The translations under genes and the position numbers were made by a program. Below the pieces are notes generated by a model. That model worked only from the letters and a program-made list of their open reading frames with translations, made no database searches and had not been told where the DNA came from. Shown piece after piece: positions 1 to 64,000 of a stretch of 64,000 bases of DNA. Each line of letters opens with the position of its first letter. Position 1 is the stretch's first letter. The stretch is from Promethearchaeota archaeon (GTDB lineage: Archaea > Asgardarchaeota > Lokiarchaeia > Sigyniarchaeales > SOKP01), in the NCBI GenBank assembly GCA_019057865.1, contig JAHLWP010000008.1, forward strand, positions 32,001 to 96,000, written 5' to 3'.

Positions 1-1
1 T

Positions 2-847
2 GTTCAAAAAGGTTTTGGGCCAATGCCAGAACAACAAAAATATTCTGAGCATGTTACTAAAGAATATAACCCTTATATGGAAAAGCATAAGGATCGGACG
101 AATTGGATAACTTCAAATATAAAGGAAACCCCAGATGCAAAACTAGCTTACTTTGTCGGTTGTACTACTAGTTATAGAGAACAAAATATAGCTATTGCTA
201 CAGCAGAAATATTGAATTCACTTGGGGTTGAATTCAGGGTTCTTAAGGATGAACGCTGTTGTGGTTCTCCTGTATACATGACAGGTCAAACTAATAAAGC
301 AAAAGAAATTGCTGAAACAAATATAAATACTTTTAAGAATGAAGGGATTGAAAGAATTATTACATCTTGCGCTGGCTGTTATAGGACTTTAAAAGAGATA
401 TATCCTAAGAAATTTGGTTTTGAACATGGTATTGAGGTTTTGCATTTGCCAGAGTTTCTATTAGAGAAATTAAATAATGATGAATTAACTTTCAATAATA
501 AAGTTAATATGAAAATAACGTATCATGATCCTTGTCATATCGGTCGGCATATGGGTATTTATGAACCACCACGAGAAGTTCTAACTAAAATACCTGGAAT
601 TGAATTAATAGAAATGGCAAGAAATAGGCATAATGCATGGTGTTGTGGATCTGGTGGAGGGGTACGTTCAGCATTTAAAGATTTATCAACTTTTGCTGCA
701 AATGAGAGAATTGAGGAAGCAAAAGAAACGACTGCCAGTGCAATAGTCTCATGTTGCCCATTCTGTTTAAATCAATTTAAAACAAATATTGATAATAATG
801 AAATTCAAGCTTACGATCTATCTGAGTTGATTAGAAAGGCAATCTAA
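2..847 (+). CDS. HdrD/GlpC-like (Fe-S)-binding protein with two CCG domains (5' end outside window)
   Basis: Frame open from base 2; motifs YFVGC, CCGS, TSCAGC, YHDPCH, WCCGSGGG, CCPFC. Confidence 0.85.
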   Translation, partial: VQKGFGPMPEQQKYSEHVTKEYNPYMEKHKDRTNWITSNIKETPDAKLAYFVGCTTSYREQNIAIATAEILNSLGVEFRVLKDERCCGSPVYMTGQTNKAKEIAETNINTFKNEGIERIITSCAGCYRTLKEIYPKKFGFEHGIEVLHLPEFLLEKLNNDELTFNNKVNMKITYHDPCHIGRHMGIYEPPREVLTKIPGIELIEMARNRHNAWCCGSGGGVRSAFKDLSTFAANERIEEAKETTASAIVSCCPFCLNQFKTNIDNNEIQAYDLSELIRKAI

Positions 848-987
848 TATCAAATAAAAACCATTTTCAATTTTTTTATTCTTAATTTTTAAAAAATTTT
901 AAAAATTTTTAAATTTCTTAAAGGAGAGAATATTAATTATTAACATACCCTAAATAATAAGAAAAGAGTATATAGTGGAAATTTATA

Positions 988-1767
988 GTGGAAATTAAAA
1001 GGATAATTAAACAAATAAGAAACTTTGTTAAAGAACAGGACCAAAGTGGAATAAAATTAAATCTCTATAAATCAGTATATGATTTTTCTCAATACTTCAA
1101 AGATTTAGATTTAAGTGTTGATCTAGATAAGAATAAGGAAATTATTCTTCAAGAAGAGACTCAACTAGAACTTGGAGGATTGAATAGAAAATCTTTTTCA
1201 TTAGTATACCCTACAATAGAATTGAATCAGATTGAAGATGGAAAAATATCTTTACTAGGACCTGAAATACAAGAAATTAAAGAACCAAGTGTTGATTTTG
1301 GACTTTTTCTTTTAATACAAGTAAAAAGTTTATCAGAAAAAGAGTTTAATAATTTAAGGTTATTAAATTTCATTTCTAATGGAATAGAAGGATTCCTAAT
1401 TCGAACAATTCCTAGAAAATTTTGGTGTAGAATAAGCACAGACGTTATAAAGAAAAACTTCTCTTTTGAATTTCTAGGAAATGCGATTTTCTATTTATAT
1501 AAGCAAAAATTCAAAAATTTAATTGAATCTATGGAAGTTCTTTTTATAAATTCTTATCCAAATCCTATAGATGAGTTTATGAGTATCGTTTCTGAGATTA
1601 TTGCTCATATCAATGATCAATGGATAAAAAAGATTGAAGAATGGAGAAAAAGAATAGATTGTGAGTATGATTGGGGATGTGAAATTTGTCCTTACCAAGA
1701 AGAATGCTATGAGATAAAACAAGTTTTAATTGAAAGAGAAAAAATAGATAATATCCCTAAAAGTTAG
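988..1767 (+). CDS. Short CdhC/acetyl-CoA synthase beta-subunit-like protein with C-terminal Cys cluster
   Basis: ELGG..SF, DGKISLLGPEI, IEGFLIR, WCRIS resemble the ACS middle domain; C-terminal CEYDWGCEICPYQEEC; directly upstream of cooC. Confidence 0.6.
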   Translation: MEIKRIIKQIRNFVKEQDQSGIKLNLYKSVYDFSQYFKDLDLSVDLDKNKEIILQEETQLELGGLNRKSFSLVYPTIELNQIEDGKISLLGPEIQEIKEPSVDFGLFLLIQVKSLSEKEFNNLRLLNFISNGIEGFLIRTIPRKFWCRISTDVIKKNFSFEFLGNAIFYLYKQKFKNLIESMEVLFINSYPNPIDEFMSIVSEIIAHINDQWIKKIEEWRKRIDCEYDWGCEICPYQEECYEIKQVLIEREKIDNIPKS

Positions 1768-1779
1768 GAGAAAATTTTA

Positions 1780-2562
1780 ATGGGAGAAGATATAGGTTTA
1801 AAGAAACCACTGGTAATCGCAGTCGCCGGGAAAGGGGGTGTTGGGAAAACCGTAATTACAGCGTTACTTGCTAGAACTATTTCAAAAAACTATGATTACA
1901 AAATGCTTTTAATTGATGCTGATCCAACACATCCCCATTTAAGTAATATGGTTAAATTAATTCCAAAAAAAAGCCTTGAAAAAATACGAATCGATGTTAT
2001 TGTTAAAACTCTGAAAAAGGAAAAAACAGCTCAAAATTTAGCAGAAAATATCGATTTTGAAATCTATAATGCTATAACAGAAAGTAAGGAATTTTCTTTA
2101 TTTTCAATTGGTCAACCAGAAGGACCAGGTTGCTTTTGTCCTTCAAATGCTCTACTAAAAAAAGTAATTGAATCTATTTCACAAGATTTTGATATTGTGT
2201 TAATAGACTGTGAGGCTGGTCTTGAGCAAATTAATAGAATGGTTATTAAATCTGTAGATATAATTTTAATAATTACTGATATATCTTTAAGAAGTATAGA
2301 TACAGCAGATTCTATTAGAAAGAGCGCTAAAAAATTTACAAATTATAAAAAATTAGGTATTATTATTAATAAAACTAGAGGGAATATTGATGTTATTATT
2401 GAAAAATTAACTAAATTACACTTACCTATTTTAGGGCAAATCCCAGAAGATCAGAATATCATAAAATATGATTTGGTTGGTAATTCAATAATTGATATCC
2501 CCGAAAACGCACCAAGTAAAGTGGCAATAAATCAAATGTTAAAAGAAATATTTAGCTTTTAA
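1780..2562 (+). CDS. cooC: CooC/AcsF-type nickel-insertion ATPase
   Basis: Deviant Walker A GKGGVGKT, IDADP, GPGCFC (CxC), DCEAGLEQ. Confidence 0.85.
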   Translation: MGEDIGLKKPLVIAVAGKGGVGKTVITALLARTISKNYDYKMLLIDADPTHPHLSNMVKLIPKKSLEKIRIDVIVKTLKKEKTAQNLAENIDFEIYNAITESKEFSLFSIGQPEGPGCFCPSNALLKKVIESISQDFDIVLIDCEAGLEQINRMVIKSVDIILIITDISLRSIDTADSIRKSAKKFTNYKKLGIIINKTRGNIDVIIEKLTKLHLPILGQIPEDQNIIKYDLVGNSIIDIPENAPSKVAINQMLKEIFSF

Positions 2563-2597
2563 TCCTATAAAATACATAAGACCTGAATAAGGTTAAT

Positions 2598-2711
2598 TCA
2601 AGAAAAAAATCCTCTTAATTCTATGGTTTTAGTAATCTTTAAAACTGCTATGATGTAAGCAGCAGTACGAAGTGAAATATTTCTTTCTTTTGAGACTTTA
2701 TGTATTAACAT
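2598..2711 (-). pseudogene. 3'-terminal remnant of a Glu/Leu/Phe/Val (glutamate) dehydrogenase gene
   Basis: Minus strand translates MLIHKVSKERNISLRTAAYIIAVLKITKTIELRGFFS*, the typical GDH C-terminus (LRTAAY..AV......LRG); rest of gene absent. Confidence 0.7.
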
Positions 2712-2776
2712 ACTATTGAGTATATAAATTGAATAGGGTAACTAATAAAATTTAAGTTTAAATTTTAAAAAATAGA

Positions 2777-3823
2777 TTAAAGATTCACAAGACAGTATTG
2801 AACAAACTTTAATGGTTCAATCGCACATCCTCCTGAATCTAATCCTCCAAGCTCATCTATTAAATCTTGAGGAATCTCAGTATCTTTAATCCATAGATCT
2901 TTTAAGTTTATCAGAGATTCCAGACCTTTAACACTTCTTATCTGGTTAATACTTAATTCTAATGTTTCTAATTTCGTAAGTGGTTCCAAACCTTTAATTT
3001 CAGTTATTTTATTTCCAGAAAGAAATAAGCTCTCGAGATTTGTTAATGAATATAATCCTTTAATATGAAGAATATCATTTTCTTTTAAGTTTAAAATTTT
3101 TAAATTTGTAGAATTTTCTAACTCTTTTATTACTTCAATTTGATTTGAATTGAGCCAGAGGTTATTTAAATTTTTAAGTGCTTTTAGTCCTTCCATTTCT
3201 TCTATTAAATTGTTATTTAAATAGAGTTCTTGCAAATTTATTAAATTCTCTAGATTTACTATTTCAGCAATCTGATTTCCTCCAAGGTTTAATATTTTCA
3301 AGTTCTTTAAGTTATCTAAACCCTCAATTTTTTTAACTTGATTACCAGCAATCCATAAAACTTCAAGATTTTTCAAATTATCTAATCCAGATATTTCTGT
3401 AATTAAATTCCAAGAAAAATCTAATTTTTGTAAATCTTTTAGATATTCAAGACCTTGAATTTTAGCAATTGAATTTCCTCTTAAATATAATTCTTTCAAA
3501 TTAGTTAAATTCTCTAATCCTTTAATCTCAGAAATTTGATTACTTATTAAGTGAAGAATTTCTAGATTTTCTAAACTTTCGAGACCCTTTATTTCTGAAA
3601 TGTTATTACTGCCTAAATTTAAAATTTCTAAGTCTTTAAGGTTTTCTAATCCCTCTATTTTTGATATTTCATTAGAGCTAAGTTCTAAATGCTTAAGATT
3701 TTTTACTTTCTCTAGTCCTTCTATTTCATTTATATCCTTAATTTCCAATAAGCCTAAATCTAGAAAACCATCCTCTATTTCAAATTTTGAACCTGCAAAT
3801 TCGACAAATTTCATAACTTTCAC
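2777..3823 (-). CDS. Leucine-rich repeat protein (SDS22-like)
   Basis: About 13 tandem 22-aa repeats LxxLxLxxNxIxxIxGLExLxN. Confidence 0.95.
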   Translation of the reverse strand: MKVMKFVEFAGSKFEIEDGFLDLGLLEIKDINEIEGLEKVKNLKHLELSSNEISKIEGLENLKDLEILNLGSNNISEIKGLESLENLEILHLISNQISEIKGLENLTNLKELYLRGNSIAKIQGLEYLKDLQKLDFSWNLITEISGLDNLKNLEVLWIAGNQVKKIEGLDNLKNLKILNLGGNQIAEIVNLENLINLQELYLNNNLIEEMEGLKALKNLNNLWLNSNQIEVIKELENSTNLKILNLKENDILHIKGLYSLTNLESLFLSGNKITEIKGLEPLTKLETLELSINQIRSVKGLESLINLKDLWIKDTEIPQDLIDELGGLDSGGCAIEPLKFVQYCLVNL

Positions 3824-3944
3824 ATAGAAATAACTTTCTTATATTATAATAATCCCTAATTTTTAATTATTGCAAAATTAAAATGTTTATACACTATAAA
3901 ATTAATATTTAAAAGATACAAAAGTATCTATTTATTGTTATATT

Positions 3945-4058
3945 ATGGTTGTCTGCCAAAAATGTGGAAATTTATTAAATAAAAACGAAAGTGGATACTA
4001 TTACTGTACTACCTGCAAAAAATTAACTTATTTTTTAGAATTTGTATCCAAATGTTAA
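3945..4058 (+). CDS. 37-aa C4 zinc-ribbon microprotein (not in ORF track)
   Basis: MVVCQKCGNLLNKNESGYYYCTTCKKLTYFLEFVSKC; same CxxCG...GxYYCxxC pattern as 4854..5042 and 5127..5306. Confidence 0.6.
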   Translation: MVVCQKCGNLLNKNESGYYYCTTCKKLTYFLEFVSKC

Positions 4059-4132
4059 TCAAATCTGAGGTTTATACTCGTTAATAATTTATATTCAATT
4101 ACTTTAAATTTAAGATCAGAAATATATTTAAT

Positions 4133-4657
4133 ATGAACGATGAAGAACCTCCAAGACCTAGTGGCTTATCTATAGGTACAAAAGCCCCACTCTTTATTAC
4201 ACAAGATATATATGGAAATGAAATGAAATTATCCAAACTTCTCGAAACTTATGATGGGGTAATGATAGACTTCTTTCGGGGAAATTGGTGAAGTCATTGT
4301 AAAAAACATTTAAAAATTTTGACTGAAAAAATATCAGAATTCAAAAAAAGAAATATAAAGCTTATCTCTATAGCTAGCGACAGTGTAAGATTATTAACAG
4401 AATTTAAGGAAGAAAATGGATTTACTGTTGACATTATCTCTGATCGTGGAGCCAAAATTGCTAAAGGATATGATGTTTATTGGTTTGCTCCAGGTGGAGG
4501 TAAAAATTACAAATTTAAACAAGCCGTACCTAGTAAATTTCTGATTAATAATGACGGAGAAATAGTATGGACATATATTGGTAAAGATAAAACAGACCGA
4601 CCTTCGATAGAATTAATGACAGAAATTATTGATAAAAAAATTAAAAATCCTGAATAA
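4133..4657 (+). CDS. Peroxiredoxin-like (AhpC/TSA) selenoprotein, UxxC motif, 174 aa
   Basis: ATG 4133 is in frame with ORF 4319..4657; GLSIGTKAPLF...DFFRGNW-TGA(4289-4291)-SHC; TGA sits at the redox-active position; SECIS-like hairpin just after the stop. Confidence 0.85.
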
Positions 4658-4659
4658 GA

Positions 4660-4695
4660 ATGAAGCATGTGTAAAAAAACGAGACATATGTGGAC
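4660..4695 (+). promoter_or_regulatory. Putative eukaryote-like SECIS element
   Basis: ATGA-A-[GCATGTGT]-AAAAAAACGAG-[ACATATGT]-G-GA-C: AUGA/GA core, 8-bp helix (two G-U), A-run at the 5' side of the apical loop. Confidence 0.65.
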
Positions 4696-4853
4696 AACCT
4701 TGCAAGGGTTTTGGGATTACTTTCGATTTTTTTTTTAAATTTTTTATTTATTTATTTTTTGGTTTAAGGACTTATTATTAATTCTCTTGAAAAAGGACTT
4801 ATTTCTAATCTATAAAAAGAATCTATTAAAATCTAGTTTGTTACATAACTAGT

Positions 4854-5042
4854 ATGAATGTAATAGCTTGTAAAAAATGTGGTTTAACCATAGAGAATAA
4901 GGAACCTGGTACCTATTATTGTGAAAATTGCTCTAAAGATATGAGATTTTTTAAAGTGGATGCATTTTGTGGAGGGAAACCAGGAGAACTTTATGATCAT
5001 GATGATGATCATGAAGATGGAGATCATAACGTTATACACTAA
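4854..5042 (+). CDS. C4 zinc-ribbon microprotein with His/Asp-rich tail
   Basis: CKKCG...GTYYCENC; tail DHDDDHEDGDHNVIH. Confidence 0.7.
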   Translation: MNVIACKKCGLTIENKEPGTYYCENCSKDMRFFKVDAFCGGKPGELYDHDDDHEDGDHNVIH

Positions 5043-5126
5043 AATTCAAATTTATTTTATTTGATTTAAAATATTTATAAGTTTAAAAATTAGAATAACT
5101 TTAAAGCTAAATCTTTTTTTTGAGCT

Positions 5127-5306
5127 ATGAAAAAATATGCTATTTGTAAAAAATGCGGATTTACTATAGAAAATATCGATCCTGGTAATTATTACTGTCC
5201 CTAGTGTAAGAAAGAAGATCAATTTTTCAAATTAGAATTGTTTGATGGCTCTAAACCTGGTAAAATATATGAAAAGGATGATTATGATTATAATACCAAA
5301 TCTTAA
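5127..5306 (+). pseudogene. Paralog of the 4854..5042 zinc-ribbon protein with in-frame TAG
   Basis: MKKYAICKKCGFTIENIDPGNYYCP-TAG(5202-5204)-CKKEDQFFKLELFDGSKPGKIYEKDDYDYNTKS; collinear with its neighbour on both sides of the stop. Confidence 0.7.
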
Positions 5307-5356
5307 TTAGATAATTTTACAATAATATTATAAAAATCCTTTCTTTTTTGTATATT

Positions 5357-6064
5357 ATGACAAACGCATTATACATGGATGATAGCTATTTAAAAACTTG
5401 GAAAGCTAAAGTTGTAAGCGTAGAAGATGATAAATATATCATTCTTGACAAAACAGCCTTCTATCCAAAAGGGGGAGGGCAACCGTGGGATGAAGGTTTC
5501 TTAATAAAAAATGGAGATAAATTTAGAGTTGTTTACGTTGGTAAGTTCTCTGGTGAAATTAGCCATGAAGTAGATAAACCTGGTCTAAAAGAAGGAGATG
5601 AAATTTCCTGTGAACTAGATTGGGAAAGGAGATATACTTATATGAGATACCATACAGCATCTCATCTAATTTCCAATATTCTGTATAGAAGGGCTAATGC
5701 TAAAATAACCGGTAACCAAATAGAGATGGATAAAACAAGAATGGATTTTTCAATGATTGATTATTCACCAGAAAAGCTGCGAGCTTACGTTGATGAAGCA
5801 AATAGAATTATTGACCAAAACTTGCCTATTACAATAGGCTACATGTCTCGAGAAGGAGCCTTACAAAAGCCCGAATTAGCACGCTTAGCTATTGGATTAC
5901 CAAAAAATATTAAGGAGTTTCGTATTGTTAGAATAGGAGATATCGATGAGCAAATAGATGGTGGAACCCACATTAGTCATCTAAAAGAAATCGGTAAGAT
6001 TGAAATATTGAAGACAGTAAACAAAGGTAAAAATAATAGAAGGATGTATTTTATACTTAAATAA
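5357..6064 (+). CDS. alaX: Free-standing alanyl-tRNA editing protein AlaX-M
   Basis: LYMDDSY, TAFYPKGGGQPWD, MRYHTASH, DGGTH; ATG 5357 (TTG 5348 alternative). Confidence 0.9.
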   Translation: MTNALYMDDSYLKTWKAKVVSVEDDKYIILDKTAFYPKGGGQPWDEGFLIKNGDKFRVVYVGKFSGEISHEVDKPGLKEGDEISCELDWERRYTYMRYHTASHLISNILYRRANAKITGNQIEMDKTRMDFSMIDYSPEKLRAYVDEANRIIDQNLPITIGYMSREGALQKPELARLAIGLPKNIKEFRIVRIGDIDEQIDGGTHISHLKEIGKIEILKTVNKGKNNRRMYFILK

Positions 6065-6077
6065 CAATAATTATCGG

Positions 6078-7019
6078 TTAAATATTGAAATCGTCCTCAA
6101 AATCATCATATTCTACCTCAAGACGTTTCTTTTCATCTTCTTTCTTTTCCTTCTTTATTTCTTTGCGTTCCTTATGTTTCAGTTCATCATATCTTTTTAT
6201 ATAGATTTGTTCATATTTTTCTCTTAAGGTTTCAACATCTTTAACGGCTCCTATTTTGTCTTCCAAACCATCTTCAAAAAAATAGTTCTTCTTGAATTTG
6301 CTTGCCGGAATCCCAGCATATATCCACTCCCTTTCTAAAACTTGCCCAACAGTAGTAACTGAATTTGCTGCTAATATGCATTTTTGACCAATTTTAGTAC
6401 CTGGCATAACTATTGAATGGGAACCAATTCTTACATCGTCTTCAATAACAGTCTTCCTGATTATTAAGAGATTGCCAATAATACAAGCAGATTGAATAAT
6501 TGCTGCCTGACCGACAACCACATTTTTGCCAAAGTCAATAAATTCGGTGTCAACCCATCCCTCGAAAAGTGAATTTGAGATTTTTGTTTTTACTCCAAAC
6601 GCTTTGAAGCATATATTATCTAAAATTCCAGGGAAAGGAAATCTGTGGGCAAGCCAAATAGGCCACCTCTTAATCGTATTACGAAGACTCCAGTACCGAT
6701 AATCTTTATCAGCAGCAGTTCTTAAAAAAACACCTTCTTTGGGATGGTGAATAACATTAACTATAACCAACAAAATCTTTGCAAAAAATATTGCCGCAAA
6801 GACAATTGTGACATACATCAAGATAGCTAAAAGAGGAAGAAATGTATAAAAATGGATGGGTCTTTCGTAATTCCATAGCAACCGCCAATAAACCCAAAAT
6901 TCTAAGAGAAGCGGAATTATACTTGCCCATATAAGGAAAAAGTAAAAGATTAAATATTTTTTCTTCACTAAAACTGTTGGAGTAAAAGGACCCAACCTCA
7001 TCGTGTTTGGTACAGACAT
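6078..7019 (-). CDS. Membrane protein with 2 TM + left-handed beta-helix domain (module C of Pls-terminal-domain-like system)
   Basis: Start MSVP at 7019 behind GAGGAG; two hydrophobic helices, PKEGVF..DYRYW, hexapeptide repeats, WIYAGIPA; paralog of 18240..19091. Confidence 0.8.
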   Translation of the reverse strand: MSVPNTMRLGPFTPTVLVKKKYLIFYFFLIWASIIPLLLEFWVYWRLLWNYERPIHFYTFLPLLAILMYVTIVFAAIFFAKILLVIVNVIHHPKEGVFLRTAADKDYRYWSLRNTIKRWPIWLAHRFPFPGILDNICFKAFGVKTKISNSLFEGWVDTEFIDFGKNVVVGQAAIIQSACIIGNLLIIRKTVIEDDVRIGSHSIVMPGTKIGQKCILAANSVTTVGQVLEREWIYAGIPASKFKKNYFFEDGLEDKIGAVKDVETLREKYEQIYIKRYDELKHKERKEIKKEKKEDEKKRLEVEYDDFEDDFNI

Positions 7020-7023
7020 GCTT

Positions 7024-8910
7024 TTACATCTCCTCAACTTTTTTATTATCTTGGTTAATTTCTTTAGTTTTAATCAGTTCTTTTTTATCTTCATCTATAT
7101 TTACTTCATGCTCAATTTCAAATTTCTTTTCCTCATCGACATCTCTTTTCATCAGTATTTCCCTGCGGGATAATGCATATTTATTTGGTTTGAATTTAAG
7201 GACTGGTATTCCAGTGTAAATCCAACCCGGCTCAAGAATTTGATTCACTGTAGTTGTACTAGCCGCACCCACCATTGTTTCTTTACCTATAATTGTACCT
7301 GGGACGATAGTGGTCTGTGCACCAACCATTACATAGTCGTCTAAAATTACACTTCGAATTAATAGATATTTTCCAACGATCATCGAGGACATTATCACCG
7401 TGGCCTGACCAATTAAATTCTTTCTCCCAAATTTAATAAACTCACCATCACACCAAGTATCATTAAGATGGCTAGAAGTATCCATATTGATTCCTAAAAG
7501 CTTAAAAGCTAGTACGTCCGTCCATGTAAATGGCGAATTTCGAAAAAGCCAAAAAGAGAGTTTCCTTAACTCAGTTCTAATCATCCAGAATTCAAAATCA
7601 GTGTTTTTAATTTCAGCCTTGAAAACACCTTCTTTAGGTTTATGAAGTAAATTTATGAGAATTAAGAATAGTTTGCTAAATATGAGACAGGCTAAAGTAA
7701 AAAAATAAATTGAGCCAAATATGGCCAGAGGAAGAAATGCTATAATAGGAATCCAATTTTCATCAAGAAAATACCAATACCAAAAAATAGCAACGAGAAA
7801 TCCTGAAAGAAAAAAGATGGGAAGATAGATTGCTAAAAATTTGATATTCACTCTACTTATTGCTGAACTTGTAGTAAAATCAATAGCTAAGTCTTCATCC
7901 GTTAAAGAATTTATATCAATTTTATCCTCAGGTAATTCAGCAATTAGTTGTTCTTTATCATCTTCGGGTTTATTATCATTTAATTCTTCAGCTTTTAATT
8001 TTTTCAGTAGCTTTTTATCTTTATACCCTTCAATATTTTCATTTCTCTCTAAATCTTTCTGAGATACATCTAAATAACCCATTATTTTTCTCCTAAATAT
8101 CTTTCTTAATGGCATGCCCCAGTAAAAGTTGTTACCTTTTATCAGACTATGTTTTACGGCTGAAGCCCAAGGAAGTAAATAAGAATTATCGTGTATTTCT
8201 GATCCAGGACCAACCAGATTGGTTGCGGCAGCGGTTACATTATTTCCTACTTTAACTTTAAAATATGAGATATTTCCGAATATTCCTTCCACCACATGAG
8301 TCCCTAAAGCTGAATTCACGCCGAAATAGCAGTTTTCGCCGATCTCGAGAAACTTATCATTAACTATAGATTCCTCAAAGGTAGTTCCTGTCCCTATTTT
8401 ACTTGCCCCCAAAAAGTTAAAAAACCAATTGCTAAGCCAGGGAAAAACGCCTTTCGCGAAGGAATTCTTTCCGTATTTAAGTATGAAGGATCTTATATGA
8501 TAGTAGTTTGCAGCTTTGCTTCTTATATTTCGTGGAATTATTCCTTCTTTGGAGGGAGAGATTTTTTCAGTTATTTTCCATAATAATCGAGTAGCTAAAG
8601 CTAAAAAGGACAAATGAAGTAAATAACACCCAATAAGAACAAATGGCATAGATAGCAGAGACAATAAGGGTTTAAGTTCTATGAAAAGTGATAAGAAATC
8701 TGGTGTTTCTAAAACATTTGGAAGAAAAAATTGTAGAACATAATAAAAAAAGATTATTCCAGAAAACACCCACGATATATAAAAAATAAAGGCAAATAGA
8801 GTTATATAAACATGATAATGGAGCTCAACTTCTTCTTTTATGATTTCATCCTCAGAGTCATTCGAATTTGGTGAATCACTATCTTCAGCTTCTTCGCTCA
8901 TTTTTATCAT
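7024..8910 (-). CDS. Fused A+B modules (each 2 TM + LbH) of Pls-terminal-domain-like system
   Basis: N-half aligns with 19983..20906, C-half with 19096..19986; hexapeptide repeats in both halves. Confidence 0.8.
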   Translation of the reverse strand: MIKMSEEAEDSDSPNSNDSEDEIIKEEVELHYHVYITLFAFIFYISWVFSGIIFFYYVLQFFLPNVLETPDFLSLFIELKPLLSLLSMPFVLIGCYLLHLSFLALATRLLWKITEKISPSKEGIIPRNIRSKAANYYHIRSFILKYGKNSFAKGVFPWLSNWFFNFLGASKIGTGTTFEESIVNDKFLEIGENCYFGVNSALGTHVVEGIFGNISYFKVKVGNNVTAAATNLVGPGSEIHDNSYLLPWASAVKHSLIKGNNFYWGMPLRKIFRRKIMGYLDVSQKDLERNENIEGYKDKKLLKKLKAEELNDNKPEDDKEQLIAELPEDKIDINSLTDEDLAIDFTTSSAISRVNIKFLAIYLPIFFLSGFLVAIFWYWYFLDENWIPIIAFLPLAIFGSIYFFTLACLIFSKLFLILINLLHKPKEGVFKAEIKNTDFEFWMIRTELRKLSFWLFRNSPFTWTDVLAFKLLGINMDTSSHLNDTWCDGEFIKFGRKNLIGQATVIMSSMIVGKYLLIRSVILDDYVMVGAQTTIVPGTIIGKETMVGAASTTTVNQILEPGWIYTGIPVLKFKPNKYALSRREILMKRDVDEEKKFEIEHEVNIDEDKKELIKTKEINQDNKKVEEM

Positions 8911-9038
8911 TAAATTCTAATTCCAAACTATTTTTAATAAATTTTACTTTATTAGAATGCAATTGAAAATTATAATACTTTAATAGATATTTTTTTCCTT
9001 TTAAACTTATAAATCTTAAGTAAAAATAAAAATTTATT

Positions 9039-9434
9039 ATGAGAAACAAATGTGAAAATTGCGGAAAGTGTTGCTTAGAAACAGAAATGATTCTTTCTCC
9101 ACAAGATATTAAAATAATAATAAATAGTTTGCCTAATAATATAAGAAAAGAAGATTTTACATTTAAAAATATTAATGAGCAGTATCAATTAAGAAATATT
9201 GAAGGCCATTGCTTTTTTTTAGATTATTCTAATAAGGAATGTAAGATCTATAAGTTTCGACCTCAAGGATGTAAGTTTTACCCGTTAATATATGATATTA
9301 ATAAAAAAAAGTGTAGACTTGATGAAGAATGTCCTAGAAATAACCTTTTCTATAAAGACAATCAAACTTTAAGAAATGAATGTCAAAATGTAAAGATGTT
9401 TTTAAAAAATCAATTAAATATAAAAATCAATTAA
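9039..9434 (+). CDS. YkgJ-family CxxCxxCC protein
   Basis: CENCGKCC, CFFL, CKIYKFRPQGCKFYP. Confidence 0.85.
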   Translation: MRNKCENCGKCCLETEMILSPQDIKIIINSLPNNIRKEDFTFKNINEQYQLRNIEGHCFFLDYSNKECKIYKFRPQGCKFYPLIYDINKKKCRLDEECPRNNLFYKDNQTLRNECQNVKMFLKNQLNIKIN

Positions 9435-9513
9435 AGAGCAAGATTATTTAGCAGATTTCAGGTTTATGGATAATTGGGAAGATTTTGATGATTTTTAATA
9501 AATAAATTTTTTT

Positions 9514-12420
9514 TTATTTTTTTTCAATAATAACGTCATTATCAATTATTAATTCAATAATTGGAACGTTAGGAATGGATGTAGGAAGAGCCGATACATC
9601 AGTGTTCAATAGCTCTATGCTATATTGTACACCTTTTATTTTCCCTATTTCACTGAAGATCCAATCGAGATTTTTAGATAAATCTGGATAGCCTTGAATT
9701 TCAATTTCTACCAGATCCTCAGTAGGATTAACAGAAAATAAAAACGATTGATCATACAAATGATCCACTGGTTCACATGGAAAATGAGGCTCTATTTCGA
9801 AATTGAGCTCCAATTTTGTTATTATATTTTTAATTTTCTGAAATTTTTTAGGAAGCATCCGTAATAGTTCTGATTTAGAAAAAGTGATTTTGTCTCTTAC
9901 AAAAAATATTTCATACCAAAGTTCTGACAGATCACTGTATTCTTTAAACCACGTATTTTTTAACTCCTTTACTATATTTGGATCATTTAAATTTCTTAGA
10001 TCGCTATTTCTTGATTTAAATCGTCTCGTAACTTCCTCCTTATACATCCGCTCATCAATTATTTCGTCACATCTGAGGTGGAGGATATCTCTTATTGATA
10101 GAGTCTTTAGCATATCTTTCAAGGTTTTCGATCCTAGCATCTTTTTGAACTTTTCTTTGTCTTGGTCTACAGAATTGCCTAGATGACGTACATCAAGTAA
10201 GGCATTAAAATATGTTCTAATCTCTTTTTTCGTCGTTTCGTCCATGACTTCATATCTTTTAAGGAGCGTCAATGATAGATTATAAAAGATAAGTTCTTTT
10301 GTGACCTCTTTAACTATTTTAAACAATAACTGCTTTAAATCAGATGACCAGTAGACAAAATTACCTGCTTCGCTTCCAAGTATATAGTTGAGTATATAAA
10401 CATCACTGCTAATACTAACATCTCCACTAAATAAATCTTCCACTGGTCCCTTAAGATTTGGAGCTATGATAGCAGATGCCTCTTCTATGGATAAGAAACC
10501 AAAATCTTTAAACATAAATTCTTCTTTCCAAAAGGAATCCAAGTACCCATACTCAAGTAAAAAACGAAAAATTCGAAAATGATGAGGATTCCACCACTCA
10601 AATCCGACAGACAATTCCTTGACTATTGCTTTTGAATTTGGTATGATGATCTCAGATATATCTTTCTTAGACAAATAAGCTAAATAACCATGCTCTATTA
10701 AAATTAGAAACCTATAAGAATCCCACTGTTTAAATCCGTTAGCCAATTCTTTTTTGACTATCGTTATTAAATCTTTATCTTCGTACAAGTACATATGCTC
10801 CAGTAAAAAATCTACGCTTTTGAGAGGAATTTTTTGTAAGATATCTTGAGTTAGTATCGCTAATTTTTCGTCCTTATTCAAGAGGTTGAAATACCCACCA
10901 TTGCTAGAAAATAGAAAATTTAAGAATCCAGCAGATGAGTCTTCTTTAAGCATCTTTGATACTTCCTCTTTAATAATGATTAATAATTCTTCTCTGTCTG
11001 GTGCCGTTTTCAATTTCCTCAACTCTTTAAACACACTATCAAAATCGTAAAGGGAATTCAGATCTGTAAAGTAATATTTTTTATATAATCGAAAATTTCT
11101 TCGGATTAATTCTTTCATTACAGTCTTGAATTCAAACGGCAAACTTTTCAAAATTTTTTTCGACGCATTGTGTAAGATGTCTTGAGTTAACACAGTTGAT
11201 AACTCTTCTTTCTTTAGCAAGAAGAGATACTTTTCAAAGTTAATATCCATTTTTACAATTTTAGACAAATTCGGCGTTATAATCGCAGATAATTCTTCTA
11301 TTGATAAAAAATCTAAATAATTATACTTAATTAGAATGTCAATCTTCTTAGAATCCCCATGATCAAATATTTCAGTTATTTCCTCTTTGACCATCGTTTT
11401 TAACCATTCATTTAATGATTTACCAAGTAAATAACCGAGTATGGCGCGATCACTGACACGATCTCTGAACACATCTTTCAATAATTTTTTGAATTTCGGA
11501 GTTATAATCGCAGAGAGTCTTTCTTTAGAAATATATTCCAAGTATCCACGCCGATAAAAAAAATAAAGAGTTTCTAAGGATTCTTTTTCAAGTATTTTGG
11601 CTAAAGCTTCTTTGACCATCGTTTTCAAATCTTCATTTAATGATCTTTCAAGTAAATAGCTAATCAGTTGGAGATCTTGTTTCCTACCTCTTAACAAATC
11701 TTTTAATAATAAGTAGAAATTCGGAGGTATGATCTCAGATAGATCTTCTTTGGACAAAGATAAGGAATCCAAGTGTCCGTGATCAACTAAAAAACGAATC
11801 ATATCAAGATCTCCCCGTCCTAATCCTTCGGCTAATTCCTCTTTGAGTATTGATTTTAATTCTTCATTTAACGATCTCTCAAGTAAATAGTTGAGTAGTT
11901 GGTGATCTTCTTTAGAAACACTTCCTGTAAGGACGTGAATTAATTCTTTAAAATTCGGAGTTATAATTGCAGATAAATCTTCTTTAGACAAAGAATCCAA
12001 GTATTCGTGTTCAAATAAAAAACGAATCATCTCTACAGATCCATGTTCAAATCTTTTAGCGATTTCTTCTTTTAGTATCATACTACTAACGCATCCTTCT
12101 TCAACCAACTTCTTAAGCAGAGAAAAGGATAAATTACTGTGCAACATTCTAGTATTAAAGTTGTTTTCTACCCAGGCTTGTAAATTGGAACAATGGACGA
12201 AAAATCTGGTTTCTGGATCGATTACAATAGTCTTAGGGGATTCTTTAATATCATCGATTGATTCTAGCAGTAGTACATTTTCAATTTCATCAGTGTGAAC
12301 GGTAGTTAACACATGGGAACATTGGATAAAATGATGTCCATTTATGTAAATTGCGGTTTTATCATTCTCTGTAAGAACGACTTCTAAATAGTCCGTGATT
12401 GGGAAACGTTTTTTAATCAT
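9514..12420 (-). CDS. Lokiarchaeal HCSNLQAW-domain protein with helical tandem repeats
   Basis: N-terminal KTAIYING..FIQC...FVHCSNLQAWVENNFNTRMLHSNLSFSLLKKL followed by repeats xKEExA.......IRFL.E.GYLD.LSKE.LS.II.PN. Confidence 0.75.
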   Translation of the reverse strand: MIKKRFPITDYLEVVLTENDKTAIYINGHHFIQCSHVLTTVHTDEIENVLLLESIDDIKESPKTIVIDPETRFFVHCSNLQAWVENNFNTRMLHSNLSFSLLKKLVEEGCVSSMILKEEIAKRFEHGSVEMIRFLFEHEYLDSLSKEDLSAIITPNFKELIHVLTGSVSKEDHQLLNYLLERSLNEELKSILKEELAEGLGRGDLDMIRFLVDHGHLDSLSLSKEDLSEIIPPNFYLLLKDLLRGRKQDLQLISYLLERSLNEDLKTMVKEALAKILEKESLETLYFFYRRGYLEYISKERLSAIITPKFKKLLKDVFRDRVSDRAILGYLLGKSLNEWLKTMVKEEITEIFDHGDSKKIDILIKYNYLDFLSIEELSAIITPNLSKIVKMDINFEKYLFLLKKEELSTVLTQDILHNASKKILKSLPFEFKTVMKELIRRNFRLYKKYYFTDLNSLYDFDSVFKELRKLKTAPDREELLIIIKEEVSKMLKEDSSAGFLNFLFSSNGGYFNLLNKDEKLAILTQDILQKIPLKSVDFLLEHMYLYEDKDLITIVKKELANGFKQWDSYRFLILIEHGYLAYLSKKDISEIIIPNSKAIVKELSVGFEWWNPHHFRIFRFLLEYGYLDSFWKEEFMFKDFGFLSIEEASAIIAPNLKGPVEDLFSGDVSISSDVYILNYILGSEAGNFVYWSSDLKQLLFKIVKEVTKELIFYNLSLTLLKRYEVMDETTKKEIRTYFNALLDVRHLGNSVDQDKEKFKKMLGSKTLKDMLKTLSIRDILHLRCDEIIDERMYKEEVTRRFKSRNSDLRNLNDPNIVKELKNTWFKEYSDLSELWYEIFFVRDKITFSKSELLRMLPKKFQKIKNIITKLELNFEIEPHFPCEPVDHLYDQSFLFSVNPTEDLVEIEIQGYPDLSKNLDWIFSEIGKIKGVQYSIELLNTDVSALPTSIPNVPIIELIIDNDVIIEKK

Positions 12421-12598
12421 ATTTAGACTCTACTCTATAAACAGAACTACAGTATTTAAAATTATGCGCTAATTTACAATAGAAAAAGCAAGGCGACAGT
12501 TAGTTAAGGCGCTCGCCGCAAGTGTTGCAATATATATCATTTTTTTCCACTACACTTTTACACGTTTTACAATATATCTTTTTTTCAATATAAGTTTT

Positions 12599-14359
12599 TT
12601 AAGCAAGATCTTTTTTCTCTTCTTCGATGTTAACTTCATGTTCAATTTCAAACTTTTTACGCGCATCTACATCTTTCTTAACAATAAGGTCCCTACGAGA
12701 TTCTGCATATTTATTAGGTTTTAATTTTCTCACTGGCATTCCAAAATACACCCATCCTGGTTCTAAAACTTGATCATATACAGTAAATGACATAGCACCA
12801 ACAAAAGTCTCATTGCCTACAATTGTACCTGGAGCGATTGTGGTCTGTCCGCCAATAAGAACGTAATCACCAAATATTACCTTCTTGATAATCAAATATT
12901 TGCCAACAACCATGGAAGACATGATAGTTGCCGCTTGCCCGATTAAATTTCTGCGCCCGAATTGAATAAACTCTCCATCACACCATGAATCATACAGACC
13001 ACTCGAAAAATCCATCTTTACTCCAAAAAGCTTGAAAGCTAGTACATCAGTCCATGGAAATGGCCAATTTCGTACGAGCCAAAGGGAAATTTTTTTTAGC
13101 TCAGTTCTTAACATCCAGAATTCAAAATCTGTATCGCCAATTTCAGCCTTGAAAACACCTTCTTTGGGACGATGAAATAAATTTATAAGAATCAAAAAAA
13201 GCTTGCTAAAAAAGAAACATCCAAGTATAAAAGTTAGATGCATTATTATCAACATCGCAGGCAAAAATAAGAGCATTAAATACAAGTTTGCAACGAAATA
13301 AGTGTACATATAGAAAAGCATTGAAACTAAAAATCCACTACAAAAAAATATTGGGATATATACTGCTAAAAATTTTATATTAACTCTACTGATTGCACTA
13401 CTCGTTGTGAAATTAAGCGATAAATCTTTAATATCATCCTCCTCATTCTGGTTTTGTGACTCAAGCGGTGGAGTATCAGTTGAATCTTCAACGTCCTCTA
13501 ATTGTTTTAGGCTTTCGGGATCTATTTTTAAATAGTTCTTGATTCTTCTTTTAAATATTTTCCGGAGGGGTAGTGCCCCTTGCGAAAAATAATAACCATT
13601 TCCTTTTATCACACTATGTTTTGTGGCTGAAGCTAAAGGAAGTAAATAAGAGTTATCATATATTTCCGATCCTGAAGCAATTAGGTTCATCGCTGCTGCT
13701 GTAACATTATCTCCTACTTTAATTTTAAAGTATGAGATATTACCGAATATTCCATCGACCAGATGGGTCGCTAAAGCTGAATTCACGCCGATATAGCAGT
13801 TTTCGCCAATCTCGAGAAACTTATCATTAACTACAGATTCTTCTAATATCGTTCCTTTCCCAATTTTGCTTGATTTTACAAAATTATAAAGCCAAGGCAC
13901 TAGCCATGGAAAAAACCCTTTCGTGAAAGTATTTTTGGGATATTTCAGCAGAAAAGATCTTATATGATAATAGTTTAATGTCTTACTTGGGAGATTTCGA
14001 GGTATTATTCCTGATTTCGAAGGAGATCTTTTCTCTGTTAATCCCCAGAACCAGCGAGCAATTAAAGCAATTAAAAATAAGTGAATTAAGTAGCATCCGA
14101 TAATGACTAATGGCATAGATATTAATGCCAAAAGGGGTTTAAAATTGATAAAAAGTGAAAGAAAATTTGTTGTTTCTAAAAAGTAAGGTAAAAAATAAAA
14201 CAATACATATGTCATGAAGATTATTACTGGGACCAAATAAGATATTAAATAAATAGTAAAAAAAATAATTAAATACCAGAAATATTGAAACTGGACATCT
14301 TCTTTTATTATATTTTTGATTGAAAGACTTGGACTTACTTTTTCTTTTATTTTAGGCAT
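12599..14359 (-). CDS. Second fused A+B (TM + LbH) paralog
   Basis: Collinear with 7024..8910; near-identical DNA blocks (13771-13840 vs 8304-8373). Confidence 0.8.
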   Translation of the reverse strand: MPKIKEKVSPSLSIKNIIKEDVQFQYFWYLIIFFTIYLISYLVPVIIFMTYVLFYFLPYFLETTNFLSLFINFKPLLALISMPLVIIGCYLIHLFLIALIARWFWGLTEKRSPSKSGIIPRNLPSKTLNYYHIRSFLLKYPKNTFTKGFFPWLVPWLYNFVKSSKIGKGTILEESVVNDKFLEIGENCYIGVNSALATHLVDGIFGNISYFKIKVGDNVTAAAMNLIASGSEIYDNSYLLPLASATKHSVIKGNGYYFSQGALPLRKIFKRRIKNYLKIDPESLKQLEDVEDSTDTPPLESQNQNEEDDIKDLSLNFTTSSAISRVNIKFLAVYIPIFFCSGFLVSMLFYMYTYFVANLYLMLLFLPAMLIIMHLTFILGCFFFSKLFLILINLFHRPKEGVFKAEIGDTDFEFWMLRTELKKISLWLVRNWPFPWTDVLAFKLFGVKMDFSSGLYDSWCDGEFIQFGRRNLIGQAATIMSSMVVGKYLIIKKVIFGDYVLIGGQTTIAPGTIVGNETFVGAMSFTVYDQVLEPGWVYFGMPVRKLKPNKYAESRRDLIVKKDVDARKKFEIEHEVNIEEEKKDLA

Positions 14360-14583
14360 ATAATAAATTTTATATTAATAATTTTCAGATATATTTACTA
14401 GTTAAGTATTTTTTTCTAAAAAACTCTGATAATAATTAATAATATTTGTTATATTAAGTTGAATCTTTAGAATTTTTAAATAAAATGGACTCCAATACCC
14501 TTTGGATACAGATACTTTAGATAGATATTATTGATTACTTTCAGAAATAAAAAATAAAGAAAAAAATAAAGAAAAAAATAAAA

Positions 14584-14838
14584 TTAAGATTTATTTCTCT
14601 TTCTTATTAAGATGAAAGCTATGACACCCACCACCTCCAAAAGTATGTACACATCATAACCAGGAATTTCAGGTGATGGTTGCTTAACCACATCCTTTAT
14701 CATGATATTTTCCGCAGAAGTCTCAAACCCTAATGAATTGTTCACATAAAATTTGAGAGTAACAGCTCCATTTTCTCGCTTATTCCATTCCGTCTGGCTA
14801 ATTTGTCCTGTGGGTCCGGTGAAAGTAATATTTATCAA
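14584..14838 (-). pseudogene. C-terminal remnant of a surface protein with IPGY-TM-basic sorting tail
   Basis: GAVTLKFYVNNSLG Ig-like repeat end, then EIPGY, TM helix, RKRNKS; no signal peptide; TTG start. Confidence 0.55.
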
Positions 14839-14923
14839 TATCTTTATAAAAAAAGCTATCCTATATAGTTTGAAATCTACAATTTAGTAATATTTCAATA
14901 TTCATTGTAGAGGATGAGAAATC

Positions 14924-16495
14924 TTGAAGAAAAAAAATTTTAAAATCTTAATATTAATAATAGTTGTAATTTCAACAGTATTTTTTATAAATAGATCTTT
15001 TGCAACTAAAAATCAAACTATTGGAGAATCAAGTGTAACTAACATTGAGATACCTCAATTATCATTTGAGACTTTATGGACACCTAATGGTATGGCCATA
15101 TGTACAGCGGAAGATAATCAAAATTTCCCTCAAATATGTAGTGATGGGGCAGGGGGAGCAATCATTACTTGGGTAGATGATAGAAGCTCGGAATTAGATA
15201 TTTACGCTCAGAGGGTTGATTCAGATGGAAATATTCAATGGACACCTAACGGAACAGCCATCTGTACCGCAGACAATGACCAAGAGGATCCTCAAATATG
15301 TAGTGATGGGGCAGGGGGAGCAATCATTACATGGGATGATCAGAGAAGCTTATCTGATGGAATTTATGCTCAGAGGGTTGATTCAACTGGTAATATTCAA
15401 TGGACGCTTAACGGAACAGCAATTTGTACAGCACCTGAGTTCCAATCTGGACCTCAGATATGCAGTGATGGGGCAGGGGGAGCAATTATAACATGGTTGG
15501 ATACTAGAGGAGGTAGTGATAATATCTACACACAAAAAGTTAATGCAACTGGAGATGTGCAATGGGTCATCAATGGTATAGCTATATATATAGAAGGTTT
15601 TATCCAATTAGCCCCTCAAATATGCAGTGACGGAGCAGGAGGGGCGATTATTGCATGGGATGATCTTAGAAGCGAATTAGATGAAGATATTTACGCCCAA
15701 ATGGTTGATTCAGATGGAGTTGTGCAATGGGCAAGTAATGGTACAGCTATATGTACGGCAAATAATGAACAACTGTATTATCAAATATCTGCTGATGGAG
15801 CAGGGGGGGCAATCATAACATGGTCAGACTATAGAATTAATCCGTCAGGTGATATTTACGCCCAGAAAGTAGACTCGTCCGGGAATGTACAATGGACTAC
15901 CGATGGAATAGCTATATGCACGAATATTGACGGATTCCCCCTAAAATTTGTCCCCCAAATCTGTAGTGATGGAGGAGGAGGAGCGATTATCTCATGGAAC
16001 GGTTATGGCATGGGTATGGATATCTATGCTCAGAGAGTTGATTCAACTGGAAATGTACAATGGACTGTCAATGGCATAGCTATATGTACAGCAGATGGAA
16101 GGCAAGTTGATCATCAAATTTGTAGTGACGAAAATGGGGGTGCAATCATTACTTGGACAGATGGTAGATACTCAATTAGGGATATTTACGCTCAGAAAGT
16201 TAGTGCTAATGGAAATACACAATGGACGTCTAATGGGAAACCAATATGCACGGAAAGCAATACCCAAGCATACCCGCAAATTTGCAGCGACGGAACAGGT
16301 GACGCAATCATCACCTGGGAAGATCTTAGAAGTGGTGCAGACTACGACATTTACGCTCAGTGTATAAAAGATGTTCCATCGAAAGGAGGAGGAGCAATTC
16401 CATTTGGAAATTACTACCTCCTTTTTACTTTGATTAGTATACTTTCTCTAGTAATTCTTGAAAAATGCCGAAATATCCGCAAATTCAAATCCTAA
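14924..16495 (+). CDS. Secreted/surface beta-propeller-like repeat protein with C-terminal membrane anchor
   Basis: Signal peptide; about 8 repeats of roughly 56 aa, WT.NG.AICTA...Q..PQICSDGAGGAIITW.D.R...DIYAQ.VDS.G..Q; IPFGNYY-TM-basic tail. Confidence 0.85.
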   Translation: MKKKNFKILILIIVVISTVFFINRSFATKNQTIGESSVTNIEIPQLSFETLWTPNGMAICTAEDNQNFPQICSDGAGGAIITWVDDRSSELDIYAQRVDSDGNIQWTPNGTAICTADNDQEDPQICSDGAGGAIITWDDQRSLSDGIYAQRVDSTGNIQWTLNGTAICTAPEFQSGPQICSDGAGGAIITWLDTRGGSDNIYTQKVNATGDVQWVINGIAIYIEGFIQLAPQICSDGAGGAIIAWDDLRSELDEDIYAQMVDSDGVVQWASNGTAICTANNEQLYYQISADGAGGAIITWSDYRINPSGDIYAQKVDSSGNVQWTTDGIAICTNIDGFPLKFVPQICSDGGGGAIISWNGYGMGMDIYAQRVDSTGNVQWTVNGIAICTADGRQVDHQICSDENGGAIITWTDGRYSIRDIYAQKVSANGNTQWTSNGKPICTESNTQAYPQICSDGTGDAIITWEDLRSGADYDIYAQCIKDVPSKGGGAIPFGNYYLLFTLISILSLVILEKCRNIRKFKS

Positions 16496-16738
16496 ATTAA
16501 ACCATATCCTAAATTAAACCAATAATAAGCTTAAATTTTTTTTTCTTTCTTTCAATATATTTTTACATTAAAATACAGAGATTTAGTTTTTAATTATGAG
16601 AAAGGGTAATAGTAAGGCCATCCACCTTTATGAATCGCATAAAAGAATAATAATTATAATTTTTAATAGGAATATAGTTAAGCAACATTTATTTCTTATT
16701 TATTTAAATTATAAATAAAATAACTAAGTGAACTCAAA

Positions 16739-17212
16739 TTGAAAGATAAATTTAATTTAATAGGAAAAAAAATCAAGGAATTTTCACTATCAAATTCTAG
16801 AGGGGAAACTAGAGATATCCGTGAATTTGAAGGTGAAAAAAACGTAGTAATTGTACTATTCAGGAGTAAAAGTTGACCTTATTCTAAAGCTCATTCAGAA
16901 AAATTAGGAAATGACTATGAAAAATTCATAGAACTAAATACAGAATTGTATGCAATCTTACCAGATGATTTCAAAAATGCTAAAAATTTTGAATCGAATT
17001 TTGCGAAAAAGTATCCTATATTTTATGATCATAAAAAAAAGGTAAATAAAATGTTAAAACAAGAAGTAAAGCCATTAAAATTAGGGAGAATGCCAGCGCT
17101 TCTTATCATAGATAAACAAGGGATTATAAGATATGCATATTATAGTGATTCTATGGATGATATCCCTGAGAATGAGGATTTATTTGAGGTACTTGAGAAC
17201 TTGAATAACTAA
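16739..17212 (+). CDS. Peroxiredoxin-like (AhpC/TSA) selenoprotein, UxxS motif, 157 aa
   Basis: TTG 16739 in frame with ORF 16946..17212; IGKKIKEFSL...VVIVLFRSKS-TGA(16874-16876)-PYS; C-terminal PALLIIDKQGIIRYAY; the protein has no Cys. Confidence 0.8.
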
Positions 17213-17403
17213 AACGATTTGGTATGAATAAAATAGAATAAATTTTTGAATTTTATGCATAAAAGTTAGCCACACTTTACCAAATCAAAAATTGTTGCCA
17301 TATTACCACCTTAAGTAATAATTTGAATAATGGTAGAATGGATTAAGAAAATAATATTAATAAATATTACAGAACCATTTATCAAAACTATTTATTTCAG
17401 AAT

Positions 17404-18189
17404 TTAACTTAAGTAATAATCCTTTCTTCTGTCATAAATGATATCATTGAATTCATTCAGTTTCTTATCTCTAACTTTTTCTATATCAATTTCTACCAAA
17501 TCTATAGATGCTTTATCTGAGGGGGCTGATGATAAAACTTTTCCATCATATGAAGTAATCTGACTCTCCCCTGTGAATTTAAAATTATCCTCGCCCCTTG
17601 TCTCTCGTCCAATTCTGTTAGCTGTCACAGCATAAACTCGATTTTCTAAACATCGCGTAATTATTGCTTTTTGACAATAAGGAAGTACAAGATTTGCTGG
17701 ATGAGCGATAATATCGGCCCCAAGAAGAGTTAGAGTTCGAGCAGTTTCAGGAAAGAACCAATCAAAGCATATCATTATTCCTATTTTGATTCCATTGATT
17801 TCATATATTTTTAATGGTTTGTCACCAGGAACAAACCATAATTTTTCCTTGTAATACAAGTGAAGTTTTCTATACACTCCTAACAATTCTGAACCAGATA
17901 TTATCATAGCAGAATTAAATATTTTATCTTTATCTTTTTCTATAAACCCTCCAACTATAGTAGCCGAAGCCTTTTTAGATAAATCCTTTAAAAATTGAGC
18001 AGTTTGTCCATCTAATCCTTCTGATAATGATTCAGCTTCCTTTTTTGAAATAAATGTGTAACCTGTAGCAAATAATTCGGGTAAAACAATTAAATCTGCT
18101 CTCAATTTGGCTGTTAATTTTTCAATTTCCTTAAAATTTCGCTTTTTATCTCCAAAGAATGGTGATGTTTGAATATATCCAACTTTCAT
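17404..18189 (-). CDS. Nitrilase-superfamily carbon-nitrogen hydrolase
   Basis: E-K-C triad motifs LPELF, YRKLHL, ICFDWFFPE. Confidence 0.9.
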   Translation of the reverse strand: MKVGYIQTSPFFGDKKRNFKEIEKLTAKLRADLIVLPELFATGYTFISKKEAESLSEGLDGQTAQFLKDLSKKASATIVGGFIEKDKDKIFNSAMIISGSELLGVYRKLHLYYKEKLWFVPGDKPLKIYEINGIKIGIMICFDWFFPETARTLTLLGADIIAHPANLVLPYCQKAIITRCLENRVYAVTANRIGRETRGEDNFKFTGESQITSYDGKVLSSAPSDKASIDLVEIDIEKVRDKKLNEFNDIIYDRRKDYYLS

Positions 18190-18239
18190 TTTACATCAAA
18201 TATAATTTTATTTTAATAGAATAAGAAAATAAGGTTATT

Positions 18240-19091
18240 TTAATCAATTTCAGTTTCTTTATCCCTTCGCATTGTGTATAAATCCTCATATTTTGCAAGC
18301 GTTTTTAAATCCTCTTCTCCTTTCCTATCAATTATGTCTTCTAAATTATCTTCAAAATATACATTTTTCTTGTATTTCTTTGCTGGTGCTCCTAAGTAAA
18401 TATAATTTTCTTCTAATTCTTGACCAACAGTGGTCATTGAGTTACCTCCTAATATAGAATTCTTTTTCATATGCGTTCCAGGCATAACAATACTATGGGC
18501 ACCAATGACTGCGTTATTCTCAATAATCGTTTTCCTTATGATAAATAAATTTCCAACTATGATTGCTGATTGGACAATTGCGCTCTGTCCACAGACTATG
18601 TTTTTACCAAATTCTATAAATTCTGTATCTACCCACCCCTCAAAAAGAGAATTAGAATATTTAGTTTTAACACCAAACATTTTTAAACAGATATTATCCA
18701 TAAAAGGAAGGGGAAATTTATGAGATATCCAAAATGGCCATTTTTTTATAGTACTTCTTAAACTCCAATATCTATAATCTTTATCAGAAGGGTGCCTAAG
18801 AAAAACCCCCTCGCGCGGTTTATGAATAAGATTAACGATAACAAGAAAGATTTTTGCAAAAATTAAAGATACCATTATGGATGTTAAGTACATAACAAAT
18901 ATTAGAAGAGGTAAGAAAAATAAAAAATGAATAAATTTCCAGTCATATAGAAGATTCCAATACCACCAAAATTCAAACTGAATTGAAAAAATACTAATCC
19001 AAATTAAAAAAATATAGAAAGCTAAATATCTCTTTTTTACTAAGACTAACGTAGTATTTGGTCCAACTTTTAAACTCGATGGCACTGACAT
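18240..19091 (-). CDS. TM + LbH module C (split operon)
   Basis: MSVP start at 19091 behind AAGGAGG; paralog of 6078..7019. Confidence 0.8.
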   Translation of the reverse strand: MSVPSSLKVGPNTTLVLVKKRYLAFYIFLIWISIFSIQFEFWWYWNLLYDWKFIHFLFFLPLLIFVMYLTSIMVSLIFAKIFLVIVNLIHKPREGVFLRHPSDKDYRYWSLRSTIKKWPFWISHKFPLPFMDNICLKMFGVKTKYSNSLFEGWVDTEFIEFGKNIVCGQSAIVQSAIIVGNLFIIRKTIIENNAVIGAHSIVMPGTHMKKNSILGGNSMTTVGQELEENYIYLGAPAKKYKKNVYFEDNLEDIIDRKGEEDLKTLAKYEDLYTMRRDKETEID

Positions 19092-19095
19092 ATTT

Positions 19096-19986
19096 TCAAT
19101 CCTCCTTATTATCATTTATTAGCTTTTTCTGCTCCTCATCAATATTAACTTCTTGTTTAACTTCATATTTTACTTCTTCATCTACATGTTTCCTATAAAT
19201 GATATCCCGTCTTTGTTCTGCGTACTTATTAGGTTTTAATTTTCTTGAAAATTGTGGGCCTAAGTAAATCCAAGCCTGCTCTATAATTTGATTTGGAATT
19301 GTTGTAGAAAAAGCAGCAAGGATTGATTCTTTACCCATAATAGTACCAGGAGAAACATTTGATACACCACCGACAACTATATGATCTCCAAGGATGATCT
19401 TTTTAATTATCAAATAGTTTCCTACGATACTAGAGCTCATTATCACACTTCCTTGCCCTACCGTAATGTTTCGACCAAATTCTATAAACTCTCCATCCAC
19501 CCAAGCATCTTGTAAGTGGCTAGAAAAATCAATTCTTACTCCTAACCACCGGAAACCCCACATTACTACCCATGGGAGTGGACCGTTACTCATAAACCAA
19601 AGTACTAGTTTTTTAAGTTCTATACGTAATCTCCAAAATTCATAATCTTGATTACCTTCTTCTGCTCGAAATACACCCTCTTTAGGTTTATGAACCATAT
19701 TTATGATAAGAAGGAATGCCTTTGTAAATATAGCAATTCCAAATATAAAAATGAAATATAAAATGAATGACCATACGGGAAGTAAGAACATATTTATATA
19801 CCATGGGATATATTGTGATGCGTCGAAGAAAACCGCAACCGCCATGTACCCTGAAATCCACATGATTGGGATATATAAAGCAAGAAATTTATAACCAATT
19901 TTGCTAATTACACTACTTGTTACAAAATCAATTGTATAATCTATTTTATTAGCATTAATTTTTTGCTCTTCTATATTCTCACTCAT
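19096..19986 (-). CDS. TM + LbH module B (split operon)
   Basis: DFVTSS.IS, HKPKEGVF, WVDGEFIEFGR; matches the C-halves of the fused paralogs. Confidence 0.8.
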   Translation of the reverse strand: MSENIEEQKINANKIDYTIDFVTSSVISKIGYKFLALYIPIMWISGYMAVAVFFDASQYIPWYINMFLLPVWSFILYFIFIFGIAIFTKAFLLIINMVHKPKEGVFRAEEGNQDYEFWRLRIELKKLVLWFMSNGPLPWVVMWGFRWLGVRIDFSSHLQDAWVDGEFIEFGRNITVGQGSVIMSSSIVGNYLIIKKIILGDHIVVGGVSNVSPGTIMGKESILAAFSTTIPNQIIEQAWIYLGPQFSRKLKPNKYAEQRRDIIYRKHVDEEVKYEVKQEVNIDEEQKKLINDNKED

Positions 19987-20906
19987 TTAGTCTTTTCTCT
20001 CTTCTTCTTTTTTGTCTGTTCTGATAAATTTTTTTTTAATTCTTCTGCTCTTTTCAAATCTTCCTCTGTGACTTGTAGATATTCCATAACCTTTCTTTTA
20101 AACACTTTCCTGAGGGGAGTTCCAAAATAATACGAGTTCCCTTTCAAGATATTATATTTTGATGCTCCTGTCATTGGTAACCACCAAGAATTATTTCCCG
20201 TATCTACACCAGGACCAAAACAATTAAATCCCGCAGATGTAACATTATTTCCAATTTTTACTTTAGCAAATGAAATATTACCAAAAATGCCTTCTACAGC
20301 ATGGGAGCTAATACCTGGATTTGTACCAATATAAACATTTTCTCCAACTTCTATAAATCGATCCCCAGCAAGTTGTTCCTCAATAACAGATCCCTTCCCT
20401 ATTTTATTAGTACCGACAAAATTATACATCCATTTCAATAGCCAGGGGAATGGGCCCCGAGAAAAAGCATTTTTGGGATACTTGATAATAAAACTTCTAA
20501 AATGGTAAAAATTCAGAGTTTTACTGGGTATATTTCGAGGGATAATTCCTGATTTGGAGGGTGACTTATTTTCCGAATAGTTCCAAAACCAACGAGTTAT
20601 TAGAGCTACAATAAACAAATGTATTAAATAACATATTATAATTACAAACGGTATTGTTATGGAGGCAATGAGGGAAGGTAAATTAGTAAAAATAGATATA
20701 AAATTTTTTATTTCCAAGAAATAAGGTAAATAAAAAAGCATTATATACATCATAAAAATTATACTAGGTATTAAAAAAGAGCAAAAATAGATAACATAGA
20801 ACGCTGGTAACCATAAATACAATCGTAAACTAATTTCTTCTTTAATAATATTATTTCCGGAATTTTCTATCTGATCTGAACTTTTCGATTCCAACTTTTT
20901 TCCCAC
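19983..20906 (-). CDS. TM + LbH module A (split operon)
   Basis: SPSKSGIIPRN, SHAVEGIFGNIS, YYFGTP; matches the N-halves of the fused paralogs; ATGA overlap with module B. Confidence 0.8.
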   Translation of the reverse strand: MGKKLESKSSDQIENSGNNIIKEEISLRLYLWLPAFYVIYFCSFLIPSIIFMMYIMLFYLPYFLEIKNFISIFTNLPSLIASITIPFVIIICYLIHLFIVALITRWFWNYSENKSPSKSGIIPRNIPSKTLNFYHFRSFIIKYPKNAFSRGPFPWLLKWMYNFVGTNKIGKGSVIEEQLAGDRFIEVGENVYIGTNPGISSHAVEGIFGNISFAKVKIGNNVTSAGFNCFGPGVDTGNNSWWLPMTGASKYNILKGNSYYFGTPLRKVFKRKVMEYLQVTEEDLKRAEELKKNLSEQTKKKKREKTK

Positions 20907-21394
20907 AAAAGTTATATATTTCTTTTTTTAGCGCTTTTCTTGTATGTTTCTTGATTATATACTTCTGAATATTTAAAAATTTTCAGATTCAAAATCATAG
21001 GATAAGTGTAAAAAAAAGTATTTATTTTTATTAATTGGATTTAACTTAATAAAAAAATTAGAAAACATCTAATCAGTTTTTGCTTTAAACGTATTAAAAA
21101 TATTTATAATATGTTTCTAAACGACAATATTTCGACAAAAAATAAAGAAAAATTGATATCGCATAAGCGTTAAAAATTTATTTTTGAATTATCGTTAATA
21201 TCATAGATTCTAAAAAACATCAAATTAAAAAAGTAAAAGAGGTTAATCAATCGATTAATAAAATCCAAACATTAATTTTATATTGTATAATATCATTAAG
21301 TTATAGGTAGGTTAAGGCAATTTAAATTATATTTTAATATATTAAGCCGATAAAATCTAAATTAAAAATATTCTCATAATAATGGAGGAAAATA

Positions 21395-24300
21395 ATGACC
21401 AATAACTCATTCTCGTTAACAGATCTGTACCCAAAATATGTAATCAATTCAAAAGGCGAAAAGAAAAAATTCGATGAGAGTAATATTGCTAAAGTACTAA
21501 ACAAAGAGACAGGCTTGGATATGCACATTGCTGAAAAAGTTGCTGAAGATGTAATAAGAAAAATAATAGGTCTTGGAATAGAGGAGATTACCACTAATTA
21601 TATTAGAGAACTAGTTTGTGTGGAATTAACTCAACGCGGCCTGAATAAATATAGAAATCTGTTCGCTCGAGCTATAAATTTGGAGAATATCAGCTTTAAA
21701 TTAGATGAGACTTTTATTGAAAATTATGTAGGAAAGCGGCCAACTTTCGGCCCATTAGGTTACATTACATATAAAAGAACTTATGCAAGATTTATAGAAG
21801 CAGAGAATAGAAAAGAAGAATTCTGGGAAACCATTAGAAGAGTGGTTGAGGGTTGTTATTCAATCCAAAAAGAACATTGTATTAAACTTAGCTTACCATG
21901 GAGCGATGCAAAAGCACAAAAATCTGCTCAAACCATGTTTAAAAAGATATGGGATTTCAAATTTTTGCCTCCTGGAAGAGGTTTATGGATGATGGGAACA
22001 GAGTTTATTGCTCGCCATGGTTCTATGTCTCTTAATAATTGCGGATTCGCCTCTACAGAAGATATTGATCTAAAATATTCAAAAGCCTTTGAATTTGTAA
22101 TGGATGCTTTAATGTTGGGGGTTGGAGTAGGTTTTGATACAAAAGGAGCAGGAAAATTTAAAATCAAAAAACCACAAGAAGGTCATTTTGACTATCAAAT
22201 TCCTGATAGTAGAGAGGGTTGGGTTGAGGCTTTAAAACTAGTACTTGAAGCTTATTTCTTAGGGAAGCAAGTTCCAACTTATGATTTTAACCTCATTAGA
22301 CCGGCAGGGAAGCCAATAAGAGGCTTTGGAGGGATTGCCTCCGGACCAGGTCCTTTAAAGGAAATGCTCGAAGATATTCACAACATATTAGAAGCTCGAG
22401 TTGGGCAACCGATTACATCTGTTGATATTGTTGATATAATGAATTACATTGGTAAATGTGTTGTGGCGGGTAACGTTAGAAGGAGCGCAGAAATTGCTTT
22501 AGGAGATCCAGGTGATTTAAGTTTTGTGACATGTAAACAAGATCAAGAAAAATTATATTCTCATAGATGGGCTAGTAACAATAGTGTTTTTGCTGTAAAA
22601 GGCTTGGATTATTCATTCATTGCAAATCAAATAGCTGTGAATGGAGAGCCTGGAATTTTTTGGCTAGAAAACGCAAAAGCATATTCTCGAATGGGAGATA
22701 AGCCAGATTATAAAGATAAGAAAGCTGCTGGCGTAAATCCTTGTGGAGAACAGTCCTTAGAATCTTTCGAGCTGTGTTGTGTCACAGGAGATACAAGAAT
22801 TCAGATCAAAAATGGTGCTCCTCGAATCTCAGAGATGGTTGATAAAGAAGTAGAAGTATGGAATGGAGATCGTTGGTCAAAAGTCATCCCTTTTATAGCA
22901 GCTAAAGATAAGGAAATTTATCGAGTACATATATCAGATGGGTCTTATTTAGATTGCACTCTGGATCATAAATGGCATATCAAACCATCAACTGCCAGAA
23001 TTTTTCGATCAGTCCAGACAAAAGAGTTAAAACCAGGAGATTATGTAGTATCATTCGAAATTGATAAAGAATTCGGTGGTATCTATGAACCAAATGCATT
23101 TGAATATGGTTTATTTTCGGGTGATGGTTATATTGATAAAAATTATCCTATGGTTTGTATTTGTGGAGAAAAATCAAAATTAAAAGATCTTGATGTTAAA
23201 GGAACTTGGTATAAGGAACAAATAAAAGAAGGTTATAAAGAACCTTATAACCGACTGAATCTTAATGGTGTTATTGAATTAGAACTATCACTGATTCTGA
23301 ACGATAAATCTAGTGGCCTTCCTGATATTATTTTTAGTTGGGATCGTGAGTCAATATTAGAATTTATTGCAGGATTAATTGAGACTGATGGAAATTTATG
23401 TCATCAAGTAAATACAGATAACTATAGGATTTTTGGAAATGAAGAAAAAATACGAGATCTTCAGTTACTTCTTAGGAGAGTAGGAATAAATCATTCTAGT
23501 ATTTATTCTGCAGGTGAAGCTGGAGAAGAAACGAATTTTGGAATCAGAAATTATAGTATTTATTGTTTATTTATTCCATCATATGAATGTGGGGATATTC
23601 CTACTAGAATTAAAAAAGCAACTCGTATAGGGAAGAGGTATGTTATAAATAATCGCCATCCAGAGGGGAAATTTATTGATAGGGCTAGGAAACAAAAAAT
23701 TATAAAAATCGAGCAATCAAATAAAAAACAATCTGTTTATTGTTTTACAGAACCCAAAAATCATATGGGCGTATTTGGAAATGTTCTAACTTATCAATGC
23801 TTGGTAGAGACGTTTCCTTCGAGACATGACTCTTTTGAGGAGTTCCAAGGAACTTTAAAGTATGCTTATTTATATGCCAAATCTGTTACGCTTGTAAATA
23901 CGCATTGGCAAGAAACTAACGCAGTAATGCTTAAGAATCGGAGGATGGGAATTTCCCAAACAGGAATAATAGAAGCTTTTGTGAAATATGGAAGAAGGGC
24001 CATATTAGAATGGTGTGATAAAGGATATAAATATTTACAGGAACTAGACGAACAATACTCTGGTTGGCTTTGTATACCGAGAAGTATAAAACTCACAACT
24101 GTAAAGCCAAGTGGGACCGTAAGTTTGCTCCCAGGAGTACCACCTGGTATTCATTATCCTCATTCTGAATATTATATTAGAAGGATACGCATTTCAAAGA
24201 ATTCTGACTTAATTAAGCCACTTAAGAATGCGGGTTATTATATTGAAGAAGATTCATATTCACCAAATACGGTTGTTGTCGAATTCCCTGTCCATGAGAA

Positions 24301-24649
24301 ATATTTCGATCGTTCAAAAAACGATGTATCTATCTGGGAACAAGCAGAGAATGCTGCTGCATATCAAAAGTATTGGTCTGATAATCAAGTATCAATAACG
24401 ATTACATTTAAAGAAGAGGAGGCAGATCAAATTGAATATGTTCTTGAATGCTACGAAGATAAATTGAAAAGTGTAAGTTTTTTACCAATCAAGGAACATG
24501 GGTATAAACAAGCTCCATATGAAGAAATAACAAAAGAAAAATATGAGGATATATTATCAAAAATAAAACCTTTAGATTTAGATACTACAAAAGATCGAGC
24601 AATTGGAGAACGGTTTTGTGATACTGAAGCTTGTGAAGTTCGATTCTAG
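21395..24649 (+). CDS. nrdJ: Class II (B12-dependent) ribonucleotide reductase with N-terminal ATP-cone, intein-containing
   Basis: ATP-cone (VINSKGEKKKFD), PPGRGLW, NNC, GNVRRSAEI, NPCGE, TTVKPSGT, C-terminal CDTEAC; GGAGG RBS. Confidence 0.93.
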   Translation: MTNNSFSLTDLYPKYVINSKGEKKKFDESNIAKVLNKETGLDMHIAEKVAEDVIRKIIGLGIEEITTNYIRELVCVELTQRGLNKYRNLFARAINLENISFKLDETFIENYVGKRPTFGPLGYITYKRTYARFIEAENRKEEFWETIRRVVEGCYSIQKEHCIKLSLPWSDAKAQKSAQTMFKKIWDFKFLPPGRGLWMMGTEFIARHGSMSLNNCGFASTEDIDLKYSKAFEFVMDALMLGVGVGFDTKGAGKFKIKKPQEGHFDYQIPDSREGWVEALKLVLEAYFLGKQVPTYDFNLIRPAGKPIRGFGGIASGPGPLKEMLEDIHNILEARVGQPITSVDIVDIMNYIGKCVVAGNVRRSAEIALGDPGDLSFVTCKQDQEKLYSHRWASNNSVFAVKGLDYSFIANQIAVNGEPGIFWLENAKAYSRMGDKPDYKDKKAAGVNPCGEQSLESFELCCVTGDTRIQIKNGAPRISEMVDKEVEVWNGDRWSKVIPFIAAKDKEIYRVHISDGSYLDCTLDHKWHIKPSTARIFRSVQTKELKPGDYVVSFEIDKEFGGIYEPNAFEYGLFSGDGYIDKNYPMVCICGEKSKLKDLDVKGTWYKEQIKEGYKEPYNRLNLNGVIELELSLILNDKSSGLPDIIFSWDRESILEFIAGLIETDGNLCHQVNTDNYRIFGNEEKIRDLQLLLRRVGINHSSIYSAGEAGEETNFGIRNYSIYCLFIPSYECGDIPTRIKKATRIGKRYVINNRHPEGKFIDRARKQKIIKIEQSNKKQSVYCFTEPKNHMGVFGNVLTYQCLVETFPSRHDSFEEFQGTLKYAYLYAKSVTLVNTHWQETNAVMLKNRRMGISQTGIIEAFVKYGRRAILEWCDKGYKYLQELDEQYSGWLCIPRSIKLTTVKPSGTVSLLPGVPPGIHYPHSEYYIRRIRISKNSDLIKPLKNAGYYIEEDSYSPNTVVVEFPVHEKYFDRSKNDVSIWEQAENAAAYQKYWSDNQVSITITFKEEEADQIEYVLECYEDKLKSVSFLPIKEHGYKQAPYEEITKEKYEDILSKIKPLDLDTTKDRAIGERFCDTEACEVRF
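22778..23797 (+). mobile_element. 340-aa intein with LAGLIDADG homing endonuclease, ending in Gln
   Basis: Block A CVTGDTRI, block B CTLDHKW, endonuclease motifs YGLFSGDG and FIAGLIETDG, block F VYCFTE, end NVLTYQ/C; removal restores NPCGEQSLESFELCCLVE. Confidence 0.9.
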
Positions 24650-24650
24650 C

Positions 24651-25769
24651 TTAACTTTTCTCAGCTCGAGCTAATTCCGCTTTTTTATCCATTATTGCTA
24701 AATAGGTATTATATGAATTTTTTGGTGGAATAGTCTCTTTCTCTTTTTTATGAAGAGACATTGCTTCTGAGGTACAAGTTGGTATACAAACACCGCAACC
24801 TATGCATCTTGCCTTATTTATATTTGATATATTATCTTCTATCGTTACAGCATCCATATTGCAGCGTTCTTCACAGATTCCACAGCCTGTACATAGATCT
24901 TCATCCACTTCAGCATAATAATTAGTTGCAAATAATCGAGCAGGCTCCGGAAATTTCTTTTGATTTACAAGGACTTCACAACAACAACCACAACAAGTAC
25001 AAATGGATCGTGGTTTTAAAGAGTTTGCTGGTTGAATTACTAAGCCATCTTCTTCAGCTTTCTCTAAAACCTTTATTGCTTCTTCTTTTGAAATTTCTCT
25101 ACCTAGACCTTTTTCTATATACATCTGTGCAGCTGTCCTGAACGAAAAACATGACTCACGAAGATTCGTCTTCTTACAAGGATCTCCAATAAGGTCTTTA
25201 CTCTTTCTACAGATACATTCAGCTAATGATATTGGACCTTTAATGTTCTCAATTATCGCTCTTAAATCATCATAAGTAGAAATAGATTGCTCATATTCAA
25301 TACTTTGCTCTATTGGTATAGTACGTAATTGTGGAATCCCTGTTTTATTAAATTCTCTCTCCCAAAATGCTTCTTCGAAATATTGATATATATCTTTAAC
25401 AAAATCTTCTGTTAATCGATTTAATTGATATTCAAACATTCCGACCACTATTGGCGCAGAACCATAATATTTTACCTCTACGCTGCCTTCCTTCCTCCTT
25501 CCCATATTAATTGTACCTTTTTGATACATCTCATCTAATTTCTTTTCAAGGTCTTCCATTGAAATACCGCTTTTTTTCACTCTTCTATAAATTGCTTTTA
25601 ATGGCTCAGGTTGAAAATTTAAATTTATTGCTATTCTTGCCTCTTCTGGAGTAAAGAGATGAGATAAGATTCGTATTTCTACTCCAGATTCCGTGGCAGG
25701 ATACCCAACTGGCATCTTATCGAGATGCTGCTGTAATTCTCTATAGACATCTAAACTTACTTCATTCAT
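24651..25769 (-). CDS. 4Fe-4S dicluster protein with N-terminal HTH-like region
   Basis: CICR, ICTCCGCCC, CTGCGICEERC, CIGCGVCIPTC. Confidence 0.8.
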   Translation of the reverse strand: MNEVSLDVYRELQQHLDKMPVGYPATESGVEIRILSHLFTPEEARIAINLNFQPEPLKAIYRRVKKSGISMEDLEKKLDEMYQKGTINMGRRKEGSVEVKYYGSAPIVVGMFEYQLNRLTEDFVKDIYQYFEEAFWEREFNKTGIPQLRTIPIEQSIEYEQSISTYDDLRAIIENIKGPISLAECICRKSKDLIGDPCKKTNLRESCFSFRTAAQMYIEKGLGREISKEEAIKVLEKAEEDGLVIQPANSLKPRSICTCCGCCCEVLVNQKKFPEPARLFATNYYAEVDEDLCTGCGICEERCNMDAVTIEDNISNINKARCIGCGVCIPTCTSEAMSLHKKEKETIPPKNSYNTYLAIMDKKAELARAEKS

Positions 25770-25994
25770 AATAAATATTTATATTTTTTTTATAATAAAA
25801 TTAATCAAAAGTATGTTTAATTTAAATGAAAATATTGAAATTCAATTCTCTAAACAAGATCAGTTACTTTAGTAAATACACATTGGTTAGAAATAAATGC
25901 AGTAAATATATTCTATTTTTCATTTTTTTAAAACAATAAGAAATTTATAATTAATTATCTTATATAATTTTATTAAGATTTTTGGTGAAATTTA

Positions 25995-27824
25995 ATGAAA
26001 AAAAAAAATATATACTTGGTTCTATTAATTTTCCTATTCTTCAATACAGCATACTTTAAATTCAACATTTCTTATGCTGATCAACAAAATATTAATAAAA
26101 ATGCTAAACCAATTTTATCAGATGTAATAGTAGGAAATTACACTGTTCCAGGTATTTCAGTACCAATACCAATAAGTCAGGTAATAAAGATTGGCATTCT
26201 TGATGATATGAAATATATTACAGGTGAACATGCATGGAATGGAGCCATATTAGCTGCTAAAGAAATAAACCAGGCTGGAGGTGTTCTGCTTAATGGTACT
26301 ATACATTACGTTGGTCTTGTAGCTGAAGATACTGACGAAGCTAATCCCAATTTAGAAATAATCGATGGAATTCTCGCTGCAACAAAAATAATAAGCAATG
26401 ATCCCCACTATGTTATAGGGGGGTTTTTAAAAGAATCATTGCAAGCATATTATGAAGTTATTATGGATGCTAAGATACCTTTTCTTTGTACAGGTTGTCC
26501 TTCAGATAGTTTTTGTGAAAATGTATATAATGACTATAATCGGTATAAATACTTTTTTAGAGCGTCCCCAATTAATGGAACTAGTCTAGCACGCGAACTA
26601 ATATCTTATTTAGTCTATCTTACATCTTTTTTGAAAGCTGTTTATGGACAAGATGCTGAGAAGTTCGGCATTCTTCGTGAAGATCTAGCCTGGACAATGC
26701 CTATAGCAAATATCTTGAAATCAATTCTACCTGTGTACATCCCAAATTATACTTTGGTACAGGAGGTTGTATATCCAATTAGCGCTGTTCCAGTAGACTT
26801 TGATACTTATTTAAATATGTTTGAAGCTGCTGGTGCCCAAATAGTAATTCCAATAATTTCGGGACCAACAGGAGCTTATTTAGGTGCTAGATACGGACAA
26901 TTGAAACCTGAATATCTTTTATGTGGGATTAATTTTATTGCACAAAGTGATACTTATTGGGATCTAACTGCTGGGGGCGGTAGGTATGAAATTACAATGC
27001 AACCTATTCATAACACAAATAAGACTTATCTAACGATACCATTTTGGGATACCTTTCTAGCGGAGTATAACAAAGAACCAATTTATACAGGAGTAGGTTC
27101 TTATGATGCCGTTAGAATGCTAGTATATGCAACTAGCCAAGTTCAATCATTTAATGCTGATATCATTGTATCGGAATTAGAGCAAATTAATCAGAGTAAT
27201 CCATTTGCGGGGGTCTCTGGAAATATTGCCTTTACAGAATCCCATGATTTACTAGAAGGTTGGCCCTATTCGACAGAATTATTTTGCCAATGGCAAATGG
27301 ACGGAAACAAAGTAGTACTTTCCACAGGGAATTTAATATATCCTAATTCTATTGTAACTGGCTCATTGTCAATTCCATATTGGGGTATTTATAATCTTGT
27401 AGATGATTATTCATATAAATTACCGGGTAATTTTTCATTATTTAGTGATGCTGATGATCCAGATCCTGATGGTGCTTTTGATCTTATCTGGACGGATTCT
27501 GAAGGAGCAGATAATTATTCAGTATACATGTTCGACAAATTTATAACAGAAATAAATGAAAGTCTTACTTTACATGCTAATCAGACTGCTATATCCCCCT
27601 TCCCCATATCTGGATTACTTAACGATGAATATTATTTTACGATATTAGCATATAATGAAAATGGAGCAACAATGTCAAACAATGAATATATTATTGTTTA
27701 CTTACCTGATTCCAATGGTGATAAAATTATAATTCCCGGATATAGCTTTATTTTGATTTTAAGTATTGGATTTATTGTATCGCTATTATTAGTAAAAAAC
27801 ACACTACACAAAAAAATTAAATAA
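25995..27824 (+). CDS. ABC-type (branched-chain amino acid family) substrate-binding protein with IPGY sorting tail
   Basis: Signal peptide, IKIGILDD, GAILAAKEINQAGG, YFFR, YDAV; C-terminal Fn3-like region and IPGY-TM-KKIK. Confidence 0.8.
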   Translation: MKKKNIYLVLLIFLFFNTAYFKFNISYADQQNINKNAKPILSDVIVGNYTVPGISVPIPISQVIKIGILDDMKYITGEHAWNGAILAAKEINQAGGVLLNGTIHYVGLVAEDTDEANPNLEIIDGILAATKIISNDPHYVIGGFLKESLQAYYEVIMDAKIPFLCTGCPSDSFCENVYNDYNRYKYFFRASPINGTSLARELISYLVYLTSFLKAVYGQDAEKFGILREDLAWTMPIANILKSILPVYIPNYTLVQEVVYPISAVPVDFDTYLNMFEAAGAQIVIPIISGPTGAYLGARYGQLKPEYLLCGINFIAQSDTYWDLTAGGGRYEITMQPIHNTNKTYLTIPFWDTFLAEYNKEPIYTGVGSYDAVRMLVYATSQVQSFNADIIVSELEQINQSNPFAGVSGNIAFTESHDLLEGWPYSTELFCQWQMDGNKVVLSTGNLIYPNSIVTGSLSIPYWGIYNLVDDYSYKLPGNFSLFSDADDPDPDGAFDLIWTDSEGADNYSVYMFDKFITEINESLTLHANQTAISPFPISGLLNDEYYFTILAYNENGATMSNNEYIIVYLPDSNGDKIIIPGYSFILILSIGFIVSLLLVKNTLHKKIK

Positions 27825-28068
27825 TAATTCTTATTTTTTTATTTTCTTTCTAAATATAATACCTACTATTTTGAGTTCTTAAATTTGAAATCTTCAGATT
27901 AAATTCAGCTAATGGTATTTCAAAAAAAAGTTTTTTCTCATTTAGATTTAGAATTTTATAAGGATTAATCAATAAAAGTTTAAAGTAAAAATTATATAGT
28001 ATCCAAATGAAAATTACATTAACAATATAATATTTTAATAATCAAAAATTTGAAAGATGTGATAATTC

Positions 28069-28938
28069 ATGGCAAAAAAACAAGAAACTGAACCAAAACC
28101 AAAAAAAACAAAAGCAGCCAAAGCTAAACCAGCAGAACCCCCAAAACCAAAAAAGATCGTATATAAAAAGATAAAAGTAAATTTCTGGAGGACACGCTTA
28201 CATGATGAAGAATTAGGAATTCATCAACAACTTAAATATCAAGCAAAAACGCGTTATTTCTCTAAAAATTTTGATATTGAAGGTGTTATCGAATATGATG
28301 GTAAGAAGAAATACATTGTTGCCTTTAGCAAGGATAATTGGGAAGAAAAGCCAACTCTCGAGAAAAGACTTGTTTGTCGTTTCTTTACTATTATGGAAGA
28401 ATCGATGGATGCTACACCGAAAGGAGGAAATTTTAAAGGAGGATTAGAGCTAAGTGTTACTCACTCTTTAATACAAAGTTATGAAATTAAACACCCAGCT
28501 CCTGTCTTTTTCATGCAATTGCCAGGTACTCTTACATTAGTTCGAGTAGTTAGGGGTTGGAGACTTGTTGGAACAAGATGGACCTTCCCATTAATTCCAG
28601 AAGAAGCAGGGGATAAATTACAAGTGGTAATGGCTAAGGGAATTGTAGGGCCTGGTAGAAATTATAATATCTTTCTTGGGGACAAAAAGATCGCAAGGAT
28701 TGATGGACAAGTTGTGCAAAAGAATTTTGAAGTTGAAATTTATGATGAAAAATACGCAAAAGATAAGTCATTTATAATGTATCTTACATTATTTGGCGCT
28801 ATTTGCAATTTTATGAAAGGTGCTGAAAAAATGATTAAAGAATTATATAAAAAGATGAAGAAGACAGCAACTACAAATTTTAAACCACCAAAACAAGAAA
28901 TAGATCTGTTCAGGAACCCAAGAATGATGAGACGTTAG
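28069..28938 (+). CDS. Hypothetical protein (possible tubby/LURP-like beta-barrel)
   Basis: Long ORF, Lys/Pro-rich N-terminus, beta-rich body ending in a hydrophobic helix. Confidence 0.55.
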   Translation: MAKKQETEPKPKKTKAAKAKPAEPPKPKKIVYKKIKVNFWRTRLHDEELGIHQQLKYQAKTRYFSKNFDIEGVIEYDGKKKYIVAFSKDNWEEKPTLEKRLVCRFFTIMEESMDATPKGGNFKGGLELSVTHSLIQSYEIKHPAPVFFMQLPGTLTLVRVVRGWRLVGTRWTFPLIPEEAGDKLQVVMAKGIVGPGRNYNIFLGDKKIARIDGQVVQKNFEVEIYDEKYAKDKSFIMYLTLFGAICNFMKGAEKMIKELYKKMKKTATTNFKPPKQEIDLFRNPRMMRR

Positions 28939-29023
28939 TTCAAACTATTTTAACGCTACAGCTTTAATATAAATAACGTAAAAAAAAATGTAAAAAATTA
29001 ATTTTTATTTATTATTTTTTTAG

Positions 29024-29791
29024 TTATGATTTAAGTTTCGCTTTCCATTCTTTATATCCCCGTGTCTCCTTGCCTCTATAGATTGCTTTTTGTCCAGTCT
29101 CTTTCTTATATATGTCTCTTAATGTCCTTTCATCAGCATTCTTTATCGCGTCCTTTTTAATCTGTTCTTCTATCTCAATTTCTTCTTCTATTTCTTTGAC
29201 ATGTCTTAGAACCCAAAAAACACCATGATTCCAAATATAAAATCCTAAAAAGATCATAGCAACAATAATGAAAAGAATCCCCCCTACCCACATAATCCAC
29301 ATCCCAGGTGTAAACTCATCTACCATATAACTCCAAACTTTTTTTACAAATGTAAGAAATGTGGTTGGTAGCAACCCGATAATAAGGCTTATGATTGTTA
29401 TATATAGACCCATCAGAGCTATTCCTATAAGCATTCGCAACCCGTAATAATCTTGCCATTTATTTGCAATTGCTCGATCTTTAAACATAAATTGGCATAA
29501 ACGCACCATTCCTCCACGGAAAAGAGTATAAAAGAGAACTAATAAGAATAAATGACCAGTAACTGCTCCAGCAATGATTGCAATCTGATACCCAAGTTGA
29601 TATCCTAAAAATGTATCCCATGCACCACCTGCGAATACAAATCCTAAAATTACTCCCCATACACCAATTACTAATACTACAGTGGCAATTATCAGTCCAT
29701 AATAAACAGTTTTTGCAAATCTTAAGTCCCACGTACTATATGCATCTAGCGGGTCCTCTCTATCAGGTGCTTTTCTAGCTGCTCTTGGCAT
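29024..29791 (-). CDS. Hypothetical 4-TM membrane protein
   Basis: Four hydrophobic segments, charged C-terminus. Confidence 0.7.
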   Translation of the reverse strand: MPRAARKAPDREDPLDAYSTWDLRFAKTVYYGLIIATVVLVIGVWGVILGFVFAGGAWDTFLGYQLGYQIAIIAGAVTGHLFLLVLFYTLFRGGMVRLCQFMFKDRAIANKWQDYYGLRMLIGIALMGLYITIISLIIGLLPTTFLTFVKKVWSYMVDEFTPGMWIMWVGGILFIIVAMIFLGFYIWNHGVFWVLRHVKEIEEEIEIEEQIKKDAIKNADERTLRDIYKKETGQKAIYRGKETRGYKEWKAKLKS

Positions 29792-29933
29792 AATTTTCTC
29801 ATCTTTTAATAATATTTTTAAAATTTTTAGGTTTTCAAATTTCTATAATTAAATATTTAGTTATACTATTATTTATTTTTAATAGTTTATTGATATTCAG
29901 AAAATATTTTACATTAAATGCACTTTTAAAAAG

Positions 29934-30419
29934 TTAAAATTTTAACGTAGCTTGACAAGCTGGACAATTTGGATAATCTTCATCCAATTCTTCTCCACAA
30001 AATGGGCAATAATTCTTTTTTTCTTTTTCTTCTTCCTCTTCCTTCTTAGGTTTCTTTCCAGCGGGTTTCTTTTTTTCCGGTTTTTTTTTTTGTGGTTCTT
30101 TTTTAACGGGTTCTTCTTCTGGGCCTTTTTCTTCTTCAACTTTTTCAAGTACTCTCTCTTTAGGTGTCATAGCTTCGCGTTTCTTTTTTGGTTTTTCAAA
30201 AGGTTCATCTGAATATTTTAATTTAGTAAAACAATCTGGGCAATAAGCTTTAGTTTTATTAGCAAGATAGATTAGATATACAATTACTGCAATACCGAGT
30301 GTTGCAATTATGACTATTTTCCATCTTGTTTTTTGACTTCTATTCAGTGGTTTTCTACTTGCTTGCTCGACTTCTTTCTTACATACCTCACAATATGCAT
30401 ATTTGATTTTTTTTGGCAT
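29934..30419 (-). CDS. LITAF-like zinc protein with C-terminal zinc ribbon
   Basis: CEVC - hydrophobic stretch - YCPDC; K/E/P linker; CPFCG..CPAC. Confidence 0.65.
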   Translation of the reverse strand: MPKKIKYAYCEVCKKEVEQASRKPLNRSQKTRWKIVIIATLGIAVIVYLIYLANKTKAYCPDCFTKLKYSDEPFEKPKKKREAMTPKERVLEKVEEEKGPEEEPVKKEPQKKKPEKKKPAGKKPKKEEEEEKEKKNYCPFCGEELDEDYPNCPACQATLKF

Positions 30420-30541
30420 TTTTCCCCATCATTTAACGTTTAAAATGTGCTTTTTTATTAATAGATTATATAATTAAAAAAAGTTTTTAATACCTAATAA
30501 TCAAGTTCTTTTATTTTTATATAAATTTATATGAATTTATC

Positions 30542-31855
30542 TTGCAAGAAAACTCATTTTACATTGAAACGTATGGATGCACATCTAATAAAGCAGACTC
30601 TTATATAATTTCTAATGCCCTAAAAAAATCAAATTATACACAAACAAGCTTAGAAGATGCCCAATTTGTAATAATAAATACATGTGCCGTTAAGGAGCAA
30701 ACGGAGAATAAAATTAAAGCACGTTTAAAAAATTTATATGAATTATTTCATAACAATCCTAATAAGCATACTATTATTGCTGGATGTTTACCTCATATTG
30801 CCCCCAATTATATCGAAGTTATTAAGAAAATTGTCCCAAATTTTTCTGCAATTATAGATTTGGATAATATACACGTAATTCCAGAGATATTTCAAGATAT
30901 TAAGGAAGGAAAGGAAAATCTAATTTTTAAATCAGAAAAACCAATAGATAAAGCAGAATTTTATATCGATCATGAACCAGGAAAAATTACAGGAATTATT
31001 CCAATTTCAGAGGGGTGTTTAGGCTCATGTACTTATTGTTGTGTTAAAAACGCACGAGGTAAGTTAAATTGCTACAATCCAAAAAGAATTGTTGAAAATA
31101 TCGAGTATCAATTAAATCAGGGAATTAAACAAGTATATTTGACTTCACAAGATTGTAGTACATATAGATATAATGGCACTAATTTGCTTGATTTAGTTAA
31201 GCAAATCGTCAATTTAGACTTCAGGTTTTTTCTGAGAATTGGAATGATAAATCCCAGTTTTTTAATTGATAACATTTATCAGTTGATTTCGATTTTTAAA
31301 TTAAACAAAGTGTATCAATTTCTACACATTCCAATTCAATCTGGTAGTAATAGAATTTTAAAAATAATGCAAAGAAAATATCTCATTCCTGATATTGTCA
31401 ATAAAATTGGAATTTTAAGAGACAGTTTTCCTAATTTAACTATATCAACTGATATTATCTGTGGATTTCCAGGTGAAACTGAAGATGACTTCTATAGAAC
31501 TATTGATTTTATAAAATGGTTAAAGCCAGAAATATTGAATATCTCAAAATTTACTCCCCGTCCTGGAACAAAAGCGAAGGATATGATGCAATTAGATAGT
31601 AGAATAATAAAAGAAAGATCAATCCAATTATCAAGAGTGTTTCGTAAGAGTTTAACTAATATCAATGAAAAATGGAAAGATTGGGAGGGAGAGGTCTTAG
31701 TTTTACATGAGGGTACAAAACGAAATCAAGCTTTTGGGAGGAATATAGCATATAAAAATATCTTTATAGACAAATTTAAAGGAGAGTTTGGGAATTTTGT
31801 TAATGTAGAAATTCATAGAGTTGATGGTTTTAATTTATTTGGAAAAATTTTCTAA
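30542..31855 (+). CDS. Radical-SAM tRNA methylthiotransferase (archaeal MiaB-like / e-MtaB)
   Basis: ETYGCTSN, NTCAV, AGC, CLGSCTYC, HIPIQSGS, TDIICGFPGET, TRAM-like end. Confidence 0.9.
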   Translation: MQENSFYIETYGCTSNKADSYIISNALKKSNYTQTSLEDAQFVIINTCAVKEQTENKIKARLKNLYELFHNNPNKHTIIAGCLPHIAPNYIEVIKKIVPNFSAIIDLDNIHVIPEIFQDIKEGKENLIFKSEKPIDKAEFYIDHEPGKITGIIPISEGCLGSCTYCCVKNARGKLNCYNPKRIVENIEYQLNQGIKQVYLTSQDCSTYRYNGTNLLDLVKQIVNLDFRFFLRIGMINPSFLIDNIYQLISIFKLNKVYQFLHIPIQSGSNRILKIMQRKYLIPDIVNKIGILRDSFPNLTISTDIICGFPGETEDDFYRTIDFIKWLKPEILNISKFTPRPGTKAKDMMQLDSRIIKERSIQLSRVFRKSLTNINEKWKDWEGEVLVLHEGTKRNQAFGRNIAYKNIFIDKFKGEFGNFVNVEIHRVDGFNLFGKIF

Positions 31856-31870
31856 CTAATAATTAACTTT

Positions 31871-31954
31871 TTAAGCCATTCCAAAATATTCTAATGCTTT
31901 TTTTGCTATTTGATCACCCCATTCTTGGACAAAATGTCCTGCTTCCTTAATTCT
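31871..31954 (-). pseudogene. 3'-terminal remnant of a haloalkane dehalogenase-like alpha/beta hydrolase
   Basis: RIKEAGHFVQEWGDQIAKKALEYFGMA*: catalytic-His motif AGHFVQE of DhlA-type enzymes; preceded by an in-frame stop. Confidence 0.7.
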
Positions 31955-32147
31955 TCATACACTTTAAGGCTATCAATATAATGACGTTTATAGGGAAAAT
32001 AGGGAGATTCTCAAACCTTTCGCCCGGAGTTCTTAAAAAATTTATCATTTTAAGACAACTTAGTTATGCAAATTAATTATATATAAATTTGAATTATATA
32101 GATGATTTTAAATATAAAAATATTTTTAGATTATCCAAAATTATATT

Positions 32148-32426
32148 TTGGTCAGTCATTTTCAATATAATATAATCTTGGATATAGAGAAATATCTTCT
32201 CAAACTTAAAAGTGGAAAAACTTCAGAAAAATTAAAGGATAAAGAAATCGGAGTACAATTGAATGATGATATAGCAAAATATAAAACTCATCCGAATTGT
32301 AAGATACTATATTGTTTTATCTACGATCCTCAAGAATTAATATCTAATCCTGATGGACTTCAAAATGATTTATCTCAAGAAAAAGAAGAATTCAAGGTAA
32401 AAGTAATAATAACCCCAAAGAGATAG
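32148..32426 (+). pseudogene. C-terminal fragment of a PD-(D/E)XK restriction-endonuclease-like protein
   Basis: QLNDDIAKYKTHPNCKILYCFIYDP..LISNPDGLQNDLS resembles DpnII/MboI-like REase C-termini; N-terminus missing. Confidence 0.55.
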
Positions 32427-32733
32427 AAATAATTTATAAATCTAACATTAAATCAAAAGGATTCATTCTTTATTAGAAAAAAGAGAAGTTAGATGAAAAT
32501 ATTAAATAGTAGTATGTACTATTCTTCTATTATAAAGATAGAGAATCTTATAATGTGATTTCCGATGTCAAATAATTTTAAATCAGATAGAAACTCCAGA
32601 ATGGAATATACTTATATATATATATATATGTATACCGAATTTTACGGAAAAACGAGTTATTTACATCGCCCACCGATTATTAAATTAGAAATTGCTTAAA
32701 TATGCAAAATTGTAATATTTATTTTTATTCGAG

Positions 32734-32776
32734 TTAAAGAATAAATCTAATAAAATTGAAATGTAAATTTAAAACT
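32734..32776 (+). repeat. 43-bp direct repeat, left copy
   Basis: ttaaagaataaatctaataaaattgaaatgtaaatttaaaact; 40/43 identical to 34977..35019. Confidence 0.8.
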
Positions 32777-33005
32777 TAGGTGATAATTTTTCTTAATATA
32801 TATTTATTTCTTGGAGAAAAGCGACAAAATTCTTAAAATAAGTAAATAAATTAAACAATGGATAAAATTAATAAATATATAATATAAGAAACTGAACTTA
32901 GGATGATAATAAAATTTAAAATAAATTTAATTTTAAAAATTAATTCTAATATATTGATAGAAAAAAAATAATGTTTTAAAAATTTTGGAATAGAAGGTAT
33001 TTATA

Positions 33006-33665
33006 ATGATAATTGAATCTTACGAGCCTTTCCATGTTGGTTCAAAATTTAGATATTATGTTGATAATTTAATTTTAGCTAAATTGTATGAATATTATGA
33101 AAAAAATAAAAAAAAAGACTTTGAATTAAATTCAGATATTCTTAGTGGAGATAAATATATCTCACCAATATTAAATATTATTACGAATAAAAAAGAAAAA
33201 CTAACAATTCAATTGAATCTTTCTGCAAATGCTTTGAATTTTATTGGAAATGAACCAGAAATGGTAATTGAGTTATTCACTGAATTATTAGATAAGTTAC
33301 CTGAATTGGGATTTGAATTAAAATCAACTTTTTCATTTTATGAAATCATAACTAATATTATAATAAAATTAGAAGAACAAGATAAAAAACCAAGTGAAAT
33401 TTTTGAAAAATTCTCATCGTTGGCCCTTACAGAATTAAATCATATTCCAGATTTGGGAATTAATTATATTAGATTTTCAAATAAGTTAGTACAAATGGAC
33501 GATGATGAGCGTTTTAATTTAGAAGTATCACCAAATCGAACAAGTCCAGATAAAAGAATAATTTTAAAGATTCTGAATAGATCAAATGATTATAAGAAAA
33601 TTATTGAATTTCAGAAGAATTTAGAAGAATCTATTAAAGAAATTTTTAATAAATTGGTGGAGTGA
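33006..33665 (+). CDS. Hypothetical protein (possibly TIGR04255-like)
   Basis: 219-aa ORF in a very AT-rich cassette; GTGA overlap with next gene. Confidence 0.6.
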   Translation: MIIESYEPFHVGSKFRYYVDNLILAKLYEYYEKNKKKDFELNSDILSGDKYISPILNIITNKKEKLTIQLNLSANALNFIGNEPEMVIELFTELLDKLPELGFELKSTFSFYEIITNIIIKLEEQDKKPSEIFEKFSSLALTELNHIPDLGINYIRFSNKLVQMDDDERFNLEVSPNRTSPDKRIILKILNRSNDYKKIIEFQKNLEESIKEIFNKLVE

Positions 33666-34363
33666 TATTGTCGAGTTGTGAATTTGAGGATCCATCATTA
33701 ACTAATACATCAGACCAATCTAATCTAACGCTTTTGGGATTAAAAAGAAAAATCCCTCTTTATAAAACGAATATCGAGATTGAATATGATACTTCTTCAC
33801 TAATTCTGACTTATGAACATGATATAAGATCAATGAATTTAACTTTTGAGCCTAATACTGCGATGGTGGGTCTTTCAGAGCCAGATATATTCGTATTAGA
33901 AGCAATTGAACCTATTATAAATAAGATAAAGTTTATTGAACCGATTTATACTATAAGGGAGAGTGTTGAACCAGTTATATCCTGGATGAGATCTATTGAA
34001 TCTGCTTTAACAATGACCAGAATTGTTGAACCATTTATTCCAATAGCAAAATGTATTGAACCAATCAATACAATAGTAAATATATTAAAGCCAATTAAAG
34101 AGATTATGAAACCCTTTGAACTAATTAATAAGTTGGTTGATAATTTTGAAGTAATGAGTTTTACAAAGTTAGAATCAGAAAAGGAAAATATTGAAGAACC
34201 AGATGACTTTTTTATTTTATCCAATAATAATAACGATCTCTTTTTAAGCTCAGAAGAAGAAATAGATGCTCTTTTAAATGAGTTAAAAAATGTCAAATAT
34301 GATGAAGAATTGGCAAGATTTTTTTCTGAATATGAGAATGATATAGAAGATTTAACGGAGTAA
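33662..34363 (+). CDS. Acidic hypothetical protein with 10-aa IEPI repeats
   Basis: IEPIINKIKF IEPIYTIRES VEPVISWMRS IESALTMTRI VEPFIPIAKC IEPINTIVNI LKPI. Confidence 0.6.
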   Translation: MILSSCEFEDPSLTNTSDQSNLTLLGLKRKIPLYKTNIEIEYDTSSLILTYEHDIRSMNLTFEPNTAMVGLSEPDIFVLEAIEPIINKIKFIEPIYTIRESVEPVISWMRSIESALTMTRIVEPFIPIAKCIEPINTIVNILKPIKEIMKPFELINKLVDNFEVMSFTKLESEKENIEEPDDFFILSNNNNDLFLSSEEEIDALLNELKNVKYDEELARFFSEYENDIEDLTE

Positions 34364-34367
34364 TACT

Positions 34368-34913
34368 TTATTTCATAATTTGATGTAAATCAAAAAACAT
34401 TTTTATTGTTCTTTTTTTTGGTTTTGCTCCATTTTTTAATTCTTCAAGAATTTTTTCTCCTAAAATCGGCTTAGTAAATTTAAATTTATATTTTAAATAA
34501 AAATTAATTGATTTTAAATTAGTCTTAGCATCAACAATCAAGAATCGACATCCCACATCAATAGAAATCTTTTTTGCAACATTAACTGCTTTTTTTATAA
34601 GATCTAATCCAAAACCTTGTCTATGAAATTTTCTATCAACTGCTAATCTTCCAACTAATAAACCAGGTATACTTTGTAATTTTTTCTTTATTGCCATTTC
34701 TTCACTAAATTCAACAACACCACACGAAATAGCGATGTAACCAATAATAATAATAGAATTATTATTCTCCTTTATAAAATAAATCTGGTCATAACTTTCT
34801 TTTAAATAATCTATAGCGTCATTATAAAAAAAATCGTTTAATTCTGGATTTCCACTATCAAAAGAAGCCTCAGCTATAGGAAAATTAACATTAATTTTTT
34901 GGAGTTTTGGCAT
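34368..34913 (-). CDS. GNAT acetyltransferase, AtaT/TacT toxin-like
   Basis: FDSGNPELNDFF, IPGLLVGRLAVDRKFHRQGFG, GCRFLIVDAK, FYLKYKF. Confidence 0.8.
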   Translation of the reverse strand: MPKLQKINVNFPIAEASFDSGNPELNDFFYNDAIDYLKESYDQIYFIKENNNSIIIIGYIAISCGVVEFSEEMAIKKKLQSIPGLLVGRLAVDRKFHRQGFGLDLIKKAVNVAKKISIDVGCRFLIVDAKTNLKSINFYLKYKFKFTKPILGEKILEELKNGAKPKKRTIKMFFDLHQIMK

Positions 34914-34976
34914 ATTACATACATTTATTGTTTATAAGGATTTTAAATTTTAGGATATATTATCATAAAAAATTAA

Positions 34977-35019
34977 TTAAAGATTAAATCTAACAAAATT
35001 GAAATGTAGATTTAAAACT
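34977..35019 (+). repeat. 43-bp direct repeat, right copy, with internal inverted arms
   Basis: ttaaagattaaatctaacaaaattgaaatgtagatttaaaact; arms TTAAATCTA / TAGATTTAA around a 14-bp spacer. Confidence 0.8.
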
Positions 35020-35214
35020 CTTATTGGAAATTAATGATTTCATAAAAATCATAGTCTTGGATTTTTGATTATTTAGAAAATTAAAATCTTTAGAACTTAT
35101 ATGTAATCAAAGATCAATTCAAATTTTTTTGGAAAATTAATATGATCATATAAAAAACTGAAAAAATTTATTTAATTCAATTTATATAAATTTGAAATAT
35201 ATTTGATTAATCTT

Positions 35215-36387
35215 ATGTCTAAAAAATTATTTTGGGAGAATTCATATGATACTAAATTCAGCGCTAAGGTAGTATCAATTGGAGAAAAAGTTATTTTACT
35301 TGACAAAACTTTGTTTTATCCTGAAAGTGGAAATCAGTTAAGCGACCGTGGGTATTTGGAAATTAATGACCATAGATTTAGAGTTGAGAAAGTCACTAAG
35401 GAGGGAGAAGATATATTACATCATATTTCTCCTGATTTTAAAAATAAAATTAATATTGGAGATGAAGTTGAAGGAGAAATTGATTGGGAATTTCGATATG
35501 GTTTAATGAAAGCCCATTCCTCTCAACACATTTTATCTGCAATAATTAAGAATAAATACAATATTGATACTGTCCGCGCTAATCTTAATCTTGAAGACGT
35601 CAATCTACAATTATCCCAAGAAATAAGTTATGACCAATTAAAAGAAGTATTACTTGATGTAAACACAATTTGTACTTCAAATGATCTTAAAATCAATTCA
35701 AAAATCGTTCCCCATGAGGAAGCTGAAAAAATATCTGAAAAAATTAGAAGTACAATTCCTAATGAATCTCAGGTTCGATTGATGGAAATTGAAGGTTTGG
35801 ATTTAGTTTGTTGTGGAGGAACTCATGTTAGGAATACTTCAGAAATTGGAGAAATTTTTATCTATGATTTTAAAAAAGGAACTGAGATAAAATATTTTGT
35901 GGGAAATAAAGCCTTACAGGCGAGTTCAACTAATAACATTGATATGGTAACTCTAGTTAATAATTTAAACACTCCTATCGGAAAACTTAAAGGAATCATT
36001 GAAAAACGTTTAGAATACATCGAAAATGTTCAAGACCGACAAAAAGATTTATCAATCAAGTTACTAGAGTTTATTTCAAAGACACCCTTTAAAATTATCA
36101 AAAATATCCCACTCTTCTATATTGATTTTAATATTGACATAAAGCTTCTTAGTAGTATGTTAAATCTTTTTCCGCAAGATTCAATCATTATTGTAAGAAT
36201 GGACTTCAACAAAATAAGATTACTCTCTTTAAGTGAGTTAATAGATGCTAATGAAATCTTAAAAAAGTTGATTATTGATTACGGTGGAAAAGGAGGAGGT
36301 AATCCTAAATCAGCTCAAGCATTTTTAGAAAAAATTCCTAAAGATCTCTTATCTAAGATAGAATTACTTATCTCAAACTCTATTTAA
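35215..36387 (+). CDS. AlaX-L-type alanyl-tRNA editing protein with DHHA1 domain
   Basis: TLFYPESGNQ, HSSQH, CCGGTHV, C-terminal GGKGGGNPKSAQ; ATG 35215 (TTG 35203 alternative). Confidence 0.88.
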   Translation: MSKKLFWENSYDTKFSAKVVSIGEKVILLDKTLFYPESGNQLSDRGYLEINDHRFRVEKVTKEGEDILHHISPDFKNKINIGDEVEGEIDWEFRYGLMKAHSSQHILSAIIKNKYNIDTVRANLNLEDVNLQLSQEISYDQLKEVLLDVNTICTSNDLKINSKIVPHEEAEKISEKIRSTIPNESQVRLMEIEGLDLVCCGGTHVRNTSEIGEIFIYDFKKGTEIKYFVGNKALQASSTNNIDMVTLVNNLNTPIGKLKGIIEKRLEYIENVQDRQKDLSIKLLEFISKTPFKIIKNIPLFYIDFNIDIKLLSSMLNLFPQDSIIIVRMDFNKIRLLSLSELIDANEILKKLIIDYGGKGGGNPKSAQAFLEKIPKDLLSKIELLISNSI

Positions 36388-36442
36388 AGAAGTAGTTTTA
36401 TTGTAATTGTTAAAAAAATTGAATGTTATATTTTATTCGTGC

Positions 36443-37330
36443 CTACTTTATGTTATATTTTTCTAGCAATGCTGTTAATCTAGACCTATGAAACTTTAAT
36501 CCGAGGTCATCTGGATTCTCTCCAAATGCTAAAGCCATTAGTTCAGTTAGATATATTATTGGAATATTAAAAGTTTTGTTCGACTGAGTCGCTGCTTTCT
36601 TTTGATTCGTATCCATTTGTTGAAAGCAAGCAGGGCAAATAACTACAAATGCTTCAGCTCCAGCATCTAGAGCACTAGTGAATTTATTGGCTAAGACTTG
36701 CAACGAGGTTTCTTCCTCAGTATTTCCTACCCCCGAACCGCAGCAAAGCATTTCTTCAGCATAATCTATTGGAGTTGCACCTGTGGCAGCAACTAGCTCT
36801 CTTAATTTTACTGGTTCCATTGGATCATCAGTTTGCATGATTTCTGAAGGTCTATTATAATGACATCCTGTATGGCATGCTATTTTTAATCCTGATAAAT
36901 CACGAACTATATTTTCCTTGATTTTTTCATCTTCTAACTCGTGTAAAACTTCGACAAAATGTTTTACATTGATAGTTCCTTTAAACTCTCGCCCAACCGT
37001 TTTTAAAATTTTATTTATCTTTTCTTTTTCATGATCATTATGAGATAATTCATGATTTACCGCTTTTAGAGTTTGAAAGCAACCATTACATAAGGATACT
37101 ATATTTTTACCTTCTTCTTCGGCAATAGTAAGATTACGTGCACCCATTGCTAACCAACTAGTATGATCTACAGCATTAAATCCAACCGGGTCTGGACAAC
37201 AAGCAAACGGAGCATCAGATGTTTTTATTCCCAGTTTATCAAATACTTTTCTTGCTGAAGCTTCAATAAACGGAATTCTATTTCCAATTGTACACCCTTG
37301 GAACATTTTATATTCTTCTGCTTTTGCCAT
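36443..37330 (-). CDS. hdrB: Heterodisulfide reductase subunit B
   Basis: FQGC, CCPDP, ARNL, CNGC, HTGCH, CCGSG, CPACFQQMD. Confidence 0.9.
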   Translation of the reverse strand: MAKAEEYKMFQGCTIGNRIPFIEASARKVFDKLGIKTSDAPFACCPDPVGFNAVDHTSWLAMGARNLTIAEEEGKNIVSLCNGCFQTLKAVNHELSHNDHEKEKINKILKTVGREFKGTINVKHFVEVLHELEDEKIKENIVRDLSGLKIACHTGCHYNRPSEIMQTDDPMEPVKLRELVAATGATPIDYAEEMLCCGSGVGNTEEETSLQVLANKFTSALDAGAEAFVVICPACFQQMDTNQKKAATQSNKTFNIPIIYLTELMALAFGENPDDLGLKFHRSRLTALLEKYNIK

Positions 37331-37484
37331 GATAAGTATCTTCCTTTCTTCTTTATTAATTATTTTATTTATATCTAAGTTGGATTATATTGAGTAAATT
37401 AAAAAATTTGTTAATTCAAATTTGTTAAGTTTATTTATATAATTAAAAAAAAAGTATAAGAAAATATTTTTTCTGAAATTGTTA

Positions 37485-37916
37485 TTAATCTTTCTTTAAT
37501 TTCATTCGGGCAATAATAGTTAATATGACACCTAAGAAACCATAACTACCATGGATAGTTTCAATAACAATTTGATCCAGTTCCTCGAGAATTGAACCTT
37601 CAACTATACCTGTGATTAAAAAAATTAATAAACTAATCAATCCCATACCAGCCCCGATTCCAATAATAAATTTACCTAATCTATAATGATCCATTGCAAC
37701 AATTAAAGAACCGACTATAACAGAGATTCCTCCTGCCATGGCGATATATCCTAAGATTTGGATAACAAGGGAAACAATTTTAGCCACATCTTCTCCAACA
37801 TCAGCTTCAATTAAATCAAAAAGAGTTTCAAAAAATGTAATACTCCCTATAACAGAACCGATTATCATTAAAATTCCGCCAATTATACATAGTAATATCC
37901 ATTTTTTATTTTCCAT
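37485..37916 (-). CDS. Hypothetical 4-TM membrane protein
   Basis: Hydrophobic; paralog of 38977..39534 (GG..M.I...IGSI; YRLGKF.IG.G). Confidence 0.7.
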   Translation of the reverse strand: MENKKWILLCIIGGILMIIGSVIGSITFFETLFDLIEADVGEDVAKIVSLVIQILGYIAMAGGISVIVGSLIVAMDHYRLGKFIIGIGAGMGLISLLIFLITGIVEGSILEELDQIVIETIHGSYGFLGVILTIIARMKLKKD

Positions 37917-38041
37917 TGTTTTTCTAACCTTTTTTAATTAATTTTTACTATATTTAAAAATTCAAAGTATAAATTTTTACAAATAATTATTAACTACTTT
38001 AATTAAGAGCATTTAAATATTTCTTTAATAAAAGATTAGAA

Positions 38042-38857
38042 CTAAATTAAAATTCTTTCAGGATGAGAATAAATATTCATTCTTGCTCCCCTTACAAATC
38101 CTATTAATGTAATTCCATAAGCAAAAGCTAACCTTATACCGGATTCTATTGCTGCTGATAAAGATGCAACAATCGGAATCTGGGCCCTAATTGCTTTTAA
38201 AACAGAATCTCCTGTTAATCTGCCTGTTGATATTAATATTAGGTTTTGAAAATGATGTTCTTTTAACAATAAATCCCCTATGACTTTATCAATTGCGTTG
38301 TGTCTACCAATATCTTCTTTGACACTTATTAAATTGCCTTCTAAATCAGAAATAGCGGCACCATGACATCCACCAGTTTCCCGATATAATTTTGTTTTTA
38401 TTTGCATTTCTTTAATAGCAGAATATATTATATTTGATTTGATTTTAAAAGTTGATTTTCTTTTAAGAGATTCTTTTACTTCATACTTTTCTAAACTGTT
38501 CTTTATGATATTTCTCCAAGGAGATGAAATTCCACATGTTGTATCAACAACTCTACTAACAGGGTTTATCTCAAGATCTTTCAAACTGAAATCTATAGAA
38601 TCATCTAATTCAATGAAGATTTTCTTTTCCAACTCTTTTACATTAATAGATTTTACTTCTTTTATTGAATTGATTATTCCAATAGAGAATAAAAATCCAG
38701 CACTCAATTCTTTAAGATCTTTAGGCAAACAAATAATATTAACTAAGGATTCAGAGTTTACAATTATATCTATAGGGCTTTCAATAAGAATTAAATCATC
38801 TTCTTCACTTCTTTGATTTTTCTTTATCCGAGTAATATTTACCTTTCGCTGAAACAA
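38042..38857 (-). CDS. fdhD: Formate dehydrogenase accessory sulfurtransferase
   Basis: GFLFSIG, TTCG, TGGCHGAA, EDIGRHNAIDKVIG, TGRL, TLIGFVR. Confidence 0.92.
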   Translation of the reverse strand: MFQRKVNITRIKKNQRSEEDDLILIESPIDIIVNSESLVNIICLPKDLKELSAGFLFSIGIINSIKEVKSINVKELEKKIFIELDDSIDFSLKDLEINPVSRVVDTTCGISSPWRNIIKNSLEKYEVKESLKRKSTFKIKSNIIYSAIKEMQIKTKLYRETGGCHGAAISDLEGNLISVKEDIGRHNAIDKVIGDLLLKEHHFQNLILISTGRLTGDSVLKAIRAQIPIVASLSAAIESGIRLAFAYGITLIGFVRGARMNIYSHPERILI

Positions 38858-38976
38858 AATTCTGACCTTGAGATGAATTGAATTCCTTTTTTTAGGATTT
38901 CAATATCTTTTTTATCAATAATATAGTTTTTATTAAAATAATAAGTGAAAAAATAAATTCTAAAATTAAATTTTAA

Positions 38977-39534
38977 CTAAGTTCCTTCGTTTTCTTCAAA
39001 AATATCTTCTTTTTTTTCTAGTTTTACTTCTTGTTTTACTTTTTTAGGTTTTTTAGGTTCCTTAGGTTCTTTAGATTCCTTAGGTTTTTTAATAAACGAT
39101 CTTCCGATTATTGCAACTAATACTCCTGTAAATGCTAAGCCCGTATTATAAGAAAAAAAATCTTCTAGTCTATCTAAATAAGCTATAATTTCTGGATCAG
39201 TGACTATGTCAGTTCTATGTACAACTTCAGAAGCAATCCAGATAATAAGAGCTAGCGACCCAAATGTTAAACCAACACCTATGAGAAATTTCCCTAATCT
39301 ATACTGATTTACTAAAATAAAGAGTGTTCCGACAATGACTGCAATACCTCCGGTATCTGCTATGATTCTTAGAACTATTATTGCAACTTTTCCTATTGGT
39401 ACATAGTCTGGAGGAATTTCTTCAGACACATATTCCCAAAGAAATTCATAAATACCGATAGATCCAATTGCAGCACTAATGACCATGCAAATTCCGCCCA
39501 AAAACAACATAATTATTCCTGTCTTATGTTTCAT
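38977..39534 (-). CDS. Hypothetical membrane protein
   Basis: Paralog of 37485..37916 with KEP-repeat tail. Confidence 0.7.
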   Translation of the reverse strand: MKHKTGIIMLFLGGICMVISAAIGSIGIYEFLWEYVSEEIPPDYVPIGKVAIIVLRIIADTGGIAVIVGTLFILVNQYRLGKFLIGVGLTFGSLALIIWIASEVVHRTDIVTDPEIIAYLDRLEDFFSYNTGLAFTGVLVAIIGRSFIKKPKESKEPKEPKKPKKVKQEVKLEKKEDIFEENEGT

Positions 39535-39589
39535 TTAAACACCATTATAAACTTGAAATTTTTAAATAATACTATAAAAAATTATAATT

Positions 39590-40399
39590 TTATATGGCAA
39601 TATATATTTTACCAGTTGATTCCTTAGTTACCGAATGATCTCCACTATACTCAATAAACTTACCTGTAATTTTTTCTCCATTCGGTAATTCAATTTCTTT
39701 CACTTCACCTACTTTTTTAAAGGAGGGAAGTCTTCTTGAAACTTTACCTTTAATAACAATAATACCTCGCGCTTGATCGGCACCAGCACACCTATCGCAA
39801 TCTCCTTCTACAACAATAGTACCACCATGGTTATGAATCCCAAGAAGTGCTCCTGCACTTCCACAATATAATGTTGGCCATCTATTGTTTGGTTTTGAAC
39901 TTCTTGCCCAAAGCATGGATTCATTTCCGACTTTACCTTTTACCTTTATTACTCCATTTTTCATACCCTGCCAATTGCCTCTATACGCTGCTCCGACATA
40001 ATGACCTGCATCTCCCATTATTTCTAATTCGCCACCTTGGAGCATGGCACCTGCCCAATCATCAGCATTTCCATTCACTAAAATTTTTCCCCCAAACATA
40101 TTATTTCCCACATGCATTCCAACATTACCATTTATAATTATCTCACCACCACTCATTTGCTCTCCAATTCTTTTCACGTTTGATAGATCTCCATCAATAA
40201 TTATTGTAGTATCATTAACATTACCTGATTTTCCAGAAACACTAAAATAATCTCCTATTACAATATTTTCATTTCCATGGTATAATGGCAACTTTTTAAT
40301 TCCATCAAGAGTTTTTCCAGCAAAATTATCTGGTGTTATACTTTCTGCTTCTAAAGGGAATTTAGGCTGCTTTTTTAATTTCAACTTTATCTCTGCCAT
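39590..40399 (-). CDS. fwdC: Formylmethanofuran dehydrogenase subunit C
   Basis: LEAESITPD, GXGXG beta-helix repeats, GAAYRG..GM. Confidence 0.92.
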   Translation of the reverse strand: MAEIKLKLKKQPKFPLEAESITPDNFAGKTLDGIKKLPLYHGNENIVIGDYFSVSGKSGNVNDTTIIIDGDLSNVKRIGEQMSGGEIIINGNVGMHVGNNMFGGKILVNGNADDWAGAMLQGGELEIMGDAGHYVGAAYRGNWQGMKNGVIKVKGKVGNESMLWARSSKPNNRWPTLYCGSAGALLGIHNHGGTIVVEGDCDRCAGADQARGIIVIKGKVSRRLPSFKKVGEVKEIELPNGEKITGKFIEYSGDHSVTKESTGKIYIAI

Positions 40400-40402
40400 T
40401 AC

Positions 40403-41731
40403 TTACTCTCCCATTTTTTCCTTTATTTTTTCAATTAATTTTTCCAATATTTCTTTATCAGATAAGCAATCTTCAGGAGCATCTTTCACTTTTCTTAGTC
40501 TTATAGGAACATTATCCATGCGGTAAGCAGTTCCTTCACATTCAATTCCTGCAATTGCTGCTGGGAAATTAATGTCAGCATTCACAGAAGTTGGTGTTTC
40601 GTGGGGTTCAATAGAAATTAAAGGATGTTTAAATAAATTTTTAACGGAAGCCGCTGGAAAATTACTCGCAGGATCAGATGCTACTATTAAGGATGCATCA
40701 ATTTCATCTTTCATTAAAAGATCTACTGCTGAAAATTCTCCGGGATTATATCGGGGATATCCTTTTGAGAAATCAATAGAATAAGCATAACCAGTATTCC
40801 AAGCAAAAACGGTATTAGCTCCAGTTACATTATAATGACCTCGCATAGGCATTAGTAGAAATTTAGTATGATCGTTAAGTTCTCTAACTAAGGAAATGGC
40901 AGCATCTATGTTTCTATGGTGAGCTAATGAATGAGTTAACCCCATACCAAAAAATATAACTCCAAAGTTACATGTCTTTAAAATTTTAACTAATTCTTTG
41001 ATCTTTTCCATTGGAACACCTGAAATTTCCTTTTCATCTAATTCTACTCCTCTTAACATTGCTCTAATAGCATTTATTAATTCATAATCTTCGTTAGGCT
41101 TTATCTGAACATAGAGATCTGCTATTTGGGCAGTGTGAGTGTTTCTGGGATCAACAACGACAATATATCTGTCATATCTGCCATCTTTTCTAAAATATCC
41201 TCTTACAAACTCACTATACCTCCCAAGATGCCTTGGATGAGCATGAACTGGATTGGATCCCCAAAAGATCACAAGATCTGCCCTATTTTTAAAATCACCC
41301 AAAGTTGCCATAGGAGCTCCCACATCTTGGATTGCCAATAAACTAGGACCATGACAAACTGAAGCCGTGTTATCTAAAATTCCACCTAACAACTCTGCTA
41401 ACTCAACACCTTTACTTTGAGCTTCGCATTCTGTACTAGAAAAACCATAAAGTAAGGATCTTTTGGTATTAATTAAAATTTCTGCGGCTTTATCAAATGC
41501 TTCATCCCAAGATACTTCTTTAAATGATTTATTGTCTCTGATCCGAGGTTTGGTGTATCTATGTCCGCTTGGATTTGATGAAAAGAATTTTTTTGTGCCA
41601 ATTTGACAACCATTCCTTACTTCCACAATCGTTTCTTCTTTAATATCTACATCAACTTCTAAATCATCGCATAAAGTTCCGCAAAAGGGACAGACAACAT
41701 CTAAAACAGTCCTTAATTTCCTTTCCACCAT
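40403..41731 (-). CDS. fwdB: Formylmethanofuran dehydrogenase subunit B (Cys ligand)
   Basis: CPFCGTLCDD, SVCHGPS, WGSNPVHAHPRH, MRGHYNV, GTAYRMD. Confidence 0.95.
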   Translation of the reverse strand: MVERKLRTVLDVVCPFCGTLCDDLEVDVDIKEETIVEVRNGCQIGTKKFFSSNPSGHRYTKPRIRDNKSFKEVSWDEAFDKAAEILINTKRSLLYGFSSTECEAQSKGVELAELLGGILDNTASVCHGPSLLAIQDVGAPMATLGDFKNRADLVIFWGSNPVHAHPRHLGRYSEFVRGYFRKDGRYDRYIVVVDPRNTHTAQIADLYVQIKPNEDYELINAIRAMLRGVELDEKEISGVPMEKIKELVKILKTCNFGVIFFGMGLTHSLAHHRNIDAAISLVRELNDHTKFLLMPMRGHYNVTGANTVFAWNTGYAYSIDFSKGYPRYNPGEFSAVDLLMKDEIDASLIVASDPASNFPAASVKNLFKHPLISIEPHETPTSVNADINFPAAIAGIECEGTAYRMDNVPIRLRKVKDAPEDCLSDKEILEKLIEKIKEKMGE

Positions 41732-41733
41732 TA

Positions 41734-42129
41734 TTATGCCACCCTTAACGTTTTTATTAAATCAAGAGCATCTAAAACATTACCATTTCTAACTACTTCT
41801 ACTTTTGCTTTCATCCCTTTATAAGTTGGCGTACCACATGATTGAGTATCGGGATTTACAACTTGGTTTGCCCAAGGTCCCAGAGGCATAAATATTATAC
41901 CCTGATGGGGACCTTCTTCAGAAATAGTAGAATAAGCCATTACTTCTCCAAAATCAGTAATAACTTTAACAGGAGTTCCTACAAGACAGTCTAATTTCTT
42001 AAAGTCTTCTTTATCAAATGTACAAATAGCAGCTGCTCTTACATTTTCTTTAGTTGTTTTACCACCTTCGAGAGCAACTCCTTGATTAATTGTCCTTCCA
42101 GTTAATAAAATCAAATTGTTTAAACTCAT
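41734..42129 (-). CDS. fwdD: Formylmethanofuran dehydrogenase subunit D
   Basis: LLTGRTINQG, FMPLGPWAN, GTPTYKG. Confidence 0.9.
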   Translation of the reverse strand: MSLNNLILLTGRTINQGVALEGGKTTKENVRAAAICTFDKEDFKKLDCLVGTPVKVITDFGEVMAYSTISEEGPHQGIIFMPLGPWANQVVNPDTQSCGTPTYKGMKAKVEVVRNGNVLDALDLIKTLRVA

Positions 42130-42851
42130 TCTTCTTGTTCCTCTTTTTCACTCCATCTTAAAGTCTTTAATCTTTCTAATAAAGGTTCCCAAAACATCTC
42201 AACAAATTCACCAGATGTCTTAACATCTGTAATTTCTAACTTAATTGCTCCTGTCGGACAACCATTATCGCAGGAACCGCAGAAAATGCATTTCTCTTCG
42301 TCTACAACTACATTTGGGACTGTTTCCCACCCTTTATCAGACTTTTCTGGGACTGTAATTGCTCCAGACGGACATACTTCGTAGCAGGTTTGACATCCAC
42401 CAGGGCATTCTTCATCAACAATACTTATTTTACCATCGGTATATTGTTTAGCAACCCTTTCAATTCCATCATAGCTAGTAATCTTCTTAGCTTCAAATTC
42501 CAGTTTGGGGACAACATGCTCTTTTACAATTTGGATATCATCTAATTCAATTACTTCCCCGTCCTTTTTCAGCGTTAGAGCACTAAATGGACACATGTAC
42601 ACACAAGTTCCGCAGAAGACGCAAGCTTCTGGGTCATAAACTTCAGGGATTATATCTTCTAAAGTCGGAAATCGACGGGATGTTCCAACTGGACCGCGAG
42701 AAATAGCATCCTTAGGACAAACTCTAGCACAGGTTCCGCAACCTATGCATTTGCTTTTGTCTAATATTAATTCTAAACTTTCAGTTAAAAACTGAACCTT
42801 TACATGTTCTGTCTCTTTACTAATCGATCTTGATATTTTTGGAAATGAAAT
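42126..42851 (-). CDS. FwdF/G-like polyferredoxin (four 4Fe-4S motifs), probable ATT start
   Basis: Frame is open upstream of the listed GTG (42602) to a TAG at 42857-42855 and adds CIGCGTCARVCP and CVFCGTCVYMCP; ATT at 42851 lies 6 nt after GAGGTG. Confidence 0.8.
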   Translation of the reverse strand: MSFPKISRSISKETEHVKVQFLTESLELILDKSKCIGCGTCARVCPKDAISRGPVGTSRRFPTLEDIIPEVYDPEACVFCGTCVYMCPFSALTLKKDGEVIELDDIQIVKEHVVPKLEFEAKKITSYDGIERVAKQYTDGKISIVDEECPGGCQTCYEVCPSGAITVPEKSDKGWETVPNVVVDEEKCIFCGSCDNGCPTGAIKLEITDVKTSGEFVEMFWEPLLERLKTLRWSEKEEQEE

Positions 42852-42861
42852 TTTCTACACC

Positions 42862-43119
42862 TCATTTAACTTCTAATAATTCTAATTTGATTGCATTTAC
42901 AGGGCAAAATTTGACGCAAACTCCACATCCATCACAATTATGGGTTCTATTCTCATTAAAGATATCATAAGCCATCCCATTTTTGACTAAAATTACAGCA
43001 TTCTCTTGAGTTAAATAACCCATCTCTTTTAATTGATTAAAATTTATAGGACAAGAGGTTACACAGATATTACATCCTATACAAGTGTTCTTATTTATTT
43101 TTAGTCGATAAACCTGCAT
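42862..43119 (-). CDS. 2x[4Fe-4S] ferredoxin (FwdG/H-like)
   Basis: CIGCNICVTSCP and CDGCGVCVKFCP; first gene of the fwd operon. Confidence 0.85.
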   Translation of the reverse strand: MQVYRLKINKNTCIGCNICVTSCPINFNQLKEMGYLTQENAVILVKNGMAYDIFNENRTHNCDGCGVCVKFCPVNAIKLELLEVK

Positions 43120-43403
43120 CTCTTTTCCTCATTTTCAAATAGATTAGTCGATGATTTCTTACATAGGCGTAAAATATTTGTAGATTTATAAGTATTTAAT
43201 AATATCCGTCAATATTTTAAATTTTATAATTAACTTAGATTGTAGAAAGTATATTTTTTTAAAAAATTTGTTATAGGAATTAGTAAGTCATAAATTAATA
43301 TAAAATTCTAAACTTATTTGTTAATTTAAATTTATCATATTATTTTATAATATAAATTATCCTTAGTTTAAAAGAAAAAAAGAAATAAATATTATTTAAA
43401 AGT

Positions 43404-43919
43404 TCATTCATTATTAGGATGAATAGGCTTCAAATATGGAAGATTTTTTATTTCCATCAAAGTTCCGGTAGCCTTGATCAATTTTCTGAAATCAGGTCCG
43501 GGGATTTGTAAAGTTTCGGTATTAACATTTGGATGGCAACAAACCATTTCGGCATTCCATATCTGTTCATCAACCATGAAAATCACCTTATTATTAGTAT
43601 CATTAACTAATGCAATCGGAGATACAGCACCAGCAGTAATACCTAATATCTCAGAAAGGTCTTCAGGTTCGGCAAAGCGAACTTTTGGAGCACGTATCAA
43701 TTTACGGAATTGGTTTAAATCCAGACGCTTTTCATGAGGTATGGTAACTAAATATAATTGCCCGGATTTTTTATTCTTAAGAAACAAATTTTTACAATGA
43801 GTACCCGGGATGTGTCCACAATGCACTCTCGCTTCTGGTACAGTGAACACAGCCGGGTGAGTATGTAAGACATATCGAATATAATGGTCAGCTAGCCATC
43901 GCTTTAATGAATCTTCCAT
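43404..43919 (-). CDS. YbaK/ProX-family tRNA editing protein (ProXp-ala/PrdX-like)
   Basis: HPAVFTV, HCKNLFLK, GAVSP, HPNVN. Confidence 0.88.
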   Translation of the reverse strand: MEDSLKRWLADHYIRYVLHTHPAVFTVPEARVHCGHIPGTHCKNLFLKNKKSGQLYLVTIPHEKRLDLNQFRKLIRAPKVRFAEPEDLSEILGITAGAVSPIALVNDTNNKVIFMVDEQIWNAEMVCCHPNVNTETLQIPGPDFRKLIKATGTLMEIKNLPYLKPIHPNNE

Positions 43920-44090
43920 TTTTCTTACATTTAAATAAAAAATAACTGCGTTATAAGTTTTAACAATAAATTCAAAAAAAGAAGCTTACAAATTATAAAA
44001 CAAATGTTTTTAAATTCTTTAAAATCATTTCATAATATTAAAAATTAAGGTACTTCAAATAAAGAAATCTGATATATAGGGATTTAAGTT

Positions 44091-45746
44091 ATGAAAAATA
44101 ATGTATTTACTTTTATTGTTGGTGGAAAAGCTGGAGAAGGTGTAAAGAAAGCAGGATCAGTAACGGCACATATTTTTTCAAGTATGGGAAGATATGTTTT
44201 TCAAATGGATGACTATATGAGCTTAATAAGAGGAGGTCATAATTTCTCAGTTGTTAGTACTTCTCAAAGATGGATCAGCAGTCATTATATGAAAGCAAAT
44301 TTGATAGTAAATTTTGATAAAAGAAGCTGTGAAACTCATATTAATGATGTTGATGAGGAAGGGATTATTATTTTTAATTCAGATGAACAAGAGGATGTAG
44401 AAGGGATTGGAGTTCCATTAAGCTCGATAGCTAAAAAATATCCCCTTAAAAGCTTAATGTATGGAGTTGGGGCTGTAGCGGTTTTATCTTCTGTTATAGG
44501 TTTTAAAAAAGAAGAAATGAATCAAATCATAAAAACTGAGTATCCAAGAGGTATTGATAATAATATTTCTTTTGCAAGTGAGATATATGATATTGTAAAT
44601 CCTAAATGTGGAAGTAAGTTTCCTTTAGAAAGAGGAGACTATAAGAGACCAATCATAACAGGCAATGAAGCAATAAGTTTTGGTGCGATCGCTAGTGGAT
44701 TAGATACTTATTATGGATATCCAATGACTCCAGCTTCATCAATTTTACATTTTTTAGCTAAGCAAGCCGAAAATTTTGGTTTAGCAGTTGTTCATGCTGA
44801 AAGTGAAATTGCTGTGATAAATATGGCTATTGGTTCTGCATTCACAGGGACAAAATCTATGGTTGGTACAAGTGGAGGAGGCTTTGCACTTATGACAGAG
44901 GGCTTTTCTTTAGCAGGTATGACAGAAACTCCCTTATTAGTGATATTATCCCAGAGACCCGGACCTGCCACTGGTGTACCTACTTATACAGAGCAAGCAG
45001 ATCTAACATCTTCTCTTTCAGCTGGTCATGGAGATTTCCTGCGAATTGTAGCATCTCCTGGAACCATAGAAGAAGCCTATTATTTAACAGCGGAAATGAT
45101 GGACATTGTGTGGAAATTTCAAACACCAGGAATCCTACTTACTGAAAAACATTTATCAGAAAGTAGTATAACAGTTGATATTGAGATTGAAAAGGCTAAG
45201 TGGGCTGAACCTAAGATGCATCAAGGTGAAAATTATAAGAGATATCTTGATACGAAGGATGGTATTTCTCCTATGTTATTTCCTCCATCGAAAGAAATCA
45301 TAAAATGGAATAGTTACGAACATGATGAGTTTGGAATTACAACTGAAGATGCTAATCTGATAGAAAAGATGCATGATAAAAGAAATAAAAAAAATAGAGT
45401 AATTCAAGACTATCTGATGAACTTAAATACTGTTAATGTTTATGGAAATGGGGAACCGATAATTTTTTCCTACGGGTCTACTACCATGAGTGTATTAGAA
45501 GCACTTAAATACGGTAATATTGAAGCAACAGTAGTTCAACCTATATATTTAAATCCCATACCTATCTGGAATCTTGAAAGTTATAGAGATAAAGAGAATT
45601 TAGTCGTGGAAATGAGCTCAACAGGTCAATTTGCAACTTTACTTAAAGAAAAAATAGGGATCTCTCCTAAAGCAGAGTTAAGGCAATATAATGGAAGGCC
45701 TTTTGATCCTATTGACTTATCTAATAAAATAAAAGAGGTGTTTTAA
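44091..45746 (+). CDS. korA: 2-oxoacid:ferredoxin oxidoreductase alpha subunit (gamma-alpha fusion)
   Basis: GGKAGEG, IRGGHN, GYPMTPAS, ESEIA, TSGGG, QRPGPATG. Confidence 0.9.
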   Translation: MKNNVFTFIVGGKAGEGVKKAGSVTAHIFSSMGRYVFQMDDYMSLIRGGHNFSVVSTSQRWISSHYMKANLIVNFDKRSCETHINDVDEEGIIIFNSDEQEDVEGIGVPLSSIAKKYPLKSLMYGVGAVAVLSSVIGFKKEEMNQIIKTEYPRGIDNNISFASEIYDIVNPKCGSKFPLERGDYKRPIITGNEAISFGAIASGLDTYYGYPMTPASSILHFLAKQAENFGLAVVHAESEIAVINMAIGSAFTGTKSMVGTSGGGFALMTEGFSLAGMTETPLLVILSQRPGPATGVPTYTEQADLTSSLSAGHGDFLRIVASPGTIEEAYYLTAEMMDIVWKFQTPGILLTEKHLSESSITVDIEIEKAKWAEPKMHQGENYKRYLDTKDGISPMLFPPSKEIIKWNSYEHDEFGITTEDANLIEKMHDKRNKKNRVIQDYLMNLNTVNVYGNGEPIIFSYGSTTMSVLEALKYGNIEATVVQPIYLNPIPIWNLESYRDKENLVVEMSSTGQFATLLKEKIGISPKAELRQYNGRPFDPIDLSNKIKEVF

Positions 45747-45750
45747 TAAA

Positions 45751-46590
45751 TTGGAAGATCTTAAAACTAGTGCCGAAATTACTTGGTGTCCAGGATGTGG
45801 TAATTTTGGAATCTTTACTGCCATTCGTAATGCAATTCCAATATTAGAAAAAAATGGAATTTCGAGAGAAAAGATTGTAATGACAGCGGGTATTGGATGT
45901 CATGCTAAAATATTTGATTACTTGAATTTAAGTGGCTTTTATGGACTACATGGAAGGAATACTTCAAACTCAGAAGGTATAAAGATTGCAAATCCTGATT
46001 TAAACATAATTAATTTTTCTGGAGATGCAAATGGATTAGCAGAAGGATTAGCACATACAATGTTCGCAGCAAAAAGAAATCAAGATATGACATATATTTT
46101 ACATAATAATAGTGTATATGCTCTAACAACAGGGCAATTCTCTCCATTAGCAGAAAAAGGTTGGAAAGGGCCCTCTACTCCCAGAGGAAGCTATGAAGAA
46201 CCATTTAATCCAATGTCTTTAATGATTGAGGCAGGTGCTACTTTTGTTGCAAGAGGTTTCTCTGGAGACATAAAGCATCTCACAGATATTATAGTACAAG
46301 GAGTTGAGCATGAAGGTTTCTCTTTCATAGAAGTATTACAACCTGCTGTCCCATACCATAAATGGAGAGAATATCGAGATCGTGTTGAGTATCTTGAAAA
46401 AGAACCAAAAACTTATTTTGAAGCTATTAAAACTGCCAAAGAAAAACATAAGTTTACTTTAGGAATGTTTTATAGAACTCAACGATCTGTTTATCACAAA
46501 GAATTGTACGGTGATCATAATCCCATAACTCAGAGAATAACTCGAGAAGAGAGATTGAAAAAAATTAGAGCTATACTTTTTCTTAAATAA
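45751..46590 (+). CDS. korB: 2-oxoacid:ferredoxin oxidoreductase beta subunit
   Basis: WCPGCGNF, GIGC, LHGR, SGD TPP motif, YALTTGQFSP. Confidence 0.9.
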   Translation: MEDLKTSAEITWCPGCGNFGIFTAIRNAIPILEKNGISREKIVMTAGIGCHAKIFDYLNLSGFYGLHGRNTSNSEGIKIANPDLNIINFSGDANGLAEGLAHTMFAAKRNQDMTYILHNNSVYALTTGQFSPLAEKGWKGPSTPRGSYEEPFNPMSLMIEAGATFVARGFSGDIKHLTDIIVQGVEHEGFSFIEVLQPAVPYHKWREYRDRVEYLEKEPKTYFEAIKTAKEKHKFTLGMFYRTQRSVYHKELYGDHNPITQRITREERLKKIRAILFLK

Positions 46591-46710
46591 TAATTTTCCA
46601 TTTTTATGTTATTTTTAACAGTACACTTATTAATTCTTGCACGAATTTTTAATTAAGCATATATTTTCTTATAAAATTCTTAGTTAAAAACATGTGTTAG
46701 GAAGATAAGT

Positions 46711-47865
46711 ATGGAAATAACTAGAAGTGAGGACTGTCTGATATTTAATGGTCTTACACCTGAAATTACTAGGATGAATAGAGTCTATGATGCATTCGCA
46801 GAATTTATGAGCAATAAACAGGCTAATGATCCATCCGATAGATTTAATTTTATTGTATTTCAAGAAGATGGTCCAAATTATTTAAATAATTTCACATTAT
46901 ATCCTGAATATATTATAGATACGTTGAAATCGTTAAATGCTACAATAACTAGGGCTAATGTAGCGGGAGGAATTTTTGTGGCTGTAACATTCATAATTGA
47001 TGTATTTAAAAAAATTTCTGATAAATTTTTTCGTTTAATTATTCTTGTGGATGAAGGTTCTCGAAAAATTCCGCCTCAATTTATTCCTGTTTTGGAAGAC
47101 CTAATTTATAAAGTTAAAGATATGCCTTTTTTCATAGACGTTATACGTATTAATGACTATAATCTTCAAGAAGGAGAAAAACTGAATAAATTGGCTAAAA
47201 TATGTAATGGTAAATTATATGAAATACATAGAATTCGAGATCTTTTTCCGTTATTAGAAAAACTTTCAGAAAAGAAATATATTAAAATACCTGAATTTTA
47301 TTTTAAACCAAGTGCCCCCCACATTCCAAACGAAAACCAGCCGTTTTATATTAATCTGGCTGATGCTCCAATAGAGGTAGAAAAAACGTCAACATGTGCT
47401 ATTTGCTTTCAAAAAGATAATTATAATATTGTACAATGTCCATCATGTGAAACTTTAGCACATAAGACATGTTGGGCTCAGTGGGCTAAAACTACTAATA
47501 TTGGAATTCCACATGTTTTTAGGTGCCATAATTGTTTTAATATATTAAAACTTGATAGTGATTTTGTTCATGATGTTCAAGCAGGGAGGTTACCTACTGC
47601 AGAACAATTAAGAGAAGTAAAAGTGCGGAATATTGTTGAATATTTACAGGATTTAGAGGCAAAACAAAAACCAGAAATAATTCATGTTCCTGACCCAATG
47701 GCAATAGAAGGGGTAGCTACTGAATATATTGAAGAAGGTCCTCTGGAGGATAATATTTATGAGAGAAAAAAATCTGAAATAAATGTAATAATTTGCCCTA
47801 ACTGTAGTAAAATTGCTACAAGTATGAAAAAAAATTGCCCTTACTGTGGGTTTGAATTGTTTTAA
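46711..47865 (+). CDS. vWA-like domain + C4HC3 RING/PHD-like finger + zinc ribbon protein
   Basis: DRFNFIVF, RLIILVD, LAKICNGKLY (vWA); CAIC..CPSC...HKTC...CHNC; CPNC..CPYCG. Confidence 0.7.
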   Translation: MEITRSEDCLIFNGLTPEITRMNRVYDAFAEFMSNKQANDPSDRFNFIVFQEDGPNYLNNFTLYPEYIIDTLKSLNATITRANVAGGIFVAVTFIIDVFKKISDKFFRLIILVDEGSRKIPPQFIPVLEDLIYKVKDMPFFIDVIRINDYNLQEGEKLNKLAKICNGKLYEIHRIRDLFPLLEKLSEKKYIKIPEFYFKPSAPHIPNENQPFYINLADAPIEVEKTSTCAICFQKDNYNIVQCPSCETLAHKTCWAQWAKTTNIGIPHVFRCHNCFNILKLDSDFVHDVQAGRLPTAEQLREVKVRNIVEYLQDLEAKQKPEIIHVPDPMAIEGVATEYIEEGPLEDNIYERKKSEINVIICPNCSKIATSMKKNCPYCGFELF

Positions 47866-47915
47866 TTTATCTAATTTCCTCGTATTTTTAGCTTATTTTT
47901 GAAATATTTCGATTT

Positions 47916-48005
47916 TCAGATTAAATCTATTCGACCTATTGCTCTAAATGGTAATTCACTATGGAATTTGTCGTAATCAAAAATTCTCCTTCCATCTATG
48001 AGATT
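47916..48005 (-). repeat. Duplicated 3' end of the nucleotide-sugar dehydrogenase gene
   Basis: 47921..48005 is 81/85 identical to 48744..48828; encodes NLIDGRRIFDYDKFHSELPFRAIGRIDLI*. Confidence 0.9.
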
Positions 48006-48251
48006 ATAACAATTTTAGAAGAGAACTTTTGCTATTTTTTATCTTTAATTGAACTCTTACCAAAATATCAAAATAAAGGGATTGGTACTTAATTAAATAA
48101 AGATTTAATATTAAAGACAAATAAAAGTAATGAATGTATTAAATTACAAGTACTTAAAGTAAACAATAATGCTCAAAGACTTTATAAGCGTTTAGGCTTT
48201 TCAATTAAGGGCGAATCAGAAACACACTTTCAAATGATATACAAAAAATAA
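48006..48251 (+). pseudogene. GNAT acetyltransferase fragment
   Basis: IELLPKYQNKGIGT-TAA(48090-48092)-...LQVLKVNNNAQRLYKRLGF; 5' part missing, begins exactly at the repeat junction. Confidence 0.75.
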
Positions 48252-48271
48252 TTGTCTTCTTAAAGATAGAC

Positions 48272-48529
48272 TTAATGATTTTGGAAGCTGGGAGTTTTTA
48301 GATCCATTATTTTATATTTGCTGGGGTTAAATATCCATTCGTTTTTACATTTTTTAGAACAAAAATAGTGCTTTGCAGGTTCTTGAGTGATATTTATAAA
48401 AACAAATTTGTAAGGTCTATCATAGTTACCTTGATACTTTTTTACAGGTTTTCCACATAATTCACATTTTTTTTTCAAGAGAATCATACTTCCATTTATT
48501 TCTTCTGCGGAATCTTTAAATACTTTCAT
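48272..48529 (-). CDS. Small TRASH/MYM-like zinc-finger protein
   Basis: CELCG ... YFCSKKC. Confidence 0.6.
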   Translation of the reverse strand: MKVFKDSAEEINGSMILLKKKCELCGKPVKKYQGNYDRPYKFVFINITQEPAKHYFCSKKCKNEWIFNPSKYKIMDLKTPSFQNH

Positions 48530-48738
48530 TTTTTTGATTTTCTAATATTTTCCATTTTATCTTCTTCTACTCTTAATAGTATTCTAGTTTACCTATAAAA
48601 TTATTGTTTCTGTTAATAATAAATTAAAAGATGAATTTGCGAATCTGTTCCATTCTTAGTTCAAAATAGTGGTATAATTCACTTAAATAGCCCATCCACA
48701 AAATTGTCCAAAAAAATCTCTATTCAGTTAATTGAGGT

Positions 48739-50097
48739 TTACTTTAAATTTATACGACCAATTGCTCTAAATGGTAATTCACCATGGAATTTGTCGTAAT
48801 CAAAAATTCTCCTTCCATCTATGAGATTTGGAGTTTTCATTTTATTCTTAAAATCACTGGGATTTAAGGTTTTGAACTCATCCCACTCAGTGACTAAGAA
48901 AGTACATTCAGAATCTTTTAATGCATCTTCTATATTTTCAGCATATTGAATTCTATCTCCAAATACTTCTCTAGCTGTTACATTCGCTTTAGGGTCATAA
49001 CCTATAATATCAGTAACATTTCGTTTTAATAATTCATTAACAATCCTAATACTTGCTGCTCCTCTCATATCATCTGTGCCTGGTTTAAATGAAAGACCTA
49101 ATAATGTAACTCTTCTTCCTGCTAATTTACCAGCTAATTCTTCAGCAATATCAACAATTTTAACTGCCTGATCATCATTTATAGCCAGAACTGCTTCTAA
49201 TAATCTAGAATGATATCCTTTAGCTTTTGCCCACGCTTTAATAGCATTTACATCCTTATGAAAGCAAGCACCACCGAAGCCAACTCCAGCACCTAAGAAT
49301 CTTGGATTAAGTCTATAATCTAACCCTACGCCTTTCATAACTTGGACAACGTCAACATTGGGAACTAATTGAGCAAAATTAGCAAATTCATTAGCATAAC
49401 TAATTTTAGTAGATAAAAGACAATTGTTTCCGTATTTTACTAGTTCTGCACTCTCAAGATTCATTCGTAAAATCGTACAATTTTTTAGATGATCCCCATA
49501 GAAGTACTTATAAAATTCTTGAAGCATTGCTCCACTCTTTTCATCAAATTCTCCAATAATGATTCTATCTGGGTGTAAAGTATCTTCAATAGAACGACCT
49601 TCAGCTAAAAATTCTGGTTGCATACATAATCCAAAATCTTTCCCTGGTTCTTTCCCTGATGTTTCTGTAATAATTTTACCCACTAAATTTCTTGTTGTTC
49701 CAGGAACAACTGTAGATCTGACAACAACCAAATGGTATTTATCTATTTTCTTTAAACTTTCACCTATTTCTCTTGCTGTATTCTCAATGAAACTTAGATC
49801 AATACTTTTATCTTGTTTCATTGGAGTCCCTTGGGTAATCATAGAAATATCTGTTTCTATTATTGCTCTTATAGGATCTGTAAGACATTGTAAAAGGTGG
49901 GGTTTTTTTTTCTTAATTTCATCCATCATTTCTTGTAAACCTGCTTCAAAAAAAGGAGCTCTACCTCCGTTAATCATAGCAGCTTTTTTTTCATTATGAG
50001 TAGAAGCCAATACTTTAATATCTTTATTAGCAAAGCAAGCAGCAGAGCATAATCCAATAAATCCAGTCCCTAGGATTGAAACACTATATTTATACAT
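48739..50097 (-). CDS. ugd: UDP-glucose/GDP-mannose dehydrogenase family protein
   Basis: GTGFIG, RSTVVPGTT, PEFLAEG, GFGGACFHKD, GLSFKPGTDD. Confidence 0.9.
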   Translation of the reverse strand: MYKYSVSILGTGFIGLCSAACFANKDIKVLASTHNEKKAAMINGGRAPFFEAGLQEMMDEIKKKKPHLLQCLTDPIRAIIETDISMITQGTPMKQDKSIDLSFIENTAREIGESLKKIDKYHLVVVRSTVVPGTTRNLVGKIITETSGKEPGKDFGLCMQPEFLAEGRSIEDTLHPDRIIIGEFDEKSGAMLQEFYKYFYGDHLKNCTILRMNLESAELVKYGNNCLLSTKISYANEFANFAQLVPNVDVVQVMKGVGLDYRLNPRFLGAGVGFGGACFHKDVNAIKAWAKAKGYHSRLLEAVLAINDDQAVKIVDIAEELAGKLAGRRVTLLGLSFKPGTDDMRGAASIRIVNELLKRNVTDIIGYDPKANVTAREVFGDRIQYAENIEDALKDSECTFLVTEWDEFKTLNPSDFKNKMKTPNLIDGRRIFDYDKFHGELPFRAIGRINLK

Positions 50098-50262
50098 AAT
50101 AACTAGTTTTCTTTTTTTTTGATTATATCAGATTTATAATATTAAAGTTTTAATATTTTTTTCCACATTAAATTAAATTATTCTGAAAAGGAAATTTCAA
50201 AAATCTTAAAATAATAAGAAAATAGTATTACATTTATGAAATTTCAAAGGAGATTTTAAAAA

Positions 50263-51549
50263 ATGAAAGAATTGAGAAAAAAACTAAAAATCACAAAAAA
50301 AGCGTTAGATACAGTAAATAAATTTCTTGTTGATGAGGATAACATTTTAATTAATAATTTAATTGATATAATCGAAAAGTATGGTGGCGTTGATGACATC
50401 AATAAGAAAGCTAAAGAAGCAAGTGAATTAGATAATCTACTAAGTAAACTAAAAAATAAGAAGCCTGATTATGCGCAGGATATAGAATGGTTAATTGAAC
50501 AAAGAGATAATAACGCTTTTATTAGCATACCTGAATATAGAAAGAAAATCCTTGGAGAAAAATTTTCAGAAATGAGCTTTAATAAGGATTATGCTGTTAC
50601 ATTAGAACTTTCAGCTTGCCAATATTTTCCATTTTTTATGGATATAACAAGAGCAGCTATTGAAGATCAGAATTTAATGCCAGGTAGAATAATTCGTGTA
50701 AGAAAAATGAAAGAACAAGAAGAAGATGGTGATCTATTAGCAATGGCGGCTGCCATGCAAATTATTGGCGCAACTTATGTAGAAACATTAGATACCAAGG
50801 GAACTGCTCCTGGTCCTGATGGATTACCAGTAAATGTACATCTTGGTGGACCCGAAACCATAACAGGTTATTTTGGAGGAGTGGGGCAACCTAATGATTT
50901 TGCATTAAAGTGGGTTGATGAATATCTTTATTATTATACTAATTATGGTATCAAGCAAGTTCTAAATATTAATCCTGGAACGGTTTTACTAGGATATTAT
51001 ATTCATAAATTAGGGATTAATAACGAATTTAAAATATCAGTATATATGGGAAATGATAATCCATACGCTTGCCTGTGGACTCTTTTAACAGCTAAATTAT
51101 TCGCCAGAGAAGATGGAACAAGCCCGTTGATTGGTTTTAATCTTGCTAACTCAGTAAATAATGAAACAATTGAACTCACTGCTCATATTAGAAAAGCATT
51201 TGATTTTGAAGATGTTATCAGATTTGAACATCATGTGATTGAAACACAGAAAAGTATTGTACGCCAACCATATGATCGAAGAGAAGATTTATTGGAAGTT
51301 GCTATGAAAGTGAAAAATATCAGTGCTAAACATGAAGGTGGTGATGTAGAAATAGATAAGAATAGAGAACATCCTTCAGATATTTTAGATTATTTTAGGG
51401 ATAAGCAAGAGATTATTGATTCAGGTCATTGGGAATTTATGCGTAGAAATCACCTTGATAGATATATTGCTATTAATACTACAGCAAAAGTATTAACTGA
51501 AAACGGTATTGATATTATTGCTGCCCAAAATCTTCATCAAGTTGATTAA
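50263..51549 (+). CDS. Conserved hypothetical protein, co-transcribed with DapA-Fae
   Basis: 428-aa enzyme-like ORF (ETLDTKG, VHLGGPETITGYFGG, EHH, KHEGG, HPSDILDY); 22-bp gap to next gene. Confidence 0.75.
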   Translation: MKELRKKLKITKKALDTVNKFLVDEDNILINNLIDIIEKYGGVDDINKKAKEASELDNLLSKLKNKKPDYAQDIEWLIEQRDNNAFISIPEYRKKILGEKFSEMSFNKDYAVTLELSACQYFPFFMDITRAAIEDQNLMPGRIIRVRKMKEQEEDGDLLAMAAAMQIIGATYVETLDTKGTAPGPDGLPVNVHLGGPETITGYFGGVGQPNDFALKWVDEYLYYYTNYGIKQVLNINPGTVLLGYYIHKLGINNEFKISVYMGNDNPYACLWTLLTAKLFAREDGTSPLIGFNLANSVNNETIELTAHIRKAFDFEDVIRFEHHVIETQKSIVRQPYDRREDLLEVAMKVKNISAKHEGGDVEIDKNREHPSDILDYFRDKQEIIDSGHWEFMRRNHLDRYIAINTTAKVLTENGIDIIAAQNLHQVD

Positions 51550-51571
51550 ATAATAGAGGTTTAAAGAAAAG

Positions 51572-53059
51572 ATGAGTAAGTTTGATTTTAGACCCACTGG
51601 AGTCATGGTAGCACTTGTAACGCCATTTAATAAAGATGAATCGATAAATGAAGACCAATTAAGGAATTTAGTTAATCATCTGATTGAACAAGGGGTTACA
51701 GGATTAGTCCCTGTCGGTACTACTGGAGAGTTTGTAAATATGACTTTTGAGGAACGTATAAAAGTAATTGAAATTGTAGTGGATGAAACAAATGGTAGAG
51801 TTCCGGTAATAGCAGGAACAGGAGAGACAGGAACCAAATTAGTGATTGATGCTACAAAAGCCGCAACTGATATAGGTGCAGATGCAGTTTTAATAGTCAC
51901 ACCTTATTATTTAAAACCGAAAGCAAAGGGATTATATGATCATTACTACACTATTACTGAAAAAACAGATATACCTATAGTACTCTATAATATCCCTGCT
52001 TGTACGGGTGTAGAATTACCTTGGACTGTTGTAGAAGATCTCGTAGATATCGAAAATATTGTTGCTATTAAAGATTCTAGTGGTGATTATAAATATTTTT
52101 CAGCATTATTGGAAAAAGTAAGTGATAAGATTTCAGTACTTATTGGATGGGATGAAAATGTTTTAGGAGCTTTAGCTGGAGGTGCTGCTGGCTGTATCTT
52201 AGGTTCTGCAAATGTTTTCCCTAAAATTTGGCTCGAAATTTATAATCATGTAAAAAATAATCGTCTAGAAGAAGCTCAAACACTTCAAAAGAAGGTCCAA
52301 AAAATAGCAAGACTTTTAATAAACTCAGGAGCATTAGGAGTTAAATCTTGCTTGAATATGATGAAAGTACCGGTTGGAAAAACTAGGCAACCAATTGTTT
52401 TAGGAGATGCTCTTTCTTATGAAATAAAAGATGAATTAAGAGTTGAGCTTGAGAAATTAGGATTGATTGAAAAAACAGAAGTCCAATTTGAATTTGGAGA
52501 AAAACCACTAATAAGTCGTTTCTATGCTGTTGGAATTACACCTAAGAAAATCACAGATTTTAAGTTAAAAGTAGGGGAATCATTAGTAGGAAATCGTGTT
52601 GAGCTTGCACATATTGATCTTCTAATTGGTGAAAAAGGTGGACCTGTTGGTAATGCTTATGCTCAAGCTTTAACTAATCCAGAAGAAGGACGTGAAGGTC
52701 TTCAAGTTATACTTGAGCCTAATATGCAAGTAAAACCACCAACAATTATGATCCCTACAGTTCGTCCAACTTCCCTTCGTCATGCTAGTCTAACTTATGG
52801 ACCTGCACAAGCTGCAATAGCCAAAGCTGTAATGCAATGTGTTATAGATGGAATTCTCCCGAAAGAATTAACAGATGATATTCTAATAATCGTGAATGTT
52901 TTTGTCCATCCAAGTGCTAGTGCAAGAAAGAGAATCTTTATCAACAACTATAAAGCAACTCGTAATGCAATTCGAAAAGCAATGGAAGGCTTACCAACGG
53001 TTGATGATGGGATAGAAAATGCTGAAAATGCACGCCATCCTTTTCGTAACGATCCTTAA
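51572..53059 (+). CDS. DapA/NAL-family class I aldolase fused to formaldehyde-activating enzyme (Fae)
   Basis: aa 1-300: GTTGE, YNIP, IKDSSGD; aa ~331-495: VGESLVG..ELAHIDLLIG, KPPT, GPAQAAIAKAV, VFVHP, NYKAT, HPF. Confidence 0.9.
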   Translation: MSKFDFRPTGVMVALVTPFNKDESINEDQLRNLVNHLIEQGVTGLVPVGTTGEFVNMTFEERIKVIEIVVDETNGRVPVIAGTGETGTKLVIDATKAATDIGADAVLIVTPYYLKPKAKGLYDHYYTITEKTDIPIVLYNIPACTGVELPWTVVEDLVDIENIVAIKDSSGDYKYFSALLEKVSDKISVLIGWDENVLGALAGGAAGCILGSANVFPKIWLEIYNHVKNNRLEEAQTLQKKVQKIARLLINSGALGVKSCLNMMKVPVGKTRQPIVLGDALSYEIKDELRVELEKLGLIEKTEVQFEFGEKPLISRFYAVGITPKKITDFKLKVGESLVGNRVELAHIDLLIGEKGGPVGNAYAQALTNPEEGREGLQVILEPNMQVKPPTIMIPTVRPTSLRHASLTYGPAQAAIAKAVMQCVIDGILPKELTDDILIIVNVFVHPSASARKRIFINNYKATRNAIRKAMEGLPTVDDGIENAENARHPFRNDP

Positions 53060-53252
53060 CTTTTCCTAAAATTATTTTTTCAATTTTTTATATTTTATTA
53101 ATTAAATCTTTCAAGATTTTAAATTTATAAACTAATTTTGTAGTTATTTAATACATTATAACCCGAATATTGATAATCTCAAATAAATATTAGAAACTAA
53201 TAATAATATCAAATCCAAAATTGTAAAGATAAAATGAGATGAATTATAAAAA

Positions 53253-53738
53253 ATGTCAGAACAGATATTTCATTTAAAAGTGGGTGTAGAAGCTCCTGGA
53301 TTTTGTCTTCCAGATAAAGATAATAAGGAGGTATGTTTGAAGGATTTTAAGGGTAAATATGTAGTTCTTTATTTTTATCCAAAAGATAATACACCAGGAT
53401 GTACAACTGAGGCTATAGGTTTTACAGGGATTTTACCAGAATTACAAAAATTGGACGGTATCGTCATTGGAATTAGTCCAGATTCTCCTGAATCACATGC
53501 GAAATTTATTAAAAAGAAGAATTTAAAAGTAATCCTTTTGAGTGATGTTGATAAGAAGGTATTAAAGGCATACGGAAAATGGGGTAAGAAGAAATTTTTG
53601 GGTAAAGAATACATAGGTGTTACTCGAAGTACTTTTCTACTAGATCCTAATGGAAATATAGCACACATTTGGCCGAAAGTCTCTGTAAAAGGACATCCAG
53701 AAGATGTTGAAAAAGTAATAAAAGAACTAATAAACTAA
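53253..53738 (+). CDS. bcp: BCP/PrxQ peroxiredoxin (Cys form)
   Basis: FYPKDNTPGCTTEA, GISPD, RSTFL. Confidence 0.92.
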   Translation: MSEQIFHLKVGVEAPGFCLPDKDNKEVCLKDFKGKYVVLYFYPKDNTPGCTTEAIGFTGILPELQKLDGIVIGISPDSPESHAKFIKKKNLKVILLSDVDKKVLKAYGKWGKKKFLGKEYIGVTRSTFLLDPNGNIAHIWPKVSVKGHPEDVEKVIKELIN

Positions 53739-53802
53739 ACTTCTTTTTTATATTATTTTTTATATGAAATTATAATTATAAAATCAAAATTACCTTTAAA
53801 TT

Positions 53803-54387
53803 ATGAATGTTATAGATGCTATAAAAGAAAGGAGAGCCTATCGTTCTCTTGAATTTGTTGAAATCTCAGACGAATTAATTAATGACTTGGCTAATAAAGC
53901 ACAAATTGCTCCTTCATGTATGAACAAGCAACCTTGGAATTTTATTTTTATAAGAGAAAAAGAACAACTGGAAAGATTATTTACAGCTCTCTCTATTGGA
54001 AATAAATGGGTTGAAGATGCTTCAATGATAATTGCTATATTCAGTAAACCTGAGAATGATTGTATAATTGGTGAACGTCTCTATTATCTATTTGATATTG
54101 GAATCGCTGCTGCTTTCATTATATTGCGAGCCACGGAACTAGGATTAGTAGCCCATCCAATAGCCGGTTTTAAAGAAGAAATAGCAAAAAAAATTTTAGA
54201 AATTCCTAATGAAATGATATTGATTACGCTTATAATCATCGGAAAACATTCAAAAACTATTAACCCAATTCTTTCAGAACCAATGAAATTAGGAGAAAAG
54301 CAAAGACCTCCAAGAAAGCAATTAGGAGAGTTTATATTCCTTGAACGTTATAATAATAAATTTATTGAGAAAAGAGGTAAACAATAA
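53803..54387 (+). CDS. Nitroreductase family protein
   Basis: RRAYR, APSCMNKQPW, DIGIA, ATELGL. Confidence 0.9.
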   Translation: MNVIDAIKERRAYRSLEFVEISDELINDLANKAQIAPSCMNKQPWNFIFIREKEQLERLFTALSIGNKWVEDASMIIAIFSKPENDCIIGERLYYLFDIGIAAAFIILRATELGLVAHPIAGFKEEIAKKILEIPNEMILITLIIIGKHSKTINPILSEPMKLGEKQRPPRKQLGEFIFLERYNNKFIEKRGKQ

Positions 54388-56502
54388 ATGAATGATGAAA
54401 TAATAAAAAGTTATAAGAATCATTTATCAAATGAAAGAAGCCCTTATCTCCTTGAACATGCAAATGATCCCATAAATTGGTATCCCTGGGGAGAAGAAGC
54501 CTTTAAAAAAGCTAAAGAAGAGAATAAACCAATATTTCTATCAATAGGTTATTCTAGCTGTCACTGGTGTCATATTTTTCAGAAAGAGTCTTTTTCAGAT
54601 TCAGAAGTCGCATCTTCAATGAATGAAGTATTTGTTTCAATAAAAGTGGACAGAGAGGAACGTCCAGATATAGACAAAATTTATATGACAGTATGCCAAA
54701 TGATGACAGGAAGTGGAGGATGGCCTTTAACTATAATAATGACTCCTAACAAGAAACCATTTTTTGCAGGTACATACTTTCCGAAAGAAAGCCGCTTTGG
54801 GCGTATAGGGCTTATTGATTTAATAAAAAGAGTAGAAAATCTCTGGAATAATAATAAGGATGAAATATTAAACTCTGCTGATCAAATTACAATATCTCTC
54901 CAGAATATTGATCAAGAAGCTCCAGGAGATAAAATCAGTGAAAAACTTTTAAATAAGACGTATAATCAGCTAAAAAATCAATTTGATGAAAAAAATGGAG
55001 GTTTTAGTGAACATCCAAAATTTCCTACTCCTCACAATATATTATTCTTGCTTCGGTACTGGAAGCGAACAGGAGAGAAGGAAACTTTAGAAATGGTAGA
55101 AAAAACACTCCAAGCAATGAGAAGAGGTGGAATTTATGATCATATTGGTTTTGGAATCCATCGTTATTCAACAGATTCAACTTGGCTTGTTCCTCATTTT
55201 GAAAAAATGCTTTATGATCAAGCATTAGTTGCCATGGCGTATATAGAGGCATATCAAGCTACAAAAAATCCGGAATATAGGAAAATTACTCAAGAAATTT
55301 TTGAATATGTTTTACGTGATATGACTTCACATGAGGGAGGATTCTATTCGGCAGAAGATGCTGATAGCGAGGGAGAAGAAGGAAAGTTTTATGTATGGTC
55401 AAAAGATGATCTGGAAATTATTCTTGATAAGGAAGAATTTGATTTAGCTATGAAAGTTTTTAATGTTAAAGATTCTGGAAATTATTTAGAAGAATCAACA
55501 GGAAAAAGAACTGGACAAAATATATTACATATTAACGATTCTTTTACAAAAATCTCAAGCAATCTTAGCATTTCGGAAAAAGAGTTAGTATCAAAAATTG
55601 AAAACATTAGTAGAAAGCTGTTTGAAGTACGTGAGAAGAGAATACATCCTCATAAAGATGATAAAATCTTAGTAGATTGGAATGGGTTAATGAATGCAGC
55701 ATTAACTAAAGGAGCACAAGTCTTTAATGAAAATAAATATTTGAAAGCAGCTAAAAAAGCTACTGAATTTATATTATCATCATTACGTTTACCTAATGGT
55801 AGACTACTGCATCGATATAGGGAAAGTGTAGGTGAAATTAATGCATACTTAACAGATTATGCTTTCTTAATTTGGGGTTTAATTGAATTATACGAAGCTA
55901 CTTTTGATATTTATTTTCTCAAAACTGCGCTTGAATTGCATGAAATTCAATTAAAGCGTTTTTGGGATAATAATATTGGTGGATTTTTTTTCACGGCGGA
56001 TGATAGTGAGGAGTTATTAACTAGACAAAAAGAAATCTATGACGGTGCTATTCCATCTGGAAATTCTGTAGCAATGTTAAATTTATTACGTTTAAGTTAT
56101 TTCACAGGTAATCACGAATTAGAAGAAAAAGCAGATATAATAGGTAGAGTATTTACAGAAAAATTAAGTAATATACCTGTAGCTTATACAAATTTCATGA
56201 TAGCGGCAGATTTTGCAATAGGACCGACATATTCTTTGGTAATTGCTGGAAATACAGACAGTGATGATACTAATGAGATGGTAACAACAATAAGAAATGA
56301 GTATATTCCTAATAAAGTTCTAATGCAAAGAAAAACAGAACAAAATCCACCAGATATAGACAAATTCTCTAACTTTGTTGAATATTTTGATAATCTTGAA
56401 GGGAAAGCTACGGCATATGTCTGTATTAATAAAACATGTAAACCTCCTACCCATGATCTGAATCAAATGATTGAATTTCTTAAATCAGATTGGAGCAATT
56501 AA
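54388..56502 (+). CDS. YyaL/SSP411-like thioredoxin-domain protein
   Basis: [39 protein letters not shown]. Confidence 0.92.
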
Positions 56503-56529
56503 TTTTTTAAATGGTTAAAAAAATAAGAT

Positions 56530-56901
56530 TTAAGGTAATTTTTCAAACTTTTTATCAACAATTTCTTTTAATTCATCAATTGTTTTAACATCATTCATCT
56601 CGTCTTGCGAAATAAAAAGTTCTAATCCATTTTCAGTTTCTATATATGCTGAAGGATAAATAGCGCCTGTAATCTCATAATTTTTCTCAAACTCATCTTT
56701 ATGTAAAAATTCTACATCAATCTTTAGATTATTAATGAACTTTTTCCAGTCTTTTTTCATTCCAAATGCTCCAAAGGTTTGCATACATAAATTACATTGA
56801 TAACTGCTTGGACGTAAAATTTTTTTCCAAAAATCTTTAACTAAATTTATTACTCCCGAATCAGCATTATAAATAAATACTAATTTTTTTTTATTACTCA
56901 T
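56530..56901 (-). CDS. Conserved hypothetical small protein (thioredoxin-like)
   Basis: LVFIYNADSG, CNLC, EFLHKDEF. Confidence 0.7.
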   Translation of the reverse strand: MSNKKKLVFIYNADSGVINLVKDFWKKILRPSSYQCNLCMQTFGAFGMKKDWKKFINNLKIDVEFLHKDEFEKNYEITGAIYPSAYIETENGLELFISQDEMNDVKTIDELKEIVDKKFEKLP

Positions 56902-57167
56902 AAAAACCCCTCTTAACTATACTTAACCTGAGTATATAACAGATATCAAAAAATTTTAATCTAAGCTTAATTGAATATAAACTTTTTAGCAATTTTTAAA
57001 ACAATTTATATGTTAAAATAAAGAAAAATTATTAATTTATTCAGATACAATCTTTTTCTAAATAATTACTGATTTAAATAAAGCTACAAATCTAAATAAA
57101 GCTGTTCGAAATTCAACATGAATATTATTATTTGTTTCTGTGATTATTTTTGAATTAGTCAAAGAAA

Positions 57168-58484
57168 TTATACATCGAGAATATCTTTAATGTCTGGATT
57201 AATTTTTGCTGGATCAAAATAGGATGTTTTACCCGTTTCTATAAATATTTTTATTTCTTCAGCATATCGGTCTTCAAAATCATTAACAAAATATATTAAC
57301 CTTTCTTTTAGGCTTTTTTTAGCAGGTTCAGAAAGAATTAATGCTATCTTTATCCAATTACCATATGCAGCATGAATAGAAAACCCTTTATAACTAATTG
57401 CATCCATAGCATCTGACCCTCCTATTTCAGATACAAATGAATCCATAGCACTTAAAAACCCAGAAACCAAATCTTGTTCTATTTTTAAATCATCACGAGA
57501 GTAAGTTAGTAAAGGTAAACCAGAAGATTTATCAATAATTAATAAAGTTCTAAAAATATCTCGATATCGAGGTTTCCTAGCTAAAGATTGTTCTTTTTCC
57601 AAGGCTTCTTCTTTGGGTAGAATTTCATACATAATAAATTTTTTTGGGTTATATGAATCTGATTCACTAAATTCATAATCTGATATTTTTGCTAATCTTG
57701 ATTGGGTCCTTATTGGTTCACGGGGTAGTTTCTGAATATATTTATCTCTGAGTGTAATATTATGATTTTTAGATTTCTTTCCTTTCGTGATACCTAACAC
57801 TCTCTGATGCATAGGATCCACAACATAAAACCAAACATTTAATTTTTTCATATCAGATATTAGTCTTTCTAATCCTATATTATAGACTCCTCTTGGAGTA
57901 GTTACAAAAACCGTCCATGAAGCAATTTTTGAAACTTCATTTAACAAGCAGAATGTATTTTTATATTCCTCCTCATTCATTTGTGGACCTGTTCGTACGA
58001 AAACGGCTTCAGTTCTTAATAAAGGCTTTTTTTTAATCAGATATAAATCTACATTATACTTAATTTCATTAATATTAGAGGTATCATAAACCGAGATTCC
58101 CATATCTGCGCAATAATCGGCAAAAACATCTATTAATTCATGTTTTGCTATGAAATCAAATCGAGATAAATATTTTTTTATTTTATCGTCTTTAAATAGC
58201 ATATCTGCAATGAAATCTAAGCAAGTGGGATAAATTTGCTGAAGTTCCTTAATATTTTTATATTTATTATAAAAATGAATACCTATATAATCAAGATAAT
58301 CTAATTTCGTGAGATCCTTTCCTTTTGGGATGGTTATTCTATTTATTTCCACAAAATCCTCTAATTCTTTAAATCTAGTTCTTACTATTAAACAGTTAAG
58401 ACAAATAATGCCAAATTTACCTTCGATTTCTTGACGAATGATTTCTTGTATCTCTTCTGGACTTTGTGAATTTTCTGCATTCAT
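57168..58484 (-). CDS. Protein with C-terminal longin/roadblock-like domain
   Basis: C-terminal LLIIDKSSGLPL...DLVSGFLSAMDSFVSEI...ISYKGF...IALIL...F..DFEDRY. Confidence 0.7.
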   Translation of the reverse strand: MNAENSQSPEEIQEIIRQEIEGKFGIICLNCLIVRTRFKELEDFVEINRITIPKGKDLTKLDYLDYIGIHFYNKYKNIKELQQIYPTCLDFIADMLFKDDKIKKYLSRFDFIAKHELIDVFADYCADMGISVYDTSNINEIKYNVDLYLIKKKPLLRTEAVFVRTGPQMNEEEYKNTFCLLNEVSKIASWTVFVTTPRGVYNIGLERLISDMKKLNVWFYVVDPMHQRVLGITKGKKSKNHNITLRDKYIQKLPREPIRTQSRLAKISDYEFSESDSYNPKKFIMYEILPKEEALEKEQSLARKPRYRDIFRTLLIIDKSSGLPLLTYSRDDLKIEQDLVSGFLSAMDSFVSEIGGSDAMDAISYKGFSIHAAYGNWIKIALILSEPAKKSLKERLIYFVNDFEDRYAEEIKIFIETGKTSYFDPAKINPDIKDILDV

Positions 58485-58579
58485 AATCTAAATATTATAG
58501 GTATTGATTTTAAAATATTTTTATAATAAAGTTTGAATCAACTTCTCTTTTAAATCTAATTTCTATAAATTAAAATCAA

Positions 58580-59209
58580 TTATGCTTTAAATAAAATATA
58601 TGCATCCCGAAGACGTAAAAATGCTGTTATAAATACTAATATCGCAAATAACCATAATAATTCAAATCGCCAAGGATAAAAAAGGGTCATACTTAAAAGA
58701 AATAAAAAAGTTTCAGAACGCTCAATAAGTCCATGTCGATAATAAATTACTTTCTTATTTTCTTCTAAATCTTCGGCTTTTATTGCTCCTCCTACTAACA
58801 AAAACATACTAATGCATAAAACAATTGATCCCAAAGAAAATATTCCTGGCCATATTAAAATTGAGGGATTTGTTGATATAAATGCGATAATGATGGATAT
58901 TTCTACTGTTCTATCACAAAAAATATCTAATATTCCCCCAAATTTAGTAATTCCTTTCAATCTTGCCATGGTTCCATCGAGAGCATCGATAAAAAAAGAA
59001 GTTCCCATTATAATAGCAGAAATTATGATAAATATTAAATTAAGTTCTTTAAAAAATCCACTTAAAAAAATTAGGAAAGCAGTTAGCAAACCTAATATTA
59101 AACCAATAATCGTGAGAAGATTAGCAGAAAAATGCTTGTAAAAAACTCTTCTTACAAATCTCTCGATTAATTTATTAAGTTGCGACTTTGAGAGCAGTTT
59201 ATCAATCAT
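58580..59209 (-). CDS. CDP-alcohol phosphatidyltransferase family protein
   Basis: ANLLT, DALDGTMAR...GGILDIFCDR. Confidence 0.9.
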   Translation of the reverse strand: MIDKLLSKSQLNKLIERFVRRVFYKHFSANLLTIIGLILGLLTAFLIFLSGFFKELNLIFIIISAIIMGTSFFIDALDGTMARLKGITKFGGILDIFCDRTVEISIIIAFISTNPSILIWPGIFSLGSIVLCISMFLLVGGAIKAEDLEENKKVIYYRHGLIERSETFLFLLSMTLFYPWRFELLWLFAILVFITAFLRLRDAYILFKA

Positions 59210-59286
59210 GGAACAATAACACCTTATTTATTAAAAATAAAAAGTGTTTTCTATCATTTCAAAATTATTATTATTAGGATGTTAAT

Positions 59287-59970
59287 CTATTCAATTTTAT
59301 ATCCATTTTCTTCCCACGCTTTTCTCATTCTTGGATTGTTTTTAAGAAATACATCAACTATTTCTTTTGGAACACGATTCAAAGGGCATGAAAAATTAAT
59401 ACAAACAGGACAAGTTTTCAATTGTATTATCGTAATCCATATTCCTATTCCTATTAAAGTCAAAATCAACATTAAAAATTGCTTTCCAATAATTAAAAAT
59501 GGTATTGGATATCCAATGAGGATCCCAGCTCCAATTATAAATTGAATTTTTTCCGATTTTTTCAAAGGCTCAGGATGAAATCTTGATATCTTATAAGCAC
59601 CTCTATTTATATCACAATGAAGAGTTTTTTGAGTATCATTCGCGTAATAAGGGCAATGACTGCATAATATCCTGCTTTCCCATACACAGAAAAAGAAGAG
59701 AGCATAAATAATCCACCCTATTAGAATGATGAACAATAAATTGATTTCAAATTCAGAAAAAAAGATTCCAATAAGAGCAGGAATAATTGCTGCAAAAACA
59801 CCCAAACCAAAATATAAACTAAACTTTATATGCACATGACAATGTAGCTTATCTTTAATACTACAATTGGAGCATTCTGATCTATCTTTCCAAATACAAA
59901 TTCCTTGAGTATTTGTATCTTTTTCTCTCTCTACTGTTTTAGAATTAAAATTATTATTATTTTGCATCAA
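59287..59970 (-). CDS. Cys-rich 4-TM membrane protein
   Basis: CSNC, LCSHCPYY, CPVCINFSCPLN flanking TM helices. Confidence 0.7.
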   Translation of the reverse strand: MMQNNNNFNSKTVEREKDTNTQGICIWKDRSECSNCSIKDKLHCHVHIKFSLYFGLGVFAAIIPALIGIFFSEFEINLLFIILIGWIIYALFFFCVWESRILCSHCPYYANDTQKTLHCDINRGAYKISRFHPEPLKKSEKIQFIIGAGILIGYPIPFLIIGKQFLMLILTLIGIGIWITIIQLKTCPVCINFSCPLNRVPKEIVDVFLKNNPRMRKAWEENGYKIE

Positions 59971-60067
59971 ACTAGCAAATATTTTAGTTAAAAAATGTAA
60001 AATTCATGCTTACATTAAATTATAAAAATTAAAAAAAAAAATTTTAGAATTTTTTAAAAAACAGAAA

Positions 60068-60373
60068 TTATTTTTCTCTAAAATCTTCTCCCTCGACAAC
60101 TTGCATTTCTGCGATGGAGTCAATTCCGATTCCTTTAACGTTCTCATTCCATATTTTTTGGATTGATTCTGCATCTTTCGCATTCCATTCACAATATAAT
60201 TTTTCATGATCTAAAACTGCCCAAGACTTTACCCAATACGCATCGAAATTACAAGCTTTTCTCACATCAATAATCATTTTATTTTTTTCTGGGGGGATTT
60301 CTGCCATTTGTTCCAACTGTTTTCTTGGTACAGAATGAACTACAATAAATTTTGGCATTTTCACACCTCTCAT
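60068..60373 (-). CDS. Small DUF4242-like protein
   Basis: MPKFIVVH, WVKSW, KLYCEWNAKD. Confidence 0.6.
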   Translation of the reverse strand: MRGVKMPKFIVVHSVPRKQLEQMAEIPPEKNKMIIDVRKACNFDAYWVKSWAVLDHEKLYCEWNAKDAESIQKIWNENVKGIGIDSIAEMQVVEGEDFREK

Positions 60374-60672
60374 TTTTTTTCTTAATAAAAGTTTTGTTAA
60401 AAATTAGTGAATTTCTTGATAAAATTAAAGTTATTTTTCAAATAAGTAAAAATACTTTAAAAATATTTATGATGGAATCGTAATCTTAACTTATCGGGAA
60501 AGATTGAGAAAAACCATTTTAACTATTTATACTAATAATATTCATAAAAAATCATTTATAATAATCACTCTTTTTAAAAGAAAACATAAATTAGAAAAAT
60601 ATAGTAAATTTATCTTATACAGATTTTAGAAAAATAATAACATCTAAGGATAGGATTACTAATAATTAGTAG

Positions 60673-61878
60673 GTGAATAACATTTCAGGGGATATAATAA
60701 AAAATATAATTGCTATGGCAAATTATTGTTATAGTTGTAATCGATGTGTTAATGTATGTCCACTTTCCCATATAGATGTTTTTTATCCCCAAAAATTAGT
60801 AGTAGATTTACTTTTTTCACCATTAAAAGAAGTTTTAGAAAATCATAATATATGGGATTGTCTTACGTGTGGTCAATGCTCCAATTACTGTCCAATGACT
60901 CAAGAAAAAGTTGGTGTGAGATTTCCAGAATTAATATTAGAATTGAGAAAACTAGCTTTTAATGACATAACTCAATTAGACAAAATCATTCAGTGTGAAA
61001 CACATGATGAAATATTTCCACTCATTTCAAAAATTATGTCGGATGATAACTTACATCCCAATAAATTAGAATTTTTGGAAAAGACCTCTTTAAAGACGAC
61101 AGATTCAGGTGAAATCGCATATTTTGTTGGATGTTTACCTCTTATGGAAACTATTTTTTATAAATCAGATATCAAATATATAAATACACCAAAGACTATA
61201 ATAGGTCTACTTAATGAAGCAAATATCATGCCAGTTGTATTGAACGAAAAATGCTGTGGACATGATACTTTATGGAGAGGGGATATTAATACCTTTAAAA
61301 AGCTCGCCGAATATAATGTTAAACTTTATAGAGAAGCTGAGGTTAAAACAATTATCTTAGGATGTGCTGAAGGATATAGGACCTGGAAGTTTGACTATCC
61401 AAAGATTATAAAAGATTATGACTTTAAGATTATTCATTTCTCTGAGTTTTTTCTCAAAGAAAAAATCCTTGATGATGTTAGATTTCCACAAGAAACAAAT
61501 ATAAAAGTTACATATCACGATGCATGCCGATTAGGACGCTTAGGAGGAAAATTATATGATGCTCCACGGGAATTACTTAAACAAATTCCTGGAGTTGAAC
61601 TAATTGAAATGGAAAATATTAGAGATGATGCAAATTGTTGTGGGGTCTCAGCTTTTATGGGATGTAATGAATCAACTCGAATTTTTAGACAGAATCGTAT
61701 TAATGAAGCATTAGAAACAGGGGCTGAATATTTAATTGTACCTTGTCCAAAGTGTTTAACACATTTCGATTGCTATCTTAATGAACCTTCCTTAGAAGAT
61801 GAATATAAAAATTTGAAAAATAAAATTAAAGTTATAGATTTGGCAAGCTTTATTGGAGAATTACTTTTCCTTGTTTAG
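60673..61878 (+). CDS. HdrD-like protein (4Fe-4S + two CCG domains)
   Basis: CYSCNRCVNVCP, CLTCGQCSNYCP, CCGH, CAEG, YHDAC, CCG, CPKC. Confidence 0.88.
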   Translation: MNNISGDIIKNIIAMANYCYSCNRCVNVCPLSHIDVFYPQKLVVDLLFSPLKEVLENHNIWDCLTCGQCSNYCPMTQEKVGVRFPELILELRKLAFNDITQLDKIIQCETHDEIFPLISKIMSDDNLHPNKLEFLEKTSLKTTDSGEIAYFVGCLPLMETIFYKSDIKYINTPKTIIGLLNEANIMPVVLNEKCCGHDTLWRGDINTFKKLAEYNVKLYREAEVKTIILGCAEGYRTWKFDYPKIIKDYDFKIIHFSEFFLKEKILDDVRFPQETNIKVTYHDACRLGRLGGKLYDAPRELLKQIPGVELIEMENIRDDANCCGVSAFMGCNESTRIFRQNRINEALETGAEYLIVPCPKCLTHFDCYLNEPSLEDEYKNLKNKIKVIDLASFIGELLFLV

Positions 61879-61962
61879 AAACGCTAGGGTGTAAAAAAAA
61901 TGATTTATAACTTTTTTTAAAATGAATGAACTTAATGAATTTTCAATAATGGAGGGATATAA

Positions 61963-64000
61963 TTGAGCGAAAAAAATAAAGTTGGGTCTGTAATGATCGT
62001 TGGAGCAGGGATAGGGGGATGTCAAGCGGCATTAGACTTAGCAGATTCTGGTATCAAGGTCTATCTTGTTGACAAGGAACCTTCCATCGGAGGAGTTATG
62101 GCCCAATTAGATAAAACATTCCCAACAAATGACTGTTCAATGTGCATTTTAGCTCCAAAACTCGTCGCTGTCGATAGGCATCCTAATATTGAATTGATTA
62201 CTTATGCAGATGTCCTAAATCTGGAGGGTGAAGCGGGTAATTTTAATGCAACGATTAATAAAAAAACAAGATATATTCATGAAGATAAATGTACGGGTTG
62301 TGGGGATTGCGTTCAGGAATGCCCTGTTCAAGTTCCTGATGAATTCAATCAGAAATTGAATAATAGAAAGGCAATATATCTTCAATTTCCTCAAGCTGTA
62401 CCTTTTAAAGTATTGATTGATAAGCAGGGGATTCCTCCCTGCAAAGATGCGTGTCCTGCTCATGTAAATGCCCAAGGATATATTGCTTTAATCTCTAAAA
62501 AAAGCTATCAAGAAGCCTTGGAACTAATTAGAGAGAGATGTCCCCTTCCTTCTGTTATAGGTCGTATTTGTCCTCGTTTCTGTGAATCGGTGTGTAACAG
62601 AGCAGAAGTAGATGCTCCTATTAATATTTGTGGTTTAAAAAGATTTGTAGCTGATTATGTAAGAGATAATCTTGAGGAAGAGATCACATTCTTAGAAGAC
62701 AAAAAGGAAGAAAAAGTTGCTATTGTCGGTTCGGGTCCAGCTGGACTTACTGTTGCATATCACCTAGCAAGACTTGGGTATCCCGTCACTATTTTTGAAA
62801 AGGAACCTTTTGCTGGTGGAATGCTTAGACTAGGGATTCCTGATTACAGGTTGCCTCCAGAAATTTTAGAAAGTGATATTGAACATATTAAGAAATTTGG
62901 TGTTGAGATAAAAACGAATACACCAGTAGGTCCTGATTTAACTTTAGAGGATTTGAAAAAACAGGGGTATAAAGCTATATTTATAGCCATAGGTCTTCAT
63001 AATAGTCGTAAAATGGATTTTGAATGTAAAGATATTGAAGATGTGATATATGGTGTTGAGTTTCTAAAAGAATTAAACTTATCCAGAAATGTACCTAATC
63101 TTAAAGATAAAATTGTAGGAGTAGTGGGCGGAGGAGATGTTGCAATGGATGCAGCACGATCATCTATAAGATTAGGCGCTAAAAAAGTTATAATTATCTA
63201 TAGACGATCTGAACAAGAAATACCCGCTTCAAGGGAAGAAATAGAAAGAGTAAGGGAAGAAGGTATTGAATTTAAATTTTTAACGGTTCCTACCAGAGAT
63301 GCCATTGGCAAAGGTGGTAAACTCTCTGAAATTGAATGTGTGGAAATGAAACTTGGTGAACCGGATGAATCTGGAAGGCGAAGACCCATTGAAATTGAAG
63401 ATTCTGAATTCAAAATGAAGATAGATACTTTAATACTTTCAATAGGACAAGAACCAGATTGCTCTCTAATAGAATCTGCTTCTAAAAAGAAATTAAATAT
63501 TAATAAATGGGGTTACATTGAAACAGATAAAATAACTTTTGAAACCAATATCCCTGGCGTATTTGCTGGTGGAGAGATCATCACGGGTGCTGGTTCTGCT
63601 ATAGAAGCGATATCAACAGGAAATAAAGCTGCTATAGCGATAGAGAAATATCTAAAAGGAGAAGATATTTCCGAATTAAAAGAAATCATTCCAGATTATA
63701 AAGTAACGGATATAATTACTAGTGCTGGTATTCAAGATATTGAGCGTTTTTCATGTCAAGATAGGAATGAGTTCACAATATGTCTACCAGAGGAACGCAT
63801 ATACAACTTTAATGAAGTTGCTAGTGGTATGGATGAAGAATCTTCTATTGAAGAAGCATTACGATGTCTCAATTGCGGATCTTGCTGTGAGTGTTTTGAA
63901 TGCGTAAGGGCATGTCAAGCTGATGCTATTGATCATAGTTTAACTGATGAGACTATTTCTATCAATGTTGGGGCTGTGATATTAGCTCTTGGCTCTGATG
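61963..64000 (+). CDS. hdrA: Large HdrA-like flavoprotein with inserted GltD-type NAD(P)H module (runs off window; not in ORF track)
   Basis: TTG 61963 after GGAGG; VGAGIGG, DKTFPTNDCSMCIL, CTGCGDCVQECP, then PCKDACP, GRICPRFCE, VGSGPAGL, VGGGDVAMD, RCLNCGSCCECFEC. Confidence 0.9.
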   Translation, partial: MSEKNKVGSVMIVGAGIGGCQAALDLADSGIKVYLVDKEPSIGGVMAQLDKTFPTNDCSMCILAPKLVAVDRHPNIELITYADVLNLEGEAGNFNATINKKTRYIHEDKCTGCGDCVQECPVQVPDEFNQKLNNRKAIYLQFPQAVPFKVLIDKQGIPPCKDACPAHVNAQGYIALISKKSYQEALELIRERCPLPSVIGRICPRFCESVCNRAEVDAPINICGLKRFVADYVRDNLEEEITFLEDKKEEKVAIVGSGPAGLTVAYHLARLGYPVTIFEKEPFAGGMLRLGIPDYRLPPEILESDIEHIKKFGVEIKTNTPVGPDLTLEDLKKQGYKAIFIAIGLHNSRKMDFECKDIEDVIYGVEFLKELNLSRNVPNLKDKIVGVVGGGDVAMDAARSSIRLGAKKVIIIYRRSEQEIPASREEIERVREEGIEFKFLTVPTRDAIGKGGKLSEIECVEMKLGEPDESGRRRPIEIEDSEFKMKIDTLILSIGQEPDCSLIESASKKKLNINKWGYIETDKITFETNIPGVFAGGEIITGAGSAIEAISTGNKAAIAIEKYLKGEDISELKEIIPDYKVTDIITSAGIQDIERFSCQDRNEFTICLPEERIYNFNEVASGMDEESSIEEALRCLNCGSCCECFECVRACQADAIDHSLTDETISINVGAVILALGSD

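Follow-up and report, generated by a model that had tools for sequence, protein, structure and literature searches.

Sets of three diverged membrane/beta-helix modules in a Promethearchaeota archaeon as distant relatives of the Pls/PosA terminal domain and candidate membrane acyltransferases

Six minus-strand genes in a 64,000-nucleotide stretch of a Promethearchaeota genome (hereafter the window) encode eight modules, each composed of two TM helices, a linker and a left-handed beta-helix, that belong to three types, A, B and C. We favor, with slightly better than even confidence, the reading that these modules act as a membrane acyltransferase of A:B:C composition that has a single active site, uses a CoA-type donor and modifies a membrane-associated or exported acceptor.

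Gene organization and module types

All six genes and their eight TM plus beta-helix units were found where the original prediction had placed them. They are organized as one split set of A, B and C (20906-18240), one fused A-B gene with C (8910-6078) and one lone A-B gene (14359-12599), with the following features:

19983..20906, minus strand: type A gene of the split set (307 aa; two TM helices, SPSKSG linker, YH.R motif)
20289-20309, minus strand: SSHAVEG in the beta-helix of split A, containing His202
19096..19986, minus strand: type B gene of the split set (296 aa), whose ATG overlaps the stop of A (ATGA)
19675-19692, minus strand: HKPKEG linker of split B
19420-19440, minus strand: MSSSIVG at the place of the His motif in split B
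18240..19091, minus strand: type C gene of the split set (HKPREG linker, QSAIIVG; ORF extends to 19115)
12599..14359, minus strand: fused A-B gene without adjacent C (586 aa; MSSMVVG in the B half)
13751-13771, minus strand: ATHLVDG in the A half of the lone A-B gene
7024..8910, minus strand: fused A-B gene (628 aa; MSSMIVG in the B half)
8284-8304, minus strand: GTHVVEG in the A half of the 7024..8910 fusion
6078..7019, minus strand: type C gene after the fused A-B gene (HHPKEG linker, QSACIIG; ORF extends to 7037)

The split C gene most likely starts with the ATG at 19091 (MSVP), 4 nt past the B stop and preceded by AAGGAGGA, and the C gene after the fused A-B gene most likely with the ATG at 7019 (MSVP), 4 nt past the A-B stop and behind GAGGAG; the start-site motif ahead of both C genes is GGAGG-like. 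Judging from the ATGA overlap and the 4-nt spacers, A, B and C are translationally coupled. A scan for bacterial-type promoters and terminators gave counts equal to those of shuffled sequences, its models being bacterial and not applicable to archaea.

In pairwise BLASTP of the eight window modules, those of the same type were 48-66% identical (E 1e-95 to 1e-138). B and C modules shared 33-40% of their residues (E about 1e-46 to 1e-58), and A modules matched those of the other two types at 20-26% identity (E 1e-3 to 1e-16, far above chance). Two hydrophobic helices were present in every module, as were a linker of the form P-x-[KRS]-[ES]-G, the motif [YFW]-x-x-R and hexapeptide repeats with a G-x-P end; the module alignments contained an invariant Gly, Arg and Gly. 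The previously proposed division into three types with a common linker and GxP-ending repeats was thus borne out by both BLASTP and alignments. The flank past TM2 is rich in Lys/Arg, in contrast to the Lys/Arg-poor loop between the helices. As predicted, a His in the beta-helix column was present in module A only (SSHAVEG, GTHVVEG and ATHLVDG), while B has SS (MSS(S/M)xVG) and C has SA (QSA(I/C)I(I/V)G) at this position. Among 25 A-type representatives this His was kept in 96%, and it was found in none of the B and C modules. The latter contain invariant polar residues of their own and are more highly conserved between genera than A; Asp164, Thr229 and Gln233 (B numbering) are among the conserved positions of B or C. 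By these alignments, B and C are derived and His-less, yet strongly conserved module types.

Order, fusion and co-occurrence of the module types

The modules had been described as always following the order A-B-C, which held within the window but not genome-wide: since two C-A + B sets are present elsewhere in the same genome, the rule is a cyclic order rather than A-B-C. The C-A + B order also occurs elsewhere in the family of the source organism, as do natural single-chain C-A-B proteins (three-unit chains in relatives include P0127, P0277 and P0314), and B comes after C-A on the same strand in 15/15 C-A genes. In a survey of 150 cluster representatives and 52 relatives, no fusion types other than A-B, C-A and C-A-B turned up, and A-B fusions aligned collinearly with modules 2-3 of the C-A-B chains.

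Split A, B, C or A-B + C sets were found in the window and six other genera, and A/B/C sets are 60-70% identical between genera. In another genus, A and B are encoded separately in the set orthologous to that of the fused gene at 7024..8910, and the lone A-B gene (12599..14359) has orthologues in two other genera. Co-occurrence of A, B and C across genomes, on which the original prediction depended, was observed in these six genera and in the consistent succession of C-A by B; it was strict at every locus examined, with the lone A-B gene lacking an adjacent C. Single modules, lone A-like ones among them, are also encoded in the source genome. A sister family has A together with one B/C-like gene, which suggests an intermediate. 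A-type genes were present in 40 of 40 genomes of the source organism's family, where an A-type query gave 4-11 matches per genome, cross-matches counted.

Relation to the Pls/PosA terminal domain

Commercially used poly-lysine is the product of the Pls/PosA terminal domain, for which we know of neither a solved structure nor a defined active site. During polymerisation by domains of this kind, the acceptor chain diffuses freely (PMC9205021, PMC10522769), and in a model of PosA three beta-helices pack together on top of six TM helices (PMC10522769). The resemblance of the window proteins to this domain noted earlier turned out to be homology, though distant. TIGR02353 matched the window proteins with E 1e-7 to 1e-12 over model positions 5-217, and hhalign against Pls units returned probabilities of 97.7-99.2% over 109-196 columns, the homology to Pls/PosA C1-C3 extending over the TM and linker parts. 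The best TIGR02353 score was 47 bits against a curated cutoff of 423, and each window chain has either a single unit or two. On these profile comparisons, the window proteins are true but distant relatives of the Pls/PosA terminal domain and not members of TIGR02353. Pls-type relatives of 1296-2443 aa were retrieved by an exhaustive profile search, while a word search for proteins of at least 1100 aa gave none. Literature searches yielded no published description of stand-alone forms of a Pls-like module.

Asgard sets and Pls/PosA have in common the TM hairpin, a P-x-x-[ED]-G linker, two helices, a left-handed beta-helix and three units per assembly, and the C-A-B architecture predicted for the Asgard proteins corresponds to the layout of the published PosA model. 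His-x-x-acid is likewise confined to one of three units in Pls/PosA, namely C3 (LQTHLFED). The His-bearing unit is, however, the last of the chain in Pls and the first or middle one in the Asgard proteins, and the Asgard sets lack adenylation and thiolation domains and are spread over two or three genes. Because the Asgard modules form a clade apart from the Pls modules in the tree, their triplication was probably independent of that in Pls. A one-to-one correspondence of A, B and C to Pls C1, C2 and C3 was rejected, as neither the tree nor hhalign supported it.

Carrier domains, gene neighborhoods and relatives in other lineages

Neither an AMP-binding (adenylation) nor a PP-binding (thiolation) domain was detected in the six window proteins. 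The lack of such domains nearby had been part of the original prediction and was confirmed; for the carrier type it extends to the entire genome, which is 99.7% complete and gave no match to PF00550, compared to matches in 11 of 14 control genomes. All 20 AMP-binding ligase genes of the source genome are located away from the six window genes. Neither the five sets nor their orthologous counterparts in other genera had a ligase or amino-acid-activating gene linked to them, and no conserved enzyme partner or operon context was apparent across the Asgard loci examined. A C-N hydrolase gene (17404-18189, 50 nt downstream of C) was discarded as a partner, as it was absent at the orthologous loci of five other genera. 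Around the C-A + B sets, conserved features were limited to housekeeping-gene synteny, an acyl-CoA dehydrogenase (5 loci) and an uncharacterised 120-aa gene (7 loci).

The module family is not confined to Asgard archaea: single- and three-module relatives were identified in Betaproteobacteria, Myxococcota, Bdellovibrionota, Planctomycetota, Elusimicrobiota and Poseidoniales; the lineage-specific part is the split A/B/C heteromer. The single-module relatives, mostly about 220-260 aa in length, all contain H-x-x-E and presumably are homotrimers, while three-module proteins of the Elusimicrobiota type carry His in module 2 only, the same one-in-three pattern as in the Asgard sets. TIGR02353 was the best NCBIfam match for the bacterial and other archaeal module proteins as well, and matches in the protein atlas were limited to 'hypothetical/acetyltransferase' Promethearchaeota clusters. 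GT1 glycosyltransferases were neighbors at 25 bacterial loci, and single-module homologues with a GT1 gene next to them occur in the betaproteobacteria Janthinobacterium, Duganella and Sulfuricella; other neighbors included a GT1-ligase fusion, MacB or MMPL exporters and PEP-CTERM/TPR proteins, and a carrier-less AMP-binding ligase adjoins the three-module gene at bacterial locus L013. This GT1/PEP-CTERM/TPR/exporter context is absent at the Asgard loci. As far as sequence comparison tells, the module stands on its own as a candidate membrane acyltransferase and occurs without NRPS parts in many bacteria and archaea.

Predicted fold and likeness to acetyltransferases

The natural C-A-B chain P0127 was modeled by AF2 with a pLDDT of 87.6 and a pTM of 0.89, and each of its modules comprises two long helices, a strand, two helices and a beta-helix. 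The AF2 model of the window A-B protein (7024..8910) was weak (pLDDT 61.6, pTM 0.56) and displayed the same order of elements per module. The soluble part of a module in the C-A-B model superposed on MAT/GAT/VCA0836 chains (MAT/GAT-group structures such as 3hjj, 1kqa and 3nz2) with Z 13.0-13.5 and an rmsd of 2.6-2.8 Å over 147-149 residues, compared to chain lengths of 182-201 residues; Foldseek and VIA-align found no solved structure spanning more than one module. MAT, GAT and VCA0836 are CoA-dependent enzymes, and solved beta-helix acyltransferases are homotrimers with their active sites in inter-subunit grooves.

According to the model, the modules share with MAT/GAT the two helices and beta-helix over nearly the whole chain together with the hexapeptide repeats; the A-type His lies just ahead of a loop that interrupts the beta-helix. 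A weak phmmer match (E 0.07) placed this His, a putative counterpart of the catalytic one, 3-4 residues after the catalytic His of MAT. Unlike MAT/GAT, which are soluble homotrimers with three sites, the Asgard sets possess a TM hairpin and three diverged types, one of them with His. PF00132 scored above its 27-bit cutoff in three of the six window proteins (41, 35.5 and 34.9 bits) and below 27 bits in split C and split B, while split A gave no match; all module sequences align as one family. An alignment that combined single modules and fusions was discarded, as all singles stacked on module 1.

Complex I gamma-CA chains were among the weak sequence matches of the A profile (7ar9, E 4e-9). 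Gamma-CA-like heterotrimers are structural parts of mitochondrial complex I in plants and protists and resemble the Asgard sets, by analogy only, in being membrane-attached beta-helix paralogues with mostly degenerate sites. They differ in belonging to another beta-helix family, in their zinc site, in being part of a respiratory complex and in lacking such a TM hairpin.

Proposed mechanism and alternative explanations

As an acyltransferase, each set would constitute a heterotrimeric membrane enzyme with A:B:C at 1:1:1, in which the three TM hairpins would assemble into a six-helix bundle and the three MAT/GAT-like beta-helix domains into a pseudo-trimer on what would be the cytoplasmic face of this bundle. 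Since subunit A alone keeps the ancestral His-x-x-Glu/Asp, a single active site is proposed, with a putative catalytic role for the A-type His. B and C would be derived and non-catalytic but indispensable subunits, needed to complete the trimer and with a probable part in shaping the substrate site or a membrane conduit. The enzyme would transfer an acyl group from a phosphopantetheine thioester, which may be acyl-CoA because the genome lacks a carrier protein. The receiving group would be an amine or hydroxyl on a molecule that is membrane-associated or exported, for instance a lipid head group, a glycolipid or an envelope polymer. The acceptor is a guess, made partly from the bacterial contexts, since the Asgard loci offer no conserved partner or operon context. 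Paralogous sets within a genome would differ in donor or acceptor. The originally predicted pseudo-trimer is consistent with the fusions, the co-occurrence and the modeled C-A-B chain, and the single site would follow from the distribution of the His.

The only characterised relatives, the Pls/PosA terminal domains, polymerise, and the Asgard modules are homologous to Pls in their TM and linker parts. They could accordingly be read as a carrier-independent Pls-like polymerase that builds an amide-linked polymer by iterative joining of activated monomers (aminoacyl-CoA, acyl-adenylate or aminoacyl-tRNA, provided by unlinked enzymes) and threads this polymer out via the six-helix bundle, for which the 20 AMP-binding enzymes of the genome and the carrier-less ligase at L013 could be cited as well. 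We regard this as unlikely, given a genome without carrier domain, sets and orthologous loci without a linked ligase or amino-acid-activating gene, an Asgard clade apart from the Pls modules without 1:1 orthology, and simple acetyltransferases as the closest solved folds. The Pls-type polymerase mechanism as such, which had been considered before, is unlikely because the genome contains no carrier domain. There is similarly only a small chance that the Loki-type A:B:C sets are carrier-independent synthase-exporters of an amide- or ester-linked envelope polymer or of an acylated lipid; if they were, they would represent a minimal free-standing form of the Pls machinery for polymerisation, and each cell would have several paralogues of it.

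Two further readings seem quite improbable to us. A, B and C might each form homotrimers, with fused chains trimerising through A3 and B3 heads, so that A3 would be an ordinary three-site acyltransferase and B3 and C3 would have other roles. This would agree with the homotrimers of solved beta-helix acyltransferases, the widespread His-bearing single-module relatives, the lone A-like and other single modules in the source genome and the low confidence of the A-B model on its own, but it is at odds with a C-A-B chain that folds as one confident unit (pTM 0.89), with the single cyclic order in both gene order and fusions and with the translational coupling; in addition, B3 and C3 heads would lack the motif that all single-module relatives keep, even though conservation is highest in B and C. 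The beta-helix cap could instead be non-catalytic and serve a six-helix channel or sensor as its scaffold or gate, comparable to complex I gamma-CA. While the missing His in two of three subunits, the gamma-CA match (7ar9) and the absence of linked metabolic partner genes fit such a device, retention of His-x-x-acid in A (96%) and in all single-module relatives, active CoA-dependent transferases as the nearest folds and the enzymatic nature of the characterised Pls/PosA relatives all speak against it.

Significance

The natural series of single-gene, two-gene and three-gene as well as two-module and three-module forms with one His module offers a way to tell catalytic from scaffold parts. These modules occur in every searched genome of the Loki-type family and are 60-70% identical between genera. 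This suggests a core modification of the membrane or envelope that has gone unrecognised, which would bear on questions of Asgard lipids and the Asgard cell surface.

Modules and genes in the window

Translation confirmed that the six genes named in the original prediction encode eight modules, all on the minus strand, as follows:
20906-18240, -, split A, B and C genes
8910-6078, -, fused A-B gene with C gene
14359-12599, -, lone A-B gene

The eight modules were obtained by cutting the two long proteins mid-chain and were then compared pairwise.

Pairwise comparison of the eight modules
Within A, within B, within C: identity 48-66%, E 1e-95 to 1e-138
B with C: identity 33-40%, E about 1e-46 to 1e-58
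A with B or C: identity 20-26%, E 1e-3 to 1e-16

All modules share a hydrophobic helix pair, a P-x-[KRS]-[ES]-G turn, a [YFW]-x-x-R motif and hexapeptide repeats with a terminal G-x-P. The histidine was indeed restricted to A modules (SSHAVEG, GTHVVEG and ATHLVDG), while the same column is part of MSS(S/M)xVG in B and QSA(I/C)I(I/V)G in C. Since the A stop and B start overlap (ATGA) and both C genes most likely start at the ATG of MSVP (19091 and 7019), located 4 nt past the upstream stop and preceded by a GGAGG-like motif, the sets look translationally coupled.

Distribution in the genome and the lineage

The genome holding the window (contig C3:32001-96000) comprises 4.26 Mb and is 99.7% complete; the names of its homologues assign it to Promethearchaeota (Loki-type). 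A module profile detected 17 modules genome-wide: eight in the window, three as single-module genes and the remainder in two more sets, on contigs C54 and C75. The order A-B-C, originally described as constant, holds in the window but not in the C54 and C75 sets, where a fused gene (C-type then A-type) is followed by a B-type gene, giving the cyclic permutation C-A-B. The same genome encodes a 371-aa protein (C40 51686-52801, +) that has about six hydrophobic segments and carries at its C-terminus a hexapeptide domain matching the final third of TIGR02353 (E 4e-12), a membrane beta-helix architecture unlike that of the A, B and C modules.

Across 200 sampled genomes of the phylum, A-type genes were present in all 40 own-family and all three sister-family genomes, with 4-11 matches per genome, while the rest of the sample gave weak matches only. 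Loci fetched from six other genera contained the same sets, with A, B and C adjoining or as A-B plus C. The counterpart of the fused A-B gene (7024-8910) consists of separate A and B genes in another genus, and orthologues of the lone A-B are present in two genera. B followed C-A on the same strand for 15/15 C-A genes examined. The two-gene sets of the sister family combine A with a single B/C-like gene.

Assembly and fold

Among 150 cluster representatives and 52 relatives of P0127, a natural single-chain C-A-B protein of 797 aa, the only fusions seen were A-B, C-A and C-A-B. In an alignment restricted to multi-module proteins, A-B fusions were collinear with modules 2-3 and C-A fusions with modules 1-2 of the C-A-B chains. 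AlphaFold2 modeled P0127 with a mean pLDDT of 87.6 and a pTM of 0.89 (61-row alignment), each module running from two long helices through a short strand and two further helices into a beta-helix. PosA has the same element order in its published model, where three beta-helices with near three-fold symmetry sit atop six membrane helices (PMC10522769). Together with the fusions, the pTM and this element order lead us to infer that the three beta-helices of C-A-B chains would pack in the same manner. The model of the window's own A-B protein exhibited the same element order as P0127 at low confidence (pLDDT 61.6, pTM 0.56).

The structure search found no solved structure spanning more than one module. 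Residues 642-797 of the P0127 model, the soluble part of a module, superposed on near-complete chains of VCA0836, maltose O-acetyltransferase and galactoside acetyltransferase (VIA-align, Z 13.0-13.5, rmsd 2.6-2.8 A, 147-149 residues). All three are CoA-dependent enzymes. In a weak alignment of A with maltose acetyltransferase, His202 falls 3-4 residues past the catalytic His, where the same loop begins. The segment past TM2 is rich in Lys/Arg and the inter-helix loop is poor in them, which suggests that the beta-helices may face the cytoplasm. Conserved positions were as follows:
Type A (numbering of the protein P0006): Tyr134, Arg137, Glu176, His202 and Lys250, 96-100% conserved
Types B and C: invariant His-x-Pro-x-Glu-Gly-x-Phe immediately past TM2
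Types B/C (B/C numbering): Asp164/163, Thr229/228 and Gln233/232 conserved

That B and C are decaying copies is contradicted by their inter-genus identities (C 68-72%, B 64-67%), which exceed that of A (61-63%) and argue for constrained partners.

Relation to Pls/PosA

TIGR02353 (NCBIfam) matched five of the six window proteins with E-values of 1e-7 to 1e-12 and the split A protein at only 0.097, all far under the cutoff; several alignments spanned model positions 5-217, which take in the TM and linker regions. Exhaustive searching with a profile gave 14332 matches at E <=1e-3, 174 of them at E <=1e-30. These included Pls-type proteins (1296-2443 aa) matched over three stretches, chains of three modules (~650-960 aa) that lack NRPS parts, both named clusters being Elusimicrobiota, and natural Asgard three-module chains. 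In profile-profile comparison, Asgard A, B and C each matched every Pls module (probability 97.7-99.2%, E 1e-12 to 1e-19), and no one-to-one pairing emerged. Pls, Elusimicrobiota-type and Asgard modules formed three separate clades in the module tree, and on this basis triplication probably occurred more than once. All three lineages carry His in one module of three at the same column, namely Asgard A, Pls module 3 (LQTHLFED) and Elusimicrobiota-type module 2 (LLPHA).

A domain search found no AMP-binding or PP-binding domains in the six window proteins, and no PP-binding domain in the whole 99.7% complete genome, while 11/14 control genomes were positive. The predicted lack of adenylation and carrier domains nearby was borne out, as none of the genome's 20 AMP-binding ligases is close to the loci. 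In Pls, lysine is loaded on the T domain and coupled by C1-C3 to a freely diffusing acceptor (PMC9205021, review); with no carrier, this mechanism cannot apply unchanged here. Lacking both A and T domains and scoring under the cutoff, the window proteins differ from the Pls/PosA family in its defining features.

Neighbors of the Asgard loci

No conserved partner of the bacterial kind (glycosyltransferase, exporter or ligase) was found at the Asgard loci examined. The following genes adjoin individual sets:
17404-18189, -, carbon-nitrogen hydrolase (PF00795, E 3e-41), on the same strand as split C and 50 nt downstream
9039-9434, +, small CxxCxxCC protein (PF03692, YkgJ-type), divergent from the A-B + C set
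L005 14714-15547, L007 8843-9676 and L008 9635-10462 (other Asgard genera), DUF1295 membrane protein (steroid-reductase/ICMT clan)

The hydrolase was rejected as a partner of C, its place at orthologous loci of other genera being taken by a UvdE endonuclease or other genes. In two other genera a CxxCxxCC protein of 46-49% identity (L005 5333-5770 and L006 12383-12787) adjoins the orthologous A-B + C set. In three other genera the DUF1295 protein (PF06966, E 1e-60) comes immediately after the lone A-B, or after A and B, but it is not beside the window's lone A-B, the genome having only a distant relative on contig C29. C-A + B sets lie within deeply syntenic housekeeping blocks.

A ribonucleotide reductase (21395-24649, +) carries an intein-like insert (about '...CVTGDTRIQ' to 'VLTYQC'). 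It has remained beside the A, B, C set across several genera (L007-L009), which apparently reflects synteny only. A 968-aa protein (9514-12420, -) without Pfam match separates the A-B + C set from the lone A-B and is made of many helical repeats of ~45-50 residues each, ending '...LSKEDLSAIITPNF...'. A 523-aa protein (14924-16495, +) with an N-terminal signal-like segment, a C-terminal hydrophobic anchor and about nine repeats 'PQICSDGAGGAIITW...DIYAQ.VDS.GN.QW' is probably a surface repeat protein. Two short thioredoxin-fold/peroxiredoxin-like ORFs (4319-4657 and 16946-17212, +) resemble C-terminal parts of longer frames.

The wider family and putative function

A scan of species-representative genomes yielded about 75 single-module genes (~220-260 aa), one further three-module gene and one adjoining pair of singles. 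Hosts of single modules include Betaproteobacteria, Myxococcota, Bdellovibrionota, Planctomycetota and Poseidoniales, among others. NCBIfam has no family for these proteins, TIGR02353 being the best or near-best match. They share a hydrophobic hairpin, a P-x-[KR]-[DE]-G turn and H-x-x-E within the beta-helix; because singles carry this motif, the His-bearing state looks ancestral.

Neighbors of singles include a GT1 glycosyltransferase at 25 loci and a large TPR protein at 14, along with PEP-CTERM proteins and MacB/FtsX permeases. At the bacterial locus L014 two singles share an operon with a complete MacB-type pump and a sugar-nucleotide dehydratase. At L013 (Propionivibrio MAG) a three-module gene is flanked by an MMPL transporter and a 1509-aa protein (13209-17738, -) in which a GT1, an AMP-binding ligase lacking a carrier domain and an ABC1-kinase-like domain are combined. 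Such neighborhoods suggest that the bacterial members acylate a glycoconjugate or lipid destined for export.

The structural part of the first interpretation stands, and both the cyclic series of fusions and the confident model of a single chain strengthen it. Literature searches found no published description of the split A/B/C family. The best-supported mechanism is that of a putative heterotrimeric, single-site, CoA-type membrane acyltransferase, and the Pls/PosA terminal domains are the only studied members of the broad, unnamed superfamily to which the window proteins belong.

Follow-up and report, generated by a model that had tools for sequence, protein, structure and literature searches.

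A DHDPS-family aldolase fused to a formaldehyde-activating enzyme in Asgard archaea: a candidate link between tetrahydromethanopterin C1 units and the homoserine node

The stretch of archaeal DNA analysed here (the window, 64,000 nucleotides) encodes a two-domain protein, P0001, in which a class I aldolase of the DHDPS/NAL family is joined to a formaldehyde-activating enzyme (Fae). Its reading frame has no internal stop and is preceded by a gene for a protein of 428 amino acids (Table 1). The short spacer between the two, with its GAGGT motif, suggests that they belong to a single transcription unit. A 2-oxoacid:ferredoxin oxidoreductase is encoded 5 kb upstream of the fusion.

Table 1. Features of the fusion locus, in coordinates of the window
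Feature	Position	Strand	Basis
Partner gene, 428 aa, no Pfam/NCBIfam family	50263..51549	+	upstream of fusion
22-nt spacer with GAGGT Shine-Dalgarno-like motif	51550..51571	+	sequence read
Aldolase-Fae fusion gene, 495 aa, P0001	51572..53059	+	single ORF, Pfam DHDPS + Fae
DHDPS/NAL-family class I aldolase domain, aa 8-293	51593..52450	+	Pfam, alignments, tree
Variable linker, aa 294-333	52451..52570	+	between both Pfam envelopes
Fae domain, aa 334-491	52571..53044	+	Pfam, NCBIfam, 1Y5Y alignment

Nearly the whole of each Pfam profile is covered, with E 7.4e-79 for DHDPS (PF00701) and E 2.9e-55 for Fae (PF08714; 187 bits, cut-off 27). The N-terminal half also scores 251.6 bits with NCBIfam dapA (TIGR00674, cut-off 206.15) and the C-terminal half 184 bits with one_C_fae (TIGR03126, cut-off 118); the Fae-Hps model NF009833 covers residues 332-491 only and, at 146 bits, stays under its cut-off of 274. 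The linker is poorly conserved and differs in length among aligned homologues. In DHDPS of Escherichia coli, K161 forms the Schiff base, Thr44, Tyr107 and Tyr133 form the relay, and Arg138 binds the carboxylate of aspartate semialdehyde. The aldolase half of the fusion has the same fold, Schiff-base lysine and relay: GTTGE (residues 49-53), PYY (111-113), Tyr139 and Lys167 in IKDSSG (codon 52070-52072) line up with solved DHDPS structures, and GWDE occupies residues 192-195. At the position of Arg138, Cys144 in YNIPACTG (codon 52001-52003) stands opposite the arginine of LYNVPGRTG and LYNVPSRTA in the alignment to 3pud and 2yxg. The Fae half aligns with residues 5-166 of the 169 in 1Y5Y, the Fae of M. 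extorquens (E 2.6e-33), VAHIDL being part of the aligned stretch, and holds every conserved block of canonical Fae, among them His347 (codon 52610-52612) and Asp349 in AHIDL, GPAQAA (410-415) and HPF (489-491). Solved Fae structures have five chains per entry and those of DHDPS two or four, so that the fusion may form an assembly of D5 symmetry or larger. Family models and catalytic residues are those of Fae (EC 4.2.1.147), and condensation of formaldehyde with tetrahydromethanopterin (H4MPT) is predicted for this domain. The earlier note had read a complete class I aldolase barrel and a complete Fae domain from the letters; Pfam, NCBIfam and the 1Y5Y alignment agree with it, and the residues that it named (GTTGE, Tyr139, Lys167, Cys144 at the R138 position and His347 in AHIDL) are all where it placed them.

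An assembly artefact does not explain the architecture. Both Pfam domains recur together in more than 120 clusters formed at 90% identity, whose members are 84-97% identical to the fusion, and full-length fusions also make up about 13 more distant clusters (35-50% identity); approximately 70 of the 151 sampled Asgard genomes carry the gene, so the suspicion that the fusion might be unique to its source assembly falls away. Across 117 close homologues, GTTGE, IKDSSG and GWDE are present in all (117/117 each), YNIPxCTG in 116 and AHIDL in 104. Some lineages have a DHDPS-Fae paralogue in the position upstream of the fusion, and these upstream 'type A' paralogues lack the Fae histidine; in the distant lineage L010, the Schiff-base lysine is gone from both fusion paralogues, which implies that the family can include non-aldolase members. 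No paper that describes a fusion of DHDPS with Fae emerged from a full-text literature search.

The name DapA that databases give to the protein follows from its TIGR00674 score, which lies above the cut-off; this pass conflicts with the loss of Arg138 and with the placement of the domain in a separate clade. In a FastTree phylogeny of 149 sequences (SH-like supports), a set without biochemically characterised DHDPS/NAL-family enzymes, the aldolase domains of all fusions group in a single clade (support 98) in which the R138 column holds Cys, Val or Leu and never Arg, and the genome's own DapA falls into a separate clade (support 98) with Arg in almost all members. That canonical dapA adjoins dapB on another contig of the source genome. 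Two of the checks proposed in the earlier note, a phylogeny and a search for a separate dapA/dapB, came out on the side of a distinct enzyme. In addition, asd (scored as an asd_EA match) is absent from 40 of the 70 fusion-bearing genomes, so that no aspartate semialdehyde would be available there. A genuine 4-hydroxy-tetrahydrodipicolinate synthase of the lysine pathway with an extra Fae domain could explain the TIGR00674 score, the DHDPS enzymes that head the PDB sequence matches and the name DapA in every source, but the clade-wide replacement of Arg138, the distance from the DapA clade, the dapA-dapB pair elsewhere and the genomes without asd make it a most improbable reading, and the fusion is very probably not DapA.

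The metabolic setting of the source genome bears on what the enzyme might do instead. The H4MPT branch that the earlier note had pointed to is present, with Mch (PF02289, 348 bits), Fwd-like subunits encoded within the window and a normal Fae-Hps. Searches of the source genome for hom, thrB and a TIGR02535-type kinase found none of them, and its sole thrC-like gene stays under the cut-offs. HcyBio is present, and methionine therefore does not require homoserine.

The 428-residue protein encoded upstream has a predicted N-terminal helical domain followed by a (beta/alpha)8 barrel with invariant His, Glu, Asp and Lys residues. Searches of Pfam (E up to 10), NCBIfam and PDB profiles gave no match for its family, and its Atlas feature scores are all at most 0.81. 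The first of two AF2 models was of low quality (pLDDT 59.5) and gave uninformative structural matches; the second (pLDDT 81, pTM 0.85) points to a generic TIM barrel only, with class II FBP aldolases as the best Foldseek matches (E 1e-4, TM ~0.45) and a flat VIA structure list (Z 10-12). It is not a degenerate DHDPS-Fae paralogue (hhalign probability 0.2), nor is it a homologue of a 315-residue protein (BLASTP E 1.5) that is its alternative elsewhere. One or the other of these mutually exclusive partners is found in 67 of the 70 fusion genomes, usually adjacent to the fusion: the 428-aa gene adjoins it in all 17 genomes of family f1 that have the gene, and also in f27. Apart from the partner genes, no recurrent neighbours of the fusion were found in f7, f13 and f16. 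The one longer fused form that was found, P0413, joins a 428-like domain to a DHDPS-like domain with the non-Arg motif of the fusion (Y-x-x-P-Q-x-T).

The surroundings of the partner in other families are informative. In f5 and f22, which are devoid of the fusion, the 428-aa gene is the first of an operon that also encodes a class I aminotransferase, a homoserine dehydrogenase and AOR; f22 adds a PatB C-S lyase and f5 an MFS transporter. The f7 copy of the gene and a threonine synthase gene are divergently oriented. The aminotransferase of the operon has no close orthologue in the source genome (best match, 34% identity). The metabolite common to the aminotransferase and homoserine dehydrogenase pair and to a formaldehyde-linked pyruvate aldolase is 4-hydroxy-2-oxobutanoate (HOB)/homoserine. 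That the 428-aa protein is a missing homoserine kinase is not supported, its predicted fold not being kinase-like: among 134 thrC-bearing genomes, ThrB or a TIGR02535 kinase occurs in 27 and a partner gene in 75 others, and the 32 that have none of these include G083 and G104.

Gene distributions across the 151 Asgard genomes point the same way. Fusion and homoserine dehydrogenase show an anticorrelation, hom being found in 10 of 70 genomes with the fusion and 46 of 81 without it, as raw counts that ignore kinship; the 10 genomes that have both count against the fusion as a source of homoserine. Four families (f12, f13, f21 and f27) have the fusion and lack both hom and asd, and 23 of their 26 genomes keep thrC (E<=1e-30), so that these genomes must obtain their C4 units from something else than aspartate semialdehyde.

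The reading that we prefer, with a probability of roughly 0.4, is that of an H4MPT-linked HOB aldolase working with its partner at the HOB/homoserine node of aspartate-family metabolism. A bifunctional enzyme of this kind would carry a C1 unit between tetrahydromethanopterin and the enamine of pyruvate, with the reversible net reaction pyruvate + 5,10-methylene-H4MPT + H2O <-> HOB + H4MPT. The Fae domain would convert methylene-H4MPT to formaldehyde and back. Through the Lys167 Schiff base and the Tyr139 relay, the class I aldolase domain would add formaldehyde to pyruvate or cleave HOB, and the fusion of the two may serve to hold free formaldehyde low. In the synthetic direction, C1 and C3 would give a C4 skeleton that transamination turns into homoserine. 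Such chemistry is feasible, since engineered E. coli makes homoserine by a HOB aldolase followed by a HOB aminotransferase (PMC8879981). The earlier note had proposed, by analogy, that the enzyme links methylene-H4MPT or formaldehyde to a pyruvate aldol reaction, and gave HOB, the keto acid that corresponds to homoserine, as an example of the product; this remains an inference, and it is the best fit to the anticorrelation with hom, to the occurrence of the fusion in genomes without asd and to the partner's context of aminotransferase, hom and AOR or of thrC. Architecture and comparative genomics are the basis from which substrates, coupling, direction and the partner's role are deduced. Counting against this reading are the TIGR00674 score of the N-terminal half, the searches of the source genome that found no hom, thrB, TIGR02535-type kinase or thrC above the cut-offs, the lack of a close aminotransferase orthologue there and the L010 paralogues without the Schiff-base lysine. 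The chemistry alone, taken apart from partner and pathway, has slightly better than even odds, and synthesis is mildly favoured over cleavage of HOB. It is possible, if rather doubtful, that many Asgard archaea build the homoserine/threonine skeleton from pyruvate and a methylene-H4MPT C1 unit, via the fusion and one of its two partners, and not from aspartate.

The same chemistry could run in the catabolic direction, HOB being cleaved to pyruvate and formaldehyde, which the fused Fae would capture as methylene-H4MPT, to be oxidised or used in acetyl-CoA synthesis; HOB would then come from the 428-aa partner, acting on an unspecified precursor, or from homoserine via a transaminase. Known Fae fusions, of which Fae-Hps is the example, capture formaldehyde set free by an aldolase, and this direction would be theirs. 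The usual consumers of homoserine were not found in the source genome, a 2-oxoacid:ferredoxin oxidoreductase is encoded nearby, the AOR and MFS transporter of the alternative operon look catabolic, and a patchy distribution would suit a peripheral module. No source of HOB is evident, however, the families without hom and asd that retain thrC would be left without a source of homoserine, fusion and partner are highly conserved between families, and the genes found next to the partner (thrC, hom, C-S lyase) belong to biosynthesis, all of which makes this direction unlikely.

A pyruvate or other 2-oxoacid aldolase acting on a different aldehyde, or forming a different product, would make the link to homoserine genes indirect and leave Fae as a pentameric scaffold, a pterin binder or a condenser of another aldehyde. 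The substrates of the fusion are deduced ones, the partner is a TIM barrel weakly like class II aldolases, and members of the family have lost the Fae histidine ('type A' paralogues) or, in one lineage, the Schiff-base lysine of both copies, which gives this reading a small share of the probability. It sits poorly with the retention of His347, Asp349 and all canonical Fae blocks, as it does with the active site, where a bulky Trp/His at the GDD position and the loss of Arg would fit a very small electrophile. To our knowledge, formaldehyde is the sole substrate of Fae. Finally, an enzyme that hydroxymethylates 2-oxoisovalerate with H4MPT as carrier, as a class I counterpart of PanB supplying ketopantoate for coenzyme A, would match the reaction type that PanB carries out with methylene-tetrahydrofolate and the lack of PanB in two control methanogens, but it is scarcely credible given a strong canonical PanB in the source genome (368 bits), which rules out the fusion as a 'missing PanB' there, the absence of methanogen fusions among the best 150 representatives and genomic links to homoserine rather than pantothenate genes.

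If the preferred reading of an H4MPT-linked HOB aldolase is true, the gene that annotation calls DapA in hundreds of Asgard genomes encodes a different enzyme, the apparent lack of asd and hom in whole Asgard families is accounted for, and the H4MPT branch of the Wood-Ljungdahl pathway gains a direct outlet to C4 amino acids. The conversion of pyruvate and a C1 unit to HOB is, as far as we know, known so far from engineered pathways only, and synthetic methylotrophy at present obtains it from promiscuous side activities only; the fusion would parallel, in nature, the engineered HOB-aldolase route and offer an evolved catalyst for this step. Such assignments underpin how the metabolism of the archaeal relatives of eukaryotes is reconstructed, auxotrophy calls and syntrophy models included.

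Among known systems, Fae-Hps resembles the fusion in that Fae is joined to an aldolase-type enzyme whose aldehyde is, or for the fusion would be, formaldehyde, coupling a C-C reaction to the H4MPT pool. The analogy drawn in the earlier note holds in that principle but not in aldolase family or domain order: Hps belongs to the OMPDC family, whereas the fusion has a class I pyruvate aldolase of the DHDPS/NAL family, and Fae is N-terminal in Fae-Hps and C-terminal here. The carbon partner is ribulose 5-phosphate in Fae-Hps, and pyruvate, giving a C4 keto acid, is proposed for the fusion. DapA/DHDPS (EC 4.3.3.7) shares with it the fold, the Schiff-base lysine, the Thr-Thr motif, the Tyr relay and ~40% identity; the fusion differs in Arg138 being Cys144, in GWDE for GDD, in the fused Fae and in a clade of its own and, unlike DapA, is independent of asd and dapB. 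PanB hydroxymethylates C3 of a 2-oxoacid with a methylene-pterin as donor, a net reaction of the type proposed for the fusion, but its class II (Mg2+) mechanism and its fold are unrelated, its cofactor is a folate and its substrate is 2-oxoisovalerate. The synthetic homoserine cycle of RhmA and transaminases (PMC8879981) rests on a reaction identical to the proposed one; RhmA of E. coli belongs to the metal-dependent class II aldolases and, in the engineered host, uses free formaldehyde through a promiscuous activity, whereas the fusion would be a dedicated class I aldolase in a natural genome, drawing its C1 unit from methylene-H4MPT through the fused Fae.

The fusion is encoded by a single reading frame for a 495-aa protein and combines a complete DHDPS-family domain with a complete formaldehyde-activating enzyme (Fae) domain. 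In NCBIfam, the Fae half scores above its cut-off, and the N-terminal half exceeds the dapA equivalog cut-off (251.6 versus 206 bits), which is why all public copies are named 4-hydroxy-tetrahydrodipicolinate synthase. The residues on which an earlier note based its proposal of a formaldehyde-linked pyruvate aldolase, namely GTTGE (49-53), Tyr139, Cys144, Lys167 and His347, all lie at the positions it gave. Alignment to solved DHDPS bears out the replacement of the DHDPS arginine by Cys144 (LYNVPGRTG / LYNVPSRTA versus LYNIPACTG), and the GDD of those enzymes reads GWDE in the fusion. The Fae half, described as complete, indeed aligns collinearly with M. extorquens Fae (1Y5Y; 169 residues, of which 5-166 are covered; E 2.6e-33), the aligned part including the His and Asp of AHIDL. 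Judged from residue comparison, these alterations of the pocket (Arg to Cys/Val, GDD to GWDE/GHDE) would fit an electrophile much smaller than aspartate semialdehyde.

The fusion is very probably not DapA. The source genome, 4.26 Mb in size and 99.7% complete, carries a separate, canonical dapA (299 aa; LYNVPSRTG, SGDD) adjoining dapB on another contig. A tree of 149 DHDPS-family sequences places this DapA in a clade of 42, nearly all with the arginine (support 98), and all fusion aldolase domains in another (SH-like support 98), which takes in a few fragments and has no Arg at the R138 column. Archaeal-type aspartate-semialdehyde dehydrogenase (asd) is absent from 40 of the 70 fusion-bearing genomes, which would therefore lack the DHDPS substrate. 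A third DHDPS-family member of the source genome couples a degenerate DHDPS-like domain (82 bits; LNDS at the Lys position) to an APH-type phosphotransferase domain.

The architecture is real and widespread, extending well beyond the source assembly. More than 120 clusters at the 90% identity level contain both domains and match the window fusion at 84-97% identity, their sources, where named, being Promethearchaeota/Lokiarchaeia and other Asgard MAGs. Searching the 50%-identity representatives exhaustively added about 13 more distant full-length clusters (35-50% identity), some named Thorarchaeota, Korarchaeota/Thermoproteota or, doubtfully, Anaerolineae. Within the phylum, 70 of 151 sampled genomes carry the fusion. 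GTTGE, IKDSSG and GWDE are each found in 117/117 close homologues, and YNIPxCTG in 116/117.

One of two unrelated partner genes is present in 67 of the 70 fusion genomes; the other three are fragmentary assemblies, with the fusion cut by a contig end in two (G132, G079) and the third (G081) 88% complete in about 190 contigs. The partners are mutually exclusive across the 151 genomes (63 versus 28, overlap 0), and the fusion or homoserine dehydrogenase (hom) accompanies them in 85 of 91 partner-bearing genomes. The 428-aa partner, encoded 22 nt upstream of the fusion in the window, matches no Pfam or NCBIfam family and is extremely conserved across Asgard families; its gene adjoins the fusion in all 17 genomes of family f1 that have it, and also in f27. 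Its predicted structure (pLDDT 81, pTM 0.85) comprises an N-terminal helical domain and a TIM barrel bearing invariant His, Glu, Asp and Lys residues. Foldseek ranks class II FBP aldolases highest (E ~1e-4, TM ~0.45), and VIA matches are flat over many TIM-barrel families (Z 10-12); the most that the model suggests is a metal-dependent enzyme. A 759-aa Logan protein (P0413) joins a 428-like domain (56% identity) to a DHDPS-like domain with GTTG, LYQLPQIT and KDSSG and no Arg. The 315-aa partner has no Pfam family, resembles U32 proteins in its Atlas features (score 0.98) and lies directly upstream of the fusion or divergent from it in f9, f12, f13, f18 and f21; relatives appear to occur in Actinomycetota, Bacillota and Chloroflexota.

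Coordinates of the fusion, its partners and related genes (L-numbers denote genome loci)
Feature	Location	Strand	Details
Aldolase-Fae fusion	window 51572-53059	+	
DHDPS-family domain	fusion residues 8-293		complete; Pfam, E 7.4e-79
Fae domain	fusion residues 334-491		complete; Pfam, E 2.9e-55
428-aa ORF	window 50263-51549	+	
Fwd-like genes	window 39590-42602	-	GXGXG (FwdC-like), molybdopterin oxidoreductase (FwdB-like), molybdopterin-binding (FwdD-like)
Two-subunit 2-oxoacid:ferredoxin oxidoreductase	window 44091-46590	+	POR/POR_N + TPP C-terminal domain
Third DHDPS-family member	L003:187-2271 (G000:C75)	-	694 aa
Sole thrC-like gene of source genome	L015:1204-2622	-	471 aa, below cut-offs
hom + AOR (f5/f22 loci)	L023:7492-10358		
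hom + AOR (f5/f22 loci)	L024:6912-9759		
315-aa gene	L031:7734-8681	-	
315-aa gene	L032:5340-6287	+	
Tandem DHDPS-Fae pair	L006:6528-9479		
Tandem DHDPS-Fae pair	L008:6715-9398		
Tandem DHDPS-Fae pair	L010:6544-9449		
Tandem DHDPS-Fae pair	L028:6608-9519		
Tandem DHDPS-Fae pair	L032:6303-9191		

Families f5 and f22 have no fusion; there, the 428-aa gene is the first of an operon continuing with a class I aminotransferase, hom and an aldehyde:ferredoxin oxidoreductase (AOR), and ending in a PatB-family C-S lyase (f22) or an MFS transporter (f5); the f5 genomes with the 428-aa gene are those with hom (8 genomes). Transamination interconverts 4-hydroxy-2-oxobutanoate (HOB) and homoserine. The partner is tied to one of two systems, a formaldehyde-coupled pyruvate aldolase or an aminotransferase together with hom, and we infer that HOB is the single metabolite that either system could produce or consume. 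The best reading of the fusion's chemistry, to which we give slightly better than even odds (about 0.55), would be pyruvate + methylene-H4MPT <-> HOB + H4MPT; comparative genomics partly supports the aldolase interpretation first proposed. HOB formation is chemically feasible, as an engineered homoserine cycle obtains it, as a non-native metabolite, from a promiscuous class II aldolase (PMC8879981). Most f5 and f22 genomes lack asd (present in 0/13 and 2/7), and AOR directly follows hom there; this AOR might provide an ATP-free interconversion of aspartate and its semialdehyde.

H4MPT is the plausible C1 carrier because the source genome encodes methenyl-H4MPT cyclohydrolase, a separate ordinary Fae-Hps and Fwd-like subunits. 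The last are the fwd genes claimed for the window; Fwd-like molybdopterin subunits are present, consistent with an H4MPT/methanofuran C1 branch. Genes for a 2-oxoacid:ferredoxin oxidoreductase lie 5 kb upstream of the 428-aa/fusion operon.

The fusion and hom rarely coincide: 10 genomes have both, 60 the fusion only, 46 hom only and 35 neither (odds ratio 0.13, Fisher's p 5e-8, figures that only describe the pattern because relatedness among the 151 genomes is not corrected for). The fusion is present and hom absent in f13, f21, f27 and f12 (at least 15/19 versus 0/19), f7 is close to this state (25/26 versus 1/26), and f3, f4, f8, f19, f5 and f22 show the reverse. Together, f12, f13, f21 and f27 have asd in 0/26 genomes and threonine synthase (thrC, E<=1e-30) in 23/26, retaining threonine synthase with both aspartate-route enzymes for homoserine (asd and hom) missing. 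The 428-aa gene of f7 is unlinked to the fusions and lies divergent from a threonine synthase gene (at least 10 genomes, eight genera) whose product scores above its cut-offs. The lineages that have thrC but neither hom nor asd favour the synthetic direction, in which C1 + C3 would give the homoserine skeleton, and so count against a serious rival, the catabolic direction, in which HOB would be cleaved to pyruvate and methylene-H4MPT. The source genome speaks for that rival and complicates synthesis: hom (PF00742; 14/14 control genomes positive), thrB and a TIGR02535-type homoserine kinase were not found in this nearly complete genome, and its sole thrC-like protein, which carries a zinc ribbon at the N-terminus and a winged helix at the C-terminus, falls below the cut-offs. 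The organism would accordingly be a threonine auxotroph or use a non-canonical route; HcyBio is present, so homocysteine is obtainable from aspartate semialdehyde. No close orthologue of the f5/f22 operon aminotransferase was found there (identity 34%). Under the HOB-forming or HOB-cleaving reaction, the product or source of HOB in this genome presumably passes through the 428-aa protein.

Several lineages carry two tandem fusion paralogues. The upstream 'type A' copy keeps the EPN...GPxQ block and has lost the Fae His and C-terminal HPF tail; downstream non-Loki 'type B' copies keep His and tail, their EPN...GPxQ block having diverged. Given this complementary decay, the two copies may form a hetero-oligomer whose Fae sites are composite. 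The window fusion, which keeps all three elements, looks like the complete single-chain version. In an archaeal MAG (L010, GCA_003560875.1), neither copy still has the Schiff-base Lys or the Thr-Thr motif (ALADSSG, ILDATG), and this lineage seems, on sequence grounds, to have abandoned aldolase chemistry yet retained the pair.

A full-text literature search found no paper on the DHDPS-Fae architecture. In kind, the fusion resembles known fusions of Fae with a formaldehyde-handling aldolase, but it differs from them in its aldolase family, its proposed reaction and its pathway.
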